From the IMG/VR virus record IMGVR_UViG_3300009169_000020, positions 7,017 to 71,016 of that record: a stretch of DNA of 64,000 nt; one strand, given 5' to 3'. A program made the position numbers and the translations under genes. Positions 1-64,000 of the stretch are shown in pieces; position 1 is the first letter of the stretch, and each line of letters begins with the position of its first letter. Under the pieces are notes generated by a model. It searched no databases and was not told the origin of the DNA. It saw nothing but the letters and a program-made list of their open reading frames with translations. This DNA is from a virus.

Positions 1-921
1 CTGGATGGTATTGGGAGTATAATAATTGGTAAATATTATATAGAGCCCATAGTAAAAGAATTTAATTTATTTTCAGGGGATTATACTGATATAGAATCTT
101 TTGATTTAGATTTAGTAAACGAAATAGATGTAATTTGTTTCACTGATATTACCCCTACAGTTAATCTTTATAATATACTTATAAAAATGAATAAGATAGT
201 AAAAGTATTTGATCATCATCAATCTGCATATACAACTTTAATGAATATAATTCCTAAAGAAGATTATTATTATAGTACTGAAAAATGTGGAACTAAAATA
301 TTTTTTGATGAATTAACTAGGGGTATTAGAGCTTCTAAATGTGTATGGCAATTTGTAGAACTTTGTAATACTTATGATCTTTGGATGGAGTCATCAGCTT
401 TATGGAAAGATGGTAAAGCTCTTCATAATATTTTATGGGGAAGTATGGATTGGGGATCCACTAATAATTTAATAAAATATGATAAATTTATTCAAAATCA
501 AATGGAAAAATTTCAAAAAGGAAAAAATTATTATTTTACTCAATATGAAGACAGATTAGCAAAATCTGCTTTAGAAAAAGAAAAAGAAAATCTTTTATTC
601 GCTAAAAAAAATATACAATTTAGAAAAGATAATGAAGGGAATGAATATGCATATTTTGAGTGTACATCTAAAATATCTATTATAGCAAATTTACTTCTTA
701 AAGAATACCCTAAACTAGATTATATTTGTGCTCACTCAACTTATAAAGATAAATTAGGTATATTTGAACCATCATTATCTTTACGCTCATTAGGAGGAAC
801 TGATGTTTCTATTATAGCTAGTCTATATGATTCTGGAGGACATAAACAAGCAGCGGGAATATCATTTAAAGACTATGATTTATTCTTAAAATTTCGTAAT
901 GGGGAATGTCATTTAATATAA
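1..921 (+). CDS. DHH-family phosphoesterase (DHH + DHHA1), 5'-partial
   Basis: Frame is open from base 1 (LDGIGS..., part of the DxDG motif); FDHH and SGGHKQAAG motifs. The ORF-track start at 187 is internal. Confidence 0.85.
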   Translation: MDGIGSIIIGKYYIEPIVKEFNLFSGDYTDIESFDLDLVNEIDVICFTDITPTVNLYNILIKMNKIVKVFDHHQSAYTTLMNIIPKEDYYYSTEKCGTKIFFDELTRGIRASKCVWQFVELCNTYDLWMESSALWKDGKALHNILWGSMDWGSTNNLIKYDKFIQNQMEKFQKGKNYYFTQYEDRLAKSALEKEKENLLFAKKNIQFRKDNEGNEYAYFECTSKISIIANLLLKEYPKLDYICAHSTYKDKLGIFEPSLSLRSLGGTDVSIIASLYDSGGHKQAAGISFKDYDLFLKFRNGECHLI

Positions 922-928
922 AAAAAGA

Positions 929-960
929 TTGCACTTTTTAAGATTTTTTAATTATATTAT
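929..960 (+). promoter_or_regulatory. Repeated sigma70-like phage promoter, TT(G/A)CAC...TTTTTAATTATATTAT (first copy)
   Basis: Near-identical intergenic copies at ~929, 9010, 12977, 18707, 20316, 24756, 26329 (+) and 61458-61488 (-), each shortly before a start codon, usually with an AAGGA(G)-type RBS. Confidence 0.75.
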
Positions 961-977
961 ACATAAGGAGAAATACA

Positions 978-1418
978 ATGGTAAAGGATATAGAATTTAT
1001 TGCCTGGATTGATGATAAAAATTGTTTTGCAGATAAAATTATGATAACTGAAACTGGTTCATGGATTGCCGAAATTAAAAACATGGGTGGTTTTAGCGAA
1101 AAAGACAATGGTATATTACTTCAATATACTATGGAAAAGGATATAGAAGATAATAAAATTTATGATGGTGATTTATTAGAAATTATTTATTATGAAAGAA
1201 AGGGTAATGAGAATCGTGATATACGTATTGTAACAAATATTGTTACAGTATATTGGGGAGAATATAGTGATGGGGAATATGTTGATCGTATAAAATGTTG
1301 GATGGTAAGATATGAAAATTCAATTATGACGTATCCATTAAGTGAATTGTGTGTAATTCCTACATTTGATAAATATTTTTATGTTGTAAAAAGATTAAAA
1401 TCATCATATGAAAAATAA
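978..1418 (+). CDS. YopX-like phage protein
   Basis: IEFIAW...LLQYTMEKDIEDNKIYDGDLL matches the YopX pattern; AAGGAG RBS. Confidence 0.7.
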   Translation: MVKDIEFIAWIDDKNCFADKIMITETGSWIAEIKNMGGFSEKDNGILLQYTMEKDIEDNKIYDGDLLEIIYYERKGNENRDIRIVTNIVTVYWGEYSDGEYVDRIKCWMVRYENSIMTYPLSELCVIPTFDKYFYVVKRLKSSYEK

Positions 1419-1433
1419 ATTAAGGAAAAATAA

Positions 1434-1871
1434 ATGGAAGAAAGATTTTTAGGTAGGATTATTAAGTATGATCCTATTACTCAAATACTTGTATTAAAAT
1501 GTGATTTTATTGATCCTGATAAACAAAAAATACTAGAAAATATACAACAAGATAAAAATTCATTTTCTTTTTGTTTTAAAAAACCTTATAGAAAAGAAAA
1601 AACATATGAACAATTAAAAAAATATTATAAAACATTAAGTACAATACTAATTAAATTAGAGATATTTCCAGAAAGTGATGTAGTAAAATCCTTTGATGAA
1701 TCCATAAAACAAACAGCACTTTCTTGTGCAGAAATGGTAATATATGATAAAACTATTCCATTAGTTCCATCCAAAGCAAATATGTCTATTGATGAGCTTA
1801 GCTACTTGATTCAATTTTTATATAATACGTATGGAGAATTACTTAATGAAGAAGAAAATAATTATGCTTGA
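1434..1871 (+). CDS. NinB/Orf-like recombination protein (tentative)
   Basis: KTYEQLKKYY and PSKANMSIDELSYLIQ resemble the two conserved NinB blocks. Confidence 0.45.
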   Translation: MEERFLGRIIKYDPITQILVLKCDFIDPDKQKILENIQQDKNSFSFCFKKPYRKEKTYEQLKKYYKTLSTILIKLEIFPESDVVKSFDESIKQTALSCAEMVIYDKTIPLVPSKANMSIDELSYLIQFLYNTYGELLNEEENNYA

Positions 1872-2448
1872 AGATGAAGATGAAGATGAAGATATTGAAG
1901 ATGATATAATAGAAAATAATAAAATAGTAATGAAAAAATCTATAGTTTTAAATGAATATCACATAAACTTGGATCAAGATATATCTTCCCCCGAAATATA
2001 TAGAAATGTTTTTAATACATTAAGAAATGCTATAGAAGGCGAGGTGATATATTTAAATATAAATTCCTTTGGTGGGTACATTCACAGCATGATCCATTTT
2101 GTGGATTGTCTTTTAACTACAAAGGCTAAAACTGTTGCAAATATTTATACAGCCTACTCAGCAGCAGCAGTAATTGCTTTAAGTTGTGATATTTTAATAT
2201 TTAAACCCTTTAGTAGTTTGATGGTACATTCACTCAGTACTTCAACATTCGGAAAAATTGGGGATGTTCATGGGTATACCACGTTTGCAAGTAAACAAGA
2301 TAAAGAAATAGCTAATATAGTTTATACCGGATTTCTAACAAAAGAAGAAATAAAAGCTGTTGCAAAAGGAAAGGATATGTGGATGGATAGGGAGGAGTGT
2401 ATTAGAAGACTAAAAAATTGGAAAAGTTTAAAAAGTAGGTGTTTATAA
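1864..2448 (+). CDS. ClpP-like serine protease
   Basis: INSFGG, AYSAAAVI (Ser) and LMVH (His) motifs; GGAG upstream of ATG 1864. Confidence 0.8.
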   Translation: MLEDEDEDEDIEDDIIENNKIVMKKSIVLNEYHINLDQDISSPEIYRNVFNTLRNAIEGEVIYLNINSFGGYIHSMIHFVDCLLTTKAKTVANIYTAYSAAAVIALSCDILIFKPFSSLMVHSLSTSTFGKIGDVHGYTTFASKQDKEIANIVYTGFLTKEEIKAVAKGKDMWMDREECIRRLKNWKSLKSRCL

Positions 2449-2449
2449 T

Positions 2450-2713
2450 ATGAAAAAATCAGATTCTATTTCACATTTAAATAAATTAAATTCTATTATC
2501 AATGGAAGTAAAAATATTATTGATAGTATAGATCAAGGTAAAACTATCAATATAGAAAAATCAATTAAAGCTTCTATGTTAAATAGTATAAAATTAGCAG
2601 AGGAATTAAAATATATTATTACACAATTAACAGTAGATGATTATAAATCTAATCCTAATTCTAATGATGATGATGCAGTTGCTAATTTGATGCATATGTT
2701 TGGTATGAAATAA
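2450..2713 (+). CDS. Hypothetical protein
   Basis: Tightly packed ORF in the operon. Confidence 0.6.
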   Translation: MKKSDSISHLNKLNSIINGSKNIIDSIDQGKTINIEKSIKASMLNSIKLAEELKYIITQLTVDDYKSNPNSNDDDAVANLMHMFGMK

Positions 2714-2722
2714 GGAGAAAAA

Positions 2723-3460
2723 ATGTCATCTTATAAGTATATTGAAAAAGATGGGGAAATAGTAGCAATACCAGATCCAATTAAAGTACAAGAAGCAAGA
2801 CAAAAAAAATATCAATTATTTTTAGAAAAAAGTAATTTACCTGAATTTTATTGGAATATAAATTTCGAAGATTATAAAGGTAATATAGAATTAGAACCCT
2901 TTAAAAAAATAAAATATTATGCAGATAATATAGATAATGATGATTTTAAATTTGTAAATATATATTTATGGGGTTCTCAAGGAGTACAAAAAACTGCATT
3001 AGAATGTAATATACTTAAAGCAGCAATGAAAAAAGGATTAAGAGCTAAATTTATATTAGCTGGAGATTTAATAGATACTCTAATGAAATTACAAGGTTTT
3101 TCTTATAAAGAAGATTTATATAATCAGATAGAAGATTTAAAACATAATTATGATATAATAGCTATAGATGATATAGGGGATATACAAAAAAGTATGATGT
3201 GGTCTTCTGAAAGTAAAAATTTAATAATAACAGAATGGGATAGATTTTTAAGAAAAGTATTATATAATGGTACTAAAGTAATAATGACTTCAAACTTTGA
3301 TGTAACTATTTTTAAACAATATTTTGGTGAATCAATTTATTCTCTTATGGAAAGAAATTTTGAAACTATACATTTAACTGATTCAATAAAAGAAATAAGA
3401 AAATTAAATGTCTCTGCTGTATTTGATAACATGTACAGAAGATCTACTGCCATTAAATAA
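2723..3460 (+). CDS. DnaC/IstB-like AAA+ helicase loader
   Basis: Variant Walker A GSQGVQKT, Walker B IAIDDIG, IMTSN sensor. Confidence 0.75.
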   Translation: MSSYKYIEKDGEIVAIPDPIKVQEARQKKYQLFLEKSNLPEFYWNINFEDYKGNIELEPFKKIKYYADNIDNDDFKFVNIYLWGSQGVQKTALECNILKAAMKKGLRAKFILAGDLIDTLMKLQGFSYKEDLYNQIEDLKHNYDIIAIDDIGDIQKSMMWSSESKNLIITEWDRFLRKVLYNGTKVIMTSNFDVTIFKQYFGESIYSLMERNFETIHLTDSIKEIRKLNVSAVFDNMYRRSTAIK

Positions 3461-3488
3461 AAAAAATATAAATATAGGTTAAACTTAA

Positions 3489-4010
3489 ATGAATGAAACA
3501 ACTAAAATTATTGATCCCTTTGGAATTACTTGGCTAGACTATCCAGATAATGAATCTCTCGCTGTTATTGTATATTTTCTTGGATGTGAGAATAATTGTG
3601 TAAATTGTCATAATCCTACTTTTAAATATCCCGATAATCCTAAAGCTAGAAATGTAACTATTAAACAATTATATAATGATCTATTTGAATTCTGTAAAAA
3701 GCACCAAACGTATAAGATTATTTTTACGGGAGGTGATCCCTGTTCTTCTTATAATATTGATTTTGTAAGACGATTTGTAAGTAGTTATGGTAATATATTT
3801 AATATATGTATTTATACTGGTTATGATATAGCTGAAGTAAAGAAAAAAGAAATAAAAGGATTTACATATATTAAAACCGGTCCATATAAAGAAGAACTAA
3901 AACAAGAATCATTGAAGACTGATGATTATATTCAACTAGCTTCAACTAATCAAGAATTCTATAATAAAAATTATAGCTTAAAATCCCGTAATGGTAGAAT
4001 GAATTTCTAA
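3489..4010 (+). CDS. nrdG: Anaerobic RNR activase (radical SAM)
   Basis: GCENNCVNCHNP (CxxxCxxC), TGGDP, YTG, KTGPY; adjacent to nrdD. Confidence 0.85.
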   Translation: MNETTKIIDPFGITWLDYPDNESLAVIVYFLGCENNCVNCHNPTFKYPDNPKARNVTIKQLYNDLFEFCKKHQTYKIIFTGGDPCSSYNIDFVRRFVSSYGNIFNICIYTGYDIAEVKKKEIKGFTYIKTGPYKEELKQESLKTDDYIQLASTNQEFYNKNYSLKSRNGRMNF

Positions 4011-4035
4011 AAAAATAAAAAAGAGGAAGTAAAAA

Positions 4036-7000
4036 ATGTATATTCGCCAGTCATATGATGAAAATTTTGAACATCTTATGTTAGATATGAAAGATAAATA
4101 TCCAAAATCTATTTTTGAATTAAATGGTATAAGTGATGATGATTTAGATCATACTAAATTTGCAAAAAAATATTTTACAAAGAAAAATGTGGCTAGTATA
4201 TCATCTGATGCTAATGCTAATGTGCAAATAAAAAATATTGCTGCTTTTAATGTAGAAAGGCATAAGGGTTCAGATAAATTAGACTCACTTTTTTTATTTT
4301 GGAAAACAGCAAAAAAACAATATGGATTAAGAGAAGCAAATAAATTAGTAGAAAAAGAGTTAAGTAAAGATCTTAATATACAAGATAGTAGTAATTTTTA
4401 CCTCCCTTATTCATATTATAGTCAAACACCAGTATTACTTAAAATAAATGAAAAAATAGTATATTGGACTATGAAACAATTGTATGATAATTTTTCTTAT
4501 CTACAAGTATATGATGAAAAATATAATATGCATAAAATAATTATTGATAATCTATATTCTAAATATGATTATGAAGGTTCTTTTATGACAGAAAAAGGAA
4601 AGGACAGATTCACGGGTAATAAAAAAAATCTTTGTCCCTATATAGAGGATGTAAAAGAAAAAATAGATATAAAAATTTGGGATAAGGGGAATTGGGTAGG
4701 GTTAAAAAAAATTATAAAACACCAACATGAAGAGGATAAAAATTTTATTATTTATCAAACTAATGAGGGTGATTTTGCTTTTGTAACAGAAGATCATCCA
4801 GTTATTCTTAATGATAATTCTGAAAAATTAGCTGGGGATTTAGTTAATGGTGATGAAATTTTAAAAAATGATATTTTACCTACTTATAATCCTACAGTCC
4901 ATATTCCAGATAACTTAGCCTATATTACCGGATTTATTTTAGGTGATGGAAATGTTGATGGTTACGCTAAAAATTGGGATTATATAAAAAAATTTGAATT
5001 AGGATCTATTACCCCTAATTTAAGATTATGTAGAGGAGGTAATACTATTATGATATATCAGAATAATGTGAATACCTCTGATATAAAGAAAAAAATAGAT
5101 CAAGCATTTCCACAAGCTAATTTTTATACTTTAGGTTCGGATAGTGATAGAAAACTAGCTTTTACATCACAAGCATATTCTTTATTATATGGGGATTATT
5201 TTAACTGTGGTTTAAAATCCAATTCTTTTTCTAAAAGACTACCAGAAAATATTTTAAATTGGGAAGAAGATTCTTTTATATCTCTATTATCAGGTTTAAT
5301 TGATAGTGATGGTACAGTTTCTAATGGTAGGGTAGACATATCACTTTGTTCATATGCCATAATAAATGAATTATATGATTTATTACGAATTCACAAGTTT
5401 ATAAATGTTAGGAAAAAACTTCATGCTGGTAAAGGAAATAAATTGGGTAATAATTTTATTTTTTCTATTTCTTTTAGACCTGATAAAAGATTATTAAATT
5501 ATTCAGAAAAAATTAAAAATATGGATGTCAAATTTTTTAATTATAATCAAAATATGGATACTACTTTAAGAAATAATAAAATTTGTAAAATACATAAATT
5601 TAAGAAATCAGATATTTCAAAAAATAGTTTTTTATTTCAAGAAATTGAAAATGTATATGATGTAACAACTGAAACAGGAACATTTAATGCTAATGGAATG
5701 GTCCAACATAATTGTTTTGCGTTTGATACATATGATTTAATTACTATGGGATTACCTTTTGTTACTAATTATCCTAGTAAACCAGCTAATCATTCAGATG
5801 TATTTTGGCAACATACAATACAATTGCTACAGTACGCTGCTCCTCAGATGATGGGCGCTACTGCTATACCTAATTTTATCGTTATATATTCAGGATTATT
5901 GAAATATGATTCTAAAGATATAAATTATCCAATACCTGATTATCAAGATAATAAAAAGTTATTTGAAAGATATACTAAACAAAGATTTCAGGAAATGATT
6001 TTTGCATTAAATCAACCGTTAAGACAAGTTCAAAGTACATTTAGTAATATTACTATTTTTGATAGTATATTCATGAAAGAAATATGCAGTAAATATATTA
6101 TTAAAGATAACATTATAGATTCAGATTTTGCTATGTATATTCAAAGATTATTTCTTGAAACTGTTAATGAATTAAATAATTCTAAAATAGCTACATTTCC
6201 AATACTAACCGCGCAATTTAAAAAGAATGAAAATTTTGAAATAGAGGATGAAGAATTTTTAAACTTAATTTCACATATAAATTTACCAACAGGACATTTA
6301 AATATTTTTAGTGATACAAGTCTTAATGCATTATCAAGTTGTTGTAGACTTATAAATTCTATAGAAGATCTATTAGAAGCAACTAAAGATGAATATATGA
6401 ATCTTATTGGTGGATCATCAATTAAAGTTGGTTCATTAGGAGTATGTACTTTACCTCTTGTAAGAATGGCTTTAAAATCTAAGAAAAATGAGGAAGAATT
6501 TTTTAATTTACTGGAAGAAAATGCTATTGATGCTTATAAAATAAATCATTGTAGAAGAATTTTAATAAGTGAAAAAATAGATCAAGGAGAGATGCCACTC
6601 TATAACTATGGATTTATAGATTTAAAAAATCAATATTCAACTCTTGGAATAAATGGATTTTATGAATGTTTACATTTTATGGGGTATAATATACATACAG
6701 ATAAAGGTATAGAATTTGGTAAAAAGATTTTAATCAAATTAAGTGAAATTTCTCAGATGAAAATGAAAAAATATGGTTATCGAACAAATTTGGAACAAAC
6801 TCCCGCTGAACAAACAAGTTCTAAACTAGCAAAAGCTGATTTAATATTATATAATCAGAATGAATTTTCTATTTATGGTAATCAATTTATACCTTTAACA
6901 ATAGATGCTTCTATTTATCAAAGAATAGATATACAAGCTGAGCTTGAAAAATATTTTTCTGGTGGAACGATTTTACATTGTAATTTTAATGAAAAAATAC

Positions 7001-7263
7001 CCTCATCTATTATGATGAAATCTTTTATAAAACATGTTGTTAAATCAGGTGTTAAATATTTTGCAATAAATTATTTTTTTAATATTTGTAAAAATAATCA
7101 TTATACAGTAAATATTAAAGAAATTTGTGAAATATGTAATGAACCTATTATAGATAGAATGACTAGAATAGTTGGATTTTTCGTTCCTATATCCTCATGG
7201 TCAAAAGAAAGGGGAATAGAATTTCATGATAGAAAAAAATATGATATAAAGAGTATTAGTTAA
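4036..7263 (+). CDS. nrdD: Class III anaerobic ribonucleoside-triphosphate reductase with intein
   Basis: DANAN, PY|C, SSCCRL, TPAE, SGG, C-terminal Zn ribbon and glycyl-radical loop RIVGF. Confidence 0.92.
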   Translation: MYIRQSYDENFEHLMLDMKDKYPKSIFELNGISDDDLDHTKFAKKYFTKKNVASISSDANANVQIKNIAAFNVERHKGSDKLDSLFLFWKTAKKQYGLREANKLVEKELSKDLNIQDSSNFYLPYSYYSQTPVLLKINEKIVYWTMKQLYDNFSYLQVYDEKYNMHKIIIDNLYSKYDYEGSFMTEKGKDRFTGNKKNLCPYIEDVKEKIDIKIWDKGNWVGLKKIIKHQHEEDKNFIIYQTNEGDFAFVTEDHPVILNDNSEKLAGDLVNGDEILKNDILPTYNPTVHIPDNLAYITGFILGDGNVDGYAKNWDYIKKFELGSITPNLRLCRGGNTIMIYQNNVNTSDIKKKIDQAFPQANFYTLGSDSDRKLAFTSQAYSLLYGDYFNCGLKSNSFSKRLPENILNWEEDSFISLLSGLIDSDGTVSNGRVDISLCSYAIINELYDLLRIHKFINVRKKLHAGKGNKLGNNFIFSISFRPDKRLLNYSEKIKNMDVKFFNYNQNMDTTLRNNKICKIHKFKKSDISKNSFLFQEIENVYDVTTETGTFNANGMVQHNCFAFDTYDLITMGLPFVTNYPSKPANHSDVFWQHTIQLLQYAAPQMMGATAIPNFIVIYSGLLKYDSKDINYPIPDYQDNKKLFERYTKQRFQEMIFALNQPLRQVQSTFSNITIFDSIFMKEICSKYIIKDNIIDSDFAMYIQRLFLETVNELNNSKIATFPILTAQFKKNENFEIEDEEFLNLISHINLPTGHLNIFSDTSLNALSSCCRLINSIEDLLEATKDEYMNLIGGSSIKVGSLGVCTLPLVRMALKSKKNEEEFFNLLEENAIDAYKINHCRRILISEKIDQGEMPLYNYGFIDLKNQYSTLGINGFYECLHFMGYNIHTDKGIEFGKKILIKLSEISQMKMKKYGYRTNLEQTPAEQTSSKLAKADLILYNQNEFSIYGNQFIPLTIDASIYQRIDIQAELEKYFSGGTILHCNFNEKIPSSIMMKSFIKHVVKSGVKYFAINYFFNICKNNHYTVNIKEICEICNEPIIDRMTRIVGFFVPISSWSKERGIEFHDRKKYDIKSIS
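4411..5712 (+). mobile_element. Cis intein with LAGLIDADG homing endonuclease (434 aa) in nrdD
   Basis: Begins SYYSQTPV after ...LPY; block B VTEDHPV; LAYITGFILGDG and LLSGLIDSDG; ends VYDVTTETGTFNANGMVQHN|C. Confidence 0.9.
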
Positions 7264-7351
7264 TGGAGATTTTGAATATGAGAATATTTAGAAAGTTTAG
7301 AGATATAAAATTTCAAGATATTATAATTATGATACAAGGATTGTTAAACAA

Positions 7352-7540
7352 ATGCAAAAAGAATTAAAAGGAAAGATTGTCAAAGTGTATAAAAATGTAA
7401 GAACAAAGTATGGTTATGAAGGTGATGGAAGAATAGAAAAAGTAATTAGACAAATATCAGATGATCTATACAGTTGTGAGATAAGTTTTTTTGATGATTT
7501 CTTTTCAGCTACTATTGATATAAATGATGTTCTCTACTAA
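7352..7540 (+). CDS. Hypothetical protein
   Basis: Short ORF in the operon. Confidence 0.5.
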   Translation: MQKELKGKIVKVYKNVRTKYGYEGDGRIEKVIRQISDDLYSCEISFFDDFFSATIDINDVLY

Positions 7541-7562
7541 GTATAATAAAGAGGTGATAATA

Positions 7563-8345
7563 ATGATTAAAAAAATAATGTTTATTATAGTAATAGTTTT
7601 TTGTTTTTCTATAATATATGCTGAAGATGTTGAAAAAGAAAAAACGTATGAATCTCCAATGAGTTTATATAATCAAAATTATATAATTGCCGGGAACTCT
7701 CAAGATCAAGTTAAGATACAATTCTCTGCAAAATATAGTTTATTATATCCAGGTAATACTGGATTATATCTAGGGTATACTCAATTATCTAATTGGTTCG
7801 TTTATAAAAGTAGAGATACATTTATAACTATGTATGCTCCAGAAGCAATATTTAGATTTGATTCAGGTGATAATCAATTTGATAATTATAAAATACCCTA
7901 TGTAGATTATATTCAAATATCACCTATATGTCATAATTCAACTGGAGTAGAAGGTGATATTCATAGAAGTATAAATGTATATTATGCTCAAGCTCAAGTT
8001 AGTGTTGGAGAAGTTATTAACATAGGAGCTAATGGAAAATACTTTAGATATTATGATGTAAATTATCGTAATCCAGATATTAACGATTATAAGAAAAACT
8101 ATTCAGCAGGAATATTTTTGAAGATAAAATCTAAAACCGTTAATTATTTAGATAAAGAAGAACTACATTTCAAATTTGGTGGTAATCCTAGAGGAAAAGG
8201 CTTTTATTGCATAGAAGCTCAGTTTAGAATACTTACATCAAGAATTCAACCAAAATTCTTTTGTTCATACTATAATGGATATGATGAATTTATGATGTAT
8301 TATAATAAACATACTAAAAGTTTTAGAGCTGGATTAACATTTTAA
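7563..8345 (+). CDS. pldA: Outer-membrane phospholipase A (OMPLA)-like beta-barrel
   Basis: Signal peptide; NYI, VKIQFSAK, LYLGYTQLSNW, YAPE; catalytic HNSTG...RSIN (cf. HxSNG...RSWN); C-terminal Phe. GAGGTG RBS before ATG 7563. Confidence 0.8.
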   Translation: MIKKIMFIIVIVFCFSIIYAEDVEKEKTYESPMSLYNQNYIIAGNSQDQVKIQFSAKYSLLYPGNTGLYLGYTQLSNWFVYKSRDTFITMYAPEAIFRFDSGDNQFDNYKIPYVDYIQISPICHNSTGVEGDIHRSINVYYAQAQVSVGEVINIGANGKYFRYYDVNYRNPDINDYKKNYSAGIFLKIKSKTVNYLDKEELHFKFGGNPRGKGFYCIEAQFRILTSRIQPKFFCSYYNGYDEFMMYYNKHTKSFRAGLTF

Positions 8346-8366
8346 AAAAATTAAGAGGTACTATAA

Positions 8367-8930
8367 ATGAATATAATAGAATTGAATAAAAATATTAAAT
8401 GTAGGAATCAATTCGTATTTGATAAGCAAAATATATTATTGGGTGAAGTTAAAAATGCTTTTGGATGTGATGATGTACAAGCTAAAAGATTTATAGCATC
8501 TATATGTAAATTTCTAGCTTTTTATCTTGAAGCTCAAGCAAAAGGTTTAATTACATATGATGTAGTTACTTATCTTAGAAAATGTATAGCAGATAAACTT
8601 GTACGAAAAGATGATGCTTATGTATTAGAAAGTTATGGATTTTATGATGGAGTATTTCAACATACATTTGCAGATTATTTTGGAATAAAATCTATTGCTT
8701 TTGATAAATATGATAAATTCATTGAATGGACTAAAACACAAACTGAATATATAGCTACTATAAGAATAGTAAATAGAAAGAAAACAGGAAAACATTCTCT
8801 TATATCATATAAACAAAATGATAAACTCTTTATATCTGATACATCTAATAGAGGTATTGCAACACCTTTTGAAAAAGAAATAAATGCTCAAAATTTTATA
8901 TATGCTACTATAATGATTCAAAACGCCTGA
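8367..8930 (+). CDS. Hypothetical protein, possibly a papain-fold (C39-like) peptidase
   Basis: Cys (SICKFLA), His (GKHSLI), Asp (FISDTS) occur in C39-like order. Confidence 0.35.
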   Translation: MNIIELNKNIKCRNQFVFDKQNILLGEVKNAFGCDDVQAKRFIASICKFLAFYLEAQAKGLITYDVVTYLRKCIADKLVRKDDAYVLESYGFYDGVFQHTFADYFGIKSIAFDKYDKFIEWTKTQTEYIATIRIVNRKKTGKHSLISYKQNDKLFISDTSNRGIATPFEKEINAQNFIYATIMIQNA

Positions 8931-8939
8931 ATGACTATT

Positions 8940-8990
8940 CTTAGGGATCAAATTATCACTTTTTTCACTAATTTTATCCCTAAATTTTTT
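8940..8990 (+). terminator. Probable rho-independent terminator
   Basis: TTAGGGAT...ATCCCTAA stem with a long loop, followed by a T-run. Confidence 0.45.
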
Positions 8991-9073
8991 TCTAAAATTT
9001 AAATTTTTTATGTATTTTTTAATAATTTTTAATTATATTATAAATATAGAAAAATAAGAAAGGAGAATAATAG

Positions 9074-9409
9074 ATGAATAAAGAGAAAAGTGGTTTTTCA
9101 ATTGAATTATTTACTAAGGAGACTATTGAGGACTATGTAGTATATTGGGAAATTAAACATGAAAAAATAGTATTCTGCTATATACAAGATAGTTTTCTTG
9201 AAACAACTTTTAGAGCTAAATCTATTTGTCATAAAGATGATATATTCGATAAACAAATAGGAATGAGCATAGCATTTGATAGATGTTTAGAAAAAAGAGA
9301 ACATGCTTATAATAAACTAATGGATAAAATAGTTATTGATTTAACAGTTGTTAGAAATCATAATAGAAATTTAGAACATAAATTCTATAAGGAATTAAAT
9401 AAGATTTAA
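9074..9409 (+). CDS. Hypothetical phage protein
   Basis: AKSICHKDDIFDKQIGMSIA matches the common phage A.C...D.F....G..IA pattern; AAGGAG RBS. Confidence 0.65.
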   Translation: MNKEKSGFSIELFTKETIEDYVVYWEIKHEKIVFCYIQDSFLETTFRAKSICHKDDIFDKQIGMSIAFDRCLEKREHAYNKLMDKIVIDLTVVRNHNRNLEHKFYKELNKI

Positions 9410-9415
9410 AAATGA

Positions 9416-9489
9416 GCAAGAGTGCTGGAAGGAAGACAGCGCCTTATACAACGGGTGGTTTATTGGTGATTCAAGTTCACCCTCTTGCA
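9416..9489 (+). tRNA. tRNA-like element with Leu-type D arm and a degenerate anticodon arm
   Basis: Acceptor GCAAGAG/CTCTTGC + A73; D arm CTG-GAAGGAAGA-CAG; T arm GGTGA-TTCAAGT-TCACC; no canonical anticodon stem. Confidence 0.65.
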
Positions 9490-9627
9490 AAATCTAAAGG
9501 AGACTAGTATGATAAATAAAAATTGGTATAAGATAGAAAATAAATGGTATCATTGTTTAACTCTTATAGATGGAAGAAGATTCATAAATGGTGTTCAACA
9601 AGAAGACTAATTAAAAAGGGGTAGTAG

Positions 9628-9840
9628 ATGTCAATAGAAAACAAAAAAGGTGAAAAGATTTCAGCTCAAATGTACGCTAAAGAAATTCTTAAGGATTGTT
9701 TAGATAGTTTTAAACTTGAAAATACCGAAAGATTTAAAGATTTAAAACGTACGGAACCAATTAAAATTCAAGCGTTTGTAGATAAACTTAGATTAAGAAT
9801 TGATAAGATTCTTGTTGAGAAAGTTAAAGAAGTTAAATAA
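9628..9840 (+). CDS. Hypothetical protein
   Basis: ORF with AGGGG RBS. Confidence 0.6.
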   Translation: MSIENKKGEKISAQMYAKEILKDCLDSFKLENTERFKDLKRTEPIKIQAFVDKLRLRIDKILVEKVKEVK

Positions 9841-9850
9841 TTGGTTAAAT

Positions 9851-9923
9851 AGCGTGATAGAGTAATTGGTAACTTGTTGGGTTCATATCCCAAAGATTGT
9901 AGGTTCAAGTCCTACTCACGCAA
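9851..9923 (+). tRNA. tRNA-Met(CAT), initiator type
   Basis: Full cloverleaf: AGCGTGA/TCACGCA with a 1:72 mismatch; TTGGG-TT CAT AT-CCCAA with three G:C pairs; GTAGG-TTCAAGT-CCTAC. CCA is not encoded. Confidence 0.9.
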
Positions 9924-9924
9924 A

Positions 9925-10044
9925 GAGAAATCCTACCGTTGCTGGTCATTGCGGAAAAGGTGTTAAGTAGCACTGTTGATAGCAGTCTATCATACTTAAC
10001 TTTAAGCCAGTTTCTTAAAGGGATGACAGCCTAAAAAGAGTCTC
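9925..10044 (+). ncRNA. Candidate structured ncRNA
   Basis: Nested complementary segments GAGA/TCTC, ATCCT/GGGAT, CTGG/CCAG, GTTAAGTA/TACTTAAC, ACTGTT/AGCAGT in a GC-elevated non-coding stretch. Confidence 0.4.
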
Positions 10045-10098
10045 ACTTTTTCTCGATTGATTTAAGTGATAAAAGAAAATCGAAAATTATGTTAAAGT

Positions 10099-10205
10099 TA
10101 TTCAGTGGCGGAATTGGTAGACGCATATTGGCGAGAGTGTATTCATCCGGAGAAGGTAACCACCAATAATTGACGAATGTGCAGGTTCGAGTCCTGTCTG
10201 AATAA
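10099..10205 (+). tRNA. Leu-type tRNA-like RNA with a ~31-nt expanded anticodon loop
   Basis: TATTCAG/CTGAATA + A73; GCG-GAATTGGTAGA-CGC; TATTGG...CCAATA stem; short variable arm; GCAGG-TTCGAGT-CCTGT. Confidence 0.7.
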
Positions 10206-10212
10206 ATAGTTT

Positions 10213-10397
10213 AATAAGATGACGGAAGAGTATAGACGTTATGGCTTTAGATAAATAGTGTCGTGAAGTAGGGCGTTGCTAGATTATGGGTAGAGAGACT
10301 TCAAGTTATCGAGATAATGCTAGATACACCTAGGAAGGTATTCAAATTCTAACCTACTATAAAATTATCATATGGGTATCAAATCCCATTCTTATTT
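10213..10397 (+). ncRNA. 185-nt tRNA-scaffolded RNA with a large insertion
   Basis: AATAAGA/TCTTATT acceptor; ACG-GAAGAGTATAGA-CGT D arm; ATGGG-TATCAAAT-CCCAT T arm; internal AGTAGG/CCTACT helix. Confidence 0.55.
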
Positions 10398-10429
10398 AAA
10401 CTATTTAAAAATAAAATAAGGAGAATTAA

Positions 10430-10885
10430 ATGATTTGTTTTGAAATAGTTGAAGAACAATTTAGAAAGAACAAAGACAAAAATATTATAATACCTATAAG
10501 AGCTACAGAAGGATCTGCTGGATATGATTTTTATTTAATAGACGATATTATGTTAGAACCTAAACAAAGTTTATTGATATGGACAGATGTTAAAGTTAAA
10601 ATGCCTAAAGACTTAGTTTTTGAAATTATTATGAGAAGCTCTTATGGAATAAAAAAAGATATAATGCTTAAAAATATTATAGGTAAAATAGATTCAGACT
10701 ATTATAATAATGAAACTAATAATGGAAATATTGGAATCTGTTTATATAACTATGGAGAAACTATTCAAACACTTAAAAAATATGAAGCTTTTTGTCAAGG
10801 TACTTTCTTTAAATACTATATAACTGATAATGACATTGTTATTTCCAAAGAAAGAACTGGCGGAATAGGTAGTACTACAAAATAA
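10430..10885 (+). CDS. dut: Trimeric dUTPase
   Basis: SAGYD, RSS, GKIDSDY, FCQG and RTGGIGST motifs. Confidence 0.92.
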   Translation: MICFEIVEEQFRKNKDKNIIIPIRATEGSAGYDFYLIDDIMLEPKQSLLIWTDVKVKMPKDLVFEIIMRSSYGIKKDIMLKNIIGKIDSDYYNNETNNGNIGICLYNYGETIQTLKKYEAFCQGTFFKYYITDNDIVISKERTGGIGSTTK

Positions 10886-11073
10886 TTATTAACTACATAT
10901 AAGGACACTAAATAATGGAAAGGGATATAACAACTATGACAGATAAAGAGTATAATAAATATTATTGGTCAGATTATTATGATCTATGTAAGAAGTGTAA
11001 AGAGAGATGTAAACAGTCACATGTAGTAAAACAAGTAGTTTGTAAAAAATATAATAAAATAGAGGATTAGAAA

Positions 11074-11502
11074 TTGCAAGAACATAAAATAATTAAATCC
11101 ATACTTACAGATTACTTTGATGAAGAAAATATTTTTTATGATGTAGAAGAAAATAGTTTTCAATGTCCTATGGGAATAATAGCAGAATTTGATGATGTAT
11201 GGTGTATATCATTTGATCTTACTTATGTTACTGATCCTAGAGATACAGTATTATTTTCAACTATAATTTTAGATATGGCAAATCATCAAATCATGTGTTC
11301 TATGGATTGTCCATTCTATACAGTATTCAATGAAAATGATATTTGTGTTGATATATTATGGGACACAGATATAATGAAAAAAATGTTAGATGATAAAATA
11401 AATTATTCCGAAGCTAAAGACTTTCTTATAAAAGAAATGTTAGCTAAAGATGTAACTGAAAATAAAGAAGTACAAACTCCAGAAGTATCAAATCTAAATT
11501 AA
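11074..11502 (+). CDS. Hypothetical acidic protein (TTG start)
   Basis: ORF with GAGG RBS. Confidence 0.55.
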   Translation: MQEHKIIKSILTDYFDEENIFYDVEENSFQCPMGIIAEFDDVWCISFDLTYVTDPRDTVLFSTIILDMANHQIMCSMDCPFYTVFNENDICVDILWDTDIMKKMLDDKINYSEAKDFLIKEMLAKDVTENKEVQTPEVSNLN

Positions 11503-11512
11503 GGATTATTTT

Positions 11513-11998
11513 ATGAAAGTTGGTGATAAAGTAAAAATTTTAAAGGATTATTATTCTTATAATAATATAAGAGATGAACACTATCTTGCTTTTTGTGCTG
11601 GGAGTATAGCTACTATCACACATATAGAGAATGGTTTTGTATCTCTTAATGATAATTTTGACTTACAAGTTAATTATAATCTTTTTGTTAGGGATGGTTA
11701 TTTTAAATCGGTGGAAGAACATATTATGACACAACAAAAAATTGATAGACTAATGTTTAACTTTGGAGAATTTCTTAAAGAGAAAAATAAACGCTATGGA
11801 GATTCTGCTATATCCCCTATGCAATTATTTTCTAAATTAGATGCAAGTAATTCTATATGTATTAGAATTGATGACAAATTAAACAGAATAAAGAATAACA
11901 ATAAATTAAAAAAGAATGATGTTACTGATCTTATAGGATATTTATTATTATATATGATAGATCAAAATTGGTTAACTTTTGAGGAAATGTTAGATTAA
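11513..11998 (+). CDS. DUF1599 / nucleotide-modification-associated (MazG-like) protein
   Basis: KNKRYGDS...IRIDDKLNRI...DLIGY. Confidence 0.7.
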   Translation: MKVGDKVKILKDYYSYNNIRDEHYLAFCAGSIATITHIENGFVSLNDNFDLQVNYNLFVRDGYFKSVEEHIMTQQKIDRLMFNFGEFLKEKNKRYGDSAISPMQLFSKLDASNSICIRIDDKLNRIKNNNKLKKNDVTDLIGYLLLYMIDQNWLTFEEMLD

Positions 11999-12279
11999 TG
12001 AATAAATATTTTTTATTTAGAGATTTAGATAATAGTAGTAATTTATGTAGTGGATTATCTTATCATGCTGCTGGATTAGTTATTAAAGATCACAGAGAAA
12101 ATTTAATAGGTAGTGTAAGTGGTAAAGATTTGGCAGTTAAATTTTTTGATCCTTTTGAAGCTATAATTTATTATACTTGGAGAGCAATAGAAGATGTAGA
12201 ACTATTTGAAATAAGTGGGGTAGAATATTTAATATTATTAGATAGATATAATCAGATAGATAAAGTACAATTTAGATAA
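11998..12279 (+). CDS. Hypothetical protein
   Basis: TAATG overlap with the previous gene. Confidence 0.55.
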   Translation: MNKYFLFRDLDNSSNLCSGLSYHAAGLVIKDHRENLIGSVSGKDLAVKFFDPFEAIIYYTWRAIEDVELFEISGVEYLILLDRYNQIDKVQFR

Positions 12280-12305
12280 AATAAATATTATATAAGGTGT
12301 TTTAA

Positions 12306-12968
12306 ATGATTAAAATTATTGATATAACTTCTAATCCTCTTCAAAGAATAGGCGAAGTAGCTTCTGCTTGTTGGAACAGTGATCCTAAAATAATAGAACA
12401 GAAGAAACAAATTGCACTAGATTGTTTTAATTCTGGTCATGGTAGAGTTCTTGAATATGTAGATATGACTATTTCTATAGAAGGATATAGTGCAAGAATG
12501 GTTAGGGAATTATATACACATCATATAGGTGTATCACGATTACAAGAAAGTACTAGATATGTGGATTGTAAAAACTTTTCATACTATATACCTGAATCTA
12601 TAAAGAACAATAGTGAAGCTTTACAAATTTATAAAGATTGTATGTCTACTATTAGAACATGTTATGGAGCATTACAATATAATAATATTTCAAAACAAGA
12701 TATTGCTAATATACTACCTCTTGGAATGCACACAAAAGTAATACTAAAAATTAACTTGCGAGCATTACTTCATATGGCAGAACTTAGACTATGTAATAGA
12801 GCATTAAAAGAGTATAGGGATTTTATGATAGAAGTATATCAGAAATTAGTTGTAGTAGATGAAGAATGGAATTACATAATGGAACATTATTATAAAGCTA
12901 AATGTGAAATATTAGGTTTTTGTAACGAAAAAAATAGTTGCGGAATGACACCAAATAATATAATTTAA
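12306..12968 (+). CDS. thyX: Flavin-dependent thymidylate synthase
   Basis: GHGRVLE, RELYTHH...QESTRY, NLRALLH...LRLC..A..E.R. Confidence 0.88.
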   Translation: MIKIIDITSNPLQRIGEVASACWNSDPKIIEQKKQIALDCFNSGHGRVLEYVDMTISIEGYSARMVRELYTHHIGVSRLQESTRYVDCKNFSYYIPESIKNNSEALQIYKDCMSTIRTCYGALQYNNISKQDIANILPLGMHTKVILKINLRALLHMAELRLCNRALKEYRDFMIEVYQKLVVVDEEWNYIMEHYYKAKCEILGFCNEKNSCGMTPNNII

Positions 12969-13039
12969 AAAAATAATTACACTTTTTATATATTTTTAAT
13001 TATATTATCTATAAGAAATTAAATAAGGATGGTTCAGAT

Positions 13040-13327
13040 TTGAAAAGTAATGATATATATTCAGGAGCAGATATTGTAAATAGTTTAAAGTTTTATTTTA
13101 TGCTAAGTACTTATCTTATGTCAAGAGATCATTCAGAATATGAATCTACACAGAGTCTTAAATAATTTATAAGAGAAGGTTCTGGTGTTTGGCATAATAT
13201 AGGTAATAAAACTCTTAGTGCTTATTATGAACAAGCTTATAATTCATTACCAGCAGAATTTTTATCTTTTATGGAAATATCAACTAAAGGTGATGCAGAT
13301 CAAGTTAGATTCATGGAAGTTAGATAA
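13040..13327 (+). pseudogene. ~95-codon ORF interrupted by one in-frame TAA (13163-13165)
   Basis: Promoter and AAGGA precede a TTG start; the frame stays open on both sides of the TAA and ends 2 nt before polA. Confidence 0.5.
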
Positions 13328-13329
13328 AA

Positions 13330-15273
13330 ATGACAGGAGCATTTCTTCAGAAAAAAAGTCATTGTGATAAATGTCCCTTAGAATTATGTATTAAAGATGG
13401 TTCTTTAACTAGAGCCTCTTTAAAAAAAGAAATTCAAATTAAAAGTGACATACAAGATTATTCTAATGTAGATTATTTATTTCTTACTGATACAGTTGAA
13501 AGACCAGAAGATTTAAATAAACTATTTAATCTTATAAAAAATAAAGGTATAGTTAATTTTGCTATTACATCAGCAATAGGTTGCAGAACTCTTAACTATG
13601 AATTACCTACACCATTATATTCAACTTATAATTATTGTAATAGTTTTGATATTAAAAAATTTAATCCTAAATGTGTAATTACTACTGGAAAAGGGTTAAC
13701 TCATTTTACTAAGGGTTCAGTATTTTCTTCTTGGAGAGAATTCAGAGAATGTGTATTCAATGAAACATATTTTTATCCACATATAAAATCAGAATGGAAA
13801 GGTAGAATATATCCCTCAGGATTTATTCAAGATATATTTCATTTTGATACATTTGAACATTATCATTTTTGTGAACAATTAAAATTTGCTAAACAACATA
13901 TTGAGAATTATGAATCAGAAAAATTTATAATGCCACAATATAAAATAGAAAAAATATTAGATTTAGATAAATTTATAGAGGAACATAAAGATGAAAAGAA
14001 GGGGGCTTTTGATACTGAAACAAATAGTCTTAATGTATTTATAGATAATTTTAAAATGGGTAGTCTACAATGTTCTTTTGATGGTATAACAGGGTATTAT
14101 ATACCTTCATTAGCAATAACCAATAAAAGAAAATTATCAATATGGTTAAAAGATATTTATCAGATTTGGGCTAATGGAAAATATGATTGCAAAGTATTAA
14201 ATAGAGAACATATATCAGGTTATCATGTAGATGAAGATATTCCTTTAATATTTCATCTTCTAAATACAGAACGAGATAGTAATAGTATAAAAGTACTTTC
14301 ATGGTTTATTGGATTTGGTGGATATGAGGATGATCTTGATGATTATAAAAAGAAATATAAAATAAAAAATTATCTTGATATTCCTGAACATATTATGATA
14401 CCTTATGCAGGTCTTGATGGTATAGTTACATATAGACTTGAAGAATATTTACATAAATATTTAGTTTATAGACAACAAGAAACATATAATCTTTATAGAG
14501 ATGTAGTATTACCTGTTATACCTGTATTTCAAGCAATAGAAGAAAATGGTATAATGGTTGATAAAGATTATATAAAAAATTATCATAATGAACTTATGGT
14601 TAAGAAGAGTATTATTGAAAAAGAGATTTATAGAATAGCGGATAAACAATTTAATATAGATTCAAATGATGAATTAGGATTAGTATTAAAAGAAGCTGGA
14701 TTACCCAATTATGGAACAACTAAGAAAGGTTTATATCAGACTAACGAAGAAATTTTATTAAAGTGGAAAAAAGATGGATTTGAAATAGTAGAAAAAATAT
14801 TAGAATATAGAAAAATAGCAAAATTAGATTCTACATATATCGGTAATCAAAAAGATATAGAAGAAATTGATTTTTTTGATAATTCTAAAAAAGAAAAAGA
14901 AAGTATAGGATTATATCAATATATAATGTCAGATAATAGAGTGCATGGAAATATTATGCCAGCATTAACAGATAGTGGTCGTAGCCTATGTGTAACTGGA
15001 GATACGCTTGTGTTACTTGATAATTTAGAAACTATTAGAATAGATGATCTCATAGATAGACTAAGTTATAGGGAGTTTTTTGTTAAAACACATACGGATA
15101 ATAATAGGAAAGTTCTTAATGGTTGGAAAAAATCTTTGGAGACCGTTTTTGAGTTAGAATTATTAAATGGTAGTAAAATTAGATTAACTGAAAATCATCG
15201 AGTATATACTGATAGAGGATTTATAAAACTAAAAGATTTAGATATAGACAATGATAAAATACTTAGTATCTAA
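13330..15273 (+). CDS. polA: DNA polymerase A, N-part (UDG-like domain, 3'-5' exonuclease, thumb) fused to the N-half of a split intein
   Basis: CDKCPL and KCVITTG UDG-like segment; exonuclease motifs FDTET, NGKYD, YAGLD; TDSGRSL then intein CVTGDTLV...LTENHRVY, then stop. Confidence 0.9.
   Translation: MTGAFLQKKSHCDKCPLELCIKDGSLTRASLKKEIQIKSDIQDYSNVDYLFLTDTVERPEDLNKLFNLIKNKGIVNFAITSAIGCRTLNYELPTPLYSTYNYCNSFDIKKFNPKCVITTGKGLTHFTKGSVFSSWREFRECVFNETYFYPHIKSEWKGRIYPSGFIQDIFHFDTFEHYHFCEQLKFAKQHIENYESEKFIMPQYKIEKILDLDKFIEEHKDEKKGAFDTETNSLNVFIDNFKMGSLQCSFDGITGYYIPSLAITNKRKLSIWLKDIYQIWANGKYDCKVLNREHISGYHVDEDIPLIFHLLNTERDSNSIKVLSWFIGFGGYEDDLDDYKKKYKIKNYLDIPEHIMIPYAGLDGIVTYRLEEYLHKYLVYRQQETYNLYRDVVLPVIPVFQAIEENGIMVDKDYIKNYHNELMVKKSIIEKEIYRIADKQFNIDSNDELGLVLKEAGLPNYGTTKKGLYQTNEEILLKWKKDGFEIVEKILEYRKIAKLDSTYIGNQKDIEEIDFFDNSKKEKESIGLYQYIMSDNRVHGNIMPALTDSGRSLCVTGDTLVLLDNLETIRIDDLIDRLSYREFFVKTHTDNNRKVLNGWKKSLETVFELELLNGSKIRLTENHRVYTDRGFIKLKDLDIDNDKILSI
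14989..15270 (+). mobile_element. Split intein N-half (94 aa)
   Basis: Block A CVTGDTLV, block B KIRLTENHRVYT, ends GFIKLKDLDIDNDKILSI*. Confidence 0.9.
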
Positions 15274-15455
15274 TATATATACTAATAGAAATCTTGGATA
15301 GGCTTTGCGGGCTAATAAAATATACAAATCCTGTTATTTGTATATTTTCCAAGATTCATTTTAAAAATAAAAATTATTATTCAAAACAGTTTCTACTAAT
15401 AAATAATTAGAAATCCGCAAAATTTCTAAAAATAAAAATAACAGGGTTAGTAGAA

Positions 15456-16517
15456 ATGAAATACTCAATTCAAGAAACAGATTATTACGGTTATATTTAT
15501 GTAACTTTAGACCAAAAAACAAATAAAATTTATGTTGGTCAAAAGAAAGGAAAAATTGAAAAGTCTGAAAATTATTATGGATCTGGAACAATAATTAGCA
15601 ATATACTGAAAGATAGAGGTAATTATTTTCTAAAGAAAACTGTTTTAGGGGTGTGTTATTCAAGAGAAGAGTTGAAATTTTGGGAAACTGAATGCAAATA
15701 TTTCTTTAATGTTTTCGATAGGAATTACGGATATAATATAGCTATAGTTGATTATGGAGGAGATAATTTAACTCATCATCCAGACAAGGAGAGAATAATT
15801 TTACAAACAAGTTTAACTATTAGATTACAACGTAGCGATCTTTCTAACGAAGAAAGATTAGTTCTACAAAACTGTTTATATAATTTTAAACAAGGCAATG
15901 ATCCACAATTACTTAACTATAAAAAATGGTGGTTAGCTAAAATTGAACAAGATGCTCAAAATAAAATAGACTCTCTTTTAACTACCGAAGAAAGATCATT
16001 ATTATCTAAAAATATATGGAAAAATAAATCTCGAGAGGAGAAAGAAATTTTTATTAACAAGATGATAGAGGTTAATAATTCAGAGGAACATGTTTATAGA
16101 TCAAAAGAGAGTAGAAAAAGACCTGAATATAAAGAATTAATGTCTAATAAACTAACAGAGCATTATACTAAACCCGGTAGTATGGAAGTTCTTATAGAGG
16201 CAGTAACTAAACAGTGGGAAGCTCCTGGAAGAAAAGAAGACTACTCTTTAAAAATGACTGATTGGCATTCTAGGGAAGAAAATAAGAAGAAGCATAGTGA
16301 TGCAACAAGAACACCTATTTCATTTATTGTTGAAGATTATATTAACACTCTGAATGAAGATTTCACTATATATGATATTATGGAAAAATGTGAATGTACT
16401 TATAATATAGTATGCTATCATTTAGAGAAGGAATTTGCTAAAGGTACTATTACTAAAACTAAAAGAAGAGGGAATATTCCCATAAAATATAGGAGAATTA
16501 CTGATGAAGTTTGTTAA
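15456..16517 (+). CDS. Free-standing GIY-YIG homing endonuclease (Seg-like) between the polA halves
   Basis: GYIY...KIYVGQ...YYGSG...E...GYNI. Confidence 0.85.
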   Translation: MKYSIQETDYYGYIYVTLDQKTNKIYVGQKKGKIEKSENYYGSGTIISNILKDRGNYFLKKTVLGVCYSREELKFWETECKYFFNVFDRNYGYNIAIVDYGGDNLTHHPDKERIILQTSLTIRLQRSDLSNEERLVLQNCLYNFKQGNDPQLLNYKKWWLAKIEQDAQNKIDSLLTTEERSLLSKNIWKNKSREEKEIFINKMIEVNNSEEHVYRSKESRKRPEYKELMSNKLTEHYTKPGSMEVLIEAVTKQWEAPGRKEDYSLKMTDWHSREENKKKHSDATRTPISFIVEDYINTLNEDFTIYDIMEKCECTYNIVCYHLEKEFAKGTITKTKRRGNIPIKYRRITDEVC

Positions 16518-16617
16518 TATTAAAAGTATCACAAAATTAGAAGAAAAGGAAATTGTATATGATATTGAAACTGATATAGATCATTCATTTTTTGGTAATA
16601 ATATATGTATCCATAAT
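16504..16617 (+). mobile_element. Split intein C-half (38 aa)
   Basis: Blocks F/G VYDIETDIDHSFFGNNICIHN with Ser+1. Confidence 0.9.
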
Positions 16618-17571
16618 TCCTTTTCTCCCAACTTACAAAATTTCCCGAAAAGGGGTGATGAGGGTAAAGCTTTTAGAAAAGTGTTTATAGCACCCGAGAA
16701 TTATTATTTTTGTGAAGCAGACTATGCTGGATTTCAGTTAAGACTTATGGGTATATATTCTAAAGATGAAACTATGATAGATGCTTTTGTAAATCAGGGA
16801 GGAGATTTACATTCGGTGACGGGATGCGAGGTGTTTTCTCAAGGTACTGAATTATCTTATTTTATGGAGCATAAAAAAGAGGATCCATATAAGACAGCAA
16901 GATTTAATGGTAAAGTTGTAAATCTATCTTTTGTTTTTATGGTTAGTCCTTTCTCTTTTCAAAATTCTATCAGAGAAGAATGGACACCTGAACAAATAGA
17001 TGATTATATTAAAAAAAATAAATTAGAAATAATTAAGGATTCTAAAACTAATTTTGAAAATAAAAATCTTACTATAGCTACGGATATACATAAAAAGTTT
17101 TTTATTAAATATCCTAAATTACCTGATTATGCAAATTCAATGCAGAAATTTGCTAGAGAGAATGGTTATGTAGATTGTTCTATATTTCCAGGATTAAGAA
17201 GGCATCTTCCCGAGCTAATTAAACAAGGTAGTAATCTCAATAAAGAAAAAATGTCACATTATTCAAATCTTAATAATATAGCGGTTAATACGGGTGCTCA
17301 AGGTGGTGAAGCTTATATTATTTATAAAGCATTAGTTAAAATATATAATAAAATAAAAGAACTAAACTTAAAAAGTATGTTGGTTGGTTCAGTTCATGAT
17401 AGTATCGTATTGTACATATACAAACCTGAAGCAGAGCAAATGTATTATATATTAAAAGAAAGTATGGAAGTATTTGATTATTCTATCCCTATCTTAGCTG
17501 ATATAGAGTATGGAGACATTTGGGGATTTGGTACAGAAGTAGATAAAAATAATATTAAGGAGTTTATATAA
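16504..17571 (+). CDS. polA: Split intein C-half fused to the DNA polymerase A C-part (palm/fingers)
   Basis: MKFVNIKSI...VYDIE...CIHN|S (38 aa), then PNLQNFP, motif A ADYAGFQLR, DLH, motif B RFNGKVVNL, motif C VHDSI. Confidence 0.92.
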   Translation: MKFVNIKSITKLEEKEIVYDIETDIDHSFFGNNICIHNSFSPNLQNFPKRGDEGKAFRKVFIAPENYYFCEADYAGFQLRLMGIYSKDETMIDAFVNQGGDLHSVTGCEVFSQGTELSYFMEHKKEDPYKTARFNGKVVNLSFVFMVSPFSFQNSIREEWTPEQIDDYIKKNKLEIIKDSKTNFENKNLTIATDIHKKFFIKYPKLPDYANSMQKFARENGYVDCSIFPGLRRHLPELIKQGSNLNKEKMSHYSNLNNIAVNTGAQGGEAYIIYKALVKIYNKIKELNLKSMLVGSVHDSIVLYIYKPEAEQMYYILKESMEVFDYSIPILADIEYGDIWGFGTEVDKNNIKEFI

Positions 17572-17822
17572 TGGATGATTTTTTTAAGAAAAAACAATTA
17601 GTTGTAGCTAAAGACTGGGAACAACATTGGAAAGATATGCCAGAATTTATATGTAATGACTTAACCCCTAAATATCAAATTATAATGTCATTCAGAGATG
17701 ATAAGGCAAGAAAAGAATTTTCTAAACTTATAAATCAACCTATAACAAACAGTACAAAATCTTTATGGTATCCAAAAGAAGAAATTGATGTAGTAAAGGA
17801 TTTAAGATATGTTAACGAATAA
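17571..17822 (+). CDS. Small protein translationally coupled to the glycosyltransferase
   Basis: WEQHWKDMPEF...KSLWYP; overlaps the downstream gene. Confidence 0.6.
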   Translation: MDDFFKKKQLVVAKDWEQHWKDMPEFICNDLTPKYQIIMSFRDDKARKEFSKLINQPITNSTKSLWYPKEEIDVVKDLRYVNE

Positions 17823-18696
17823 TCCACAATTCCCAATATATCTCCCATCTAAGGGTAGACATGATATAAAAGGATATACTAGCGATAATCTTACTGTTAT
17901 GGAAATACCTCATTATATAATTGTAGAAAAACAACAATATGATTTATATTATGAAGCTCATAAAGATAATAAATTTGTAACACTTCTTATACTTGATCCT
18001 AAATATCAAGATGAATATTTAACATTTGATGATCTTGGAAATACAAAAAGTAAAGGTCCAGGAGCAGCTAGAAATTTTGCATGGGATCATTCTATTCAAA
18101 ATGGATTTACTTGGCATTGGGTTATGGATGATAATATAATGTCATTTAAAATATTTAATGATAATAGACAAATAAAAACAACTTCCGGAGCTATGTTTAA
18201 AGCTATGGAAGATTTTTGTTTAAGATATTCAAATGTATCTATGGCTGGACCTAATTATTATATGTTTGTACCTCGTAAGGAAAAATTACCTCCTTATGTA
18301 ATAAATACCAGAATATATTCATGTAATCTTATAAGAAACGATACACCTTATAGATGGAGAGGACGTTATAATGAAGATACTGATCTATCCTTATGTATGT
18401 TAAAAGATGGATGGTGTACAGTTCAATTTAATGCATTTCTTCAAGAAAAACTAACTACGCAAGTATTACATGGTGGAAATAATGCTGATTTTTATTCTCA
18501 AGAAGGTACATTACCTAAATCAAAAATGCTAAAAGATATGCACCCAGATGTAACAGAAGTAGTTTGGAAATTTAGTAGATGGCATCATCATGTAAATTAT
18601 CTACCCTTTAAACAAAATAAACTTCTATTAAAAGATGATTATATAGTTAAAGAAGGTGTAAATAATTATGGAATGATATTAAAACGCGTAAAATAA
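17809..18696 (+). CDS. GT-A glycosyltransferase, TET-associated/GREB1-like family
   Basis: IYLPSKGR, GPGAARN, HWVMDDNI, IYSCNLI, WRGRYNEDTDLSL. Confidence 0.75.
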   Translation: MLTNNPQFPIYLPSKGRHDIKGYTSDNLTVMEIPHYIIVEKQQYDLYYEAHKDNKFVTLLILDPKYQDEYLTFDDLGNTKSKGPGAARNFAWDHSIQNGFTWHWVMDDNIMSFKIFNDNRQIKTTSGAMFKAMEDFCLRYSNVSMAGPNYYMFVPRKEKLPPYVINTRIYSCNLIRNDTPYRWRGRYNEDTDLSLCMLKDGWCTVQFNAFLQEKLTTQVLHGGNNADFYSQEGTLPKSKMLKDMHPDVTEVVWKFSRWHHHVNYLPFKQNKLLLKDDYIVKEGVNNYGMILKRVK

Positions 18697-18769
18697 TAAA
18701 AAATAATTACACTTTTAAAGATTTTTAATTATATTATAAATAAGAATTTAAATAAGGACTCTATTTAAA

Positions 18770-19264
18770 ATGAATATTTTTGTATTAAATGAAAATCCAA
18801 TAGATAACTCTGTTATGCTCTGTAATAAACATACTCTAAAAATGCTATTGGAAGGCGTCCAAATTTTATGTAATTGTTTTGATCAATCAGAAGTACCCTA
18901 TAGAAGGACACATTATAATCATCCTTGTTGTGTATGGACAAGGGAAAGCTTGGATAATTTTGAATGGCTTAAAACATATACATTAGGACTTTGTAAAGAA
19001 TATACTCATAGATATGGTAGGATTCATAAAAGTGAACAAGTAATTCATAATCTTAATCAACCAAAATTAAAATCAATTGGTATAACTAAATTTAAATTAG
19101 CTATGCCGGAACAATACAAATGTATAGATGCTGTAAAATCTTATAGACAGTATTATTTAGGAGAAAAACTAGGTTTTTGTAAATGGCCAGCTCATAGAGT
19201 ACCCGAATTTATCGTGAATTACTGTAATGAAAATGGAATAGATATAAAAATATTTTATAGCTAA
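18770..19264 (+). CDS. Pyrimidine-dimer DNA glycosylase / endonuclease V-like
   Basis: MNIFVL...KHTLKMLLE...THYNHPC..W...EYTHRYGRIH...AMP...YRQYY. Confidence 0.8.
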   Translation: MNIFVLNENPIDNSVMLCNKHTLKMLLEGVQILCNCFDQSEVPYRRTHYNHPCCVWTRESLDNFEWLKTYTLGLCKEYTHRYGRIHKSEQVIHNLNQPKLKSIGITKFKLAMPEQYKCIDAVKSYRQYYLGEKLGFCKWPAHRVPEFIVNYCNENGIDIKIFYS

Positions 19265-19270
19265 TTTTTA

Positions 19271-19278
19271 TACTAATA
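19271..19278 (+). promoter_or_regulatory. Putative late promoter TACTAATA (representative copy)
   Basis: Same octamer at 15280, 15394, 27918, 29602, 30288, 32533, 34042, 47846, 50014, 53276, 53971, 55353, 55496, mostly shortly before virion or leader-bearing genes. Confidence 0.75.
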
Positions 19279-19305
19279 ATTAAAAATAAAAAAACAGGTA
19301 AAAAA

Positions 19306-19689
19306 ATGAAAAGATATAAACCATACAAATTTGAAGAAAAAAATAAAAAAGATTTAAATGAACTTATAGGTGAATTTAAAGCTAAATATGGATCATTTAA
19401 ACTTCTAAAAAAGGATTCAGATTTTAAAAAACTTTCTGATGGAGATCAGGAATATGTTCTTGATGAATTGAAAGCTAATGGTGGATTTAAAGAGGGTAGA
19501 ATTAGTATTGGACCTAATCAACAAGCTAAATTAAAACAATTAGTTTTAAAAGCTATGAAAAAATTGAATAGTAAAATACCTTCAGGAGAAGTATTCGCTG
19601 AAGTTTTAGATGCTATAAATTCTGGGGAACTTCAGTGGAATGAAGACTCAGATATTTTGTGGTACATAGAATATTCTATAGATGATTAA
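19306..19689 (+). CDS. Putative internal head protein (leader MKRYKPYKFEE)
   Basis: Shared leader; TACTAATA upstream. Confidence 0.6.
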   Translation: MKRYKPYKFEEKNKKDLNELIGEFKAKYGSFKLLKKDSDFKKLSDGDQEYVLDELKANGGFKEGRISIGPNQQAKLKQLVLKAMKKLNSKIPSGEVFAEVLDAINSGELQWNEDSDILWYIEYSIDD

Positions 19690-19863
19690 AAATATTTTAA
19701 ATCAGGGCTTAAAAATTTCTAAAGAACTTAGAAATTCAATGCTTGTGGAGAAGATGTCAGACTTAGAAAAAACCTTTGTTTTTGATAAGCAATTTTCAAT
19801 GAAACAAGAATCTACAAGTCTAAAGACTTGTAGTAGTTCACAAGCTAAGGATGGATTTAAAGA

Positions 19864-20061
19864 TTGAAAGCAATTAAGAGTGAAAAAAGTCTTTCTATAA
19901 ATACTGAAGAGAAAGAAATAGTTCAAGAAAATAGATTATCAAGAATATTTATTTGTAAATGTGGTTGTGAGGTAAAATTACAGGGTAATATAGATATAAC
20001 ACTTACAAAATGTAGTGTATGTCAGAAAGGAAAAGATTACGAAAAAATGACTCTTTTCTAA
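19864..20061 (+). CDS. Small Zn-ribbon protein
   Basis: CKC...CSVC. Confidence 0.4.
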   Translation: MKAIKSEKSLSINTEEKEIVQENRLSRIFICKCGCEVKLQGNIDITLTKCSVCQKGKDYEKMTLF

Positions 20062-20089
20062 AAAAATTTTTAATATAAAAAGGTATAGA

Positions 20090-20311
20090 ATGAAAACTTA
20101 CAAAAAAAAATTAGAAGAATTAGAAAATTTATTTATTAAGTATGAGGATACTGATTTAAATGGACCTTCTTGTGAAGATGCTATAAATAATTTAATTGAT
20201 GAATTTTCAGGGTTAATAAAAAAATATATTCCAAAACAAGATGAAAATCTTATGAGACAAACTATAAAAAAATTATGGCTTGAAAAGTTAAAAAATTGGA
20301 ATAAATTATAA
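20090..20311 (+). CDS. Putative internal head protein (leader MKTYKKKLEE)
   Basis: Leader variant; AAGGT RBS. Confidence 0.5.
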   Translation: MKTYKKKLEELENLFIKYEDTDLNGPSCEDAINNLIDEFSGLIKKYIPKQDENLMRQTIKKLWLEKLKNWNKL

Positions 20312-20389
20312 TTAGTTACACTTTTATATCTATTTTAATTATATTATAGATATAAAAGTATTTTTATAAATTAAATAAGGAGTTCTAAA

Positions 20390-20671
20390 ATGAACAATCA
20401 AATTCAAACATTAACAAAAGAAGAAATAAAAAAATCAGCACCAGCAGTATATGCAACTACACCTAAAGCTACAATGACAGATAGATATTCATTTGTAGCA
20501 ACGGATAAAATAATTACAGGATTTAATCAAGCTGGCTGGGAAGTTACAAAAGCATTTCAAAGTAAAACTAAAAAAGACGATGTTTCAGAAAGAAAACATA
20601 TTGTAAGATTATCTAATCCAGAATTTCAACCAATGATGAAAGAAGTTGGATCACTTACACCAGAAAGGTGA
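20390..20671 (+). pseudogene. DUF932 (DUF945)-family gene, 5' fragment
   Basis: APAVYA...TDRYSFVAT..II...GW...KHIVRL; cut at the IS left end. Confidence 0.75.
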
Positions 20672-21993
20672 ACAGTTTACTTTTATATATCAAAAAGATG
20701 GAAATTATGGAAATTATGGAATATATAAAATCACAAGAAAATTATGATAACTAAAAACCAACAAATAAAGGATTCTCTTTCAATTACAAGGGAAAAACGT
20801 AAAACACAAACCTGTAAAGTTTATGAGTTGAAGTTGTCTGAAAATAAGTTCAATTTAAAACAAATTGATTTTTTGCATAGAATTTTCCTTGAAGCAAAAT
20901 GGGTATATAATGATATTTTAAATTTTAATGATTTAAAAAACTATGATTGCAAAAAGAAAGAAGTAGAAATTCTAAATAAAGAGAAAGAAAAGGAAATAAG
21001 AGAATTAAAAGTTTTAGGTAGTCAGATTAAACAAGAAATATTACAAAGAACATGGGGTTCTATTAAGTCGTTATCTACTAAAAAGAAAAAAGGTAAAACA
21101 AAACAAGTGGGTAGACTTAAATTTAAAAGTCAAATAAACTCTATCCCATTAAAACAATATGGAATAACTTATAAGTTTCAAGATGGTGGTTTAAAAATAC
21201 AAAATTGTAAATTCTTATTTCAAATTAAAGGATTAAAACAAATTCCAAAAGAAGCTGAATTTGCAAATGCTAATTTGATTAGAAAATCTTCTGGATATTA
21301 TCTCAAGGTTACCTGTTTTCTTCCTAAAGAAAATAAAAACATAAGTAAAGAAATATTAGGTATTGATTTTGGAATTAAAGATGATTTAGTTTTGAGCAAT
21401 GGAATTAAATTTCAAACTAAATTTCCAACATCTTTTAAAATTAAAAGAGAGCAGAGAAAATTAGCTAAAAAGAAAAAAGGCAGTCATAATTATTGGAAAC
21501 AAAAAAATAAAGTTGCCTTAGTTTACGAGAAACAAAATAATAAAAAACAAGATTGCAAAAATAAAATTGTAAGTTATTTAAAAAATAATTATTCTCATAT
21601 AGCAATTCAAAATGAAAATATAAAAGGATGGCATGCAGGATTATTTGGAAAACAAGTACAGCAATCAATTTTAGGTGGAATAATTTCGGAATTAAAACAA
21701 CTTCCGCAGACACATATTGTTGATAGATTTTTTCCAAGTACAAAACTTTGTCCTGAATGTGGCTGTCTTAATAAAATTGGTTTAGACGAAAGAATATACT
21801 TTTGTGACTGTGGGTATTCTCAGGACAGAGATATTCATTCTGCAAAAAATATTCTTTTAGAAACAATACCTATGGAATGTAGGAAATTTAAGCCTGTGGA
21901 GTTTAATACCTCTGCAATAGATTATTTAAAATCTTTTGTAAGTGTGAACTATGAAGCAGGAAGATACAACTCTTTAGAGTTGTGTTAGTTCAC
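20668..21993 (+). mobile_element. Non-autonomous tnpB-only IS200/IS605/IS607-type element
   Basis: Bounded by GTGAAC...GTTCAC; left-end GGAAATTAT direct repeats; right-end GCCTGTGGAG, hairpin ACAACTC-TTTA-GAGTTGT and TAGTTCAC; no tnpA. Confidence 0.75.
20744..21988 (+). CDS. tnpB: RNA-guided endonuclease TnpB
   Basis: RuvC-I GIDFGIK, RuvC-II IAIQNE, Zn finger CPEC...CDC, RuvC-III DRDIHSAKNI. Confidence 0.9.
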   Translation: MITKNQQIKDSLSITREKRKTQTCKVYELKLSENKFNLKQIDFLHRIFLEAKWVYNDILNFNDLKNYDCKKKEVEILNKEKEKEIRELKVLGSQIKQEILQRTWGSIKSLSTKKKKGKTKQVGRLKFKSQINSIPLKQYGITYKFQDGGLKIQNCKFLFQIKGLKQIPKEAEFANANLIRKSSGYYLKVTCFLPKENKNISKEILGIDFGIKDDLVLSNGIKFQTKFPTSFKIKREQRKLAKKKKGSHNYWKQKNKVALVYEKQNNKKQDCKNKIVSYLKNNYSHIAIQNENIKGWHAGLFGKQVQQSILGGIISELKQLPQTHIVDRFFPSTKLCPECGCLNKIGLDERIYFCDCGYSQDRDIHSAKNILLETIPMECRKFKPVEFNTSAIDYLKSFVSVNYEAGRYNSLELC

Positions 21994-22168
21994 AACAATG
22001 AATGTTGTTCAGGAATATATAATTAAGGGTGGTGTTGAATATTTGCATCCACATAGACAAACTATAAGAAGAACAAAAGCAATTAAAAATGCTGATAGAG
22101 ATATTAAACTTAATATGTTTCTATGGCAGATGATGGAGACCTTCAGATCAACTAAAAGATTTATATAA
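21994..22168 (+). pseudogene. DUF932-family gene, 3' fragment
   Basis: TMNVVQEYIIKGG...RRTKAIKNADRDIKLNMFLW matches the DUF932 C-terminus. Confidence 0.7.
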
Positions 22169-22233
22169 TCAATGGTCAATATTAGGTATCTTTAGTTAGA
22201 TATCTTCTATTATAAAATAATAAGGAGCTTCAA

Positions 22234-22413
22234 ATGGCAAAACTAACATCAGTAAATCTTTCAAAAAAAGAACAAGCATCTATTCTAAAATCTTGGAAGA
22301 CTTGTAAAAATGCAAGAACAATTTCAGAGCATCTAAGTCTTCCTAATAGACAAGTAATGTTTTTTATTGAATCACAAGGACTCTCAAGATATTCTGAAGG
22401 ATCTTACAGATAG
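22234..22413 (+). CDS. Small putative HTH protein (59 aa, not in the ORF track)
   Basis: AAGGAG RBS; MAKLTSVNLSKKEQASILKSWKTCKNARTISEHLSLPNRQV. Confidence 0.55.
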   Translation: MAKLTSVNLSKKEQASILKSWKTCKNARTISEHLSLPNRQVMFFIESQGLSRYSEGSYR

Positions 22414-22431
22414 TTTAATTTTTTAAAGATA

Positions 22432-22466
22432 TGGATCATTCTTGAAATATAGAATGATCTTTTTTT
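22432..22466 (+). terminator. Rho-independent terminator
   Basis: GATCATTCT...AGAATGATC stem plus T-run. Confidence 0.6.
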
Positions 22467-22489
22467 ATTTTTTTCAAAAAGAGGTTGTA

Positions 22490-23410
22490 ATGCAAGTAGA
22501 AGAAGTTGTTATATTAGAAGACGATATTTTATTAGAGGAGGAGTTTGATAAAATTGAAACTAGGGGCAAGCCTATTACTTGTAAGTATTGTCATGTAAAT
22601 TTTAAAATTGCAAATAAAAAAGAAAAAGAAGAATGGAAAATAGATAATTATATTTGTCCTATATGTTTAGAACATTTTTGTATTCTACCCCCTACAGAAA
22701 GAGAATTAAGATATTTACAAGATAAATATTTATTAACAAGAACAGAAGAAGATTTTATTCCATTACTTAGATTGATGTATAAATATACACAATCATTGAT
22801 AAAGAAAAATTATAGTAAAGCTTTAAAATTTTATGGATCACTAGATTATTATAGTAATGAAACAATTACAATTATGGTTGAAGAATATTTAAGTAAACCT
22901 GGATTTGCAATTGGTCTATCATTTGGTGGATTTTTAATACATAAAATAAGACAAGCAATTTATAATCCAAAACAATTTGTTGGACAACATACATCATTTG
23001 ATTTTCAATTTGAAGATGGTAATAATCTTCATGAACTAATAGCCGATAGAAGAAAAGATGTCATACAAAAAATAGAAGAAAGTGAAGATGAAATATTTTT
23101 ACATAAAAAAATAATAGAACTAATAGAAGGTGTTGAAGAATATTGTGAAGATCCTTATGAGGATTATATAAGAACAATAAGTTTATATGCTTATTTTAAT
23201 AAAGGAGAAATTGCTTTCGATAAAATCTTTCAAGCCTTTGGTAGAAAAGGAAAAGAAATTTCTATGAAAACTTTAGAAATACTAAGAAAAGAATTATGTA
23301 AAGAAATGATTATATATTCATCTGAAAATAAAAAAGAAGAAATAAAAGTAGATACTAAAAATAATATGATTTTAAATATAAATAACTTACAAGGAATAAA
23401 TTGGGAATAA
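22490..23410 (+). CDS. Zn-ribbon plus divergent sigma-factor-like protein
   Basis: CKYC/CPIC; region-2-like helices ending SFGGFLIHKIRQAIY, then SFD...LHELIAD. GAGG RBS before ATG 22490. Confidence 0.45.
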   Translation: MQVEEVVILEDDILLEEEFDKIETRGKPITCKYCHVNFKIANKKEKEEWKIDNYICPICLEHFCILPPTERELRYLQDKYLLTRTEEDFIPLLRLMYKYTQSLIKKNYSKALKFYGSLDYYSNETITIMVEEYLSKPGFAIGLSFGGFLIHKIRQAIYNPKQFVGQHTSFDFQFEDGNNLHELIADRRKDVIQKIEESEDEIFLHKKIIELIEGVEEYCEDPYEDYIRTISLYAYFNKGEIAFDKIFQAFGRKGKEISMKTLEILRKELCKEMIIYSSENKKEEIKVDTKNNMILNINNLQGINWE

Positions 23411-23421
23411 GGAGAGTATTA

Positions 23422-23637
23422 ATGTTCTTCAAAAGAAAAGCAAAGAAAAATATTGATGAGTATACTAAGGAAATATCATTAGAATATCTAGCAGAGATAT
23501 TCTATAAATATAGAAAAGATTACATAGGTTATAATAATAAAAATATCTATGATAAACATCTGCTACTGATTTTTTCAACAGATACTTTTAATGATTTTGT
23601 ATTGAAGTTTAAATCTAAAAATTATAGGATAATATAA
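23422..23637 (+). CDS. Hypothetical protein
   Basis: AAGGAG RBS before MFFKRK. Confidence 0.5.
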   Translation: MFFKRKAKKNIDEYTKEISLEYLAEIFYKYRKDYIGYNNKNIYDKHLLLIFSTDTFNDFVLKFKSKNYRII

Positions 23638-24768
23638 ATGGCTAGAGTATTATACATTTCACCCTATGCAGAAAATACAGCAGCAACTAATGGTGGTTAT
23701 GGAGTTATAGCAGAATCATTTAAAAGAATGTTTGATATAATAGATGATGTTCAAGTAGACTATGTAAATATAAATGTATTAGGTACTAATCCAGTTACTG
23801 AAAAACTAAATCGTTATGATATATGTATATTACTTACTCATCCAATAAGTTTTGAAACTCCTATGTTTAAAAGAAATATTGAATATTTATTTTCTTTTTG
23901 TAATAAAAGATATTTAGAAATATTTTGGGAAACATCAATATTCCCTATTACATGGAAATGGTTATGGAAATCTGATCTATTTACTGGATTTATTTCTCCA
24001 TCTAAATTTATACAAGATATAATCAATTCAGAAATTAAAAATTCTAATAAAGAAAATCATTTAGTATATTCTCCAACATTTAAAAATGATTTTACAGACT
24101 ATAAAATAATAACTGAAAATAAAATAGATGAATCTTTTTTTACTGTTCTATATATGGGACAATATACTAAACGTAAAGGTATGGAAGATGCTATAATTGC
24201 ATTTACTCATGCATTATCACAATATGATGATTGTAGACTTATATTAAAATATCATAAATTATCAGAAGTTGAAATAGATGTTTCAAAACTTATAGAAACA
24301 ATAGTTAAAACAAATACAAAAGAAATGAAAAGTCAAATATTTGAAGTGGTAAATGATCTTACAAAAGATGATATATATTCTCTGTATAAAGAATCTTCTG
24401 TATTACTTTTTCCTTCAAGAGGAGAAGGCTATGGATTACCTTGTATAGAAGCTGGAATGATTGGATTACCTATTATATATACAGATTGGTCTGCTACTAC
24501 TGAAACAGCAAAATTTAAAGGTAATAAAGCCATAGGATGTGTACTTGATACTGCACAAGGTATGGCTCATTATGCATATGAATCAAACTCTCTATACGCT
24601 GTTCCATATATTAAAGAAATGATTAAAGCTCTTAAAGATAATTATGAACTATGGAAAAAAGATAAACAAGAATATTATAGTATTGTAGCAAAAAATAATA
24701 ATGAAATAATTAGAAAATTTGGACAAGAAGTTTTTATAGAACAAATAAAAAAATTATACAATTCTTGA
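23638..24768 (+). CDS. GT-B glycosyltransferase (family 4)
   Basis: RKG and FPSRGEGYGLPCIEA...LPII.T. Confidence 0.85.
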   Translation: MARVLYISPYAENTAATNGGYGVIAESFKRMFDIIDDVQVDYVNINVLGTNPVTEKLNRYDICILLTHPISFETPMFKRNIEYLFSFCNKRYLEIFWETSIFPITWKWLWKSDLFTGFISPSKFIQDIINSEIKNSNKENHLVYSPTFKNDFTDYKIITENKIDESFFTVLYMGQYTKRKGMEDAIIAFTHALSQYDDCRLILKYHKLSEVEIDVSKLIETIVKTNTKEMKSQIFEVVNDLTKDDIYSLYKESSVLLFPSRGEGYGLPCIEAGMIGLPIIYTDWSATTETAKFKGNKAIGCVLDTAQGMAHYAYESNSLYAVPYIKEMIKALKDNYELWKKDKQEYYSIVAKNNNEIIRKFGQEVFIEQIKKLYNS

Positions 24769-24984
24769 GATTTTTTAATTATATTATAAATAAGAAATTA
24801 AAGGAGAAATTAAAAATGAAATATAAGATTATTATTAAAATAGAAAAGATATCTGTATGTACAAAGTGTAAAAAAAAGATTATTGGTGATAGATATACTA
24901 TATTTAATAAAGATGAAATTTATCATAATAATTGTTGTTAGACTATATGTATATAAAATTTTTGGGATATAAAGGAGAATAGTA

Positions 24985-26316
24985 ATGTCTATTAAACTAT
25001 CTGTTGAAGGTAATAAAAATTATTGTGCATCTATAGTAGAAATTCAAAATATAATTGAATTAGAAAGTTGTCAAAATATACAAGGAACTACTATACAAGG
25101 TAATCATGTAATTATATCTAAAGATATTAAAGTTGGGGATACGGGTGTATTTTTTCCTGTTGAATGCTCAATAAAAGATAATTTTTTAAAAGTTAATAAT
25201 CTTTATAGAGAAAAAACTCTAAATGTAGATCAAACTAAAGCGGGGTTTTTTGAGATAAATGGTCGAGTTCGCTGCATGAAATTAAGAGGATTTAAATCTG
25301 AGGGATTATTTTTACCTTTACAATGTTTAATTTCTTTTTGTAATAAAATTGGGGATATACATACAATACAAGTTGGTACAGACTTTGATCATATAGATGG
25401 ACAAATGATATGTGAAAAATATATTGTTAAATCTAAACAAGTTCAAAATGTATCTAAAAAAGATAAAAAAAGTAATATTAAAAAAATATCAAAACTACTT
25501 GACGGTTATTTCAGACTACATATTGATACTGAGCAATTTGGCAAGAATCTTAATAAGTTTAAACTTGGTGATTTAATCTCCATAACTACAAAGATACACG
25601 GTTGTAGTTTTATTTCATCTAATATTTTATGTAAAAGAAAATTGACTATAAAGGATAAGATTGCAAAATTTCTTGGTGTCAATGTTATTGAAACTGAATA
25701 TGATAATATATATTCCTCAAGACGAGTCATTAAAAATGAATTTGAAGACAATAAACCTACTCATTATTATAATGAAGATATTTGGGGAGTAGTTAATTCA
25801 GAACTTAAAGATTTATTAAATAATGGTATGACTATTTATGGAGAAGTCTGCGGATATCTTAAAGATGGTAGATTTATTCAAAAACCATATGATTATGGAT
25901 GCAATATTGGACAGCATGATATATATGTATACAGAATAACTTATACTGATTTTTCGGGGAAAGTGTTTGAGTGGTCTATGAAACAAGTTCAAGATTGGTG
26001 CTTAGAAAAAGGGATAAAAGCAGTACCTCTTCTATATTATGGAACAGTTAAAAATTTTATTCTATCTTCAGGAGATAATGGTAGTTTTATAGATAATGAA
26101 AATTATCAAAATCAATTTTTAGATATTATAAAAAATAATTATTTAGAAAAAGAATGTAATATTTGTAAATCAAAAGTACCTTCTGAAGGAGTATGTATTA
26201 GAAGAGAAGTAAATGATATTGATGTATATAAAGCAAAATCATTTGCTTTTAGAAATTTTGAAAGTTTACAAATGGACAAAGGAGAAGTTGATATAGAAGA
26301 ACAAACTATTGGATAA
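24985..26316 (+). CDS. RNA ligase (Rnl2/DRB0094-like) with N-terminal OB fold
   Basis: KLRGFKSEGL; motif I TKIHG; YGEV; VPLL; EGVCIR; K.KS..F. Confidence 0.8.
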   Translation: MSIKLSVEGNKNYCASIVEIQNIIELESCQNIQGTTIQGNHVIISKDIKVGDTGVFFPVECSIKDNFLKVNNLYREKTLNVDQTKAGFFEINGRVRCMKLRGFKSEGLFLPLQCLISFCNKIGDIHTIQVGTDFDHIDGQMICEKYIVKSKQVQNVSKKDKKSNIKKISKLLDGYFRLHIDTEQFGKNLNKFKLGDLISITTKIHGCSFISSNILCKRKLTIKDKIAKFLGVNVIETEYDNIYSSRRVIKNEFEDNKPTHYYNEDIWGVVNSELKDLLNNGMTIYGEVCGYLKDGRFIQKPYDYGCNIGQHDIYVYRITYTDFSGKVFEWSMKQVQDWCLEKGIKAVPLLYYGTVKNFILSSGDNGSFIDNENYQNQFLDIIKNNYLEKECNICKSKVPSEGVCIRREVNDIDVYKAKSFAFRNFESLQMDKGEVDIEEQTIG

Positions 26317-26396
26317 ATTAAAAAAAGATTGCACTTTCTAAGATTTTTTAATTATATTATAAATAAGAAAACAAACTTCATAGGAGAATAATAAAT

Positions 26397-26633
26397 ATGT
26401 TATTGAATTTAATTATTGCAAATGTAGCTGTAGAAGAAGTTAATAATAATCTTGAAAAAATAAAATCAGAATATGAAGTTAAATTTGTTTCAACAGGTAA
26501 AAAACAATATATAACATATGGAGATTCCTGTCTATGGGATTCTGATAGTGATTTAGAGTTTCGTAATGAATGGAAATTAGCAGAATACATTATGAATGAA
26601 TTGTTCATTAGAATGCAGATTACTTTCTATTAG
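26397..26633 (+). CDS. Hypothetical protein
   Basis: Promoter and AGGAG RBS. Confidence 0.55.
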   Translation: MLLNLIIANVAVEEVNNNLEKIKSEYEVKFVSTGKKQYITYGDSCLWDSDSDLEFRNEWKLAEYIMNELFIRMQITFY

Positions 26634-26642
26634 GAGAAAGCT

Positions 26643-27038
26643 ATGATAACGGAAAAAGAATTAAAAGAAAGATGTACTCCAGAGTTTATAAAATGGATGT
26701 GTAATCTTGCAGAAGGGTTTGAATTTATAGATAATGGGATTAGCTCTAATAATTGGTTTACAGTAAAATTTAATAGTATTACAATAGGACATTGTATCTC
26801 AAATATTTATGAAAATACTCTTGCGTTTTCAACCTTCATTCATCGGGCCATTGAAGAATTGAATAAAAAGACATGTTCATTTTTGAGACTCATTATGCCT
26901 TATGAGGACGGTATAGCAGCAGGAAATGGTAAAACATTTTATGAATTTAAAAATTATCAATTACATTTATTAACATCTACTGAATGCTGTTATTTAAATT
27001 GTTTGCTAGATATTTATACGGGAGAAATAGATGTTTGA
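26643..27038 (+). CDS. Hypothetical protein
   Basis: AGGAG RBS. Confidence 0.55.
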   Translation: MITEKELKERCTPEFIKWMCNLAEGFEFIDNGISSNNWFTVKFNSITIGHCISNIYENTLAFSTFIHRAIEELNKKTCSFLRLIMPYEDGIAAGNGKTFYEFKNYQLHLLTSTECCYLNCLLDIYTGEIDV

Positions 27039-27990
27039 TAATATTCAAACAGAATTTAATATCTACGATGCTCTTAATAGATTAAATATAAAATATAAAG
27101 GTAAACCAAATCATAAAAGTTGGTTAAGTATTTTATGTCCTACACATAATGATAAACATTATGGTTCATGCTCTATAAATATAAATACAGGAATAATAAA
27201 TTGTTGGGTATGTGGATCAAATCATATAAATAATCTATTAGACAGTAAAACCAATCTTAACTTTACTTATACGGAAGAACGAAAATCTGAAGAAGTTAAA
27301 AAAGTAAATCCAAAACTTTCAGAACAAATGAAATACAATTTTGTTAATATGAAAATAAATCCTGATGATTATTATTATACAAGAACAAGGGGGTTTACAC
27401 AAGAATTTATAGATTACTTTAATATAGTTAGGTGCTTTAGTTTTCCATATAAAGATTATATGGCAATTTCTATAATAGATACTTCAAAAGATATTAGAGA
27501 ATGTGAATTTAGAAAACTTATGGTACATGAATACAAACAATTATTACCTACTTATGAAACAGAAATATATCTCAATGATAAAAAAGTTAAATACGAAATA
27601 AATTCAAGATTAAAACAAACTATTTTTAATATAGATAATCTTAATAGAAATGATATATTATATCTATGCGAAGGAGTAGGATCTATACCTAAAATATGGC
27701 ATAATATATCTAAGAATGTATCTTGTACATTTGGTTCTCAAATAATAGATCCACAACTTATATATTTAAAACAATTTAAACAAATTATAATAATACCTGA
27801 TCCAGATGAAGCTGGATTTAATTGTGTAAATAAACTAAGAGAATCTATTCCTAATTTACAAGTTATTGATATAGAATCAGAAGATACAGATGAACAATAT
27901 ATTTTTGATATTCAAAATACTAATATATTAACAGCTTCCGAATATATAGGGAAGAACTTAATAAAATATAATATCAAAAGTTTGTTTTAG
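27031..27990 (+). CDS. DNA primase (CHC2 Zn finger + TOPRIM)
   Basis: CPTHND...CWVCG, RG, LCEG, IPDPDEAG. Confidence 0.8.
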   Translation: MFDNIQTEFNIYDALNRLNIKYKGKPNHKSWLSILCPTHNDKHYGSCSININTGIINCWVCGSNHINNLLDSKTNLNFTYTEERKSEEVKKVNPKLSEQMKYNFVNMKINPDDYYYTRTRGFTQEFIDYFNIVRCFSFPYKDYMAISIIDTSKDIRECEFRKLMVHEYKQLLPTYETEIYLNDKKVKYEINSRLKQTIFNIDNLNRNDILYLCEGVGSIPKIWHNISKNVSCTFGSQIIDPQLIYLKQFKQIIIIPDPDEAGFNCVNKLRESIPNLQVIDIESEDTDEQYIFDIQNTNILTASEYIGKNLIKYNIKSLF

Positions 27991-27999
27991 AGAGGTAGT

Positions 28000-28833
28000 T
28001 TGAAAAGGTATAAATCTTATTTTTTAGAAAGAACTTTTGATATAGATGATGATGTTAATTATATATATTCTTTTATTTTTAAGTCTTATATGGAGCAATT
28101 AAAAGATAAAACTTTCAATGAAGATTTAAATAAAAGATGGCCAGTGATAAATGAAAGAGGTTGTGTTTTTGAATATTTAGATTCTAATAAATTAAAGTGT
28201 ATGGAATCTAAATTAGCAAATGAATTAAAACCTATTTATATCTTTGGAGGAGTATTTACTACTGAATCTAAAATAATTTTTGATAAAAAAATAAAAGATA
28301 GAAACTATATTATTATATCTTTAAATAAAGAACTAATTGAAATATATATTAAAAGTGATTTTGATTTTAGAAAAATGAAAAATTTTATATCTGAAAAAGA
28401 AATTCAGATAGCTAAGAATATGTTAAAAGAAAGTTATGTAAAATCAATGATTTATCATGAATTATCTCATTGGTTAAATAATACATTACATAATGATCAT
28501 ATTGAAAAAGTTGTTTACCTTGCTAAAAAATATGATAACCCGGAACTTTTGAAATTAAAAACAAAAGATATAAATTTAACTCATTTTGAAATAGATGCTC
28601 AGATTCATGGATTAAAACAAGTATACAAAGATAATAAATTAAAATGGGATAAAATAAATATACCACAACTATTTACTATTTATCCTTCACTATATTCTGT
28701 ATATACAGATGTTAAAGATTATGGAAAAGCTATTGTAGACATATGGTTACAAACACTAATTAAAAGAATGAACAGAGAAAATTTATTAGGTAAAAGTATG
28801 AAAATACCTTTTAAAGATTCTTACGAGGTATAA
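28000..28833 (+). CDS. Putative head-packaged zincin-like protein (leader MKRYKSYFLE)
   Basis: HELSH...EIDAQ metallopeptidase-type motif; TTG start with GAGG; TACTAATA at 27918. Confidence 0.6.
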   Translation: MKRYKSYFLERTFDIDDDVNYIYSFIFKSYMEQLKDKTFNEDLNKRWPVINERGCVFEYLDSNKLKCMESKLANELKPIYIFGGVFTTESKIIFDKKIKDRNYIIISLNKELIEIYIKSDFDFRKMKNFISEKEIQIAKNMLKESYVKSMIYHELSHWLNNTLHNDHIEKVVYLAKKYDNPELLKLKTKDINLTHFEIDAQIHGLKQVYKDNKLKWDKINIPQLFTIYPSLYSVYTDVKDYGKAIVDIWLQTLIKRMNRENLLGKSMKIPFKDSYEV

Positions 28834-29006
28834 ATGAGTCAAATTAAAGAATTAAAGGAATTAGAAAAACTTGAAAAATCAATAAAGAAAAAAGAAAATG
28901 AAGCCTTAGATGCAAAAAATAAAGGTCTTATAACTGCTTATGGAAATATTCTTTTAGAAATAAATCTACTCAAAAATAAAATTAAAAAATTTCAAATGGG
29001 TGGAAA

Positions 29007-29459
29007 ATGAAACTCATAGAAACCGAACCAGAATTCTCATTCAATCCGATTCACGACTACACTACGGATGAATTTTTAATGTCGGCAGGTCGGCAGTTGC
29101 AGGCAGACCTTGGGCTAAGTCGCTTTGGAAGGAATGTTACTATACAGAAAGTAATTGGAATTGGATTGCCGATTTATCTAATTACTTTCAACAGTAAATA
29201 TCCTAATGTAAATTTAAGTGCTGTTAGAGTAAAAAATATAAAATCTACTTGGTTTGGAAAAGTAAAAAGAAAAGCAGTACATACACATTTAAAACCTATG
29301 AAATTAACCCCTCCTTTACAACTTAGTACAGCTATGATGAGACCTGTAAGTGGTAGTCTGCTATTATTACGTGATATAGCTGGCGAAATTCTTAGAAATC
29401 CAAAAGTATTTGAATGTGTAGAAGTTAATAATAAACTTGCATTCAAGGAGTCGAAATGA
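29007..29459 (+). CDS. Hypothetical protein
   Basis: ORF overlapping its neighbours by ATGA. Confidence 0.55.
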   Translation: MKLIETEPEFSFNPIHDYTTDEFLMSAGRQLQADLGLSRFGRNVTIQKVIGIGLPIYLITFNSKYPNVNLSAVRVKNIKSTWFGKVKRKAVHTHLKPMKLTPPLQLSTAMMRPVSGSLLLLRDIAGEILRNPKVFECVEVNNKLAFKESK

Positions 29460-29688
29460 GTTACATATGTAAATGTGGTGAAAATTTAATTTTCAAAAGT
29501 GGCTATGTAATTGCTTCCATGAAAGTTGAATCATATGAATGTTATAAATGTAAGAGAATCTTTGAAAAAGTTGAAAGTTATAAACTTAAAGAAATTAAAA
29601 ATACTAATAAATAAATGTTGCATCTAATACCTAAAGGGGTTAGAAATATAATTTACAGTGACCTTTAATGGCACTAAAGAGGTACAAA

Positions 29689-30222
29689 ATGTCTAAACAC
29701 AATTATTCTCAAAATTCAGTAAGTCTCTCCAGTATTTTCAATGATGTAGTAGATTCAATCTATACTATCACATCACCTTCATCTACTTCAGGAACATCGG
29801 TATGTGATTTTACTTATTACAGTTTCCCAAAAGTAAAAGATAATTTTTGGCAACTTGTAGAAGAATTTACTTATCCTACCATTTACACACCAACTTACCC
29901 TGTAAGTAATTATTATGTAGATGAAGATATGAATTCAATAATAGAAATTGCTGTCTCAGGATTTTCTGAAGAAGAAATTTCTGTAAAAAGAGATGATCTT
30001 AAACTAATTGTAGAAGGGAAACAAAACAAAGATAAAGAATGCAAGAGAAAATATTTCTATAGAAATATTGCTGAAAGAGATTTCTCGGTATCTTATCAAG
30101 GCAGCACTAAATGGGATTTTGATAAACTAGAAGCTAAAATAAGCAGGGGTATATTGTCAATTTTTATACCAATGAAAGAAGAATGTAAACCTATAAAACA
30201 AGAATTCAAAATTAACAAATAA
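29689..30222 (+). CDS. Small heat-shock protein (Hsp20/alpha-crystallin)
   Basis: YPVSN...IEIAVSGFSEEEI...RNIAERDF...A.I.RGIL.I.IP; GAGG RBS before ATG 29689. Confidence 0.85.
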   Translation: MSKHNYSQNSVSLSSIFNDVVDSIYTITSPSSTSGTSVCDFTYYSFPKVKDNFWQLVEEFTYPTIYTPTYPVSNYYVDEDMNSIIEIAVSGFSEEEISVKRDDLKLIVEGKQNKDKECKRKYFYRNIAERDFSVSYQGSTKWDFDKLEAKISRGILSIFIPMKEECKPIKQEFKINK

Positions 30223-30255
30223 TATCTCATCTACCATGTGTAAAATGAGTTCTTA

Positions 30256-30284
30256 AATCCCTAGAAAAAAATCTAGGGATTTTT
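30256..30284 (+). terminator. Rho-independent terminator
   Basis: AAATCCCTAGA-AAAAAA-TCTAGGGATTT plus T-run. Confidence 0.8.
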
Positions 30285-30319
30285 GTTTACTAATAATTAA
30301 AATTATTTGAGGTAATTAT

Positions 30320-30541
30320 ATGACAAAACGATATAAATCATTTTTTAAAGAGGATGAAAAAGAAACAATACAATCTCAAATAAAAGATTTTCAAGATCAA
30401 ATAACAAAACTAAGAGATAAATCATCTAATACAGAAAATATGTCATTAGAAGATAAACAAAAAATAAAAAATCAAATCAATAGTATAGAAAATAAAATAG
30501 TTAAAAAGAAACTTCAACTAGACGCTATAAAAGGTCAATAA
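30320..30541 (+). CDS. Putative internal head protein (leader MTKRYKSFFKE), coiled coil
   Basis: Leader; TACTAATA at 30288. Confidence 0.6.
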   Translation: MTKRYKSFFKEDEKETIQSQIKDFQDQITKLRDKSSNTENMSLEDKQKIKNQINSIENKIVKKKLQLDAIKGQ

Positions 30542-30543
30542 TT

Positions 30544-30717
30544 ATGCCATCATCAAGCAGACAGCAGCAGAAATTTATTTTTGCTAAAAGAGGGCAATAT
30601 AATACCAAAGCGGATACCCCTGAAAAATTCAAATGGGTATGGGATAAAGATTGGGAAACTGTAGAAGAAAAAGTTATATCTGAGAGATATAAGCCATTTA
30701 ATTTTTCAGAGGAATAA
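30544..30717 (+). CDS. 57-aa protein with the leader-like motif at its C-terminus (ERYKPFNFSEE)
   Basis: MPSSSRQQQKFIFAKR...; fills the gap exactly; not in the ORF track. Confidence 0.6.
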   Translation: MPSSSRQQQKFIFAKRGQYNTKADTPEKFKWVWDKDWETVEEKVISERYKPFNFSEE

Positions 30718-30926
30718 TGTATATAACCAGTGAAACTCAGAAAATTATACAAAAATATATTAAATGTAAAAAGTATAAAATTCATTTAGGAAGACTTGAA
30801 ATGTCATTACAAGATCTTACTATGGTTATACTCATTTTACAAGACAGATATCATGCAACTAAAAATGAAGAACTTAAACATGCTATAAATGAACTTAGTG
30901 AGTGTAGATATAATGCAACGATATGA
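30717..30926 (+). CDS. Hypothetical protein
   Basis: TAATG overlap. Confidence 0.5.
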   Translation: MYITSETQKIIQKYIKCKKYKIHLGRLEMSLQDLTMVILILQDRYHATKNEELKHAINELSECRYNATI

Positions 30927-31170
30927 ACCATTCTTTGAAGATAATAAAATAATAAAAAATAAAAAAGATATTGTTGATTTTATTAAAGATCAGTTAAATG
31001 TAGAATTAGTTAATAATCCTACCGATAGATTAAATCAAAAAAGAAATATTCTATATACATATATTCCGGATTCAAGTAGAAATACTTACAGGGTATTATC
31101 TTTATTAAAACAGAAAGGGCTACGAGTTGAGAAACATATAGATGATTATTATTGGATATGGGTTAAATAA
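30913..31170 (+). CDS. Putative internal head protein (leader MQRYEPFFED)
   Basis: The leader defines the start at 30913. Confidence 0.6.
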   Translation: MQRYEPFFEDNKIIKNKKDIVDFIKDQLNVELVNNPTDRLNQKRNILYTYIPDSSRNTYRVLSLLKQKGLRVEKHIDDYYWIWVK

Positions 31171-32373
31171 ATGGAAAGATATAAACCATTCTTTGAAGAT
31201 ATAGATATTGATAAAATAAAGAGCATAATAAAAGATTTATCAGTATCTCAAATAGTTAATTATGATTGGGATAAAATAGCCTTTGGATTTAGTCAAGATG
31301 ATATTATATCTATACCTTTAAAAAATATTAAAATAAAGTATAAAGGTGATATGGATAATGTTACTGGATTTAGTATGAAGGATTATTTTAAAAATAAACC
31401 TTTTAGTAAACTACCCCCAATTGAAGTATCATATAATAAAGGTAAATTTTATATAGAAGATGGACATCATAGATACGGTTATGCTAAAGAATTAAAATTA
31501 AAAAATATAGATGTAAAAATAGAAGACATAAAAGATAATCCCATACTAGCACTAGGATTTAAAAGTATAGATGATATCATCAAACTTAAAAAACAAATGA
31601 ATGAAGATATAGTAATACCACTAGAAAAAGGAATGCCTTTTAAATATGGAAAATTTAAAAATAAACAAGCTATATATGATCATTCGTATGTTAATGAAAA
31701 AGGGGATTTGATATTAGTAACAGATACCGGTAAAGAAATTAGTGGTACAAAATTTAGACTTATACAAGAATCTAAGTTTAGTGAAAATCTTAGATTTACT
31801 GATTTAATGAAGAAGGCTTCTATGTCAGATTTTACTAAAGGATTTGCAAAAGAAACAAATAAACTTATGGGTGCTCCTACTACACATACAAAATTAAAAA
31901 GTATGAAAGTAAATAAAAAACAAGACTATATAATTTTTGTATGGAAAACAAAAAGAACACCTAAATATGATAAAGGAACTCCAATGAAAGTAGTTGATCC
32001 TAAAGCAGATTTTTCTTTAAAATCTGCTAGAGTGTACACTATTGAAATTAAAATTTTAGATTTTTTTAAATTACTACACACTAAACCGAACGGTGACTTT
32101 ACAAATAAAGATATAGAAGATGTCTTTAATGTTTGTGATATTCAAATATGGTCTAATGTACCCGCATTTCATTGGATGGGGATGAATTATAATATGGGTA
32201 TGTTCGATGCTTCTTTATACCCTACAGACATAGAACCTAAACATTGGAATGACTACCATAATTCAGACCAATTTCTTGACAAGCATACTGCTGGAGTTGT
32301 AAATTCAATAAAGTTCTATATACCTCAAATGAGGCAAATGATTAAGAAATATATGGGTTTAACTAAAAAATGA
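31171..32373 (+). CDS. Putative internal head protein with ParB/Srx-like domain (leader MERYKPFFED)
   Basis: LPPIEV...IEDGHHRY; internal linkers ending in xxE. Confidence 0.65.
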   Translation: MERYKPFFEDIDIDKIKSIIKDLSVSQIVNYDWDKIAFGFSQDDIISIPLKNIKIKYKGDMDNVTGFSMKDYFKNKPFSKLPPIEVSYNKGKFYIEDGHHRYGYAKELKLKNIDVKIEDIKDNPILALGFKSIDDIIKLKKQMNEDIVIPLEKGMPFKYGKFKNKQAIYDHSYVNEKGDLILVTDTGKEISGTKFRLIQESKFSENLRFTDLMKKASMSDFTKGFAKETNKLMGAPTTHTKLKSMKVNKKQDYIIFVWKTKRTPKYDKGTPMKVVDPKADFSLKSARVYTIEIKILDFFKLLHTKPNGDFTNKDIEDVFNVCDIQIWSNVPAFHWMGMNYNMGMFDASLYPTDIEPKHWNDYHNSDQFLDKHTAGVVNSIKFYIPQMRQMIKKYMGLTKK

Positions 32374-32575
32374 AAGAACAATTAAACAAAGAATATGAGA
32401 AGTTAAAACATATTACTAAAGATTATGCTATTCATATAGATCAACTAGAAGAATATCATGAGACTATTGCAAGAATAAAAGAATTAAATAGAAAAATTGA
32501 TTTTGATCAAAATTAACTTTTATATTAAAAAATACTAATATATAATTATTAAGTATAAAGAGGACTATATAAAAA

Positions 32576-32956
32576 ATGAAAAATAAAAAATTTACTGTAT
32601 CAACTACAAATCTTGATACTCATGCAATACAAATAATAGATACATATTTAGATCTACAAAGTTCTACATCAGGCACAGTAGAAACTAGAAGAAATTATCC
32701 TAATAAAGTTCAATTTATAAATAAAACAGGTCAAGATATTCTTGCTAATATATTTAGTTCACAAGGAGAATATGATGATTATGTTTTAGATTCAACTAAT
32801 TATGATATGTTTACTATTCTAAATAATACAGCAGTATCATTAACTACACAAAGTCTTTTACCTACAGCATATAAAATAGCAGTTGTATCACCTTCAGGAA
32901 CTTGTTCCGTTGCTCTTACTATAGATTGTATTGGTTATCAGCCAAAAGGATTTTAA
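32576..32956 (+). CDS. Putative virion protein (paralog of 33534-33914)
   Basis: Both 126 aa with KxF...RxxYP..QxIN...SSxxEYxxYVxD...YK...YxP. Confidence 0.55.
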   Translation: MKNKKFTVSTTNLDTHAIQIIDTYLDLQSSTSGTVETRRNYPNKVQFINKTGQDILANIFSSQGEYDDYVLDSTNYDMFTILNNTAVSLTTQSLLPTAYKIAVVSPSGTCSVALTIDCIGYQPKGF

Positions 32957-32961
32957 TTGAA

Positions 32962-33537
32962 ATGGATGAATTATTTAAAGTAATACCTATTTATGAAGAT
33001 GAATTTAAAAACTTATATTCTAAAATTGATAATATAGGCATAGATGTAAAAACAAAAACTATATCTCAAGTAGATGATATTTGTCTTGAAAAATTTATTC
33101 CTATAGAAGTATCTTTAAAAGATCTTTCATTTAGAATAGATTTTCTAAATGAATTCTTTTTAAATAATTATAGAGATATGAATGATGATTATGGAAAAAG
33201 ATTACAAGAAATGTCAACCTTTCTTCAACTTGATATAATAGATCTTTCTACAGCATTAGAAGATATTAAATGTAATATAATTGCTATAGAATATAGAATA
33301 TTAGAACAAATTAAAGAAGTAACTCAACAACAAAAAATACTAGAAACTAGTAATTTTATGACTGTATGTGATTTAGATTCTAATGTAAATTTAGAAAAAA
33401 TATTCAATAAAATTACAGAATTAGAAAATGAAATAATAGAACTAAAAAAACCAAAAATAGAAGTTAATGAAAATTTAGAAATTAAAGAAATTAAAGAAAC
33501 TAAAAAAGGATTCTTTAGAAGGTTATTTCATAAATGA
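32962..33537 (+). CDS. Coiled-coil protein ending KKGFFRRLF
   Basis: Start MDELF; amphipathic C-terminal motif. Confidence 0.55.
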   Translation: MDELFKVIPIYEDEFKNLYSKIDNIGIDVKTKTISQVDDICLEKFIPIEVSLKDLSFRIDFLNEFFLNNYRDMNDDYGKRLQEMSTFLQLDIIDLSTALEDIKCNIIAIEYRILEQIKEVTQQQKILETSNFMTVCDLDSNVNLEKIFNKITELENEIIELKKPKIEVNENLEIKEIKETKKGFFRRLFHK

Positions 33538-33914
33538 TAAATAAAAGGTTTATTATAACATCTGCTCAAATAAATGCTATGACAGCAGTTGTATTAGATG
33601 TTGAATTAACTAAAACTATTACTTCTCCTATAGGAAATACTGATGTAAGATATTTATATCCTATAGAAATTCAAATAATAAATGATTGTGCAGCAGGGGT
33701 AGAATGGCAACTTGTTTCTTCAGCAGAAGAATATGCAGAATATGTAGCAGATCCCTCTTTATTTACTTTTGTAAGACTTCCAAATAATAATGTATTACAA
33801 GATAATTTTACATCTTTAGGTAGATGTTATAAATTTATTGTAAAAGGATACGAAGCTACATCAACATCAGATTTAATTGTAGAATTTATTTCTTATCGTC
33901 CCAGTTTAAGATAA
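33534..33914 (+). CDS. Putative virion protein (paralog of 32576-32956)
   Basis: Shared motifs as above. Confidence 0.55.
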   Translation: MINKRFIITSAQINAMTAVVLDVELTKTITSPIGNTDVRYLYPIEIQIINDCAAGVEWQLVSSAEEYAEYVADPSLFTFVRLPNNNVLQDNFTSLGRCYKFIVKGYEATSTSDLIVEFISYRPSLR

Positions 33915-33992
33915 GACTTCACCGAGGTCTATATCTATATATTGCACCGAAAGTGCAGGTTAAATGAAATACCCGACAAGGTTATTCACTAC

Positions 33993-34024
33993 AAAACTAC
34001 CAAGTAAAATCTGGTAGTTTTTTA
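33993..34024 (+). terminator. Rho-independent terminator
   Basis: AAAACTACCA...TGGTAGTTTT plus T-run. Confidence 0.75.
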
Positions 34025-34083
34025 TTTTCCAGCATTTTGATTACTAATAATATAATAAACTTTTAATTAAGAGGAAATCATAA

Positions 34084-34395
34084 ATGAAAAGATACAAATC
34101 TCAAATACAGAAAGAAGAAATTATAGTTAAAACAAAAGAAAAAATAAATGAAGCTTCATTTACAGTTAATAATATTGGTTCAGCTCAAAATAATCTAATA
34201 GGTATAATTGAACTTATATCTAAAATTAAACCACAACCATATTTAAGTGGAAATATTATAGGAGAATCTTTGATTACAGGATTAGATTCTATGTTTGAAA
34301 ATATAGAGGATGAAAATCTAAAGAATAAGAAAAAACAAATAGTTGTTAAAACCATATTACGTTCACTTCTCTCATATAGAAAATCTTTAGTATAA
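34084..34395 (+). CDS. Putative internal head protein (leader MKRYKSQIQKEE)
   Basis: Leader; TACTAATA at 34042. Confidence 0.55.
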   Translation: MKRYKSQIQKEEIIVKTKEKINEASFTVNNIGSAQNNLIGIIELISKIKPQPYLSGNIIGESLITGLDSMFENIEDENLKNKKKQIVVKTILRSLLSYRKSLV

Positions 34396-34408
34396 TATAA
34401 GGAATTAA

Positions 34409-36064
34409 ATGAGTACTAAAATATCATCATTATCTAGTGGGGGTATTCCAGAAGCCCCTATTGATGGATTTACTTATGGTAGAAAGAATGCTACATGGGT
34501 ATCTTTTTCAGGTGTATCAGGAGTTAATGGTGGTGCATTTATAACGGATATAATTCCTACAAGTACTGGAAATGTTGGAACTAAAGTATATGATAGCGAT
34601 GGAATAGTACTTCAATCTTGTGTAAGTGATACTCAATTAGTTACTGTTTCAACATTAGGAATTACAGGAAATACTCATTATAAACCAATTATGTCATTAC
34701 GATGGGGAACACATAGTCAAGTAGTTACTCTTACAGCTCAAGCAGATAAACCTCTATTTATAGGATCAACTGCAATAAACTTAGCAGGAGAAACTAACCT
34801 ATCAATAGAACATGAAGATGGAGCAATTACTTCTTGTACTATAGCATTAGATTCCCCTCCTGTTATATCTTCTGCAAACTTTACTGGTGGATATCCTGGA
34901 ACTCAAACAGAATTAAAATTAGCAGATACTTTCTCTTTAAATATAGTATCTGATATACCAATTATAGCTGTACAACTTGATGATTATGGTGCTTATTCTG
35001 CTCAATCATTTTCAGTAGTATCTGGAACTAATCATACTGTTATAGGTGTAATAGCAAATAGAGGTACAACGGTTCAAAGTTTAGGTGCTAAAGTAAGAGT
35101 ACAAAAATCAACTGGCTCATGGTCTACCTATTATTTAACTGAAGATGATGGTAGTGTAGATGGTACAAATTTAGTTAAATTAAATAATCTATATCCTACT
35201 GTTTCTACAGGAACTAAAACATATCCAGCATCTCAAGGAGCTTTAAAAGACAGTGAAACAGCTACAATAGTAAATACAGTTACAAATTATGATACAGTCT
35301 TATATGATTCTCCTAATGGAGATTTAACAATAACAAATGCTACGACTGTTGAAACACCAAAAACAGTTACAAGACTTTCAGGTAATTATAATATATCCAC
35401 AAATAATTTTAGAATAACCGCTACAAGAACTGCTAATAATGCAATATCTACAACACAAACAGTTATCTATATAGCTCATGTAGCTTGTACTCTTACAGTA
35501 ACAGAACCTGCTTCAAGATTAAGAAGTGGTGGAAATGATAGTACTTCTGCACAAAATCATGTTATAACTATTACAGCAAATCAAAACTTATATTCAGCTC
35601 CAACTTTAGTTGCTGGAGCAGAGGGTGTATTTCAAGGAGCAGGATTTGCAGGTTCTGGAACAACTTGGACAAGATCATTACAAGTTACCGATACAATGGT
35701 CAAACAAGTTTGTAGTTGGGGGAGTATTTCTGGAACTAATTTAGCTGGAATACAAACTGTAGTTATTACAGGTGACTCTACTTATACAATAGGTGGTTTT
35801 GTTTCAAGAACTATAACACTCCCTGCATATACGAATACTATTGTTTTTAATACAGAAGTTATTGATTATGCTAAACTAACTTTTACTTGGTCAGTTAAAG
35901 CATTACCTAATAAGAGAGTAGTTGGAACAAGTACTGTACCGGATGCAAATTCTTGGAGTATTGATGCACTTTCAATAAATCCAACAACTGCTATTATTTT
36001 GGATACAGCAGCAACCAATTCTAGTAGTGTTCCCACAACAGTTATAATAGAGGAGTTAGTATAA
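34409..36064 (+). CDS. Virion structural protein (Thr/Ser/Gly-rich, beta-rich)
   Basis: N-terminal PEAPIDGFTYGRKNATW fibre/fibritin-type motif; composition. Confidence 0.65.
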   Translation: MSTKISSLSSGGIPEAPIDGFTYGRKNATWVSFSGVSGVNGGAFITDIIPTSTGNVGTKVYDSDGIVLQSCVSDTQLVTVSTLGITGNTHYKPIMSLRWGTHSQVVTLTAQADKPLFIGSTAINLAGETNLSIEHEDGAITSCTIALDSPPVISSANFTGGYPGTQTELKLADTFSLNIVSDIPIIAVQLDDYGAYSAQSFSVVSGTNHTVIGVIANRGTTVQSLGAKVRVQKSTGSWSTYYLTEDDGSVDGTNLVKLNNLYPTVSTGTKTYPASQGALKDSETATIVNTVTNYDTVLYDSPNGDLTITNATTVETPKTVTRLSGNYNISTNNFRITATRTANNAISTTQTVIYIAHVACTLTVTEPASRLRSGGNDSTSAQNHVITITANQNLYSAPTLVAGAEGVFQGAGFAGSGTTWTRSLQVTDTMVKQVCSWGSISGTNLAGIQTVVITGDSTYTIGGFVSRTITLPAYTNTIVFNTEVIDYAKLTFTWSVKALPNKRVVGTSTVPDANSWSIDALSINPTTAIILDTAATNSSSVPTTVIIEELV

Positions 36065-36751
36065 ATGAAAAAGAAGATTTGTGGAATATATAAAATAGAA
36101 AACATTATAAATGGTAAAATTTATATTGGTCAAAGTACAAATATTCCTACAAGATGGGCCAGACACAAAAAGGAAGCTTCAAATATACATTTAAAAAATT
36201 CCATAGAAAAACATGGAATTGAAAATTTTAATTTTACAATATTAGAGGAATGTCCATACGAAAGATTAGATGAGAGAGAAATTTTTTATATTTCTAAATA
36301 TGATTCTTATAATAAAGGATACAATAAAACAACTGGTGGAGGACAATTTAGAAATAGAAAATACATTGCTCCTTGGAATAAGGGGTTAACTAAAGAGACA
36401 GATGAAAGAGTGGCTTTATTCTATGAAAAGAGAAAGAAAACTATACCTTGGAGCAAAGGATTAACTAAAGAAACCGATGAAAGATTGAAAACTAGTGGGT
36501 TAAATACGTCTAAATTAAGGAAAGGTATTAGCACTGGTCCGAGAAAAGGAAGATCAGTTATAAATTTAACAACAGGTAAAATATTTAAATCAATATCAGA
36601 AGCTAGTAGATATTATGATATAGGGATTAGTGATATTTTTGCAGTGTGTGCAAAAAAACAAAATAGAAAGATTGCTGGAGGATATAGTTGGTCTTATTAT
36701 TCTGATAAGAACTCAAATGTATTTAAAGAGGTAACCAATGTCTCTAAATAA
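36065..36751 (+). CDS. GIY-YIG homing endonuclease with NUMOD repeats
   Basis: GIYKI...IYIGQS...R...E...GYN; PWNKGLTKETDER-type repeat twice; IFKSISEAS. Confidence 0.88.
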   Translation: MKKKICGIYKIENIINGKIYIGQSTNIPTRWARHKKEASNIHLKNSIEKHGIENFNFTILEECPYERLDEREIFYISKYDSYNKGYNKTTGGGQFRNRKYIAPWNKGLTKETDERVALFYEKRKKTIPWSKGLTKETDERLKTSGLNTSKLRKGISTGPRKGRSVINLTTGKIFKSISEASRYYDIGISDIFAVCAKKQNRKIAGGYSWSYYSDKNSNVFKEVTNVSK

Positions 36752-37070
36752 TGATCAATTATATTTTGAAATTCAACGGAGAGGATTTCAATGGTCCAAA
36801 AACTCTACATTGGATGATACAATTTCTTCAATGCTTTTTGATGCAGATCCTAATACAGCAGTACCATCACACTCAGATGGGGAAGATAAACTAATTAGTA
36901 TGTTAATCGGAAGTACATTTATGCAAAGTGCTGGTGTATTATGGCTTAAAACTATTATGCCAAATACTTGGATAAGTATAAGTGGTGGAAGTAGTTTAAC
37001 TCAACTAGATGGTGGAGCAGCAGCAAGTATATATTTAATCTCACAAGTTTTAGATGGAGGAGGAGCATAA
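36738..37070 (+). CDS. Small virion protein
   Basis: LDGG repeats; immediately before the fibre gene. Confidence 0.5.
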   Translation: MSLNNDQLYFEIQRRGFQWSKNSTLDDTISSMLFDADPNTAVPSHSDGEDKLISMLIGSTFMQSAGVLWLKTIMPNTWISISGGSSLTQLDGGAAASIYLISQVLDGGGA

Positions 37071-37071
37071 T

Positions 37072-40000
37072 ATGGCAGTTCAGTTTCAAATAAGAAGAGA
37101 CACTTCTGTTAACTGGGGATTAACTAATCCTACCTTAGCACAAGGGGAAATGGGATATGAAACAAATACATATAAAATGAAAATAGGAAATGGAACTAGT
37201 GATTGGAATACATTAGTTTATTTTCCTACAGCAGCTCTAACATTAGACGCTATAACAGATCCAGCAGTTAATGCAGCTGTAACCACTTTAAAAATAGATG
37301 CTTATTCAGGTACAGTAATAACATTAACTACTACAGGAAATTCACAAACATTACAAAATCCAACTTCTTCTTTATCAGGTAAATCTTTTTTAGTTATAAA
37401 TAATGATACTTCTTCTAATAGTATTACAGTCAATACAATAGTAATTGCTCCAGGTAGTGCTATAAATTTTGTATGGGATGGAAATGTTTGGATTGGTATA
37501 GGAGGTGGAACATTAGATCACGCAACACTTAATAACTTATCTTATGCAACTTCTGGTCATACTGGATTTCAAGCTTCATTAGGTTACACTCCTGAAGATA
37601 TAGTAAATAAAAGTATAAATATTATTACTGATGCATCTTCAGATATAAAATACCCTAGTGTGAAAGCAGTTAAAACTTATGCTGATAGCTTGGTTGGGGG
37701 ATTGCTAGATTATAGGGGTGCTTATGATGCTTCTAGTAATTTATATCCTTCAGCAGGAGGTTCTGGAGCATCAGGAACTATTTTAGTTGGGGATACTTGG
37801 GCTATATCTGTACAAGGAATTCTTGGAAGTGGTGTAGTTCATGTAGGTGATTATATAATATCTAAAGTAGATACTCCTGGACAAACCGCTTCTAATTGGG
37901 ATTCATTAAATACAAATATTTCATATGTACCAGAAGATTCAGCAAATAAAGTAACTTCTATTTCAGGGGCTTCAACTGATATACAATATCCTTCAGCAAA
38001 ACTATTATATGATCAAATAAATTTAAAACAAAATACTTTAACTTTTGGAATAGAAGATACGAATGCTGTAAAAATTACAGTGTCAGGAGTTGCTGATCAT
38101 GATTATGCTAAATTCACTGCTACAGGATTAGAGGGGAGATCTTATTCAGAGGTACTTTCTGATATAGGTGCTCAAGTCAATTTAGGATATACTCCTGAGA
38201 ATATAGCTAATCTTAGAACCACTTTTCAAGTAGTACCAGATGATACACATTATATTTCAGAAAAATTAGCAAAAGATTCATTAGATAATAAAGAAAATTC
38301 ATTAGGTAATCCAGATGTAACAGGTAAAATATTATCTTCTACTACAGGAGGAGTTAGATCTTGGATTCTCCCTAGTGGTGGTGTAACTGTTCATAGTGCT
38401 TTAACTGGACTTGATTATGCTTCAGCAGGTCATACTGGATTTGAACCAACTATAGGATATACTCCAGAAAATATAATAAATAAAATAACATCCTTTCAAA
38501 TAACTCCTGATGATACACATTATATAAGTGAAAAACTAGCATATGATCAATTAGCATTAAAAGAAAATTCAGGTGTTGCTACAAGTTATATGGCAACTCA
38601 TAATAGTACTTATACTCATTCAGATATAGCACTTAATACTGCTTCAAGACATGATGCAGTAACTTTAGGAACAGCTAATGGATTAAGTCTTTTAACTCAA
38701 CAATTATCTTTAGGTCTATCTGCTTCAGGAGTTCCTGGTGCATTATCTGGAGATGATTGGAATACTTTTAATAATAAACAAGAAAAGATATGGTCTAAAA
38801 CTGGAACAGAGATATCTCCTTATATATCAGGAGATACTTTAAAAATAAATTCTATAAGTGAAGAAACTCTTGGTGATGGGGTTTATGTAGAAAATGTTTT
38901 TATACATCAAGGGGAAATACAATTAGATTTTGATAAAAGAATTGTATTAGGTACACAAAATACTGTATTACCTTATGCATGGTATCATTTAAATGAGGGA
39001 ACAGGTACTATTGCATATAATATATCTGGTGGAGGAAGAAATCTAAATCTTGTAAATTCTCCAGTATGGGATACTTTAACTCCAAAATTAGGAACAAGTG
39101 CTATTTTAATAAACGCTTCTCCAATAGGTGAGAGATTAGAAAATTCTAATAATACCGAATTCGGTTTTAATTTTGATACACCTTTTTCAGTAGAATGTTG
39201 GATAAAACCAACTGTATTAGTAGCAGCACAAAAAGTTGTATTTTCTAAGGCTACTGCATTAACTGCTGGTTATTATGTATCAATAATACCCTCTGCAACA
39301 GGTAATATTGATTTTATGATGAGAGATCCTGTAACATTACGATACATTCGAAAAACAATTGGAAGTTTAAATTGGACTTCTTTAATTGATGTATATTCTC
39401 ATATTGCAGTAACATATGATGGTAGTAGAAATCTTGCTGGTATGAATATATATCTTAATAATGTACTTCAAACTCCAACTGTTTCCACAAATACATTAAC
39501 TGGAGGAGAAACTTTAATTACTGCTACACCATTTCAAATATCAGGTTTAAATGGATCAAGTACTGCAATGACTACTGTAGAGGTAGACGAATTTGTAGTA
39601 TATGATACAGAAATATCTGTGGCTGATATAAATAATAGATATAATGGTGGTGCAGGTTCTGAGACATTTGGAAATACTGGAGATATAGCTTTAATAAGAA
39701 ATAATGACTTATCTAAAAAAGTTGAACTTCAATTTGGATCTGGACCAGCAACTCAAAAATTTTCTAAAGATGGAACAAATGAATCTCTACAAGTTGTATT
39801 AAGTAATATAGCAACATCAGGAACACATGCTATAAGAAAAAATGAATATGACATTGATCTATTCCTTAAAGCTGATAAATCAAATGTACTTGAATTAAAT
39901 AATACAACCGCTTTTACTCCAGATGCAGATTATGAACCAGCTACAAAAAAATATGTTGATGATTCAGTAGGAGCTGAGAATTTATGGGATAGAGTGTCTA

Positions 40001-43000
40001 CAACATTATATCCTCATACTATTACTGATAGTGTTACATTAAGTGGTATATTAACTGTAAATGAACCAATTCAATTAGGATTAACTCCAACAGTAGGAAC
40101 TCATGGAACTGGTGGGAAAATGTTCTGGGATGCAGCTTGGAAAACTCCAGCTTGTGAACTTGAAGATGATGTCACTTTACAAATAGGTCAAGAAACAATG
40201 GCCTATGTATATAATGGAACCGGTTCTCAACTAGTACAGGGTAATGTAGTTTATATCTCAGGAACTCAGGATGGTATTCCCTCGGTATCTTTGGCAAAAG
40301 GGGATACTGAAACTACTTCAAAAGTTTTAGGTGTTATTACCTCTCTTACAATAGATGATACAAGATATGGCTATTGTACAGTTAGGGGTCATGTAAATAA
40401 AATAGATACTTCAGCTTGGAATCTTAATGATGAACTATATCTTGATGCCTCTATTGCAGGGGCGTTAACAAATATAAAACCTAATACTGGTTCATATGAT
40501 ACAAGAGTTGCAAGAGTAATGTTGAAAGATGCAGTTAACGGAAGAATCTTTGTAAATATGGTTAGGGAGTATTCTTTCTCAAGTGCATCAGCGGGATCAG
40601 CAGTAACAATGTTTCCTGATGATACAACAATTATAGCATCTGGAACACAATCAACTTATCCTATTAAAACACTTTCAAAAACACCTGTAACTACAACAGA
40701 GGATGTTGATTCAATTATATGTACAGCGGCTACTTCCCCGGTTCTTTATGGTACATACCTGAATACTGCTGCAATAGGTAAAACTCTTATTGATGGTGGT
40801 ATATGGAGTTTTGAAATATGGGCAGGAGTATCTTCTGCGGTAAATGTAACATCTATTACTCAAGGTGTTTATAGGGTAAGACCTGAAATAGGTACAATTA
40901 CAACTACAGGTACATTAACAACAAGAACAGCAACTGCTTCTACTGGAACACCTTTTGCAACTGCTAAAATAGATGTAGGAGGAACGAGTGACTCAGATTC
41001 TTATCTACAAACAACAACAGGATTTTTCAGAATACTATCTAGAGTTTCTGATACAGAAATTACTATAGAAACTCCTACAACATATACTAACCAATCAGAT
41101 GTAGCCTATTCAGTACATAAAAAATTATTTAGTGTTAATACAGGGGAGATAAACAATACAGCAACTTCTCCTCTATTCGCAGGATTACAACTTTATACTG
41201 TAACTTCAGCTCAACCTTCATTTACAGTAGAAACAACGGATACATTAGCTTCTGCTTTTTTTGGAGTATCTGATGGTAGTAGAACTGTTTATTTTGCACA
41301 TAATGGTACTGCAAGATATTCTCATTTTACTACCCCTCTTATAGCTCTTCATAATGATTTAGCAGGTTTACAAGGTGGAACAACAAATGAGTATTACCAT
41401 ATAACTTCTGCACAAGCCACAGTGGTTGCTAATACGAGTGGTACAAATACAGGTGATAATACTTTTTGGAGTGGTGTAACAAAAATAGGAAATGCCGTAT
41501 CCAATGATCTTATTACAGGTAAAGCAGGTGGTCAGACTATTTATGGAGGTACTCTTACAACCGAGAATCTAACTATACAGCCTAATAAAGCTGATACAAC
41601 AACAGGATCAGTGATAATAGATGCTGGTACACAATGTATGAATACAGTTACTGGGGCTTTACAAGTAGCTGGTGGTGTTGGAGTTGGTGGGGATTTATAT
41701 GCTGGTCATATTGTAGCACAAGGAGCGGGGACTCCAGCCGGTCTTTCAAATGTAATGCTTCAGTCATGGGATTCAACTGATAGTTGGGTTCAAAATAATA
41801 TACAAAATTTAAGTAATGGAAATTCAGCCTCAAGTGATTGGATTGCTACTGCTGATAATGGTTCTGATACTACAAGATTTATAGATATGGGAATAAATAG
41901 TTCAGGATTTTCAGGGGTTCCTTGGACTATCAATGGACCTAATGATGGTTATCTTTATACAAATTCAGGAGTATTGTCTATAGGTACAGCTACTGCTGGA
42001 AAAGATTTAACATTCTTTACAGGTGGAACACTTGCAGCTAATGAACGTGCAAGGATTACTTCAGCAGGAAAATTTAGTATAGGTACATCGTCTCCAACAG
42101 GTAAGTTTGAAGTATTTAAAGCTGAAAGTTCTGAGCTTATAATAAATCAAGTTGATAGGGATTTTTCAGGTGCTAATAACTGGACAGGGACTAATTGGAC
42201 TACTTCTGGAGGTACACTTGTCCACACCGTAGGCTCAACAGCCAATGCAATTCTTGCAAATGTAAATTTGACTTCTGGATCAATTAAAGCCGGTAAGAGA
42301 TACAAAATTTATTTTACAGTAGCTGGAAATACTGCAGGAACTATTATACCTAAGATCGGCTCAGTAAACGGAGCTACTGTGAGCGTTACTATGGGTGCTG
42401 GAAATTATATGTCAGCCATAACTGCTGCTGTGGACGATACTTATATAGCATTTCAACCAACCTCAACTTTTGATGGATCAATAACAAATATTAGTGTTAT
42501 AGAGCAGGGAGTAAAATTTCAGATAAATGAAGCTGGAGACTTGTTGCTCGGATCTTCGGCGTTCGTCACCGGAAATATTGATTTTGTAAAAGAGGGAAAT
42601 GCTCAAGTATTTGAAATGTCTGACTATTATGATAACAATACATCAAATGTAATTAGGTCTATAAAATACAGAGGGACTATCGCAAGCCCAAAGGCGGTTC
42701 TTGACTCTGATACTCTCTTCAACTTTCAAATGGGTGCTTATGATGGAACAGCTAGAGCTGCAAACCAAGCTGGCTTCGGATCATACTCAAGTGGTGCATG
42801 GACTCCAACAAATCATGGAACATATATTAGATTTACAGCAACACCATTAAACACAATAACATCTGCAACAGTAGCCGAATATCATGGGGACAAGATTTAC
42901 TTAGCAAAACCAGTGGGTATTGGAGCAGGAAAATCATCACCAACTAGCCAGATAGATGCAACAACAACTGTAAATGATTCAACTATTGCTTCAAAAGGTT

Positions 43001-45855
43001 ATGCACTTATATCTACTTTTGGAGCAACTACAGGTGCTGTTACAGTAGCAGAAGATGGGGTAAACTTTGTATCTTATGCATCTACAAATACACCAACAGC
43101 AGAAGTAATTAGAATTGTTGCAACTGTAGTTCCAACAAGTGCTGGTAATATTACATTTTCTATTAGAGGTGTTTCTTCAGTTGTAGCGGTAAGTAATTTG
43201 ACAGAGACTACGGTTGACCTTCTTGCAACAGCTATCAATACAGCTCTTAATCTTGATACAACTATAACTACAAATTGGACTGTTACGGTTGCTTCTGCTA
43301 CGGTTACATTAACAGCAAAAGTTGCAGAGGCAAAGACAGGAACTAATTCATTTATAGATACAGGTTCTACTGGATGTGTTACGACTGTTACCGTAACTAC
43401 TACAGGGTTATCTGCATATGATCATGCAAATATTCGAGCAATGACTGGCTCTGCTTATAATAACGGATCAGGTCTTATAACCAATATGTCAGGTCTTGTA
43501 TTTACTGGTGGAATACTAGGAACAGGAAATGTGACAAACTACTATGGTGCTGATATAGGTATCTTCGGAACTGGTGGTGGTAAATTTGGAACAATAGCTG
43601 GTTTGGCTGTCCGTAGCATGAACGGATATCATTCAGATGCGAGTACAGTGTCATATGGAATACAACTATTCGCAAACACCAATGCAACTGGAGCAAGTAA
43701 ATATGGTATTTATATTGGAGGAATATCTGGAGCTAGTACAAACAATTATTCTATTTATTCAGTAAGCGGGACAAATTATTTCGGTGGGAATGTTGGTATT
43801 GGTATTACTTCCCCTGTACAAAAACTTGCTATAAATGATGCCAATACTATTACAAATTCATTTGGTAATGTTTTTATTGGAACTACTGATTCTCAAGCAA
43901 TTGATAAAGGTGGACATTTAGCACTAGGTGGTGTTTATACTAGTACAACTCAAGTACCTTTTGCAAGTATAGCAGGAAGAAAATCAGACGCTACAGATAC
44001 CTCAACTAAAGGATATCTATCATTATCAACTCTAACTTCAGGGACATTAACTGAGAAAATGAGAATAGATAATTTAGGAAATATAGGTATAGGCACTTCA
44101 ACCCCATTAACATTTGGATCATCTATAGGATTACATTTATCTGGAATGACAGAGGGTACTTATCCAACAATAACATTACAAAGAAATGACACCATAGTAG
44201 CTTCAACTAATGTCTATGGAACGATACAATGGTATTCAAACGATTCTGACCATGTCACAGGAAATATTTGCTCTAGTATTGAATCGGTAGCAAATGGAAC
44301 TCAGTCCGGCGTTTATCCTAAAGCAGACATAAAAATATCCACAGCAGATGGAACAACAGATATATCAGAGAAATTTCGTTTTTATAGTGATGGAAGAATT
44401 GCGCAAGGTACTAGTGCTTCTACTGCAGTTAGTGCAACATTTGCAAGAGCAATGACCGGAGCTACAACACAATATGGACTTTACCAAGGTGCAACAATTA
44501 AATCAGATGTTACTGCAAGTGCTTATTCTTTTATATCAGCACCGTTAACAGAAGCTGCATCATTTGCTTTAAATCTTATGTATCATTATTCGTTATTAAA
44601 TCCAACAATTGGTTCAGGCTCATCTATTACTAACCAAATAGGATATCATGTTCCATCTACTATGACTGGAGCAACAAGTAATTATGGTTTTTATGGGTCT
44701 TTAGCATCTGCAACAAATAGATGGAATATCTATATGGCAGGGACAGCCGATAATTATCTTGCTGGAAAGTTAGGTATTGGTAGTGCAACTATACCAGCAA
44801 TGGCATTAGATATAGAAGGAACAGCCTCTACAACGGGTGTTCAGGCAACACGATATACAGCAGCATCCGCAGGTGCATCACCATACTTTAATTTTAGAAG
44901 GTCTAGGGGAAGCTCAGCATCTCCAGTAGTAGTTAATCAAGGTGACAATTTAGGATTATTTTATTTCTACGGTTGGAAAGATGAAAAACCAGATCCTTCT
45001 GGAAGAGCTGCAGAGTGGGTTCCTGCTGCTGGATTTGGTGGTGGTGTTGAAAATGATGCAGCAACAGAACATTTAGTTAAAGGATTTATATACTTTAAGA
45101 CTAATACAGTAGGAGACTTTACTTCAGATGGTGCAGAAAGAATGCGTATTTCTAATGCAGGTTATCTAGGGGTAAATGTAACAGCTCCAACAGCTTTGGT
45201 TCATATAGGAGCAAGTTCTACAGTAAGAGCATCCTTATGTTTAGCTTCAGGAACAGCTCCAACAGCACCAGTTGCTGGAGATATATGGAATGATTCAACA
45301 CAAGCTTGTATAAGATCACAATCTTCAGGAATAACTAAAAGTTTATCGGGTGTTATCTTTACACAAACAGCAAGTGCTACAGTTGGTAATACAACTACAG
45401 AAACAACTATGGTTGGAACAGGTGTAGGAGTTACTTTATTACCAGCGAATTTCTGGGTTGCTGGTAAGACTATACGTTTAAAAATGTACGGGCATATTTC
45501 GTGTACTGCTTTAGATACAGCTTCTATAAGAGTGAAAGTTGGAAGTGTTACTGTAGCAAGTTCTATTGGTGATGCATTTCCAGTAACTCTTACAAATAGT
45601 CTATTTATAGGAGAACTTATAATGACTTGTAGAACTACAGGTGCTACGGGTACTATATTTGTACAAGGTTCAACTACTATATATGCGGCTTCTTCAGCAG
45701 ATATGACAGTCTATGGAAGACAAATAGTAACTACTTCTGCTGTAACAATAGATACTACAGCAACAGGGCAATTAAATGTAACTTATCAATGGAGTGATGC
45801 AAGAGCAGGAAATACAATTACAAGTACAAATTCAGTTATAGAGGTATTAAACTAA
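37072..45855 (+). CDS. Giant tail fibre / adhesin (~2,927 aa) with LamG-like domain
   Basis: N-terminal QIRRDT..NW...NPTLAQGEMGYET...KIGNG; LGYTPE repeats; LamG-like WYHLNEG...FSVECWIK...HIAVTYDG...VDEF; repeated GNVGIG/EKMRI fibre motifs. Confidence 0.85.
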   Translation: MAVQFQIRRDTSVNWGLTNPTLAQGEMGYETNTYKMKIGNGTSDWNTLVYFPTAALTLDAITDPAVNAAVTTLKIDAYSGTVITLTTTGNSQTLQNPTSSLSGKSFLVINNDTSSNSITVNTIVIAPGSAINFVWDGNVWIGIGGGTLDHATLNNLSYATSGHTGFQASLGYTPEDIVNKSINIITDASSDIKYPSVKAVKTYADSLVGGLLDYRGAYDASSNLYPSAGGSGASGTILVGDTWAISVQGILGSGVVHVGDYIISKVDTPGQTASNWDSLNTNISYVPEDSANKVTSISGASTDIQYPSAKLLYDQINLKQNTLTFGIEDTNAVKITVSGVADHDYAKFTATGLEGRSYSEVLSDIGAQVNLGYTPENIANLRTTFQVVPDDTHYISEKLAKDSLDNKENSLGNPDVTGKILSSTTGGVRSWILPSGGVTVHSALTGLDYASAGHTGFEPTIGYTPENIINKITSFQITPDDTHYISEKLAYDQLALKENSGVATSYMATHNSTYTHSDIALNTASRHDAVTLGTANGLSLLTQQLSLGLSASGVPGALSGDDWNTFNNKQEKIWSKTGTEISPYISGDTLKINSISEETLGDGVYVENVFIHQGEIQLDFDKRIVLGTQNTVLPYAWYHLNEGTGTIAYNISGGGRNLNLVNSPVWDTLTPKLGTSAILINASPIGERLENSNNTEFGFNFDTPFSVECWIKPTVLVAAQKVVFSKATALTAGYYVSIIPSATGNIDFMMRDPVTLRYIRKTIGSLNWTSLIDVYSHIAVTYDGSRNLAGMNIYLNNVLQTPTVSTNTLTGGETLITATPFQISGLNGSSTAMTTVEVDEFVVYDTEISVADINNRYNGGAGSETFGNTGDIALIRNNDLSKKVELQFGSGPATQKFSKDGTNESLQVVLSNIATSGTHAIRKNEYDIDLFLKADKSNVLELNNTTAFTPDADYEPATKKYVDDSVGAENLWDRVSTTLYPHTITDSVTLSGILTVNEPIQLGLTPTVGTHGTGGKMFWDAAWKTPACELEDDVTLQIGQETMAYVYNGTGSQLVQGNVVYISGTQDGIPSVSLAKGDTETTSKVLGVITSLTIDDTRYGYCTVRGHVNKIDTSAWNLNDELYLDASIAGALTNIKPNTGSYDTRVARVMLKDAVNGRIFVNMVREYSFSSASAGSAVTMFPDDTTIIASGTQSTYPIKTLSKTPVTTTEDVDSIICTAATSPVLYGTYLNTAAIGKTLIDGGIWSFEIWAGVSSAVNVTSITQGVYRVRPEIGTITTTGTLTTRTATASTGTPFATAKIDVGGTSDSDSYLQTTTGFFRILSRVSDTEITIETPTTYTNQSDVAYSVHKKLFSVNTGEINNTATSPLFAGLQLYTVTSAQPSFTVETTDTLASAFFGVSDGSRTVYFAHNGTARYSHFTTPLIALHNDLAGLQGGTTNEYYHITSAQATVVANTSGTNTGDNTFWSGVTKIGNAVSNDLITGKAGGQTIYGGTLTTENLTIQPNKADTTTGSVIIDAGTQCMNTVTGALQVAGGVGVGGDLYAGHIVAQGAGTPAGLSNVMLQSWDSTDSWVQNNIQNLSNGNSASSDWIATADNGSDTTRFIDMGINSSGFSGVPWTINGPNDGYLYTNSGVLSIGTATAGKDLTFFTGGTLAANERARITSAGKFSIGTSSPTGKFEVFKAESSELIINQVDRDFSGANNWTGTNWTTSGGTLVHTVGSTANAILANVNLTSGSIKAGKRYKIYFTVAGNTAGTIIPKIGSVNGATVSVTMGAGNYMSAITAAVDDTYIAFQPTSTFDGSITNISVIEQGVKFQINEAGDLLLGSSAFVTGNIDFVKEGNAQVFEMSDYYDNNTSNVIRSIKYRGTIASPKAVLDSDTLFNFQMGAYDGTARAANQAGFGSYSSGAWTPTNHGTYIRFTATPLNTITSATVAEYHGDKIYLAKPVGIGAGKSSPTSQIDATTTVNDSTIASKGYALISTFGATTGAVTVAEDGVNFVSYASTNTPTAEVIRIVATVVPTSAGNITFSIRGVSSVVAVSNLTETTVDLLATAINTALNLDTTITTNWTVTVASATVTLTAKVAEAKTGTNSFIDTGSTGCVTTVTVTTTGLSAYDHANIRAMTGSAYNNGSGLITNMSGLVFTGGILGTGNVTNYYGADIGIFGTGGGKFGTIAGLAVRSMNGYHSDASTVSYGIQLFANTNATGASKYGIYIGGISGASTNNYSIYSVSGTNYFGGNVGIGITSPVQKLAINDANTITNSFGNVFIGTTDSQAIDKGGHLALGGVYTSTTQVPFASIAGRKSDATDTSTKGYLSLSTLTSGTLTEKMRIDNLGNIGIGTSTPLTFGSSIGLHLSGMTEGTYPTITLQRNDTIVASTNVYGTIQWYSNDSDHVTGNICSSIESVANGTQSGVYPKADIKISTADGTTDISEKFRFYSDGRIAQGTSASTAVSATFARAMTGATTQYGLYQGATIKSDVTASAYSFISAPLTEAASFALNLMYHYSLLNPTIGSGSSITNQIGYHVPSTMTGATSNYGFYGSLASATNRWNIYMAGTADNYLAGKLGIGSATIPAMALDIEGTASTTGVQATRYTAASAGASPYFNFRRSRGSSASPVVVNQGDNLGLFYFYGWKDEKPDPSGRAAEWVPAAGFGGGVENDAATEHLVKGFIYFKTNTVGDFTSDGAERMRISNAGYLGVNVTAPTALVHIGASSTVRASLCLASGTAPTAPVAGDIWNDSTQACIRSQSSGITKSLSGVIFTQTASATVGNTTTETTMVGTGVGVTLLPANFWVAGKTIRLKMYGHISCTALDTASIRVKVGSVTVASSIGDAFPVTLTNSLFIGELIMTCRTTGATGTIFVQGSTTIYAASSADMTVYGRQIVTTSAVTIDTTATGQLNVTYQWSDARAGNTITSTNSVIEVLN

Positions 45856-46100
45856 TGGCTAAACTAAAAATAGATATAAAGAACAAAGATTTACAAAGAT
45901 TTAAGAATGTCATATTATCACAGTATGAGATAGGTGAAGAAAATCAGATTATACTTGATACTAATGAACAAATAATAGACCATTTAACTATTATGGTGAA
46001 AGGTTATCTAAAAAGTTTTGTAGGTAATCAAGAGAGGCATATAAAACAGCAGCAAGCAATCAGTAGTATAACTATTGACGATATTGATTTAGAAGAGTAG
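45855..46100 (+). CDS. Hypothetical protein (possible fibre chaperone)
   Basis: TAATG coupling to the fibre gene. Confidence 0.5.
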   Translation: MAKLKIDIKNKDLQRFKNVILSQYEIGEENQIILDTNEQIIDHLTIMVKGYLKSFVGNQERHIKQQQAISSITIDDIDLEE

Positions 46101-46108
46101 AGGATGAT

Positions 46109-46354
46109 ATGTCAAATCAAACAGATTTACTAGATATAAAAACAAAAGTAACTCCTCAAGGTGTTTTAAGAATTGATAGAGATACTGTTAAAGATAGTTT
46201 AAGAACTACTGATTTATTAAATCCTGATAATAGTGCTATATTAGCTACAATAGTTGAAATGATTATTAAACATAATAGTAAAGTAGTATATGGAACATCA
46301 GAACCTCCAGCAACTAATACGTATGAAGAAGGGACGATTTATTTTCAAATATAA
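46109..46354 (+). CDS. Small virion-associated protein
   Basis: YGTSEPP...EGTIYFQ fibre-type motif. Confidence 0.5.
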   Translation: MSNQTDLLDIKTKVTPQGVLRIDRDTVKDSLRTTDLLNPDNSAILATIVEMIIKHNSKVVYGTSEPPATNTYEEGTIYFQI

Positions 46355-46518
46355 AGAGGTAGTATGCAAATAGGACAAAAAGTAAAAATAAAAGAACCAT
46401 TCAATATAGAATTTGATTTGGAATATACCATTAAAGAAGTAGATGAGAATAATACTTTTGTATTATTAGAAGAGTTAGAATCAGCTTTTGATTTTAAATA
46501 TATACAGGAGATATAGTC

Positions 46519-47322
46519 ATGGCAATCACAAATAGAGATACTTTAGTAAATGCATTGGCAGCATCAGTAAATTATAAAATATTTAAAGCTTCAAATGCAT
46601 CATTAACAGCAGGTGTTATTTCTTCTTTATGGAGAACATTAGGTAATCCTACTCAAGGAGCAATACCAACTACTTCAGCAGTATGTACAAATGGCTTATT
46701 AGGAAGCTTTATATTACCTTCTATTACTACCGAAAAATTATATATAGGTAAAGCTTCTTTATCTTTAGGAGTTGCGGGTAACATATTTATAATGGACAGA
46801 CTTGCGCATAGGGGTGGATTAGTTGGAAACATAGCAACTGCTCAAACTGTAAATTTAGATATAGCTACACCAGTATCACAAAATAGATGTTTAGCTAATG
46901 GTAGTAATGTTCAATGGTATTTAGAATGGTATGCAGCTACAGGAGCTACGGCAGTTACCGCTACTATAAATTATACAAATTATAATGATGTAACTGGAAG
47001 AACAACTACAGTTGCTCTAGCAGCAACAAGACCTATAAGCTGTATGTTACCAATATTACCTGCTTCTGGAGATTTAGGGATTAAGTCTATTCAAACAGTT
47101 ACTCTTTCAGCTACTACAGGAACAGCAGGAAATTTTGGAGTAACAGCAATAAAACAAATAGCAGAAGTTCCTATTATACTTGCTAATACAGGGAGTATAG
47201 TTGATTATGCTGGATTAGGTTTACCTGAAATTTCTTCTGATAGTTGTATAATGTTTTCAGTATTAACTTCCACAACTTCATCAGGATTACTTATGGGATC
47301 AATTGATATATTAAAAGCATGA
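46519..47322 (+). CDS. Putative virion structural protein
   Basis: Thr/Ala/Gly-rich; AGGAG RBS. Confidence 0.6.
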   Translation: MAITNRDTLVNALAASVNYKIFKASNASLTAGVISSLWRTLGNPTQGAIPTTSAVCTNGLLGSFILPSITTEKLYIGKASLSLGVAGNIFIMDRLAHRGGLVGNIATAQTVNLDIATPVSQNRCLANGSNVQWYLEWYAATGATAVTATINYTNYNDVTGRTTTVALAATRPISCMLPILPASGDLGIKSIQTVTLSATTGTAGNFGVTAIKQIAEVPIILANTGSIVDYAGLGLPEISSDSCIMFSVLTSTTSSGLLMGSIDILKA

Positions 47323-47531
47323 GAAACATAAATTACAATCCAATTGAGGTGAGTTCAAATAATTTTGATAATGATACTATATTTGAACTTATAAAAGAAT
47401 CAATTTTTGAAAATATTGTATCTACTATAAAATGTTGGATTAAACAAGGTACTAATTGGGTAGTAGTTAAAAACATCTTTGTGAAAAAAGATAATGTATG
47501 GAATATAGTAAAACAAATTAAAATCTATTAA
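47319..47531 (+). CDS. Hypothetical protein
   Basis: WIKQGTNW...VKKDNVW pattern seen in tail modules. Confidence 0.5.
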   Translation: MRNINYNPIEVSSNNFDNDTIFELIKESIFENIVSTIKCWIKQGTNWVVVKNIFVKKDNVWNIVKQIKIY

Positions 47532-47543
47532 GAGGGTATTTAT

Positions 47544-47840
47544 ATGGCAAAACCACTAGGAAATAAGACATTACAATTAACAGGAGAAGAACGATGTACA
47601 AAAATTTGTTTGTATATAGATGTCAATGGACAAATTACAATGGAATGGGAAAGACATAATGTATGGAAGAATGAAGTAGGTCAAGTACAGAATATGGATA
47701 TCTCAAGAAGAATAACAAGACATCATGCGTATCTTTCCACTCAACCTAAATTTGGAAGTTTGATGACAGATATCCTTAAAATTACGGATGATGTAGCAGA
47801 TGAAGATACTTTAGAAAGAGCAAATCAACCAATAGAATAA
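47544..47840 (+). CDS. Hypothetical protein
   Basis: GAGGG RBS. Confidence 0.55.
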   Translation: MAKPLGNKTLQLTGEERCTKICLYIDVNGQITMEWERHNVWKNEVGQVQNMDISRRITRHHAYLSTQPKFGSLMTDILKITDDVADEDTLERANQPIE

Positions 47841-47885
47841 AAATTTACTAATAATTATTAAAAACTAAAAAGGAGTTTTCAACAT

Positions 47886-48353
47886 ATGAAGAGAAAAGAT
47901 ATCAATGTATTTAAAACAGATTTAACTAAACTTGGTACACAACCGGGATTAAAATTTAGATATGCTTATAGTAAAAATATGAAATTACTAGATAATGAAA
48001 TAGAAGCTATTAAGGATATAATTAAACCTTCTGAAGAGTTTGTATTGTTTCAACAGAAATTGAATGAACTACAAATATCTAATGCTAAAAGAGATGATGC
48101 AGGAGAACCTATTATTATAGATAATAATTATATTATGAATGATATGAATAAATTTACATCTGAATATGATCTTCTTATAAGTGAATCAAAGGAATTAGTA
48201 CAAGAGAGAGAAAAACAAATAAAAGAATTTGAAATATTTATGGAAGAAGATATAAATATTGATTTTATAAAATTAAATAATTCCGATATACCTGAAAATG
48301 TTACTGCCAATGAATTTATAAGTATATCGTTTATGATAAATGAAGAGGAATAA
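47886..48353 (+). CDS. Phage protein (DUF1617-like, tentative)
   Basis: KFRYAYSKNMKLL...NAKRD..GEP; TACTAATA upstream. Confidence 0.5.
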   Translation: MKRKDINVFKTDLTKLGTQPGLKFRYAYSKNMKLLDNEIEAIKDIIKPSEEFVLFQQKLNELQISNAKRDDAGEPIIIDNNYIMNDMNKFTSEYDLLISESKELVQEREKQIKEFEIFMEEDINIDFIKLNNSDIPENVTANEFISISFMINEEE

Positions 48354-48354
48354 T

Positions 48355-48828
48355 ATGTTTAATTTATTGTGGCAATTTACTAAATCACAAACAATATCAA
48401 TAGCTTCAAAAATAAATATAAAGGATATTTTAAATATGACTAAAAAAACCGTAGATAAAGTAAGTGCTCCTGTAAAACAAATTAAGAAAATAAAAGAAGA
48501 ATTACAACCCGTTAAAACTAAAAAAGAACCTAAATGGCAATCATGGTTCCCTTTTTCTTTTTGCTATGGAGGCGGTAAATTTCAACCATTATATTTTATG
48601 GTTACTTTATTTTGTTTTCTCGCTGCTTCTATGCTATATACAAAAATACATGCAGCTTCAGTAGCTATTAAAACTAATACCTTTACACCAGAAATGATTA
48701 GTACTGCTGATCTTGGTGTTGTTTTAGGATTTATATCATCTTTAATTCTATTATATAATAACAATAAGAAAAATTATATTAAAGAATTTAATGATGATTC
48801 TAAAAAAGACTCTAATAATCAGGTATAA
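48355..48828 (+). CDS. Two-TM membrane protein (holin candidate)
   Basis: Two hydrophobic helices and a charged C-terminus. Confidence 0.45.
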   Translation: MFNLLWQFTKSQTISIASKINIKDILNMTKKTVDKVSAPVKQIKKIKEELQPVKTKKEPKWQSWFPFSFCYGGGKFQPLYFMVTLFCFLAASMLYTKIHAASVAIKTNTFTPEMISTADLGVVLGFISSLILLYNNNKKNYIKEFNDDSKKDSNNQV

Positions 48829-48833
48829 GAATA

Positions 48834-49241
48834 ATGATTTTTTCATTAGAGAGAATATTAGATTATGTTAATTTAGGCTGTATTAGCCTAAATATTTTTT
48901 TTGTTATATATTTAAGATTTTCTAATTATTTATTTTTTAAACAATATGGTGCTCAAATAATTTCAAAGAAAACAATAAGATTTTTAGATGGTGTACTTAT
49001 TATTGAATCTCTATTCCTCGCTGCTCTTTATAGTTGGATAAAAAACAATATATTATTTGGAGCAGAAGAACTTAGTTTGACGTTATATAATATTGCAGAA
49101 CACGGTAAAAGTTTATATTTTCTTAGTGCTTGTTTTTTAATTTGGAAAGAAGCAAGATATGATAAAATAAAAATATTATCTAAGATAAATCAAGCTAAAA
49201 ATATAATAAATTCAATACGAGGTACGATCAATGAGTTATGA
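48834..49241 (+). CDS. Multi-TM membrane protein
   Basis: About three hydrophobic segments. Confidence 0.5.
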   Translation: MIFSLERILDYVNLGCISLNIFFVIYLRFSNYLFFKQYGAQIISKKTIRFLDGVLIIESLFLAALYSWIKNNILFGAEELSLTLYNIAEHGKSLYFLSACFLIWKEARYDKIKILSKINQAKNIINSIRGTINEL

Positions 49242-49992
49242 TGCAAAACAAATAGGGGAGTATGCTGCTTATGGTATTGCAGTAGCATATTCCTTTTTTA
49301 AAATTATACAAAATATATATACTGCTTTAAAAGACTTAATAACTAAAAAAGTAGAAAAACAAAAAGAAAATTCTGTTGTTGTAAATGTTGGTAATACCCC
49401 TACCATTAAAAATGAAGATGATTTTATATTTAGATTTATGGCATTATTCTTTGAACAAGGGAAAGTACTTAAAGCAATGTATGATATGAAATCAGATATT
49501 TTACGGGATCAAATGGAATACTATTTTAAACATGTACAGGCAATAAAAATAAGTACATCAAATGTAATTGTAGGATTATTAAAAGATGCAGACTTAGATG
49601 ATGTTCATTTTGGAACTTATTTTAATAATTTTGAAAATTTTATGGAAATAGTAGAATCACAAAGTTTAACTATTTTTAGAAGAATGTGTAAAGAAAACCA
49701 TTTTTCTAAATATACTAATTCTGAATATAAAGAATTAGTTAATAGAAATATATCTATTATAGAAGGTAATATTAACGAATTATTTAGAAAACGATATATA
49801 CAAAGGTTATATATAAAAAACTTTAGTAGAATGGAAGCAATAAATCCTCTTATTAGATCTGCATTACATGATTGTTTTGATACTGCTAGAACAATATCAA
49901 TAGAAAAAGAAACCAAAGTCAAAATTATGCAAGAAGATTTTGAAAATGAAGTCTCTAAACTAATCGGAAAAAAATATACCCTCAATAATTAA
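49231..49992 (+). CDS. Protein with a single N-terminal TM segment
   Basis: YAAYGIAVAYSFF helix followed by a soluble domain. Confidence 0.5.
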   Translation: MSYDAKQIGEYAAYGIAVAYSFFKIIQNIYTALKDLITKKVEKQKENSVVVNVGNTPTIKNEDDFIFRFMALFFEQGKVLKAMYDMKSDILRDQMEYYFKHVQAIKISTSNVIVGLLKDADLDDVHFGTYFNNFENFMEIVESQSLTIFRRMCKENHFSKYTNSEYKELVNRNISIIEGNINELFRKRYIQRLYIKNFSRMEAINPLIRSALHDCFDTARTISIEKETKVKIMQEDFENEVSKLIGKKYTLNN

Positions 49993-50038
49993 ATATATTT
50001 TAAATTTTTATATTACTAATAAATAATAGGTAAAAAGA

Positions 50039-50320
50039 TTGAAAAAATATGAACGCAAATTTGAAGAATCTCTTAATATAGATAATTTAATTGAAACCAT
50101 TGAATTAAAAGAATCTTGTTCTAATATTGCTGCAACATCATTTGAATCTTTTTATAATATAATAAATATGTATAAAGAATTAGAAAAAGAACAATGTGAA
50201 GATAAAAAAAAGATACTCAGAAAATTAAAATGTCTTCTTACAGATTTTGTAACCATAGATTCATTAATTTCAAAAAATTTTGATTATAAAGGCATAGCTG
50301 GTTCTCATTATAGAATATAA
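50039..50320 (+). CDS. Putative internal head protein (leader MKKYERKFEE)
   Basis: TTG start; TACTAATA at 50014. Confidence 0.55.
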   Translation: MKKYERKFEESLNIDNLIETIELKESCSNIAATSFESFYNIINMYKELEKEQCEDKKKILRKLKCLLTDFVTIDSLISKNFDYKGIAGSHYRI

Positions 50321-50329
50321 CGAGGTGAT

Positions 50330-50425
50330 ATGAAAAGATATAAACCATATAAATTTAAAGAAGCGGATTCTTTATCAGATTTAACTGATGTTGATCTTGT
50401 AGATAAATTTGTACAATTAGGTTAA
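50330..50425 (+). pseudogene. 31-aa truncated copy of the N-terminus of 51159-51590
   Basis: MKRYKPYKFKEADSLSDLTDVDLVDKFVQLG* vs MKRYKRYFEEENSTNNLTDIKLTENLINF; GAGGTG RBS. Confidence 0.6.
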
Positions 50426-50428
50426 CAT

Positions 50429-51172
50429 ATGTTCGGTATTATTTATAAAGCAACAAATATTATTAATAATAAATGTTATATAGGACAAACTATAAAATCA
50501 ATAGATGCAAGAATTTCTGAACATTATAAAAATGTATCCCGTAACAATATAACATATTTTTATAATGCTATTCGTTTATATAAAGAAGAAAATTTTATTT
50601 GGGAAATTATTGATGAAGCTTCTTCTAAAAAAGAGCTAAATGAAAAAGAAAAAGAATGGGTTTGGCTGTATAAATCAAATGATGCTTTATATGGGTATAA
50701 TATGACTGAGGGGGGTAATGGGGGAGCTACAAGAATAGGCAGACCTCATACAATAGAAACTAAGCAAAAAATTAGTCAAATACATAAAGGTAAAAAAAGA
50801 TCACCATTATCTGAAGAAACAAAACAAAAAATTAGTGATTCAGAAAAAGGTAGAATACCTTGGAATAAAGGAATGGAATATTCAGAAGAACAAAAACAAA
50901 AATTATGTCATGGACCATTTTCAGAAGAACGTAAAGCTAATATGAAAAATAAGAGTGGAGTTAATAATCCTTTTTATGGAAAAACTCATTCAGATGAATG
51001 GAAGCTTAATAAAAGTAAAAATCATCATAATAGGAGAGATGATATAACTATAGATAAAATATTAGACTTTATAAATAATGGATTATCGATAAAAGATATT
51101 ATGAAAGAATTAAATTGTAGCTATAAAGTAATATATACTAGAATGAAGGTATTTAAAAATGAAGCGATATAA
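50429..51172 (+). CDS. GIY-YIG homing endonuclease with NUMOD3 repeats
   Basis: GIIYKATN..NNKCYIGQT...GYNMTEGG; HTIETKQKIS, SEETKQKIS, NPFYGKTHS. Confidence 0.88.
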   Translation: MFGIIYKATNIINNKCYIGQTIKSIDARISEHYKNVSRNNITYFYNAIRLYKEENFIWEIIDEASSKKELNEKEKEWVWLYKSNDALYGYNMTEGGNGGATRIGRPHTIETKQKISQIHKGKKRSPLSEETKQKISDSEKGRIPWNKGMEYSEEQKQKLCHGPFSEERKANMKNKSGVNNPFYGKTHSDEWKLNKSKNHHNRRDDITIDKILDFINNGLSIKDIMKELNCSYKVIYTRMKVFKNEAI

Positions 51173-51590
51173 AAGATATTTTGAAGAAGAAAATTCTACT
51201 AATAATTTAACAGATATTAAATTAACAGAAAATTTAATTAATTTTATTAAAGAAAACCCCTTTCCAAAAGATGAAATTTTGCATAAGTTCGCAGAAGATA
51301 ATGGTTATGAGCCGGATCTTGTAGAACAATATGCTTATGCCTTTCTTACGGTTATAATCACAGGAGGAAAATCTAAAGGGAATACCTCTAAAATAACCGA
51401 AGATCAACTTAAAATAGGATTACAAATAGAAAAAGAACATGTAGAACTTGATAAAAAATATGAAGATAATAAAGTCATAAAAGCTATTCAAGAAATATAT
51501 GAAACAAAAATATCATCTGATCATTATGCTGAAAATAAAACGTATTATGATCAACAATTATTTAAGGACGAATTAAAAAAAGAGGCTTAA
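51159..51590 (+). CDS. Putative internal head protein (leader MKRYKRYFEE)
   Basis: QLKIGLQIEKEH...ISSDH..E..TYY (DUF5661-like pattern). Confidence 0.6.
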   Translation: MKRYKRYFEEENSTNNLTDIKLTENLINFIKENPFPKDEILHKFAEDNGYEPDLVEQYAYAFLTVIITGGKSKGNTSKITEDQLKIGLQIEKEHVELDKKYEDNKVIKAIQEIYETKISSDHYAENKTYYDQQLFKDELKKEA

Positions 51591-51596
51591 ATAATT

Positions 51597-51875
51597 ATGA
51601 AAAGATATAAAAGACAATTTATAGAATCTAATATAGAGGTAACTCTTTGTTATGATACAACCAAAAGACTATTTTATATATGTACAAGTTGTGGTAACAC
51701 TTATTTTCATAATGATTTTAAAGGTATGGCTAAAGTACTTAATTATATGGAAGTAAACTGTCTTCATACGGATTCAAATGATCCTAAAGAAATACTAGCT
51801 AAAGTATTAGAAATGCCGCATAAATTAGATATACATATTGATCCAGTTAATTTTAGAAAAAATGCACAACTATAA
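51597..51875 (+). CDS. Putative internal head protein (leader MKRYKRQFIE)
   Basis: Leader. Confidence 0.6.
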   Translation: MKRYKRQFIESNIEVTLCYDTTKRLFYICTSCGNTYFHNDFKGMAKVLNYMEVNCLHTDSNDPKEILAKVLEMPHKLDIHIDPVNFRKNAQL

Positions 51876-51897
51876 TATATAATAAAGGTGAATAATT

Positions 51898-52128
51898 ATG
51901 AAAAGATACAAACCAGTCTATAAAATAAAAGAAGATGCGGAAGAGGATAAATCTTTAAAAGCTATAAAAGATTTAATAGATATGAAATCTATTGATACAG
52001 AAGAAGAACAAGGTAAATTTATGGCTCTTATTAAAGGTCTTATATTTGCAGATAATAAACATGGAGATGAATTTCTTAAACAGATTAATGATTTTACATC
52101 AAGTCTTAAAATAGAAGATTTTAAATAG
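51898..52128 (+). CDS. Putative internal head protein (leader MKRYKPVYKIKE)
   Basis: Leader; weak similarity to 52136-52402. Confidence 0.6.
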   Translation: MKRYKPVYKIKEDAEEDKSLKAIKDLIDMKSIDTEEEQGKFMALIKGLIFADNKHGDEFLKQINDFTSSLKIEDFK

Positions 52129-52135
52129 GTATTTT

Positions 52136-52402
52136 ATGAAAAGATACAAAAGACATTTTATAGAAGATGATCTAAATAGTACTCCAGAATGGTATGACAA
52201 AAAGATTAATGGTCTTATAAGAGTACTTAGAGACGAATCATTTGCCTCAGAAGATCAAAGAAAAAAAATGATTGATATACTTTCATCATTATTAAATTCA
52301 TCCGATAAAAGAGCTAGATTATTATTTAAAAAAATTGGTGAACATCTTACAGAAATTGGTGATGAAATTCTAAAATATGGACAAGAAGCAAAAGAGGGCT
52401 AA
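52136..52402 (+). CDS. Putative internal head protein (leader MKRYKRHFIE)
   Basis: Leader. Confidence 0.6.
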   Translation: MKRYKRHFIEDDLNSTPEWYDKKINGLIRVLRDESFASEDQRKKMIDILSSLLNSSDKRARLLFKKIGEHLTEIGDEILKYGQEAKEG

Positions 52403-52458
52403 TGAATAGATATAGAACATTACAGGAACAAGCTAAAGCAAAGGGGAAATTACTTTAA
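52402..52458 (+). pseudogene. 18-aa truncated copy of the prohead protease N-terminus
   Basis: MNRYRTLQEQAKAKGKLL* vs MSRYRYLEDKAKLKGKIL (11/18 identical). Confidence 0.65.
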
Positions 52459-53327
52459 TGAATACTGAATTTATATCTGGTCTTTATGTAAAGTTTGACG
52501 ATGTAGTGAAAACTAATATTCATGGTATCATTTATATTGCTTTAAATACATTAAACAATAAATGTTACATAGGCCAAACTAAGCTTGATTTAAACACAAG
52601 AAAATCTCAACACATGAGACCACAGTGCAAAACATATTTTAGTTATGCATTAAAAAAATATAATGATAATTTTATATGGTCAATTTGTGATATAGGATAT
52701 TCAAAAGAGGAACTAGATATCAAAGAAAAGTATCTAATTAACCATTACCAAAGTAACAATAAAGATTTTGGTTATAATTTAACTTCTGGTGGTGATGGTA
52801 GATGTGATTTTAAACATAGAAAATCCTCTAATGACCAAAGAGCTTTATCTAATAAAAAATATTATACTGATTTATTCTATAAAGAGTATAATGTTAAATC
52901 TATACTAGATTATATGGAAAATAATGAGGTTACCTTTGTTGATTGTGCTATACAATTCAATTTAAAACCCAATAAATTAAAAAATTTTTTCAGAAAAGAA
53001 TTTCTTGATTTATATAATTTTTACTTGCAAAGAAGTGAAAAATTGAGATGCAAAAGAACTCAAAAGGGATTATTAGCTAGAGAGTTTGTTCCTAAAAAAA
53101 TAAATGTGGATATAAATGTAATACTAAAATTATTATATGTATGTAATTCCTTTATAGAAATAGCTAATAAATTAAATGTAACCTCAGGAATTATTAAGAA
53201 TAGATTGCAAGAATATAATATGGAACTTTATAATGATATAGTTAAAAAATATATTAAAATAAGAAATATAAATATTACTAATAAAAGGTACGGAAAAGAT
53301 TTAATTGGTATATCAGAGGTATTATGA
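52458..53327 (+). CDS. GIY-YIG homing endonuclease
   Basis: GIIYIALN..NNKCYIGQT...R...E...GYNLTSGG; C-terminal HTH-like repeats. Confidence 0.85.
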   Translation: MNTEFISGLYVKFDDVVKTNIHGIIYIALNTLNNKCYIGQTKLDLNTRKSQHMRPQCKTYFSYALKKYNDNFIWSICDIGYSKEELDIKEKYLINHYQSNNKDFGYNLTSGGDGRCDFKHRKSSNDQRALSNKKYYTDLFYKEYNVKSILDYMENNEVTFVDCAIQFNLKPNKLKNFFRKEFLDLYNFYLQRSEKLRCKRTQKGLLAREFVPKKINVDINVILKLLYVCNSFIEIANKLNVTSGIIKNRLQEYNMELYNDIVKKYIKIRNINITNKRYGKDLIGISEVL

Positions 53328-55288
53328 GTAGATATAGATATTTAGAGGATAAAGCAAAACTTAAAGGGAAAATTCTTCTTATAGAGAATGTATCTTTGCA
53401 TATAGATTCAAAAAATATAGAAATATTTGATAAACCTCGGATAATAGAATCAGTAGATAATGGATCATATACTGCAAGAGCTATAATAAAGAATGTTCCT
53501 GTAAGCAAATTTACTGAGAATTTAAACGGTAGAATTTATAATAAGCAGTTAGATGAACGTATTATAAATAATGGATTAGCAGAAGGTAATTTATCATTAG
53601 CTGATCATCCAGAAGATGATGGATCTATAACTAGAATTTGTGGTGTATGGCATAATCCTAGAATGGATGATAAATATTCTTATGGAGATTGGTATTTAGT
53701 TGGAGATCATGGGCAACTCATATTAGAAACAATTAAAGCCGGAGGAAAAATAGGTGTAAGTCGAGTTGGGTTTGGAGAAATTTTAGAAGATGGTAAAACA
53801 GTTGATCCAGATTCATATGAACTTCAAAGATATGGGGATGCTGTAGTAAACCCCTCCCAAGAAGTTTTTGCTACTTATGAAAATCTTACTGAGAATATAT
53901 CTGAATCTATACAAAAAGATATAATAAAAGAAATTATTATAAATGAAAAAAATATAATTGAAAATAAAACTACTAATATATTAACAAATGTATTAGAACA
54001 AAATGAGGTAAAAAACGATATGTCAGAAAAATTTATTGAAGCTTCTTTAAGAATGCAGGTAAAACAATTAATTAAAGAAGCTGAGAACAGCACTATGCCT
54101 GTTGATTCTATAAAGGATCTTCAGGAAGTTTTGAAGACTGTTCCAGCTACTATGGTAGAAGATATAGTTAAACTAGAAAATACTATATCTAAACTTCAAG
54201 AAAAAATTGAAGTTGAAAAAGTTCTTGCTCAAAAAGAACTTAAAGAAAGTAAAGAAACACTCGAATCACTTTCTAAAAAATACGAAGTTGCTAATCAAAC
54301 CATAGAAGGTATGAAAAAACAACTCGAAAAAGCTAATACTCTAGTTGAAAAAGCTGTTAATCCAGACCTAGAAAAAAGTATCAAAATGATGGAAGCTGAT
54401 CTAAGTCAATTTACCAAAGACAGACCTCTTATGGAAAATGATATCAAATGCCTTACAGAAAAAATAGCTATCAAAGAAGCTGAACTCAAAGCTTTTGAAG
54501 AAGATACTATTCTTAGAGATAAAGACATTGCTAAATTCAAAGAAGAAAGAAAAGCCCTTAGAAAAAAAGTATCTGTATCAGATAAAGCTCTTAAAGAAGC
54601 TGAAAAACATATTTCAGATCTTGAAAAAACTCTTAAAGAAGATTTTGGGTATGACTTCGATGATGAAATGATAGATGACTCTATGGAAGATGAAGATGAA
54701 ATCTATTCAGATGAAGATCTAGCCGATTATGATTATATGGAAGATGAAGGTGGTCTTACTGGTAATGGAGATATAGATGACTATATGTTCGTTGAAGAAG
54801 ATGATGAAGACAAAGATGAAGAAGACGATAAAGTAGAAGAAGCAGATGATTCAGAAGATGATGATAAAGAAGAAATCGAAGAATCTGACGACGAAGACGA
54901 CAAAGAAGAAGTAAAAGAAGATGACGAAGATGATGATAAAATGGCAGCTCTAAGAGCTAAAAAAGAACAAGCTCTTCGTAGAAAAAGAATAGAACTTAAA
55001 AAACAAGAAGATGCTAAGAAAAAAGAAGTTAAACCAGAAATCAAAAAAGAATCTAAATCTAAAGTTGTAGAAGCTGTTCAACAATATTATATGGAGTCTA
55101 TTAGAAAAACTCCTGCAATCAAAGATATCAGAAGTTCTATTATGAGTTCAACTTCACTCTCTGAAGCAATAGAAAAAGTACAAAGATTCAAATCAAAAAG
55201 ATTCGGAAATGATATGCTAAAACTAGACGAATCATCTAAGAAAAAAGATCAATACGTAGATTACAAATTTGATATAAACGAAGACTAA
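53324..55288 (+). CDS. Prohead protease (T4 gp21-like) fused to an acidic coiled-coil scaffold
   Basis: NLNGRIY, LADHP, IGVSRVG.G, DAVVNPS; long coiled coil and D/E-rich tract; directly upstream of the capsid gene. Confidence 0.85.
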   Translation: MSRYRYLEDKAKLKGKILLIENVSLHIDSKNIEIFDKPRIIESVDNGSYTARAIIKNVPVSKFTENLNGRIYNKQLDERIINNGLAEGNLSLADHPEDDGSITRICGVWHNPRMDDKYSYGDWYLVGDHGQLILETIKAGGKIGVSRVGFGEILEDGKTVDPDSYELQRYGDAVVNPSQEVFATYENLTENISESIQKDIIKEIIINEKNIIENKTTNILTNVLEQNEVKNDMSEKFIEASLRMQVKQLIKEAENSTMPVDSIKDLQEVLKTVPATMVEDIVKLENTISKLQEKIEVEKVLAQKELKESKETLESLSKKYEVANQTIEGMKKQLEKANTLVEKAVNPDLEKSIKMMEADLSQFTKDRPLMENDIKCLTEKIAIKEAELKAFEEDTILRDKDIAKFKEERKALRKKVSVSDKALKEAEKHISDLEKTLKEDFGYDFDDEMIDDSMEDEDEIYSDEDLADYDYMEDEGGLTGNGDIDDYMFVEEDDEDKDEEDDKVEEADDSEDDDKEEIEESDDEDDKEEVKEDDEDDDKMAALRAKKEQALRRKRIELKKQEDAKKKEVKPEIKKESKSKVVEAVQQYYMESIRKTPAIKDIRSSIMSSTSLSEAIEKVQRFKSKRFGNDMLKLDESSKKKDQYVDYKFDINED

Positions 55289-55299
55289 TACAAACAATA

Positions 55300-55334
55300 T
55301 TTCTTTCCTCTTTATATTAGAAGAGGAAAGAAAA
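55300..55334 (+). terminator. Hairpin / terminator after the scaffold gene
   Basis: TTTCTTTCCTCTT...AAGAGGAAAGAAA. Confidence 0.65.
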
Positions 55335-55540
55335 TATTTTAAAAATTTATTTTACTAATAAATAAGTTTTTAAAATGTTATTTAAGGAATCTCAAAGATA
55401 GGCAGTTAAATTAAATAAGGATCAATCCCTCTAAATTCCACGTAAGGTCAGACCATTAAGTCATTAAATATTAATAAAAATTTATGAATTTTTATTACTA
55501 ATAAATAAATTTAAACAAATAACGAGGTTATTAAAATACT

Positions 55541-56998
55541 ATGAAACACGGAAGACAAACTCAGTCTCCAGAAAAAATGCAAGAAGAAGTTATGAGACTT
55601 TATTCCGATAAGTCCAGACTCGGAGAAGCACTTGCAAGTAAATGGGGCAAAACAAAACTAGTTGGACCAGAACTCGCTAAAATAGCAGAATCTAATCCTA
55701 AAAAAGCTGGAAGAGCTTCTATCGCTCTTAACAACCAAGAAAAAGTTCTTAAAGCAATAATCAAAGAAAATGTATATTCTACAACTTTTGGTTCTTCTGT
55801 AAAACCAGAACATATGCTCAAAGCAGTATTCCTTGGTGCAGCTAATTCTCATAGAGGTGATATCTTTACTGAATATCCTCTTACATCTACAGATGATGCA
55901 CTTTTCTATATCCAAGCTACTTATGAGCAATCCTTAAGAGGAGCTACAGCAGGAGCAAGATCATACGAAAGTGTTAAACCATACTACTCTGGAGAAGAAT
56001 ATTATGGTTCAGTTGGTACAGGTACAGGAGCACAAACAGCTTTCACTTCTGCTGCAATGTCACCTCTTCCTCTTATTCCTTGGTCAGTTAGAATCACTGT
56101 TGCTGGAGCTATTGTTGCTCAAGATAATGGTTCAGGTACTCTTGTAGGTACTCTGCTTAATTCAGCTCTTACAAATACCATAGTATATGCAACTGGTGTT
56201 GTTACTCTTAACTTTACTGCTGCTCCTGCACTTAATGCAGCTATAGCAGTTTCTTATCAGTGGAACTCAGAGGACGCTTCAAACTATAGTTCTTATGGTA
56301 CTATGGCACTTGAACTTACTAAAACCCGTTTTAATGCACGTCCTATGCCTCTTGGATATAGAATCTCTGATATGACTCAAATCATGTTTGAAACAACTGG
56401 TCTTGGAGATGCTAAAGATTATCTTGCACAAGCAATTGCACAAGAACATTCAAGAGCAAGAGACTATAGAGCTATTGCAAGAGCAAGACAAGTTGCACTT
56501 TCTAATGCTACAGCTACATTTGATACAGACTTTGCTGCTGCTGGTGAGATCAGTTATAAATCCCATGCACAGAGACTTTTAAATGAAATTGAAAGAGTTG
56601 GTGCTGTAATTTATGATGATATTAAAAGAGGCGGGATTACTCAAGTTGTTGCTGGTGCTAAAGCCACTACTTATGCAAAAAATCACGATCTTTGGGTAGA
56701 TGATAATTCAGAAGGTATTACTAAGAATGGTCTTTATAAATCAGGCAGACTTTCTAATATTGATGTGTATACTTGCCCAGCAGATAGTTCACTTGTTGCA
56801 ACTAACGAAATGATGATTGTATATAAGAATCCTACAGAAGGACTTGATACAAGTATAGTATTCGGAAATTTGGCGGAGATCGACAGTTCTCTAAGATATC
56901 CTAACTTTGTAACGGAAGGTAATAGCGCAACTATTGAGGATGCGAAAGTAACGAATGCAAAATTTGTAAGACTCCTTACATTATCTAGTTTAGTTTAA
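55541..56998 (+). CDS. Major capsid protein (T4 gp23-like HK97 fold)
   Basis: Position after the protease/scaffold; propeptide with AxxLxNQE; strongly biased codon usage; two TACTAATA upstream and a terminator downstream. Confidence 0.8.
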   Translation: MKHGRQTQSPEKMQEEVMRLYSDKSRLGEALASKWGKTKLVGPELAKIAESNPKKAGRASIALNNQEKVLKAIIKENVYSTTFGSSVKPEHMLKAVFLGAANSHRGDIFTEYPLTSTDDALFYIQATYEQSLRGATAGARSYESVKPYYSGEEYYGSVGTGTGAQTAFTSAAMSPLPLIPWSVRITVAGAIVAQDNGSGTLVGTLLNSALTNTIVYATGVVTLNFTAAPALNAAIAVSYQWNSEDASNYSSYGTMALELTKTRFNARPMPLGYRISDMTQIMFETTGLGDAKDYLAQAIAQEHSRARDYRAIARARQVALSNATATFDTDFAAAGEISYKSHAQRLLNEIERVGAVIYDDIKRGGITQVVAGAKATTYAKNHDLWVDDNSEGITKNGLYKSGRLSNIDVYTCPADSSLVATNEMMIVYKNPTEGLDTSIVFGNLAEIDSSLRYPNFVTEGNSATIEDAKVTNAKFVRLLTLSSLV

Positions 56999-57022
56999 TC
57001 TTTAAAAAATATTTTTAAATTT

Positions 57023-57050
57023 AAAAGCCCCTTTAATTAGGGGCTTTTTT
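57023..57050. terminator. Bidirectional terminator at the strand switch
   Basis: AAAAGCCCCT-TTAATT-AGGGGCTTTT between convergent genes. Confidence 0.8.
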
Positions 57051-57689
57051 ATTATCACTAAAATAATCATATAATGAAAAATCAACTTCTTTCATACCCT
57101 CTCTCATCATTTCTAATACTCCAGAAAAAGGGTCATATTCTTCTGCTATAATTGGGAATATTTCTATCAAATCTTTTGACTCTACCCATTTTATTAGTGA
57201 ATTAGCTATAATCTCTCTTACATATTTATTAGATCTATTATAATCACTTATAAATTTTCTTATTCCTAGAATACAAAAATTAGCTGGTAATAATGCTTTT
57301 TTATCTATAAATCCATGAGAATAATTATTGTTAATTTCTACATCTTCATAAGATAAATTTAATTCTTCTAATAACTCACCAAAATAATTAAATAGCGTTC
57401 CTCCATCTAATTGAATAAAATAAGGTATTCTTATTACTCTATTATCTTCCTTTAAATCCAACCATAAAGCATCTTTATATATATCGCGTAATATAGTAGA
57501 TGTATCTGTATAATGTCTATATCCATCAAATTCTACAAGATATTTATCATTAATAACTAGATCACCCCTGTATCTTTGTCCTATTTTCACATTAACTTTA
57601 ATATCTATATTAACATGATACTGAAGTTGCTTAAAAATATCTATCATTTTTTTCTCTGTCAAATAATCTTCATATTTAAGTATTATCAT
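57033..57689 (-). CDS. PD-(D/E)XK nuclease-like protein (Vsr/DUF559-like)
   Basis: YRGDLVI...LVEFDGYRHY...RD...IRIPY. Confidence 0.65.
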   Translation of the reverse strand: MIILKYEDYLTEKKMIDIFKQLQYHVNIDIKVNVKIGQRYRGDLVINDKYLVEFDGYRHYTDTSTILRDIYKDALWLDLKEDNRVIRIPYFIQLDGGTLFNYFGELLEELNLSYEDVEINNNYSHGFIDKKALLPANFCILGIRKFISDYNRSNKYVREIIANSLIKWVESKDLIEIFPIIAEEYDPFSGVLEMMREGMKEVDFSLYDYFSDNKKAPN

Positions 57690-57721
57690 TATTTTTTTTC
57701 CTTTGTTAATTTTTTTGTAAA

Positions 57722-58072
57722 TTATATTTTTTTAATAGAAAGCATAAAATCTGTTGTATCAAGAAATTCTGCTTGATTATAATATTCTATTAACTTCTCG
57801 GAATTTCTAGTAATAAATTTTATAATATTTCTTTTTTCTTTACTGGATAAAGTTAAATTCTTTTCTTCTATAATTTTAATATTATTAGCATTAGATGTAA
57901 TAGAGAATTTAATAAATTCAAATTCAGCTTTTTTAACATTATGTACATAATGAATATGTGGAAAATTGATATGTCTTTCTTCTGGTCTAATTTGAATAGT
58001 CCCTTCCTCTATACCAGAATATTTTGGCATTATATTTGCCATTTCAAAGAGTTTTCTTTTATATCTATACAT
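57722..58072 (-). CDS. DUF4160-like protein with leader MYRYKRKLFE|M
   Basis: MANI.P..SG...H..PHIH...N.EKLIEYY; AGGAG RBS. Confidence 0.6.
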   Translation of the reverse strand: MYRYKRKLFEMANIMPKYSGIEEGTIQIRPEERHINFPHIHYVHNVKKAEFEFIKFSITSNANNIKIIEEKNLTLSSKEKRNIIKFITRNSEKLIEYYNQAEFLDTTDFMLSIKKI

Positions 58073-58104
58073 TTAATTTTCTCCTTCTTCCTTATTTTTA
58101 AAAA

Positions 58105-58524
58105 CTAAAGTTTTCCAAGTTCTTCTGCTTTAATATTTAATAACTTACCTATGTATTTAGGAGCATTAAATTTATGATTTTTTAAAATATTTTTTATTCG
58201 TACAATTTCTTTATATTGAGATTCTTTTATAAATCCACATGTAAGTACTCCACATAAGGAAGCTAAATATGATTTTATACTTCTCATATCTTCAGTTGAA
58301 GTAGAGTAGTCTATAGTATAACTTATCCTCATACAACTTTTAATCATATTCATAATATCATTATGTTGTTTAATATCAATTTTAAAATAAACATAAATTT
58401 TACATAGTGATTTATCACTTAGATTTTTATTATAAGAACTAGCAATTTCAACTTTAGATATTCTATTATCCATCATTATACCAAATATTTTTTCTCTGGG
58501 TATTATATAAGATTTTCTTATCAT
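58105..58524 (-). CDS. Hypothetical protein
   Basis: AAGGAG RBS and an upstream GTTTAC promoter. Confidence 0.6.
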   Translation of the reverse strand: MIRKSYIIPREKIFGIMMDNRISKVEIASSYNKNLSDKSLCKIYVYFKIDIKQHNDIMNMIKSCMRISYTIDYSTSTEDMRSIKSYLASLCGVLTCGFIKESQYKEIVRIKNILKNHKFNAPKYIGKLLNIKAEELGKL

Positions 58525-58575
58525 TGTTTTTCTCCTTATTGAATCATTTTTTTAACTACTTATTAGCTATATACA

Positions 58576-58608
58576 ATATACAAAACATATATAGAAAAGT
58601 AAACAACT
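58576..58608 (-). promoter_or_regulatory. Second promoter class GTTTACT...TATATT
   Basis: GTTGTTTACTTTTCTATATATGTTTTGTATATT; near-identical copy at ~63791-63820 (-) and a related one at ~62715-62748 (-). Confidence 0.6.
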
Positions 58609-58827
58609 TTTTTCTATTTTTTCAAAAAAAGTGGTTTTTATTTTAATACAAAAAAGCTTATAAATAATTATATAAATTTATATATCTATGTTTAGCTTCT
58701 TAATTTTTCTACTTCTAGTATAGTGCTTTTACATAGAGGACAATAAGAAGATTCTATCTTACTTAACCAATTATGATTACATTCACTACAAGTATGATCT
58801 ATTGCCTTGACTGTATAATCTTTCTTT

Positions 58828-59034
58828 TCATTTGCCATTGTTATATCCCATAGTAATAGATTGTCTTATTACATTTTCATCTGAATAATCTAAAGTCATT
58901 TTAGATGGAAAACAGTTTTTATAAATAGTAACTTTACCATACCTCTTAAAAAGTAAATTACTTATTTTATAGGGTAAATAGTTAGCTATTTTATACATCC
59001 AAGTGTATTTATAATTTGTAATTTGTATATCCAT
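58828..59034 (-). CDS. Hypothetical protein
   Basis: GAGG RBS. Confidence 0.45.
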   Translation of the reverse strand: MDIQITNYKYTWMYKIANYLPYKISNLLFKRYGKVTIYKNCFPSKMTLDYSDENVIRQSITMGYNNGK

Positions 59035-59072
59035 TATTATACCTCTTATGGTTTTTTAGGTGGTTTACTAAT

Positions 59073-59270
59073 TTACTTTTCTATAAACCATTTACAATTA
59101 TTATTTTTATTTATTTCGCTCGGTTCTAAATCATATGTATATACTATACTTTTCCAAGTATATTCAATTTTAGTATTAGAGGGGGATTTACAGAAATATT
59201 TTGTAGGGTATCCAAATTTAGGTTGTTCTACAAAATATTTACAGTTATCACAGCATACTTTATCATTCAT
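59073..59270 (-). CDS. Small Cys-rich protein
   Basis: CDNCKYF...C...NNNCKWF. Confidence 0.55.
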   Translation of the reverse strand: MNDKVCCDNCKYFVEQPKFGYPTKYFCKSPSNTKIEYTWKSIVYTYDLEPSEINKNNNCKWFIEK

Positions 59271-59271
59271 T

Positions 59272-59463
59272 TTATATCATCTCCACATTAAATTTAAATA
59301 CTTCCCAACCTTCTTTCTTACTCTGACTACTTAGAGTGTAATTATAATCACCATAGTTTCTTTCATTGAATAATCCTATTGCTCCCTCTTTAGTTACATC
59401 TAGCAACACTGCTTTCATGTCATCTTTAAAATCTTTATGAACTACCCCATACATTATTGTCAT
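59272..59463 (-). CDS. Hypothetical protein
   Basis: Packed in the minus-strand operon. Confidence 0.5.
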   Translation of the reverse strand: MTIMYGVVHKDFKDDMKAVLLDVTKEGAIGLFNERNYGDYNYTLSSQSKKEGWEVFKFNVEMI

Positions 59464-59834
59464 TTTTTTACTCTTGCTCCTATAAGTAGTTTTGCTTTAT
59501 CTAACATAAAATCTGGTATCTCTACGGTAATATATTTAGCTTCCTTTTTCTTAACAAATATTCTTCCTTCTGGTTCAAACCAACCATTATTATCATCATA
59601 GTCATCTACTACCTTTGTTTGAACACAAAAACCATTTACATTTAATATAGTAAAGTCTTCTTCTTTTATACTATCTAATGTCCTTATATTGATACTATCA
59701 GAATCACCATAACCATCAAACATATACATTGAAGATGATATAAGTACATCCCCTTTCTTTATTTGTTTTTTAAATGATTTATTATAATCCAGTTCTATCC
59801 AACCTCTTTTAGTTAATTCCTCTATAGTTTTCAT
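59460..59834 (-). CDS. Hypothetical protein
   Basis: Likely start MKTIEE via ATGA overlap. Confidence 0.55.
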   Translation of the reverse strand: MKTIEELTKRGWIELDYNKSFKKQIKKGDVLISSSMYMFDGYGDSDSINIRTLDSIKEEDFTILNVNGFCVQTKVVDDYDDNNGWFEPEGRIFVKKKEAKYITVEIPDFMLDKAKLLIGARVKK

Positions 59835-60169
59835 TTCTCTACCCCCGTTCCATAGCATGAATTACATGTATCATCTTCATCTATTTGATAACAATCTAAT
59901 ATTCCAGTTCCATTACACACAGAACAATCATTAAATACAAAAGTGCATTGTCCTACTTGTTCTACCACTAGTTTTTCACCATAACATTTAGGACAAGTAA
60001 TTCTTTCTTTAAGAACTTCTTTGGCTAACAGTATAGGACAATCTTGTTTATGAGTATCATTCTTTTCCTCACATATGAAACATTTTCCTGTACCATCATT
60101 ACATACAAGCATAGTATCAAGTAAGGCTTGAGCTAATTTCTTTATTATTTCATCTTTACTTAATTCCAT
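59831..60169 (-). CDS. DnaJ-type CxxCxGxG zinc-finger protein
   Basis: CPKCYG, CSVCNGTG, CNSCYGTG. Confidence 0.6.
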   Translation of the reverse strand: MELSKDEIIKKLAQALLDTMLVCNDGTGKCFICEEKNDTHKQDCPILLAKEVLKERITCPKCYGEKLVVEQVGQCTFVFNDCSVCNGTGILDCYQIDEDDTCNSCYGTGVEK

Positions 60170-60171
60170 AA

Positions 60172-60420
60172 TTATTTATCCTCTATATGCGTAAATTTTC
60201 TTCCATGATTAAATCCTCCAACATATGTTGAATCAATAATATATTTAAGTGCTTTCATACCGAGCATAAATGAATGCATAATTGCTTCTTGAGTTTCTTC
60301 CGTCCAGCATTTCTTTTCTACATCCCATATATTATATTGTTATCCATCAGGCATAATAATCCATATAGCAATCTTACCCTCCCTGTCTGTTGTAAAAAAC
60401 TTTGGCTCATATTCTTTCAT
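60172..60420 (-). pseudogene. 82-codon ORF interrupted by one in-frame TAA (60340-60342)
   Basis: MKEYEPKFFTTDREGKIAIWIIMPDG*QYNIWDVEKKCW...EDK*; AAGGA RBS; fills the gap exactly. Confidence 0.5.
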
Positions 60421-60422
60421 AA

Positions 60423-60602
60423 CTATTTATCCTTTAATATTTGTTTTAGAATATTATCAAAAGTCATTTCTGATATAGTTTCTAATTCTTTTATACAAGC
60501 ATCCCAACCATCTATCCAATTAGAGCGATTTGGTGTTATTATTAAAGATGGCTTTTTATCCATTATAACTCTTTTACGAATATTGAATTCTTGTTTATTC
60601 AT
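60423..60602 (-). CDS. Hypothetical protein (59 aa, not in the ORF track)
   Basis: MNKQEFNIRKR...WIDGWDACIKEL; ATGA overlap. Confidence 0.55.
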   Translation of the reverse strand: MNKQEFNIRKRVIMDKKPSLIITPNRSNWIDGWDACIKELETISEMTFDNILKQILKDK

Positions 60603-60919
60603 TTCAGAATACCTCTCTCTATAAGAATATTAGCAACTTCTTCTAATACTTTTTCATCTTGAATTAAGTTTTCTATTTGATCTTTAAGAATTTTCTTTCT
60701 ATTTAGTTCTTGATAATACTTTAATGTATCATATATTTTTTCAAATGATCCATCAAAAAATGACATCTCTGGTCTGATATTATGGGAGTAAAAACGATAA
60801 CTAGAATCATCTAAATGATCTTTGTCTAAATATACAGTTATTCCAATATTATAAAATTCTTTTATAATATTTTTTATTTCGCCTATTGTAGTATTATCAG
60901 TTATAACTTGTTTATTCAT
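60599..60919 (-). CDS. Hypothetical protein
   Basis: GGAGGAG RBS. Confidence 0.55.
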   Translation of the reverse strand: MNKQVITDNTTIGEIKNIIKEFYNIGITVYLDKDHLDDSSYRFYSHNIRPEMSFFDGSFEKIYDTLKYYQELNRKKILKDQIENLIQDEKVLEEVANILIERGILK

Positions 60920-61097
60920 TTGAACTCCTCCATAATAAAATTATTAAATTAACTACCATCATAAATCCATTGAGTAGTACAAATGAAATATTATTATAAA
61001 ATGCACATATACACATTGCTATAAAACTAATCATTATTGCTATTATCGTTATCCACATATTATTATATCCCCATATTTTAATTGAATCTTCTATCAA
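60912..61097 (-). CDS. Small two-TM membrane protein
   Basis: Two hydrophobic segments. Confidence 0.5.
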   Translation of the reverse strand: MIEDSIKIWGYNNMWITIIAIMISFIAMCICAFYNNISFVLLNGFMMVVNLIILLWRSSNE

Positions 61098-61248
61098 TTC
61101 TTTTTTCTACATGTTGATTATCTTTCTTCTTTTCTTTTCTGAAGCCCCTTACATAAGCAACTAATTCCATATCTTCCATATTATTTTTGAAAGCCTTTCT
61201 AAAATTTTTGATTTGAATTTCCTGTGCTTGTGTCATTGTTATTTCTCC

Positions 61249-61434
61249 TTATTTTATTTTTAAAAAACTTTTAATACCATGTTCCCTTTTATAATTATCT
61301 ATTGCTTGTCTGACTAATTCTAGTCTTACTTTATCATCTCTTTTTATTATTTCTTTATTTATATTACATTTAGAATCATTACATAATGTTTCAAAAGAAT
61401 TAAGACATATATAATAGTGAATACATTTTTTCAT
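61249..61434 (-). CDS. Small Cys-rich protein
   Basis: First gene after the minus-strand promoter copy at 61458-61488. Confidence 0.5.
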   Translation of the reverse strand: MKKCIHYYICLNSFETLCNDSKCNINKEIIKRDDKVRLELVRQAIDNYKREHGIKSFLKIK

Positions 61435-61494
61435 TTTTAATAATTCTTCCTATATCTATAATATAATTAAAAAATTTTAAAAGTATAATTTTTT

Positions 61495-62124
61495 TTAGTT
61501 TAGTTCTAAATTATATCCATTATTATTCATGAATTTTTTATAGTTATCTTTTATTCTATGTATTATATGTACCACTTGAATTCTATTTACAAGTTTTGCT
61601 ATTTCTTTATATGTTTTACCTTCTTCCAGAAGATTCCATATAATCATTTCTGATTCTTTTAGAGTAGCTTTAAAGTCTTTTACTATAAGAGCAAATACAG
61701 TTTCTTCTTCATGTGATTCTACTTTTCCATCTATAAGTACTTCATTATCATTATGATCTTTTTGATATATAGAAACTATATTTTTTTCAATTTGTTTATT
61801 AAAAGATTCATAGCTATTTGTATTGAAATAGGATGTTAAATGTTGTTTAAAAGTAACTCCAAAAGAGTATTGAGCTTGATTGTGTGTTTTCTGAGGATTA
61901 ACATACTCAAGAGCTTTAAGCATTATTAAGTAGCACTCCTGCATATTATCTTCGTATGAAGCTTGTGATTGATATCGTCTTGATATAACATTACAGAGAG
62001 GATAATATTTTTTATACAGATAGGCTTCAATACTAGCTCTTGTTCTATAATGTTGGTTTATAGTATCCGACCATTTTTCTATTACTTCCAAATCTGTTAG
62101 ATGATTGAATGTTTGTTTTTGCAT
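61495..62124 (-). CDS. Sigma-70-family RNA polymerase sigma factor
   Basis: LYKKYYPL...YEDNMQECYLIMLKALE...SF (region 2); LKESEMIIW.L..EGKTYKEIA (region 4 HTH). Confidence 0.75.
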   Translation of the reverse strand: MQKQTFNHLTDLEVIEKWSDTINQHYRTRASIEAYLYKKYYPLCNVISRRYQSQASYEDNMQECYLIMLKALEYVNPQKTHNQAQYSFGVTFKQHLTSYFNTNSYESFNKQIEKNIVSIYQKDHNDNEVLIDGKVESHEEETVFALIVKDFKATLKESEMIIWNLLEEGKTYKEIAKLVNRIQVVHIIHRIKDNYKKFMNNNGYNLELN

Positions 62125-62170
62125 TTCTATTTCTCCTTATTTAAATTATTTTTTAAATTAACTCAGCATT

Positions 62171-62488
62171 TTAATCATTCAATAATTTCCAAGCAAATAA
62201 AATAGCTTCATTATTTGTCATTTTTTCATTTTTTAAATTTTTTAGATTTAACCAAGTTTTTAACTGTTTTATATCTGACGAAGATATTTCTTTTCCATTC
62301 TTCTGCCATTTATAAGAAATTACTTCTAAAGTTTTAAAATCTATTCTTACTTCATAACAATCCTTCTTAGTAATATGAAAATGAACTGGAGCATGATCTG
62401 TATAAACCTCTATTTTTAGATCCTTAATTATTCCTATTGAAGCCATTTCAAAAAATGGTTGATATCTTTCACATTGTTTTTCTTTCAT
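62171..62488 (-). CDS. DUF4160-family protein, type B (leader ..CERYQPFFE|M)
   Basis: IEVYTDHAPVHFHI...W; AAGGAG RBS; AACTAATAA upstream. Confidence 0.7.
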   Translation of the reverse strand: MKEKQCERYQPFFEMASIGIIKDLKIEVYTDHAPVHFHITKKDCYEVRIDFKTLEVISYKWQKNGKEISSSDIKQLKTWLNLKNLKNEKMTNNEAILFAWKLLND

Positions 62489-62524
62489 TTTTATTTCTCC
62501 TTTAATTATTAGTTTATCCATATA

Positions 62525-62686
62525 TTAAATTATATTTTTTATCGCTTCTACTACTAGTTCATAACTAATACCACATTCTGATAATCTAATAAAAGGTATT
62601 TTATCTTTATTAAATTCAAAAATCTGGGATGTTTCAGTGTCTATTAAATGTATTTTATTTCCTTCAAATCTTTCAGCTACTAACAT
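62525..62686 (-). CDS. Hypothetical protein (53 aa, not in the ORF track)
   Basis: MLVAERFEGNKIHLIDTET...; AAGGAG RBS with its own promoter. Confidence 0.5.
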   Translation of the reverse strand: MLVAERFEGNKIHLIDTETSQIFEFNKDKIPFIRLSECGISYELVVEAIKNII

Positions 62687-62756
62687 TTTCTTTCTCCTTA
62701 TTTAATTTAATGTTACTGTAATTTATTGCTTTTAAAATGTAAACAACTTTTTTAAT

Positions 62757-63077
62757 TTATTTCACTTTTTTTAAATTATCTATTATTTCATCAATAGTAA
62801 TTTCTCCTTTACCATTCCAATATTTCATTAGAGTATCTTTATTTAATTTAATCCAATCAAATATTTTATTTAATTTTTTAGCTTCAATTTTAATATTACT
62901 TTTTAATTCTGGTTCATCGGATATAGTTATAGATATAAATTTATTATCTATTTTTATTTTAATTCTAGCTGAATGTTTCTCCTTACCTGATTGGGGAGCT
63001 ATCCATACAATATAATCTAATCCAGTTTTTTTTGTTGATATATTTGACATCTCATATAAGCTTTGATATCTTTCCAT
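62757..63077 (-). CDS. DUF4160-like protein, type A (leader MERYQSLYE|M)
   Basis: MSNI..K.TGL..IVWI...KH..RIKI...WI.LN.D.L..YW. Confidence 0.65.
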   Translation of the reverse strand: MERYQSLYEMSNISTKKTGLDYIVWIAPQSGKEKHSARIKIKIDNKFISITISDEPELKSNIKIEAKKLNKIFDWIKLNKDTLMKYWNGKGEITIDEIIDNLKKVK

Positions 63078-63101
63078 CTTTGTTTCTTTGTTTCTCCTTA
63101 T

Positions 63102-63407
63102 TTAATTACTATTCATACCATCCCAAAATATTTCAATGGCATCTTTATTAGTTATATTTTTATTTTTATATTTATCTTTTAACCAACGACTGATTTTTTT
63201 AAGTTCTGTTGAAGATATTTCTGAACCATCTTTTTGCCATTTATAAGATAATATTTCCATATTTTTTAGATTCAATCTAACTTCAAATTTATCTTTTTTT
63301 GTTACATGAAAATGAGCTGGATCATGATCAGTATATACTTCTATAATTAAACCATTTATCTGACCTACTTTAACCATTTCAAAAAATTTTTCATATCGTT
63401 CCTTCAT
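63102..63407 (-). CDS. DUF4160-family protein, type B (leader MKERYEKFFE|M)
   Basis: IEVYTDHDPAHFHV; paralog of 62171-62488. Confidence 0.7.
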   Translation of the reverse strand: MKERYEKFFEMVKVGQINGLIIEVYTDHDPAHFHVTKKDKFEVRLNLKNMEILSYKWQKDGSEISSTELKKISRWLKDKYKNKNITNKDAIEIFWDGMNSN

Positions 63408-63408
63408 A

Positions 63409-63750
63409 TTATTTCACTCTTTTCATTTTTTTAAAGAAATCTTTAAGACTCATTTCCCCTTTACTATTCCAATAATCTAGTAATACTTGTTCATTCTTTA
63501 TTATCCAGATTTTAATTTGATTTAGATCTTTAGAATCTATTATATCTTTTTTAGATTTAATCATTATTTCTGGATTAGATGATATAGATATAGGAATAAA
63601 TTCATTATTAACTTCAACTTTAATTCTTGCCCAATGTTTTTCTTTTCCCGTTTGAGTTTGAATCCATATTTTATAATTTAAACCGGTATCTGATTTAGTT
63701 AGATTTGCCATTTCAAAAAAAGGTTGATATCTTTTTTTAGTCTTGTTCAT
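63409..63750 (-). CDS. DUF4160-like protein, type A (leader ..KRYQPFFE|M)
   Basis: MANLTKSDTGL..KIWI...KH..RIKV...WI.KN..VL.DYW; paralog of 62757-63077. Confidence 0.65.
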   Translation of the reverse strand: MNKTKKRYQPFFEMANLTKSDTGLNYKIWIQTQTGKEKHWARIKVEVNNEFIPISISSNPEIMIKSKKDIIDSKDLNQIKIWIIKNEQVLLDYWNSKGEMSLKDFFKKMKRVK

Positions 63751-64000
63751 TTCTATTTCTCCTTTAACTTCTTTTATTAAATCTAGTACTAATATAAAAC
63801 ATATATAAGAAAAGTAAACCTTTTTTTCACTTTTTTTAAAAAAAGTTACTGTTTTTAATTTAACATATATAGGAGAAATTTGTATTAAAATTTTAGTATA
63901 AAATATGACAAATAATTATAAACAGATAATAGATGATAAATATTTTAATCTTGATGCAGATGAACGTAAAAAGATATATGAGTTATATTTTAATAAGGAA

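Follow-up and report, generated by a model that had tools for sequence, protein, structure and literature searches.

Phage proteins that are injected together with the DNA act ahead of any phage gene expression, and, except in T4 and the giant phages, they are difficult to identify in the absence of virion proteomics. The internal head proteins of T4 have been described as small and basic (PMC8442874) and as a diverse counter-defence set of which the capsid targeting sequence is the only common part (PMC3012670). Within this sequence, MKTYQEFIAE (PMC8442874), residues 4 and 7 set targeting and residues 8 and 10 set processing; the T4 protease gp21 cuts after L/I-X-E and has LIE-9 itself (PMC9026906). 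Many head proteins of the giant phages phiKZ, 201phi2-1, and SPN3US likewise have N-terminal propeptides that are cut after a short x-x-Glu by a diverged gp21 homolog (PMC5694885, PMC9026906). DUF4160 is known from a different context: its pairing with DUF2442 and the DUF4160 toxin DhiT have been published (PMC8198452, PMC12065111), and in the Menshen anti-phage system it is the C-terminal effector domain of NsnC (PMC12065111). A preliminary description of the locus studied here had named both the pairing and DhiT, the latter as an RNase; the first two stand, whereas the DhiT paper contains none of the terms RNase, ribonuclease, or endoribonuclease.

The locus lies on a 71-kb contig from an uncultured phage (IMG/VR record IMGVR_UViG_3300009169_000020) that is ~46% complete, the expected genome size of ~155 kb being taken from a complete relative of 155.6 kb (G001) that served as the comparison genome. 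The window analysed is a 64,000-nt stretch of this record (record positions 7,017 to 71,016; Table 1). As in T4, where IPI, IPII, IPIII, and Alt share a targeting sequence, a short N-terminal leader, aromatic at both position 4 and position 7 and closing with hydrophobic-x-Glu, heads otherwise unrelated small basic proteins; a gp21-fold protease gene (here by predicted fold) lies beside the capsid gene, and the putative cargo set varies between related phages. In contrast to T4, the proteins do not resemble T4 proteins in sequence, PF03420 does not detect the protease, which is joined to a coiled-coil, acidic, scaffold-like tail, Phe, Leu, or Tyr predominate at P3 where T4 has Leu or Ile, the leader is one residue shorter, and the putative cargo has the DUF4160 fold. 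The giant phages resemble the proposal made below in that ejection or inner-body proteins are cut after Glu by gp21-like proteases, but their propeptides are mostly >100 residues long and end in S/A/G-x-E, whereas the leaders here span about 8-14 residues, are T4-like, and occur in a genome of ~155 kb. With DhiT/DhiA, a DUF4160/DUF2442 type II toxin-antitoxin pair of Dickeya dadantii 3937, and with cellular DUF4160 proteins, the locus shares PF13711 (B1, B2, and A2), the DHxPxHFH motif (B1 and B2), single-domain size, and an equivalent start Met. It differs from DhiT/DhiA in being phage-borne, in having five paralogs with a cleavable-looking leader added and no DUF2442 partner, and in an A-type that lacks two of the three motif histidines. 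NsnC of Menshen contains the same domain family, regarded there as an effector module, but within a host defence protein, whereas here the domain is stand-alone, encoded by the phage, and preceded by a capsid-type leader; the PADLOC models gave no match.

Table 1 Features of the window, in window coordinates
Feature	Position	Strand	Length (aa)	Leader	Remarks
A1	63409..63750	-	113	MNKTKKRYQPFFE (63750-63712)	A-type, KHWARIK in place of His motif; mature-type domain from Met codon 63711-63709
B1	63102..63407	-	101	MKERYEKFFE (63407-63378)	DUF4160 domain from Met11; motif DHDPAHFH
A2	62757..63077	-	106	MERYQSLYE (63077-63051)	A-type domain from Met10; KHSARIK
x	62525..62686	-	53	none	Between A2 and B2
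B2	62171..62488	-	105	MKEKQCERYQPFFE (62488-62447)	DUF4160 domain from Met15; motif DHAPVHFH
C	57722..58072	-	116	MYRYKRKLFE (58072-58043)	Divergent copy; domain from Met11; motif RHINFPHIH
Protease-scaffold protein	53324..55288	+	654	MSRYRYLE	Directly upstream of major capsid gene
Major capsid protein	55541..56998	+	485		phrog_1014 at 1.2e-18
Head-module leader ORF	50039-50320	+		MKKYERKFE
Head-module leader ORF	51159-51590	+		MKRYKRYFE
Head-module leader ORF	51597-51875	+		MKRYKRQFIE
Head-module leader ORF	51898-52128	+		MKRYKPVYKIKE
Head-module leader ORF	52136-52402	+		MKRYKRHFIE
Leader ORF	19306..19689	+	127	MKRYKPYKFE
Leader ORF	28000..28833	+	277	MKRYKSYFLE
Leader ORF	30320-30541	+		MTKRYKSFFKE
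Leader ORF	30889-31170	+		..MQRYEPFFE
Leader ORF	31171-32373	+	400	MERYKPFFE	Weak ParB-like nuclease match
Leader ORF	34084..34395	+	103	MKRYKSQIQKE	Immediately 5' of tail sheath gene
Promoter-like repeat	63792..63846	-			Upstream of A1-B1-A2; A-tract, GTTTACT, ~16 nt, TATATT
Promoter-like near-copy	62735-62764				Upstream of x and B2
Promoter-like near-copy	58578-58632				Upstream of 139-aa ORF and C

Five DUF4160-related paralogs

All five ORFs that had been proposed to be DUF4160-like are present on the minus strand, at the coordinates given in that description. Three of them exceed the PF13711 gathering cut-off of 23 bits (B1, 31.6; B2, 24.0; A2, 23.8), and a six-frame scan of the genome with this model matched only these five places. 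C (21.7 bits) and A1 (11.2 bits) fall below the cut-off, and their kinship rests on phmmer, which ties C to A1 and A2, together with an hhalign comparison of the A and B profiles (93.6%, E 2.2e-7, over 99 columns that include the shared leader). By sequence comparison, A1, B1, A2, B2, and C are thus genuine paralogs with kinship to DUF4160. The proposed division by motif holds as well: B1 and B2 have DHxPxHFH, with its Asp 16 residues past the Met at the junction between leader and domain, and A1 and A2 have KHxxRIK, retaining one of three histidines. The motif of C comes after a 6-residue insertion. In the B subfamily the C-terminal helix ends in a TN...W..xN pattern, as in phage-type homologs. 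The predicted mature forms are small and basic (91-106 aa, 10.7-12.6 kDa, pI 8.8-9.7). Orthologs of B1 preserve the leader, and the A2 ortholog in G001 also bears one (MENERYQKFFE↓M; arrows mark the junction); the related record G002, which is ~50% complete, gave no PF13711 match.

The paralogs lie outside the head module, among small early-looking genes beside a sigma-like factor and behind sigma-70-like promoter repeats, of which six matches were found at <=3 mismatches (1.5 expected). B1 starts 1 nt past the stop of A1, and an A1-like gene followed by a B-like gene is also present in G001. The lack of an antitoxin-like partner, noted in the preliminary description, was borne out: a search for DUF2442 (PF10387) at E<=10 gave nothing in either the 71-kb contig or the complete relative of 155.6 kb. 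ORF x matched no family in Pfam, PHROG, NCBIfam, or PADLOC; G001 and L009 each have a homolog on the upstream side of their A1-like gene.

The leader and its junction with the domain

The leader of the five paralogs follows the consensus (E/K)RY(Q/E/K)x(F/L)(F/Y)E, then Met, and the local consensus M(K/E)RY(K/Q)xFFE places Tyr at position 4 and Phe at position 7 before hydrophobic-x-Glu. A union of two scans identified 17 otherwise unrelated leader-headed ORFs in the window. A strict regex applied to the first 18 residues matched 15/109 non-overlapping ORFs of the 71-kb contig, where 0.38 would be expected from the frequency of the regex inside proteins, and 15/247 ORFs of G001 (1.02 expected on the same basis). 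In related phages, the leader heads different, variable proteins. Several small leader ORFs form a run in the head module (50039..52402), which is split by a GIY-YIG homing endonuclease gene (50429-51172).

The junctions read FFE↓MANL (A1), FFE↓MVKV (B1), LYE↓MSNI (A2), FFE↓MASI (B2), and LFE↓MANI (C). Among homologs from other contigs, P1 is Glu in all 15 A-type sequences, followed by Met in 15/15 (E13 and M14 are invariant) and preceded by a hydrophobic-x pattern in 13/15; the corresponding counts for 26 B-type homologs are 23/26 for Glu, 20/26 for Met, and 22/26 for hydrophobic-x-Glu. A start codon is located exactly 17 codons before the motif Asp in 101/121 sites of bacterial DHNPPHFH loci (n=120), compared with 16 codons from the junction Met in B1 and B2, and homolog P0094 begins at the junction-equivalent Met without a leader. 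The reading of the Met after Glu as the apparent native start is upheld, in that this Met occupies the position at which cellular DUF4160 proteins canonically begin. The preliminary description also had the leader fused in front of this Met in each copy. The arrangement is present at all five junctions; however, one ancestral fusion followed by duplication accounts for it more simply than five independent events would, given that A- and B-type homologs from other contigs have the E-M junction in common.

In the AF2 model of B1 (pLDDT 92.6), five strands and two helices are preceded by unstructured residues 1-10, with the first strand at 11-17, and the predicted fold begins at the junction Met. 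The model shows the leader as an unstructured tail not packed against the domain, which offers no support for the earlier suggestion that it keeps the proteins inactive. A fold search with B1 returned no solved DUF4160 structure and no T4 protein among its matches, and with no solved relative no activity can be read from the structure. ESM Atlas provided, as a lead only, matches of its own A1 model to clusters with 10-38% PF13711 members (TM 0.73-0.77).

Predicted prohead protease and capsid genes

The 654-aa protein encoded next to the capsid gene consists of a gp21-like protease domain (~residues 1-180) followed by a coiled coil and an acidic scaffold-like tail. It has no Pfam match and no PDB sequence match, and PF03420 found nothing in the contig or in the complete relative. 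Because the domain is invisible to PF03420, its assignment rests on predicted structure: in a Foldseek search of the PDB with the AF2 model of residues 1-210 (pLDDT 80.5), the only matches at E<=1e-3 were T4 gp21 (5jbl chains A-C; E 2e-7, probability 1.00, TM 0.69-0.71 by target). H95, S146, and D172 show no variation among 48 sequences, and the ESM Atlas leads are Peptidase_S77/S80. On the model, the N-terminal domain is a prohead protease of the T4 gp21 fold. Since gp21-type proteases cleave after Glu (PMC9026906) and the phage encodes an enzyme of this predicted fold, the cleavage after Glu that had been suggested for the five proteins is plausible. The major capsid protein has a tblastn match to an annotated major head protein, and its residues G28, E29, and A30 are invariant in 7/7 relatives; (L/M/I)GE↓A near residue 29 is a possible maturation site.

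Proposed injected head cargo and alternative explanations

We consider it probable (roughly 0.6) that the five proteins are internal head proteins of the T4 style that leave the head along with the DNA and consist, once mature, of a DUF4160 (DhiT-toxin-like) domain. Translation from the first ATG would yield a protein with a leader of 9-14 residues that functions as the capsid targeting sequence does in T4, and its aromatic residue pair would bind the scaffolding core of the prohead. Once the shell has assembled, the scaffold-fused gp21-like protease would cut past hydrophobic-x-Glu and release a small basic protein whose first residue is the Met at which free-living DUF4160 proteins begin; the mature proteins would remain in the head and pass into the host along with the DNA. 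Packaging, cleavage after Glu, ejection, and the roles of the mature proteins are what we infer, and virion delivery and roles in host shut-off or anti-defence would follow by analogy with the T4 internal proteins. Counting against this reading are the early-looking location of the genes outside the head module, the P3 preference and shorter leader relative to T4, the protease assignment by predicted structure, the sub-threshold PF13711 scores of A1 and C, and a domain fold that has no solved relative. B1, B2, and C, which keep the His-rich motif, are the likelier active forms, and A1 and A2 may be non-catalytic, two of the three motif histidines being lost. An antitoxin would be dispensable, since the cell that makes the proteins is doomed in any case.

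The leader could instead deliver to the prohead core proteins that are structural or DNA-condensing parts, degraded or charge-neutralising, and that do not act as effectors, toxins, or anti-defence factors once ejected. The presence of the leader on the protease-scaffold protein and on core-like small head-module ORFs, the basic mature forms, and the histidines missing from the A-types agree with this; we judge it unlikely given the complete DHxPxHFH of B1 and B2, in a family whose characterised member inhibits growth, and a set that differs among close relatives like accessory cargo (G002, at ~50% completeness, has no PF13711 match and other relatives have other leader proteins). Even so, ~14% of ORFs is many for a capsid signal, so some of the marked proteins may belong to the core or scaffold and be degraded instead of retained. 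It is quite improbable that A and B form a toxin-antitoxin-like pair, packaged or not, in which the degenerate A neutralises or regulates the motif-bearing B in place of DUF2442: the same leader is on both types and A2 adjoins no B gene in the window, where x intervenes, or in G001, against which stand the 1-nt spacing of A1 and B1, the A1-like and B-like gene order in G001, and the missing DUF2442.

A similarly low probability attaches to action of the proteins in the infected cell without packaging, the N-terminus being some other signal that merely looks like the T4 one, such as a tag for degradation, timing, or localisation or a 5' coding cassette spread by recombination. The early-looking, promoter-associated position of the genes, the abundance of the leader, and the near identity of the last 24 nt of leader-coding DNA in A1 and B2 would fit such a cassette or tag, but the identical leader type is found on the gp21-fold protease-scaffold protein and head-module ORFs, its determinants agree with those mapped for T4 targeting and processing, and the junction Glu is kept in both A-type and B-type homologs. 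Translation from the second Met, with the upstream stretch a conserved untranslated RNA or DNA element, is very improbable. The junction Met is common in both types and two database entries start ME↓MANL; however, Shine-Dalgarno sequences are located 8 nt upstream of the first ATG in A1 (AAAGGAGA), B2 (AAAGGAGA, before the ATG at 62488, with the longest ORF beginning at 62521), and C (AAGGAG), and none precedes the second ATG of these three genes. Orthologs on other contigs keep the leader as a peptide motif while its length and sequence vary, and it also heads proteins with D, E, or S and no Met after the Glu. These features indicate that the leader is a real, translated, and shared N-terminal signal.

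If the five proteins are indeed injected head cargo, a toxin fold of toxin-antitoxin systems would have been turned into virion cargo, and the five toxin-family copies among the marked proteins suggest how phages might recruit the toxins of such systems as weapons. More tentatively, and at somewhat less than even odds, the uncultured ~155-kb myophage clade as a whole may have a compact T4-like cargo system of leader and gp21-fold protease fused to scaffold, with 15-20 proteins per genome that include DUF4160/DhiT-type toxin domains which have lost their antitoxin and diverged into forms with and without the motif. The leader marks about 15-20 ORFs in each genome, in a set that varies between relatives, and the combination of leader and gp21-fold protease would flag candidate cargo in this clade straight from metagenomic sequence, providing a sequence-only rule for the whole ejected-protein set of phages that have never been grown. 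For working out how DUF4160 acts, natural variants lacking an antitoxin, some with the His motif and some not, would be useful, and, given a host, the leader could be a packaging tag for protein delivery by this phage clade.

DUF4160-like proteins and their leader junction

The five minus-strand open reading frames (ORFs) with a DUF4160-like domain are present, and their order, junctions, and motifs are as given in the preliminary description. Each starts with a short T4-like leader ending in Glu and directly followed by a Met (the junction Met); A-type proteins carry the motif KHxxRIK and B-type proteins DHxPxHFH. A six-frame scan of the contig matched the PF13711 profile at exactly the five paralog places. 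At the profile cut-off of 23, the DUF4160 assignment stood for B1 (31.6), B2 (24.0), and A2 (23.8), with C (21.7) and A1 (11.2) scoring below it. Searches with phmmer linked A1, A2, and C, joined B1 to B2, and connected A1 weakly to B2, and profiles of A-type (15 sequences) and B-type (26 sequences) proteins aligned to each other over 99 columns, shared leader included (hhalign 93.6%, E 2.2e-7). The B1 search of a representative library gave 96 matches; most of the long ones were multi-stretch low-complexity matches and long proteins were excluded; 28 short matches were inspected, 20 of which entered the B-type alignment. Two database homologs, P0040 and P0050 (251 and 267 aa), each contain two tandem B-type DUF4160 domains. 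In P0050, an internal junction (QE followed by MAHIG) precedes the second domain, a sequence arrangement that would fit cargo made as a kind of polyprotein and cleaved internally.

A Shine-Dalgarno sequence, AAGGAG(A), lies 8 nt before the first ATG of A1, B2, and C, and nothing comparable precedes the second ATG of these genes. For B2, the start at 62488 proposed earlier is better than the longest-ORF start at 62521; between A1 and B1, stop and start are separated by 1 nt. Predicted mature forms are 91 to 106 aa long (10.7 to 12.6 kDa, pI 8.8 to 9.7).

At the A-type junction, Glu and Met are both invariant (15/15 each) and hydrophobic-x-Glu occurs in 13/15 sequences, the two exceptions beginning with ME followed by M on contigs of <600 bp. 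The B-type junction has Glu in 23, hydrophobic-x-Glu in 22, and Met in 20 of the 26 sequences, and one homolog (P0094) has no leader and starts at the junction Met. In an AF2 model of B1 (pLDDT 92.6, 26-row alignment), an unstructured stretch (residues 1-10) precedes the first strand, which spans 11-17 and begins at the junction Met. For comparison with cellular DUF4160 proteins, typically starting MPEISRFYGI, a degenerate DHNPPHFH motif was scanned for in bacterial genomes, yielding at least 120 loci and 121 sites. Among the matches listed, a start codon lies exactly 17 codons before the Asp at 101 of these 121 sites and 16 to 18 codons before it at 105; the distance from junction Met to Asp is 16 codons in B1 and B2. 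The proposal that the junction Met is the native Met is therefore well founded. It can be accounted for by one ancestral leader fusion and subsequent duplication.

A promoter-like repeat (an A-tract, GTTGTTTAC, and a TATATT-like box) is present three times, heading the units A1-B1-A2, x-B2-sigma-like gene, and 139-aa ORF-C, where x is a 53-aa ORF; every unit includes DUF4160-like genes. A sigma-70 consensus scan of positions 57000-64000 returned 60 sites vs 62 expected and is uninformative in such AT-rich DNA. Directly downstream of B2 is a gene for a sigma-70 region-2-like protein, found at the same place in a related genome, G001. This complete record (155,573 bp, with terminal repeats) holds one of seven related loci (69% to 74% identity) found in IMG/VR with the capsid protein. 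In G001, x, an A1-like gene, and a divergent B-like gene are consecutive, and an A2-like gene lies elsewhere. Another related record, approximately 50% complete, has no PF13711 match, suggesting that the gene set is accessory. No homologs of A1 or B1 were detected in GenBank phages (tblastn, E<=0.01), and PHROGs, NCBIfam, and PADLOC returned nothing meaningful for the five proteins and x.

DUF4160 has been described in a comparative study (PMC12065111) as an effector domain without a confident structural homolog, usually with a DUF2442 gene after it. DhiT of Dickeya dadantii, a DUF4160 protein, is reported to inhibit growth and to be counteracted by DhiA (DUF2442; PMC8198452). The view that DhiT is an RNase has no support in PMC8198452, where the words RNase and ribonuclease do not occur. 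The reported lack of an antitoxin-like partner holds, with PF10387 unmatched in the contig and in G001. Judged by titles and the beginnings of abstracts, none of the DUF4160 papers listed deals with phage virion cargo. Foldseek searches with the B1 model gave 0 matches at E<=1e-3 in both PDB and BFVD, and the best match of a wide VIA-align search (p32/gC1qR, Z 5.2) is within the tool's described noise range; the fold thus gives no lead to a function for B1. Co-folding of the mature parts of A1 and B1 with their own alignments scored 0.00 vs a mark of 0.32 in a run without controls, a result that speaks neither for nor against a complex.

A leader shared by unrelated proteins

A six-frame motif scan showed that the leader, with the consensus M(K/E)RY(K/Q)xFFE, also stands at the very start of ORFs unrelated to these five, amounting to 17 leader-bearing ORFs in the window when looser and stricter patterns are united. 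The strict pattern occurs within the first 18 residues of 15/109 non-overlapping contig ORFs vs 0.38 expected, and in 15/247 ORFs of G001 vs 1.02 expected, with expectations derived from the pattern's internal frequency. In relatives, the set of leader-bearing proteins differs in part. In the non-DUF4160 carriers, Glu is followed by D, E, or S; the leader is therefore translated, and a second start does not explain it.

Four tandem ORFs in the head module (143, 92, 76, and 88 aa), flanked by two GIY-YIG homing endonuclease genes, all start with MKRYK and may encode core proteins or further cargo. Another carrier, of 400 aa, has a weak match to ParB-like nucleases and could be a protein of nuclease type that is packaged; its immediate upstream neighbour, a 93-aa ORF, likewise bears the leader.

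Features of the leader system and its surroundings
Feature	Position	Strand	Annotation
A1	63750-63409	minus	DUF4160-like, leader carrier
B1	63407-63102	minus	DUF4160-like, leader carrier
A2	63077-62757	minus	DUF4160-like, leader carrier
B2	62488-62171	minus	DUF4160-like, leader carrier
C	58072-57722	minus	DUF4160-like, leader carrier
x	62686-62525		53-aa ORF between A2 and B2
Promoter-like repeat, three copies	58578-58632, 62735-62764, 63792-63846	minus	
Sigma-like protein	61495-62124		phrog_1740; PF04542 E 9e-4, below cut-off
Leader carriers outside head module	19306, 28000, 30320, 30889, 31171, 34084		
Leader carriers, head-module run	50039, 51159, 51597, 51898, 52136		
Four MKRYK ORFs	51159-52402		
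400-aa leader carrier	31171-32373		phrog_1033, E 8e-6
654-aa gene	53324-55288	plus	leader carrier
Major capsid protein	55541-56998		phrog_1014; weak tblastn match to annotated major head protein
Tail sheath	34409-36064		phrog_15433, E 7e-126
DNA polymerase, two ORFs	13330-15273, 16504-17571		
Homing-endonuclease-like ORF	15456-16517		
Transposase-like gene	20744-21988		phrog_506, E 3e-51
2933-aa ORF	37054-45855		tail-fibre match at N-terminus only
GIY-YIG genes in tail/head modules	36065-36751, 50429-51172, 52458-53327		
Hairpin	57023-57048		

Protease, capsid protein, and genome context

The 654-aa leader carrier, encoded directly upstream of the capsid gene, begins with MSRYRYLE; its N-terminal part is globular, and coiled-coil and strongly acidic segments come after it. 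PF03420 matched nothing in the contig or G001; Pfam (including the domain alone), PHROGs, and phmmer against PDB sequences were empty for this protein, as was tblastn against 50,697 GenBank phage records. ESM Atlas gave Peptidase_S77/S80 as leads. Homologs are frequent in metagenomes (53 collected, 515 to 785 aa, none with Pfam annotation), and H95, S146, and D172 are invariant in an alignment of 47 of them with residues 1-210. The AF2 model of these residues (pLDDT 80.5, pTM 0.74) has three PDB matches at E<=1e-3 in Foldseek, all to T4 gp21 chains (5jbl; E 2e-7, probability 1.00, TM 0.69 to 0.71 by target, approximately 172 columns), the next-best match being at E 0.3. The phage therefore has a predicted gp21-fold protease, which is fused to a scaffold-like tail. 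In the capsid protein, (L/M/I)GE followed by A near residue 29 is invariant in 7/7 relatives, a plausible maturation site.

The source contig (71,016 bp, linear, viral, GC approximately 25%) is approximately 46% complete according to CheckV, and its tail sheath gene identifies the phage as a myophage. The window covers positions 7017-71016 of this contig. Anaerobic ribonucleotide reductase, DNA polymerase, RNA ligase, and several GIY-YIG homing endonucleases are also encoded. No close GenBank phage was found, with 18 kb of the window giving only chance-size megablast matches of 33 to 37 nt. DNA polymerase apparently occupies two ORFs split by a homing-endonuclease-like ORF, three GIY-YIG genes lie within the tail and head modules, and the replication region holds a transposase-like gene. 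The 2933-aa ORF is located in a region of markedly raised GC content (31% to 38% vs approximately 25% elsewhere). Between the capsid gene and the minus-strand block, which converge, lies a strong GC-rich hairpin flanked by T-runs, probably a bidirectional terminator.

Comparison with T4 internal proteins

T4 targets internal proteins to the capsid with the sequence MKTYQEFIAE; these undergo a single cut beside it, and any fusion to it is retained in the head (PMC8442874). Residues 4 and 7 mainly set targeting and residues 8 and 10 processing, and gp21, which has LIE-9 at its own N-terminus, cleaves after L/I-X-E (PMC9026906). The T4 internal proteins are described as a diverse counter-defence set with only the targeting sequence in common (PMC3012670). 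The leader consensus described here is shorter by one residue; it includes Tyr4 and Phe7 and ends in hydrophobic-x-Glu.

Most likely, the five are internal proteins in the manner of T4: targeted to the capsid, with a mature domain of the DUF4160 toxin type, and cut after Glu by the gp21-fold protease. Cleavage after the leader Glu would free the mature domain, and we infer that the proteins would be packaged, cleaved, ejected, and active. Proteins of this kind are already known from T4 and giant phages; what sets this case apart is the DUF4160 cargo, the compact leader in a phage clade that has no sequence relationship to T4, and the predicted protease-scaffold fusion.
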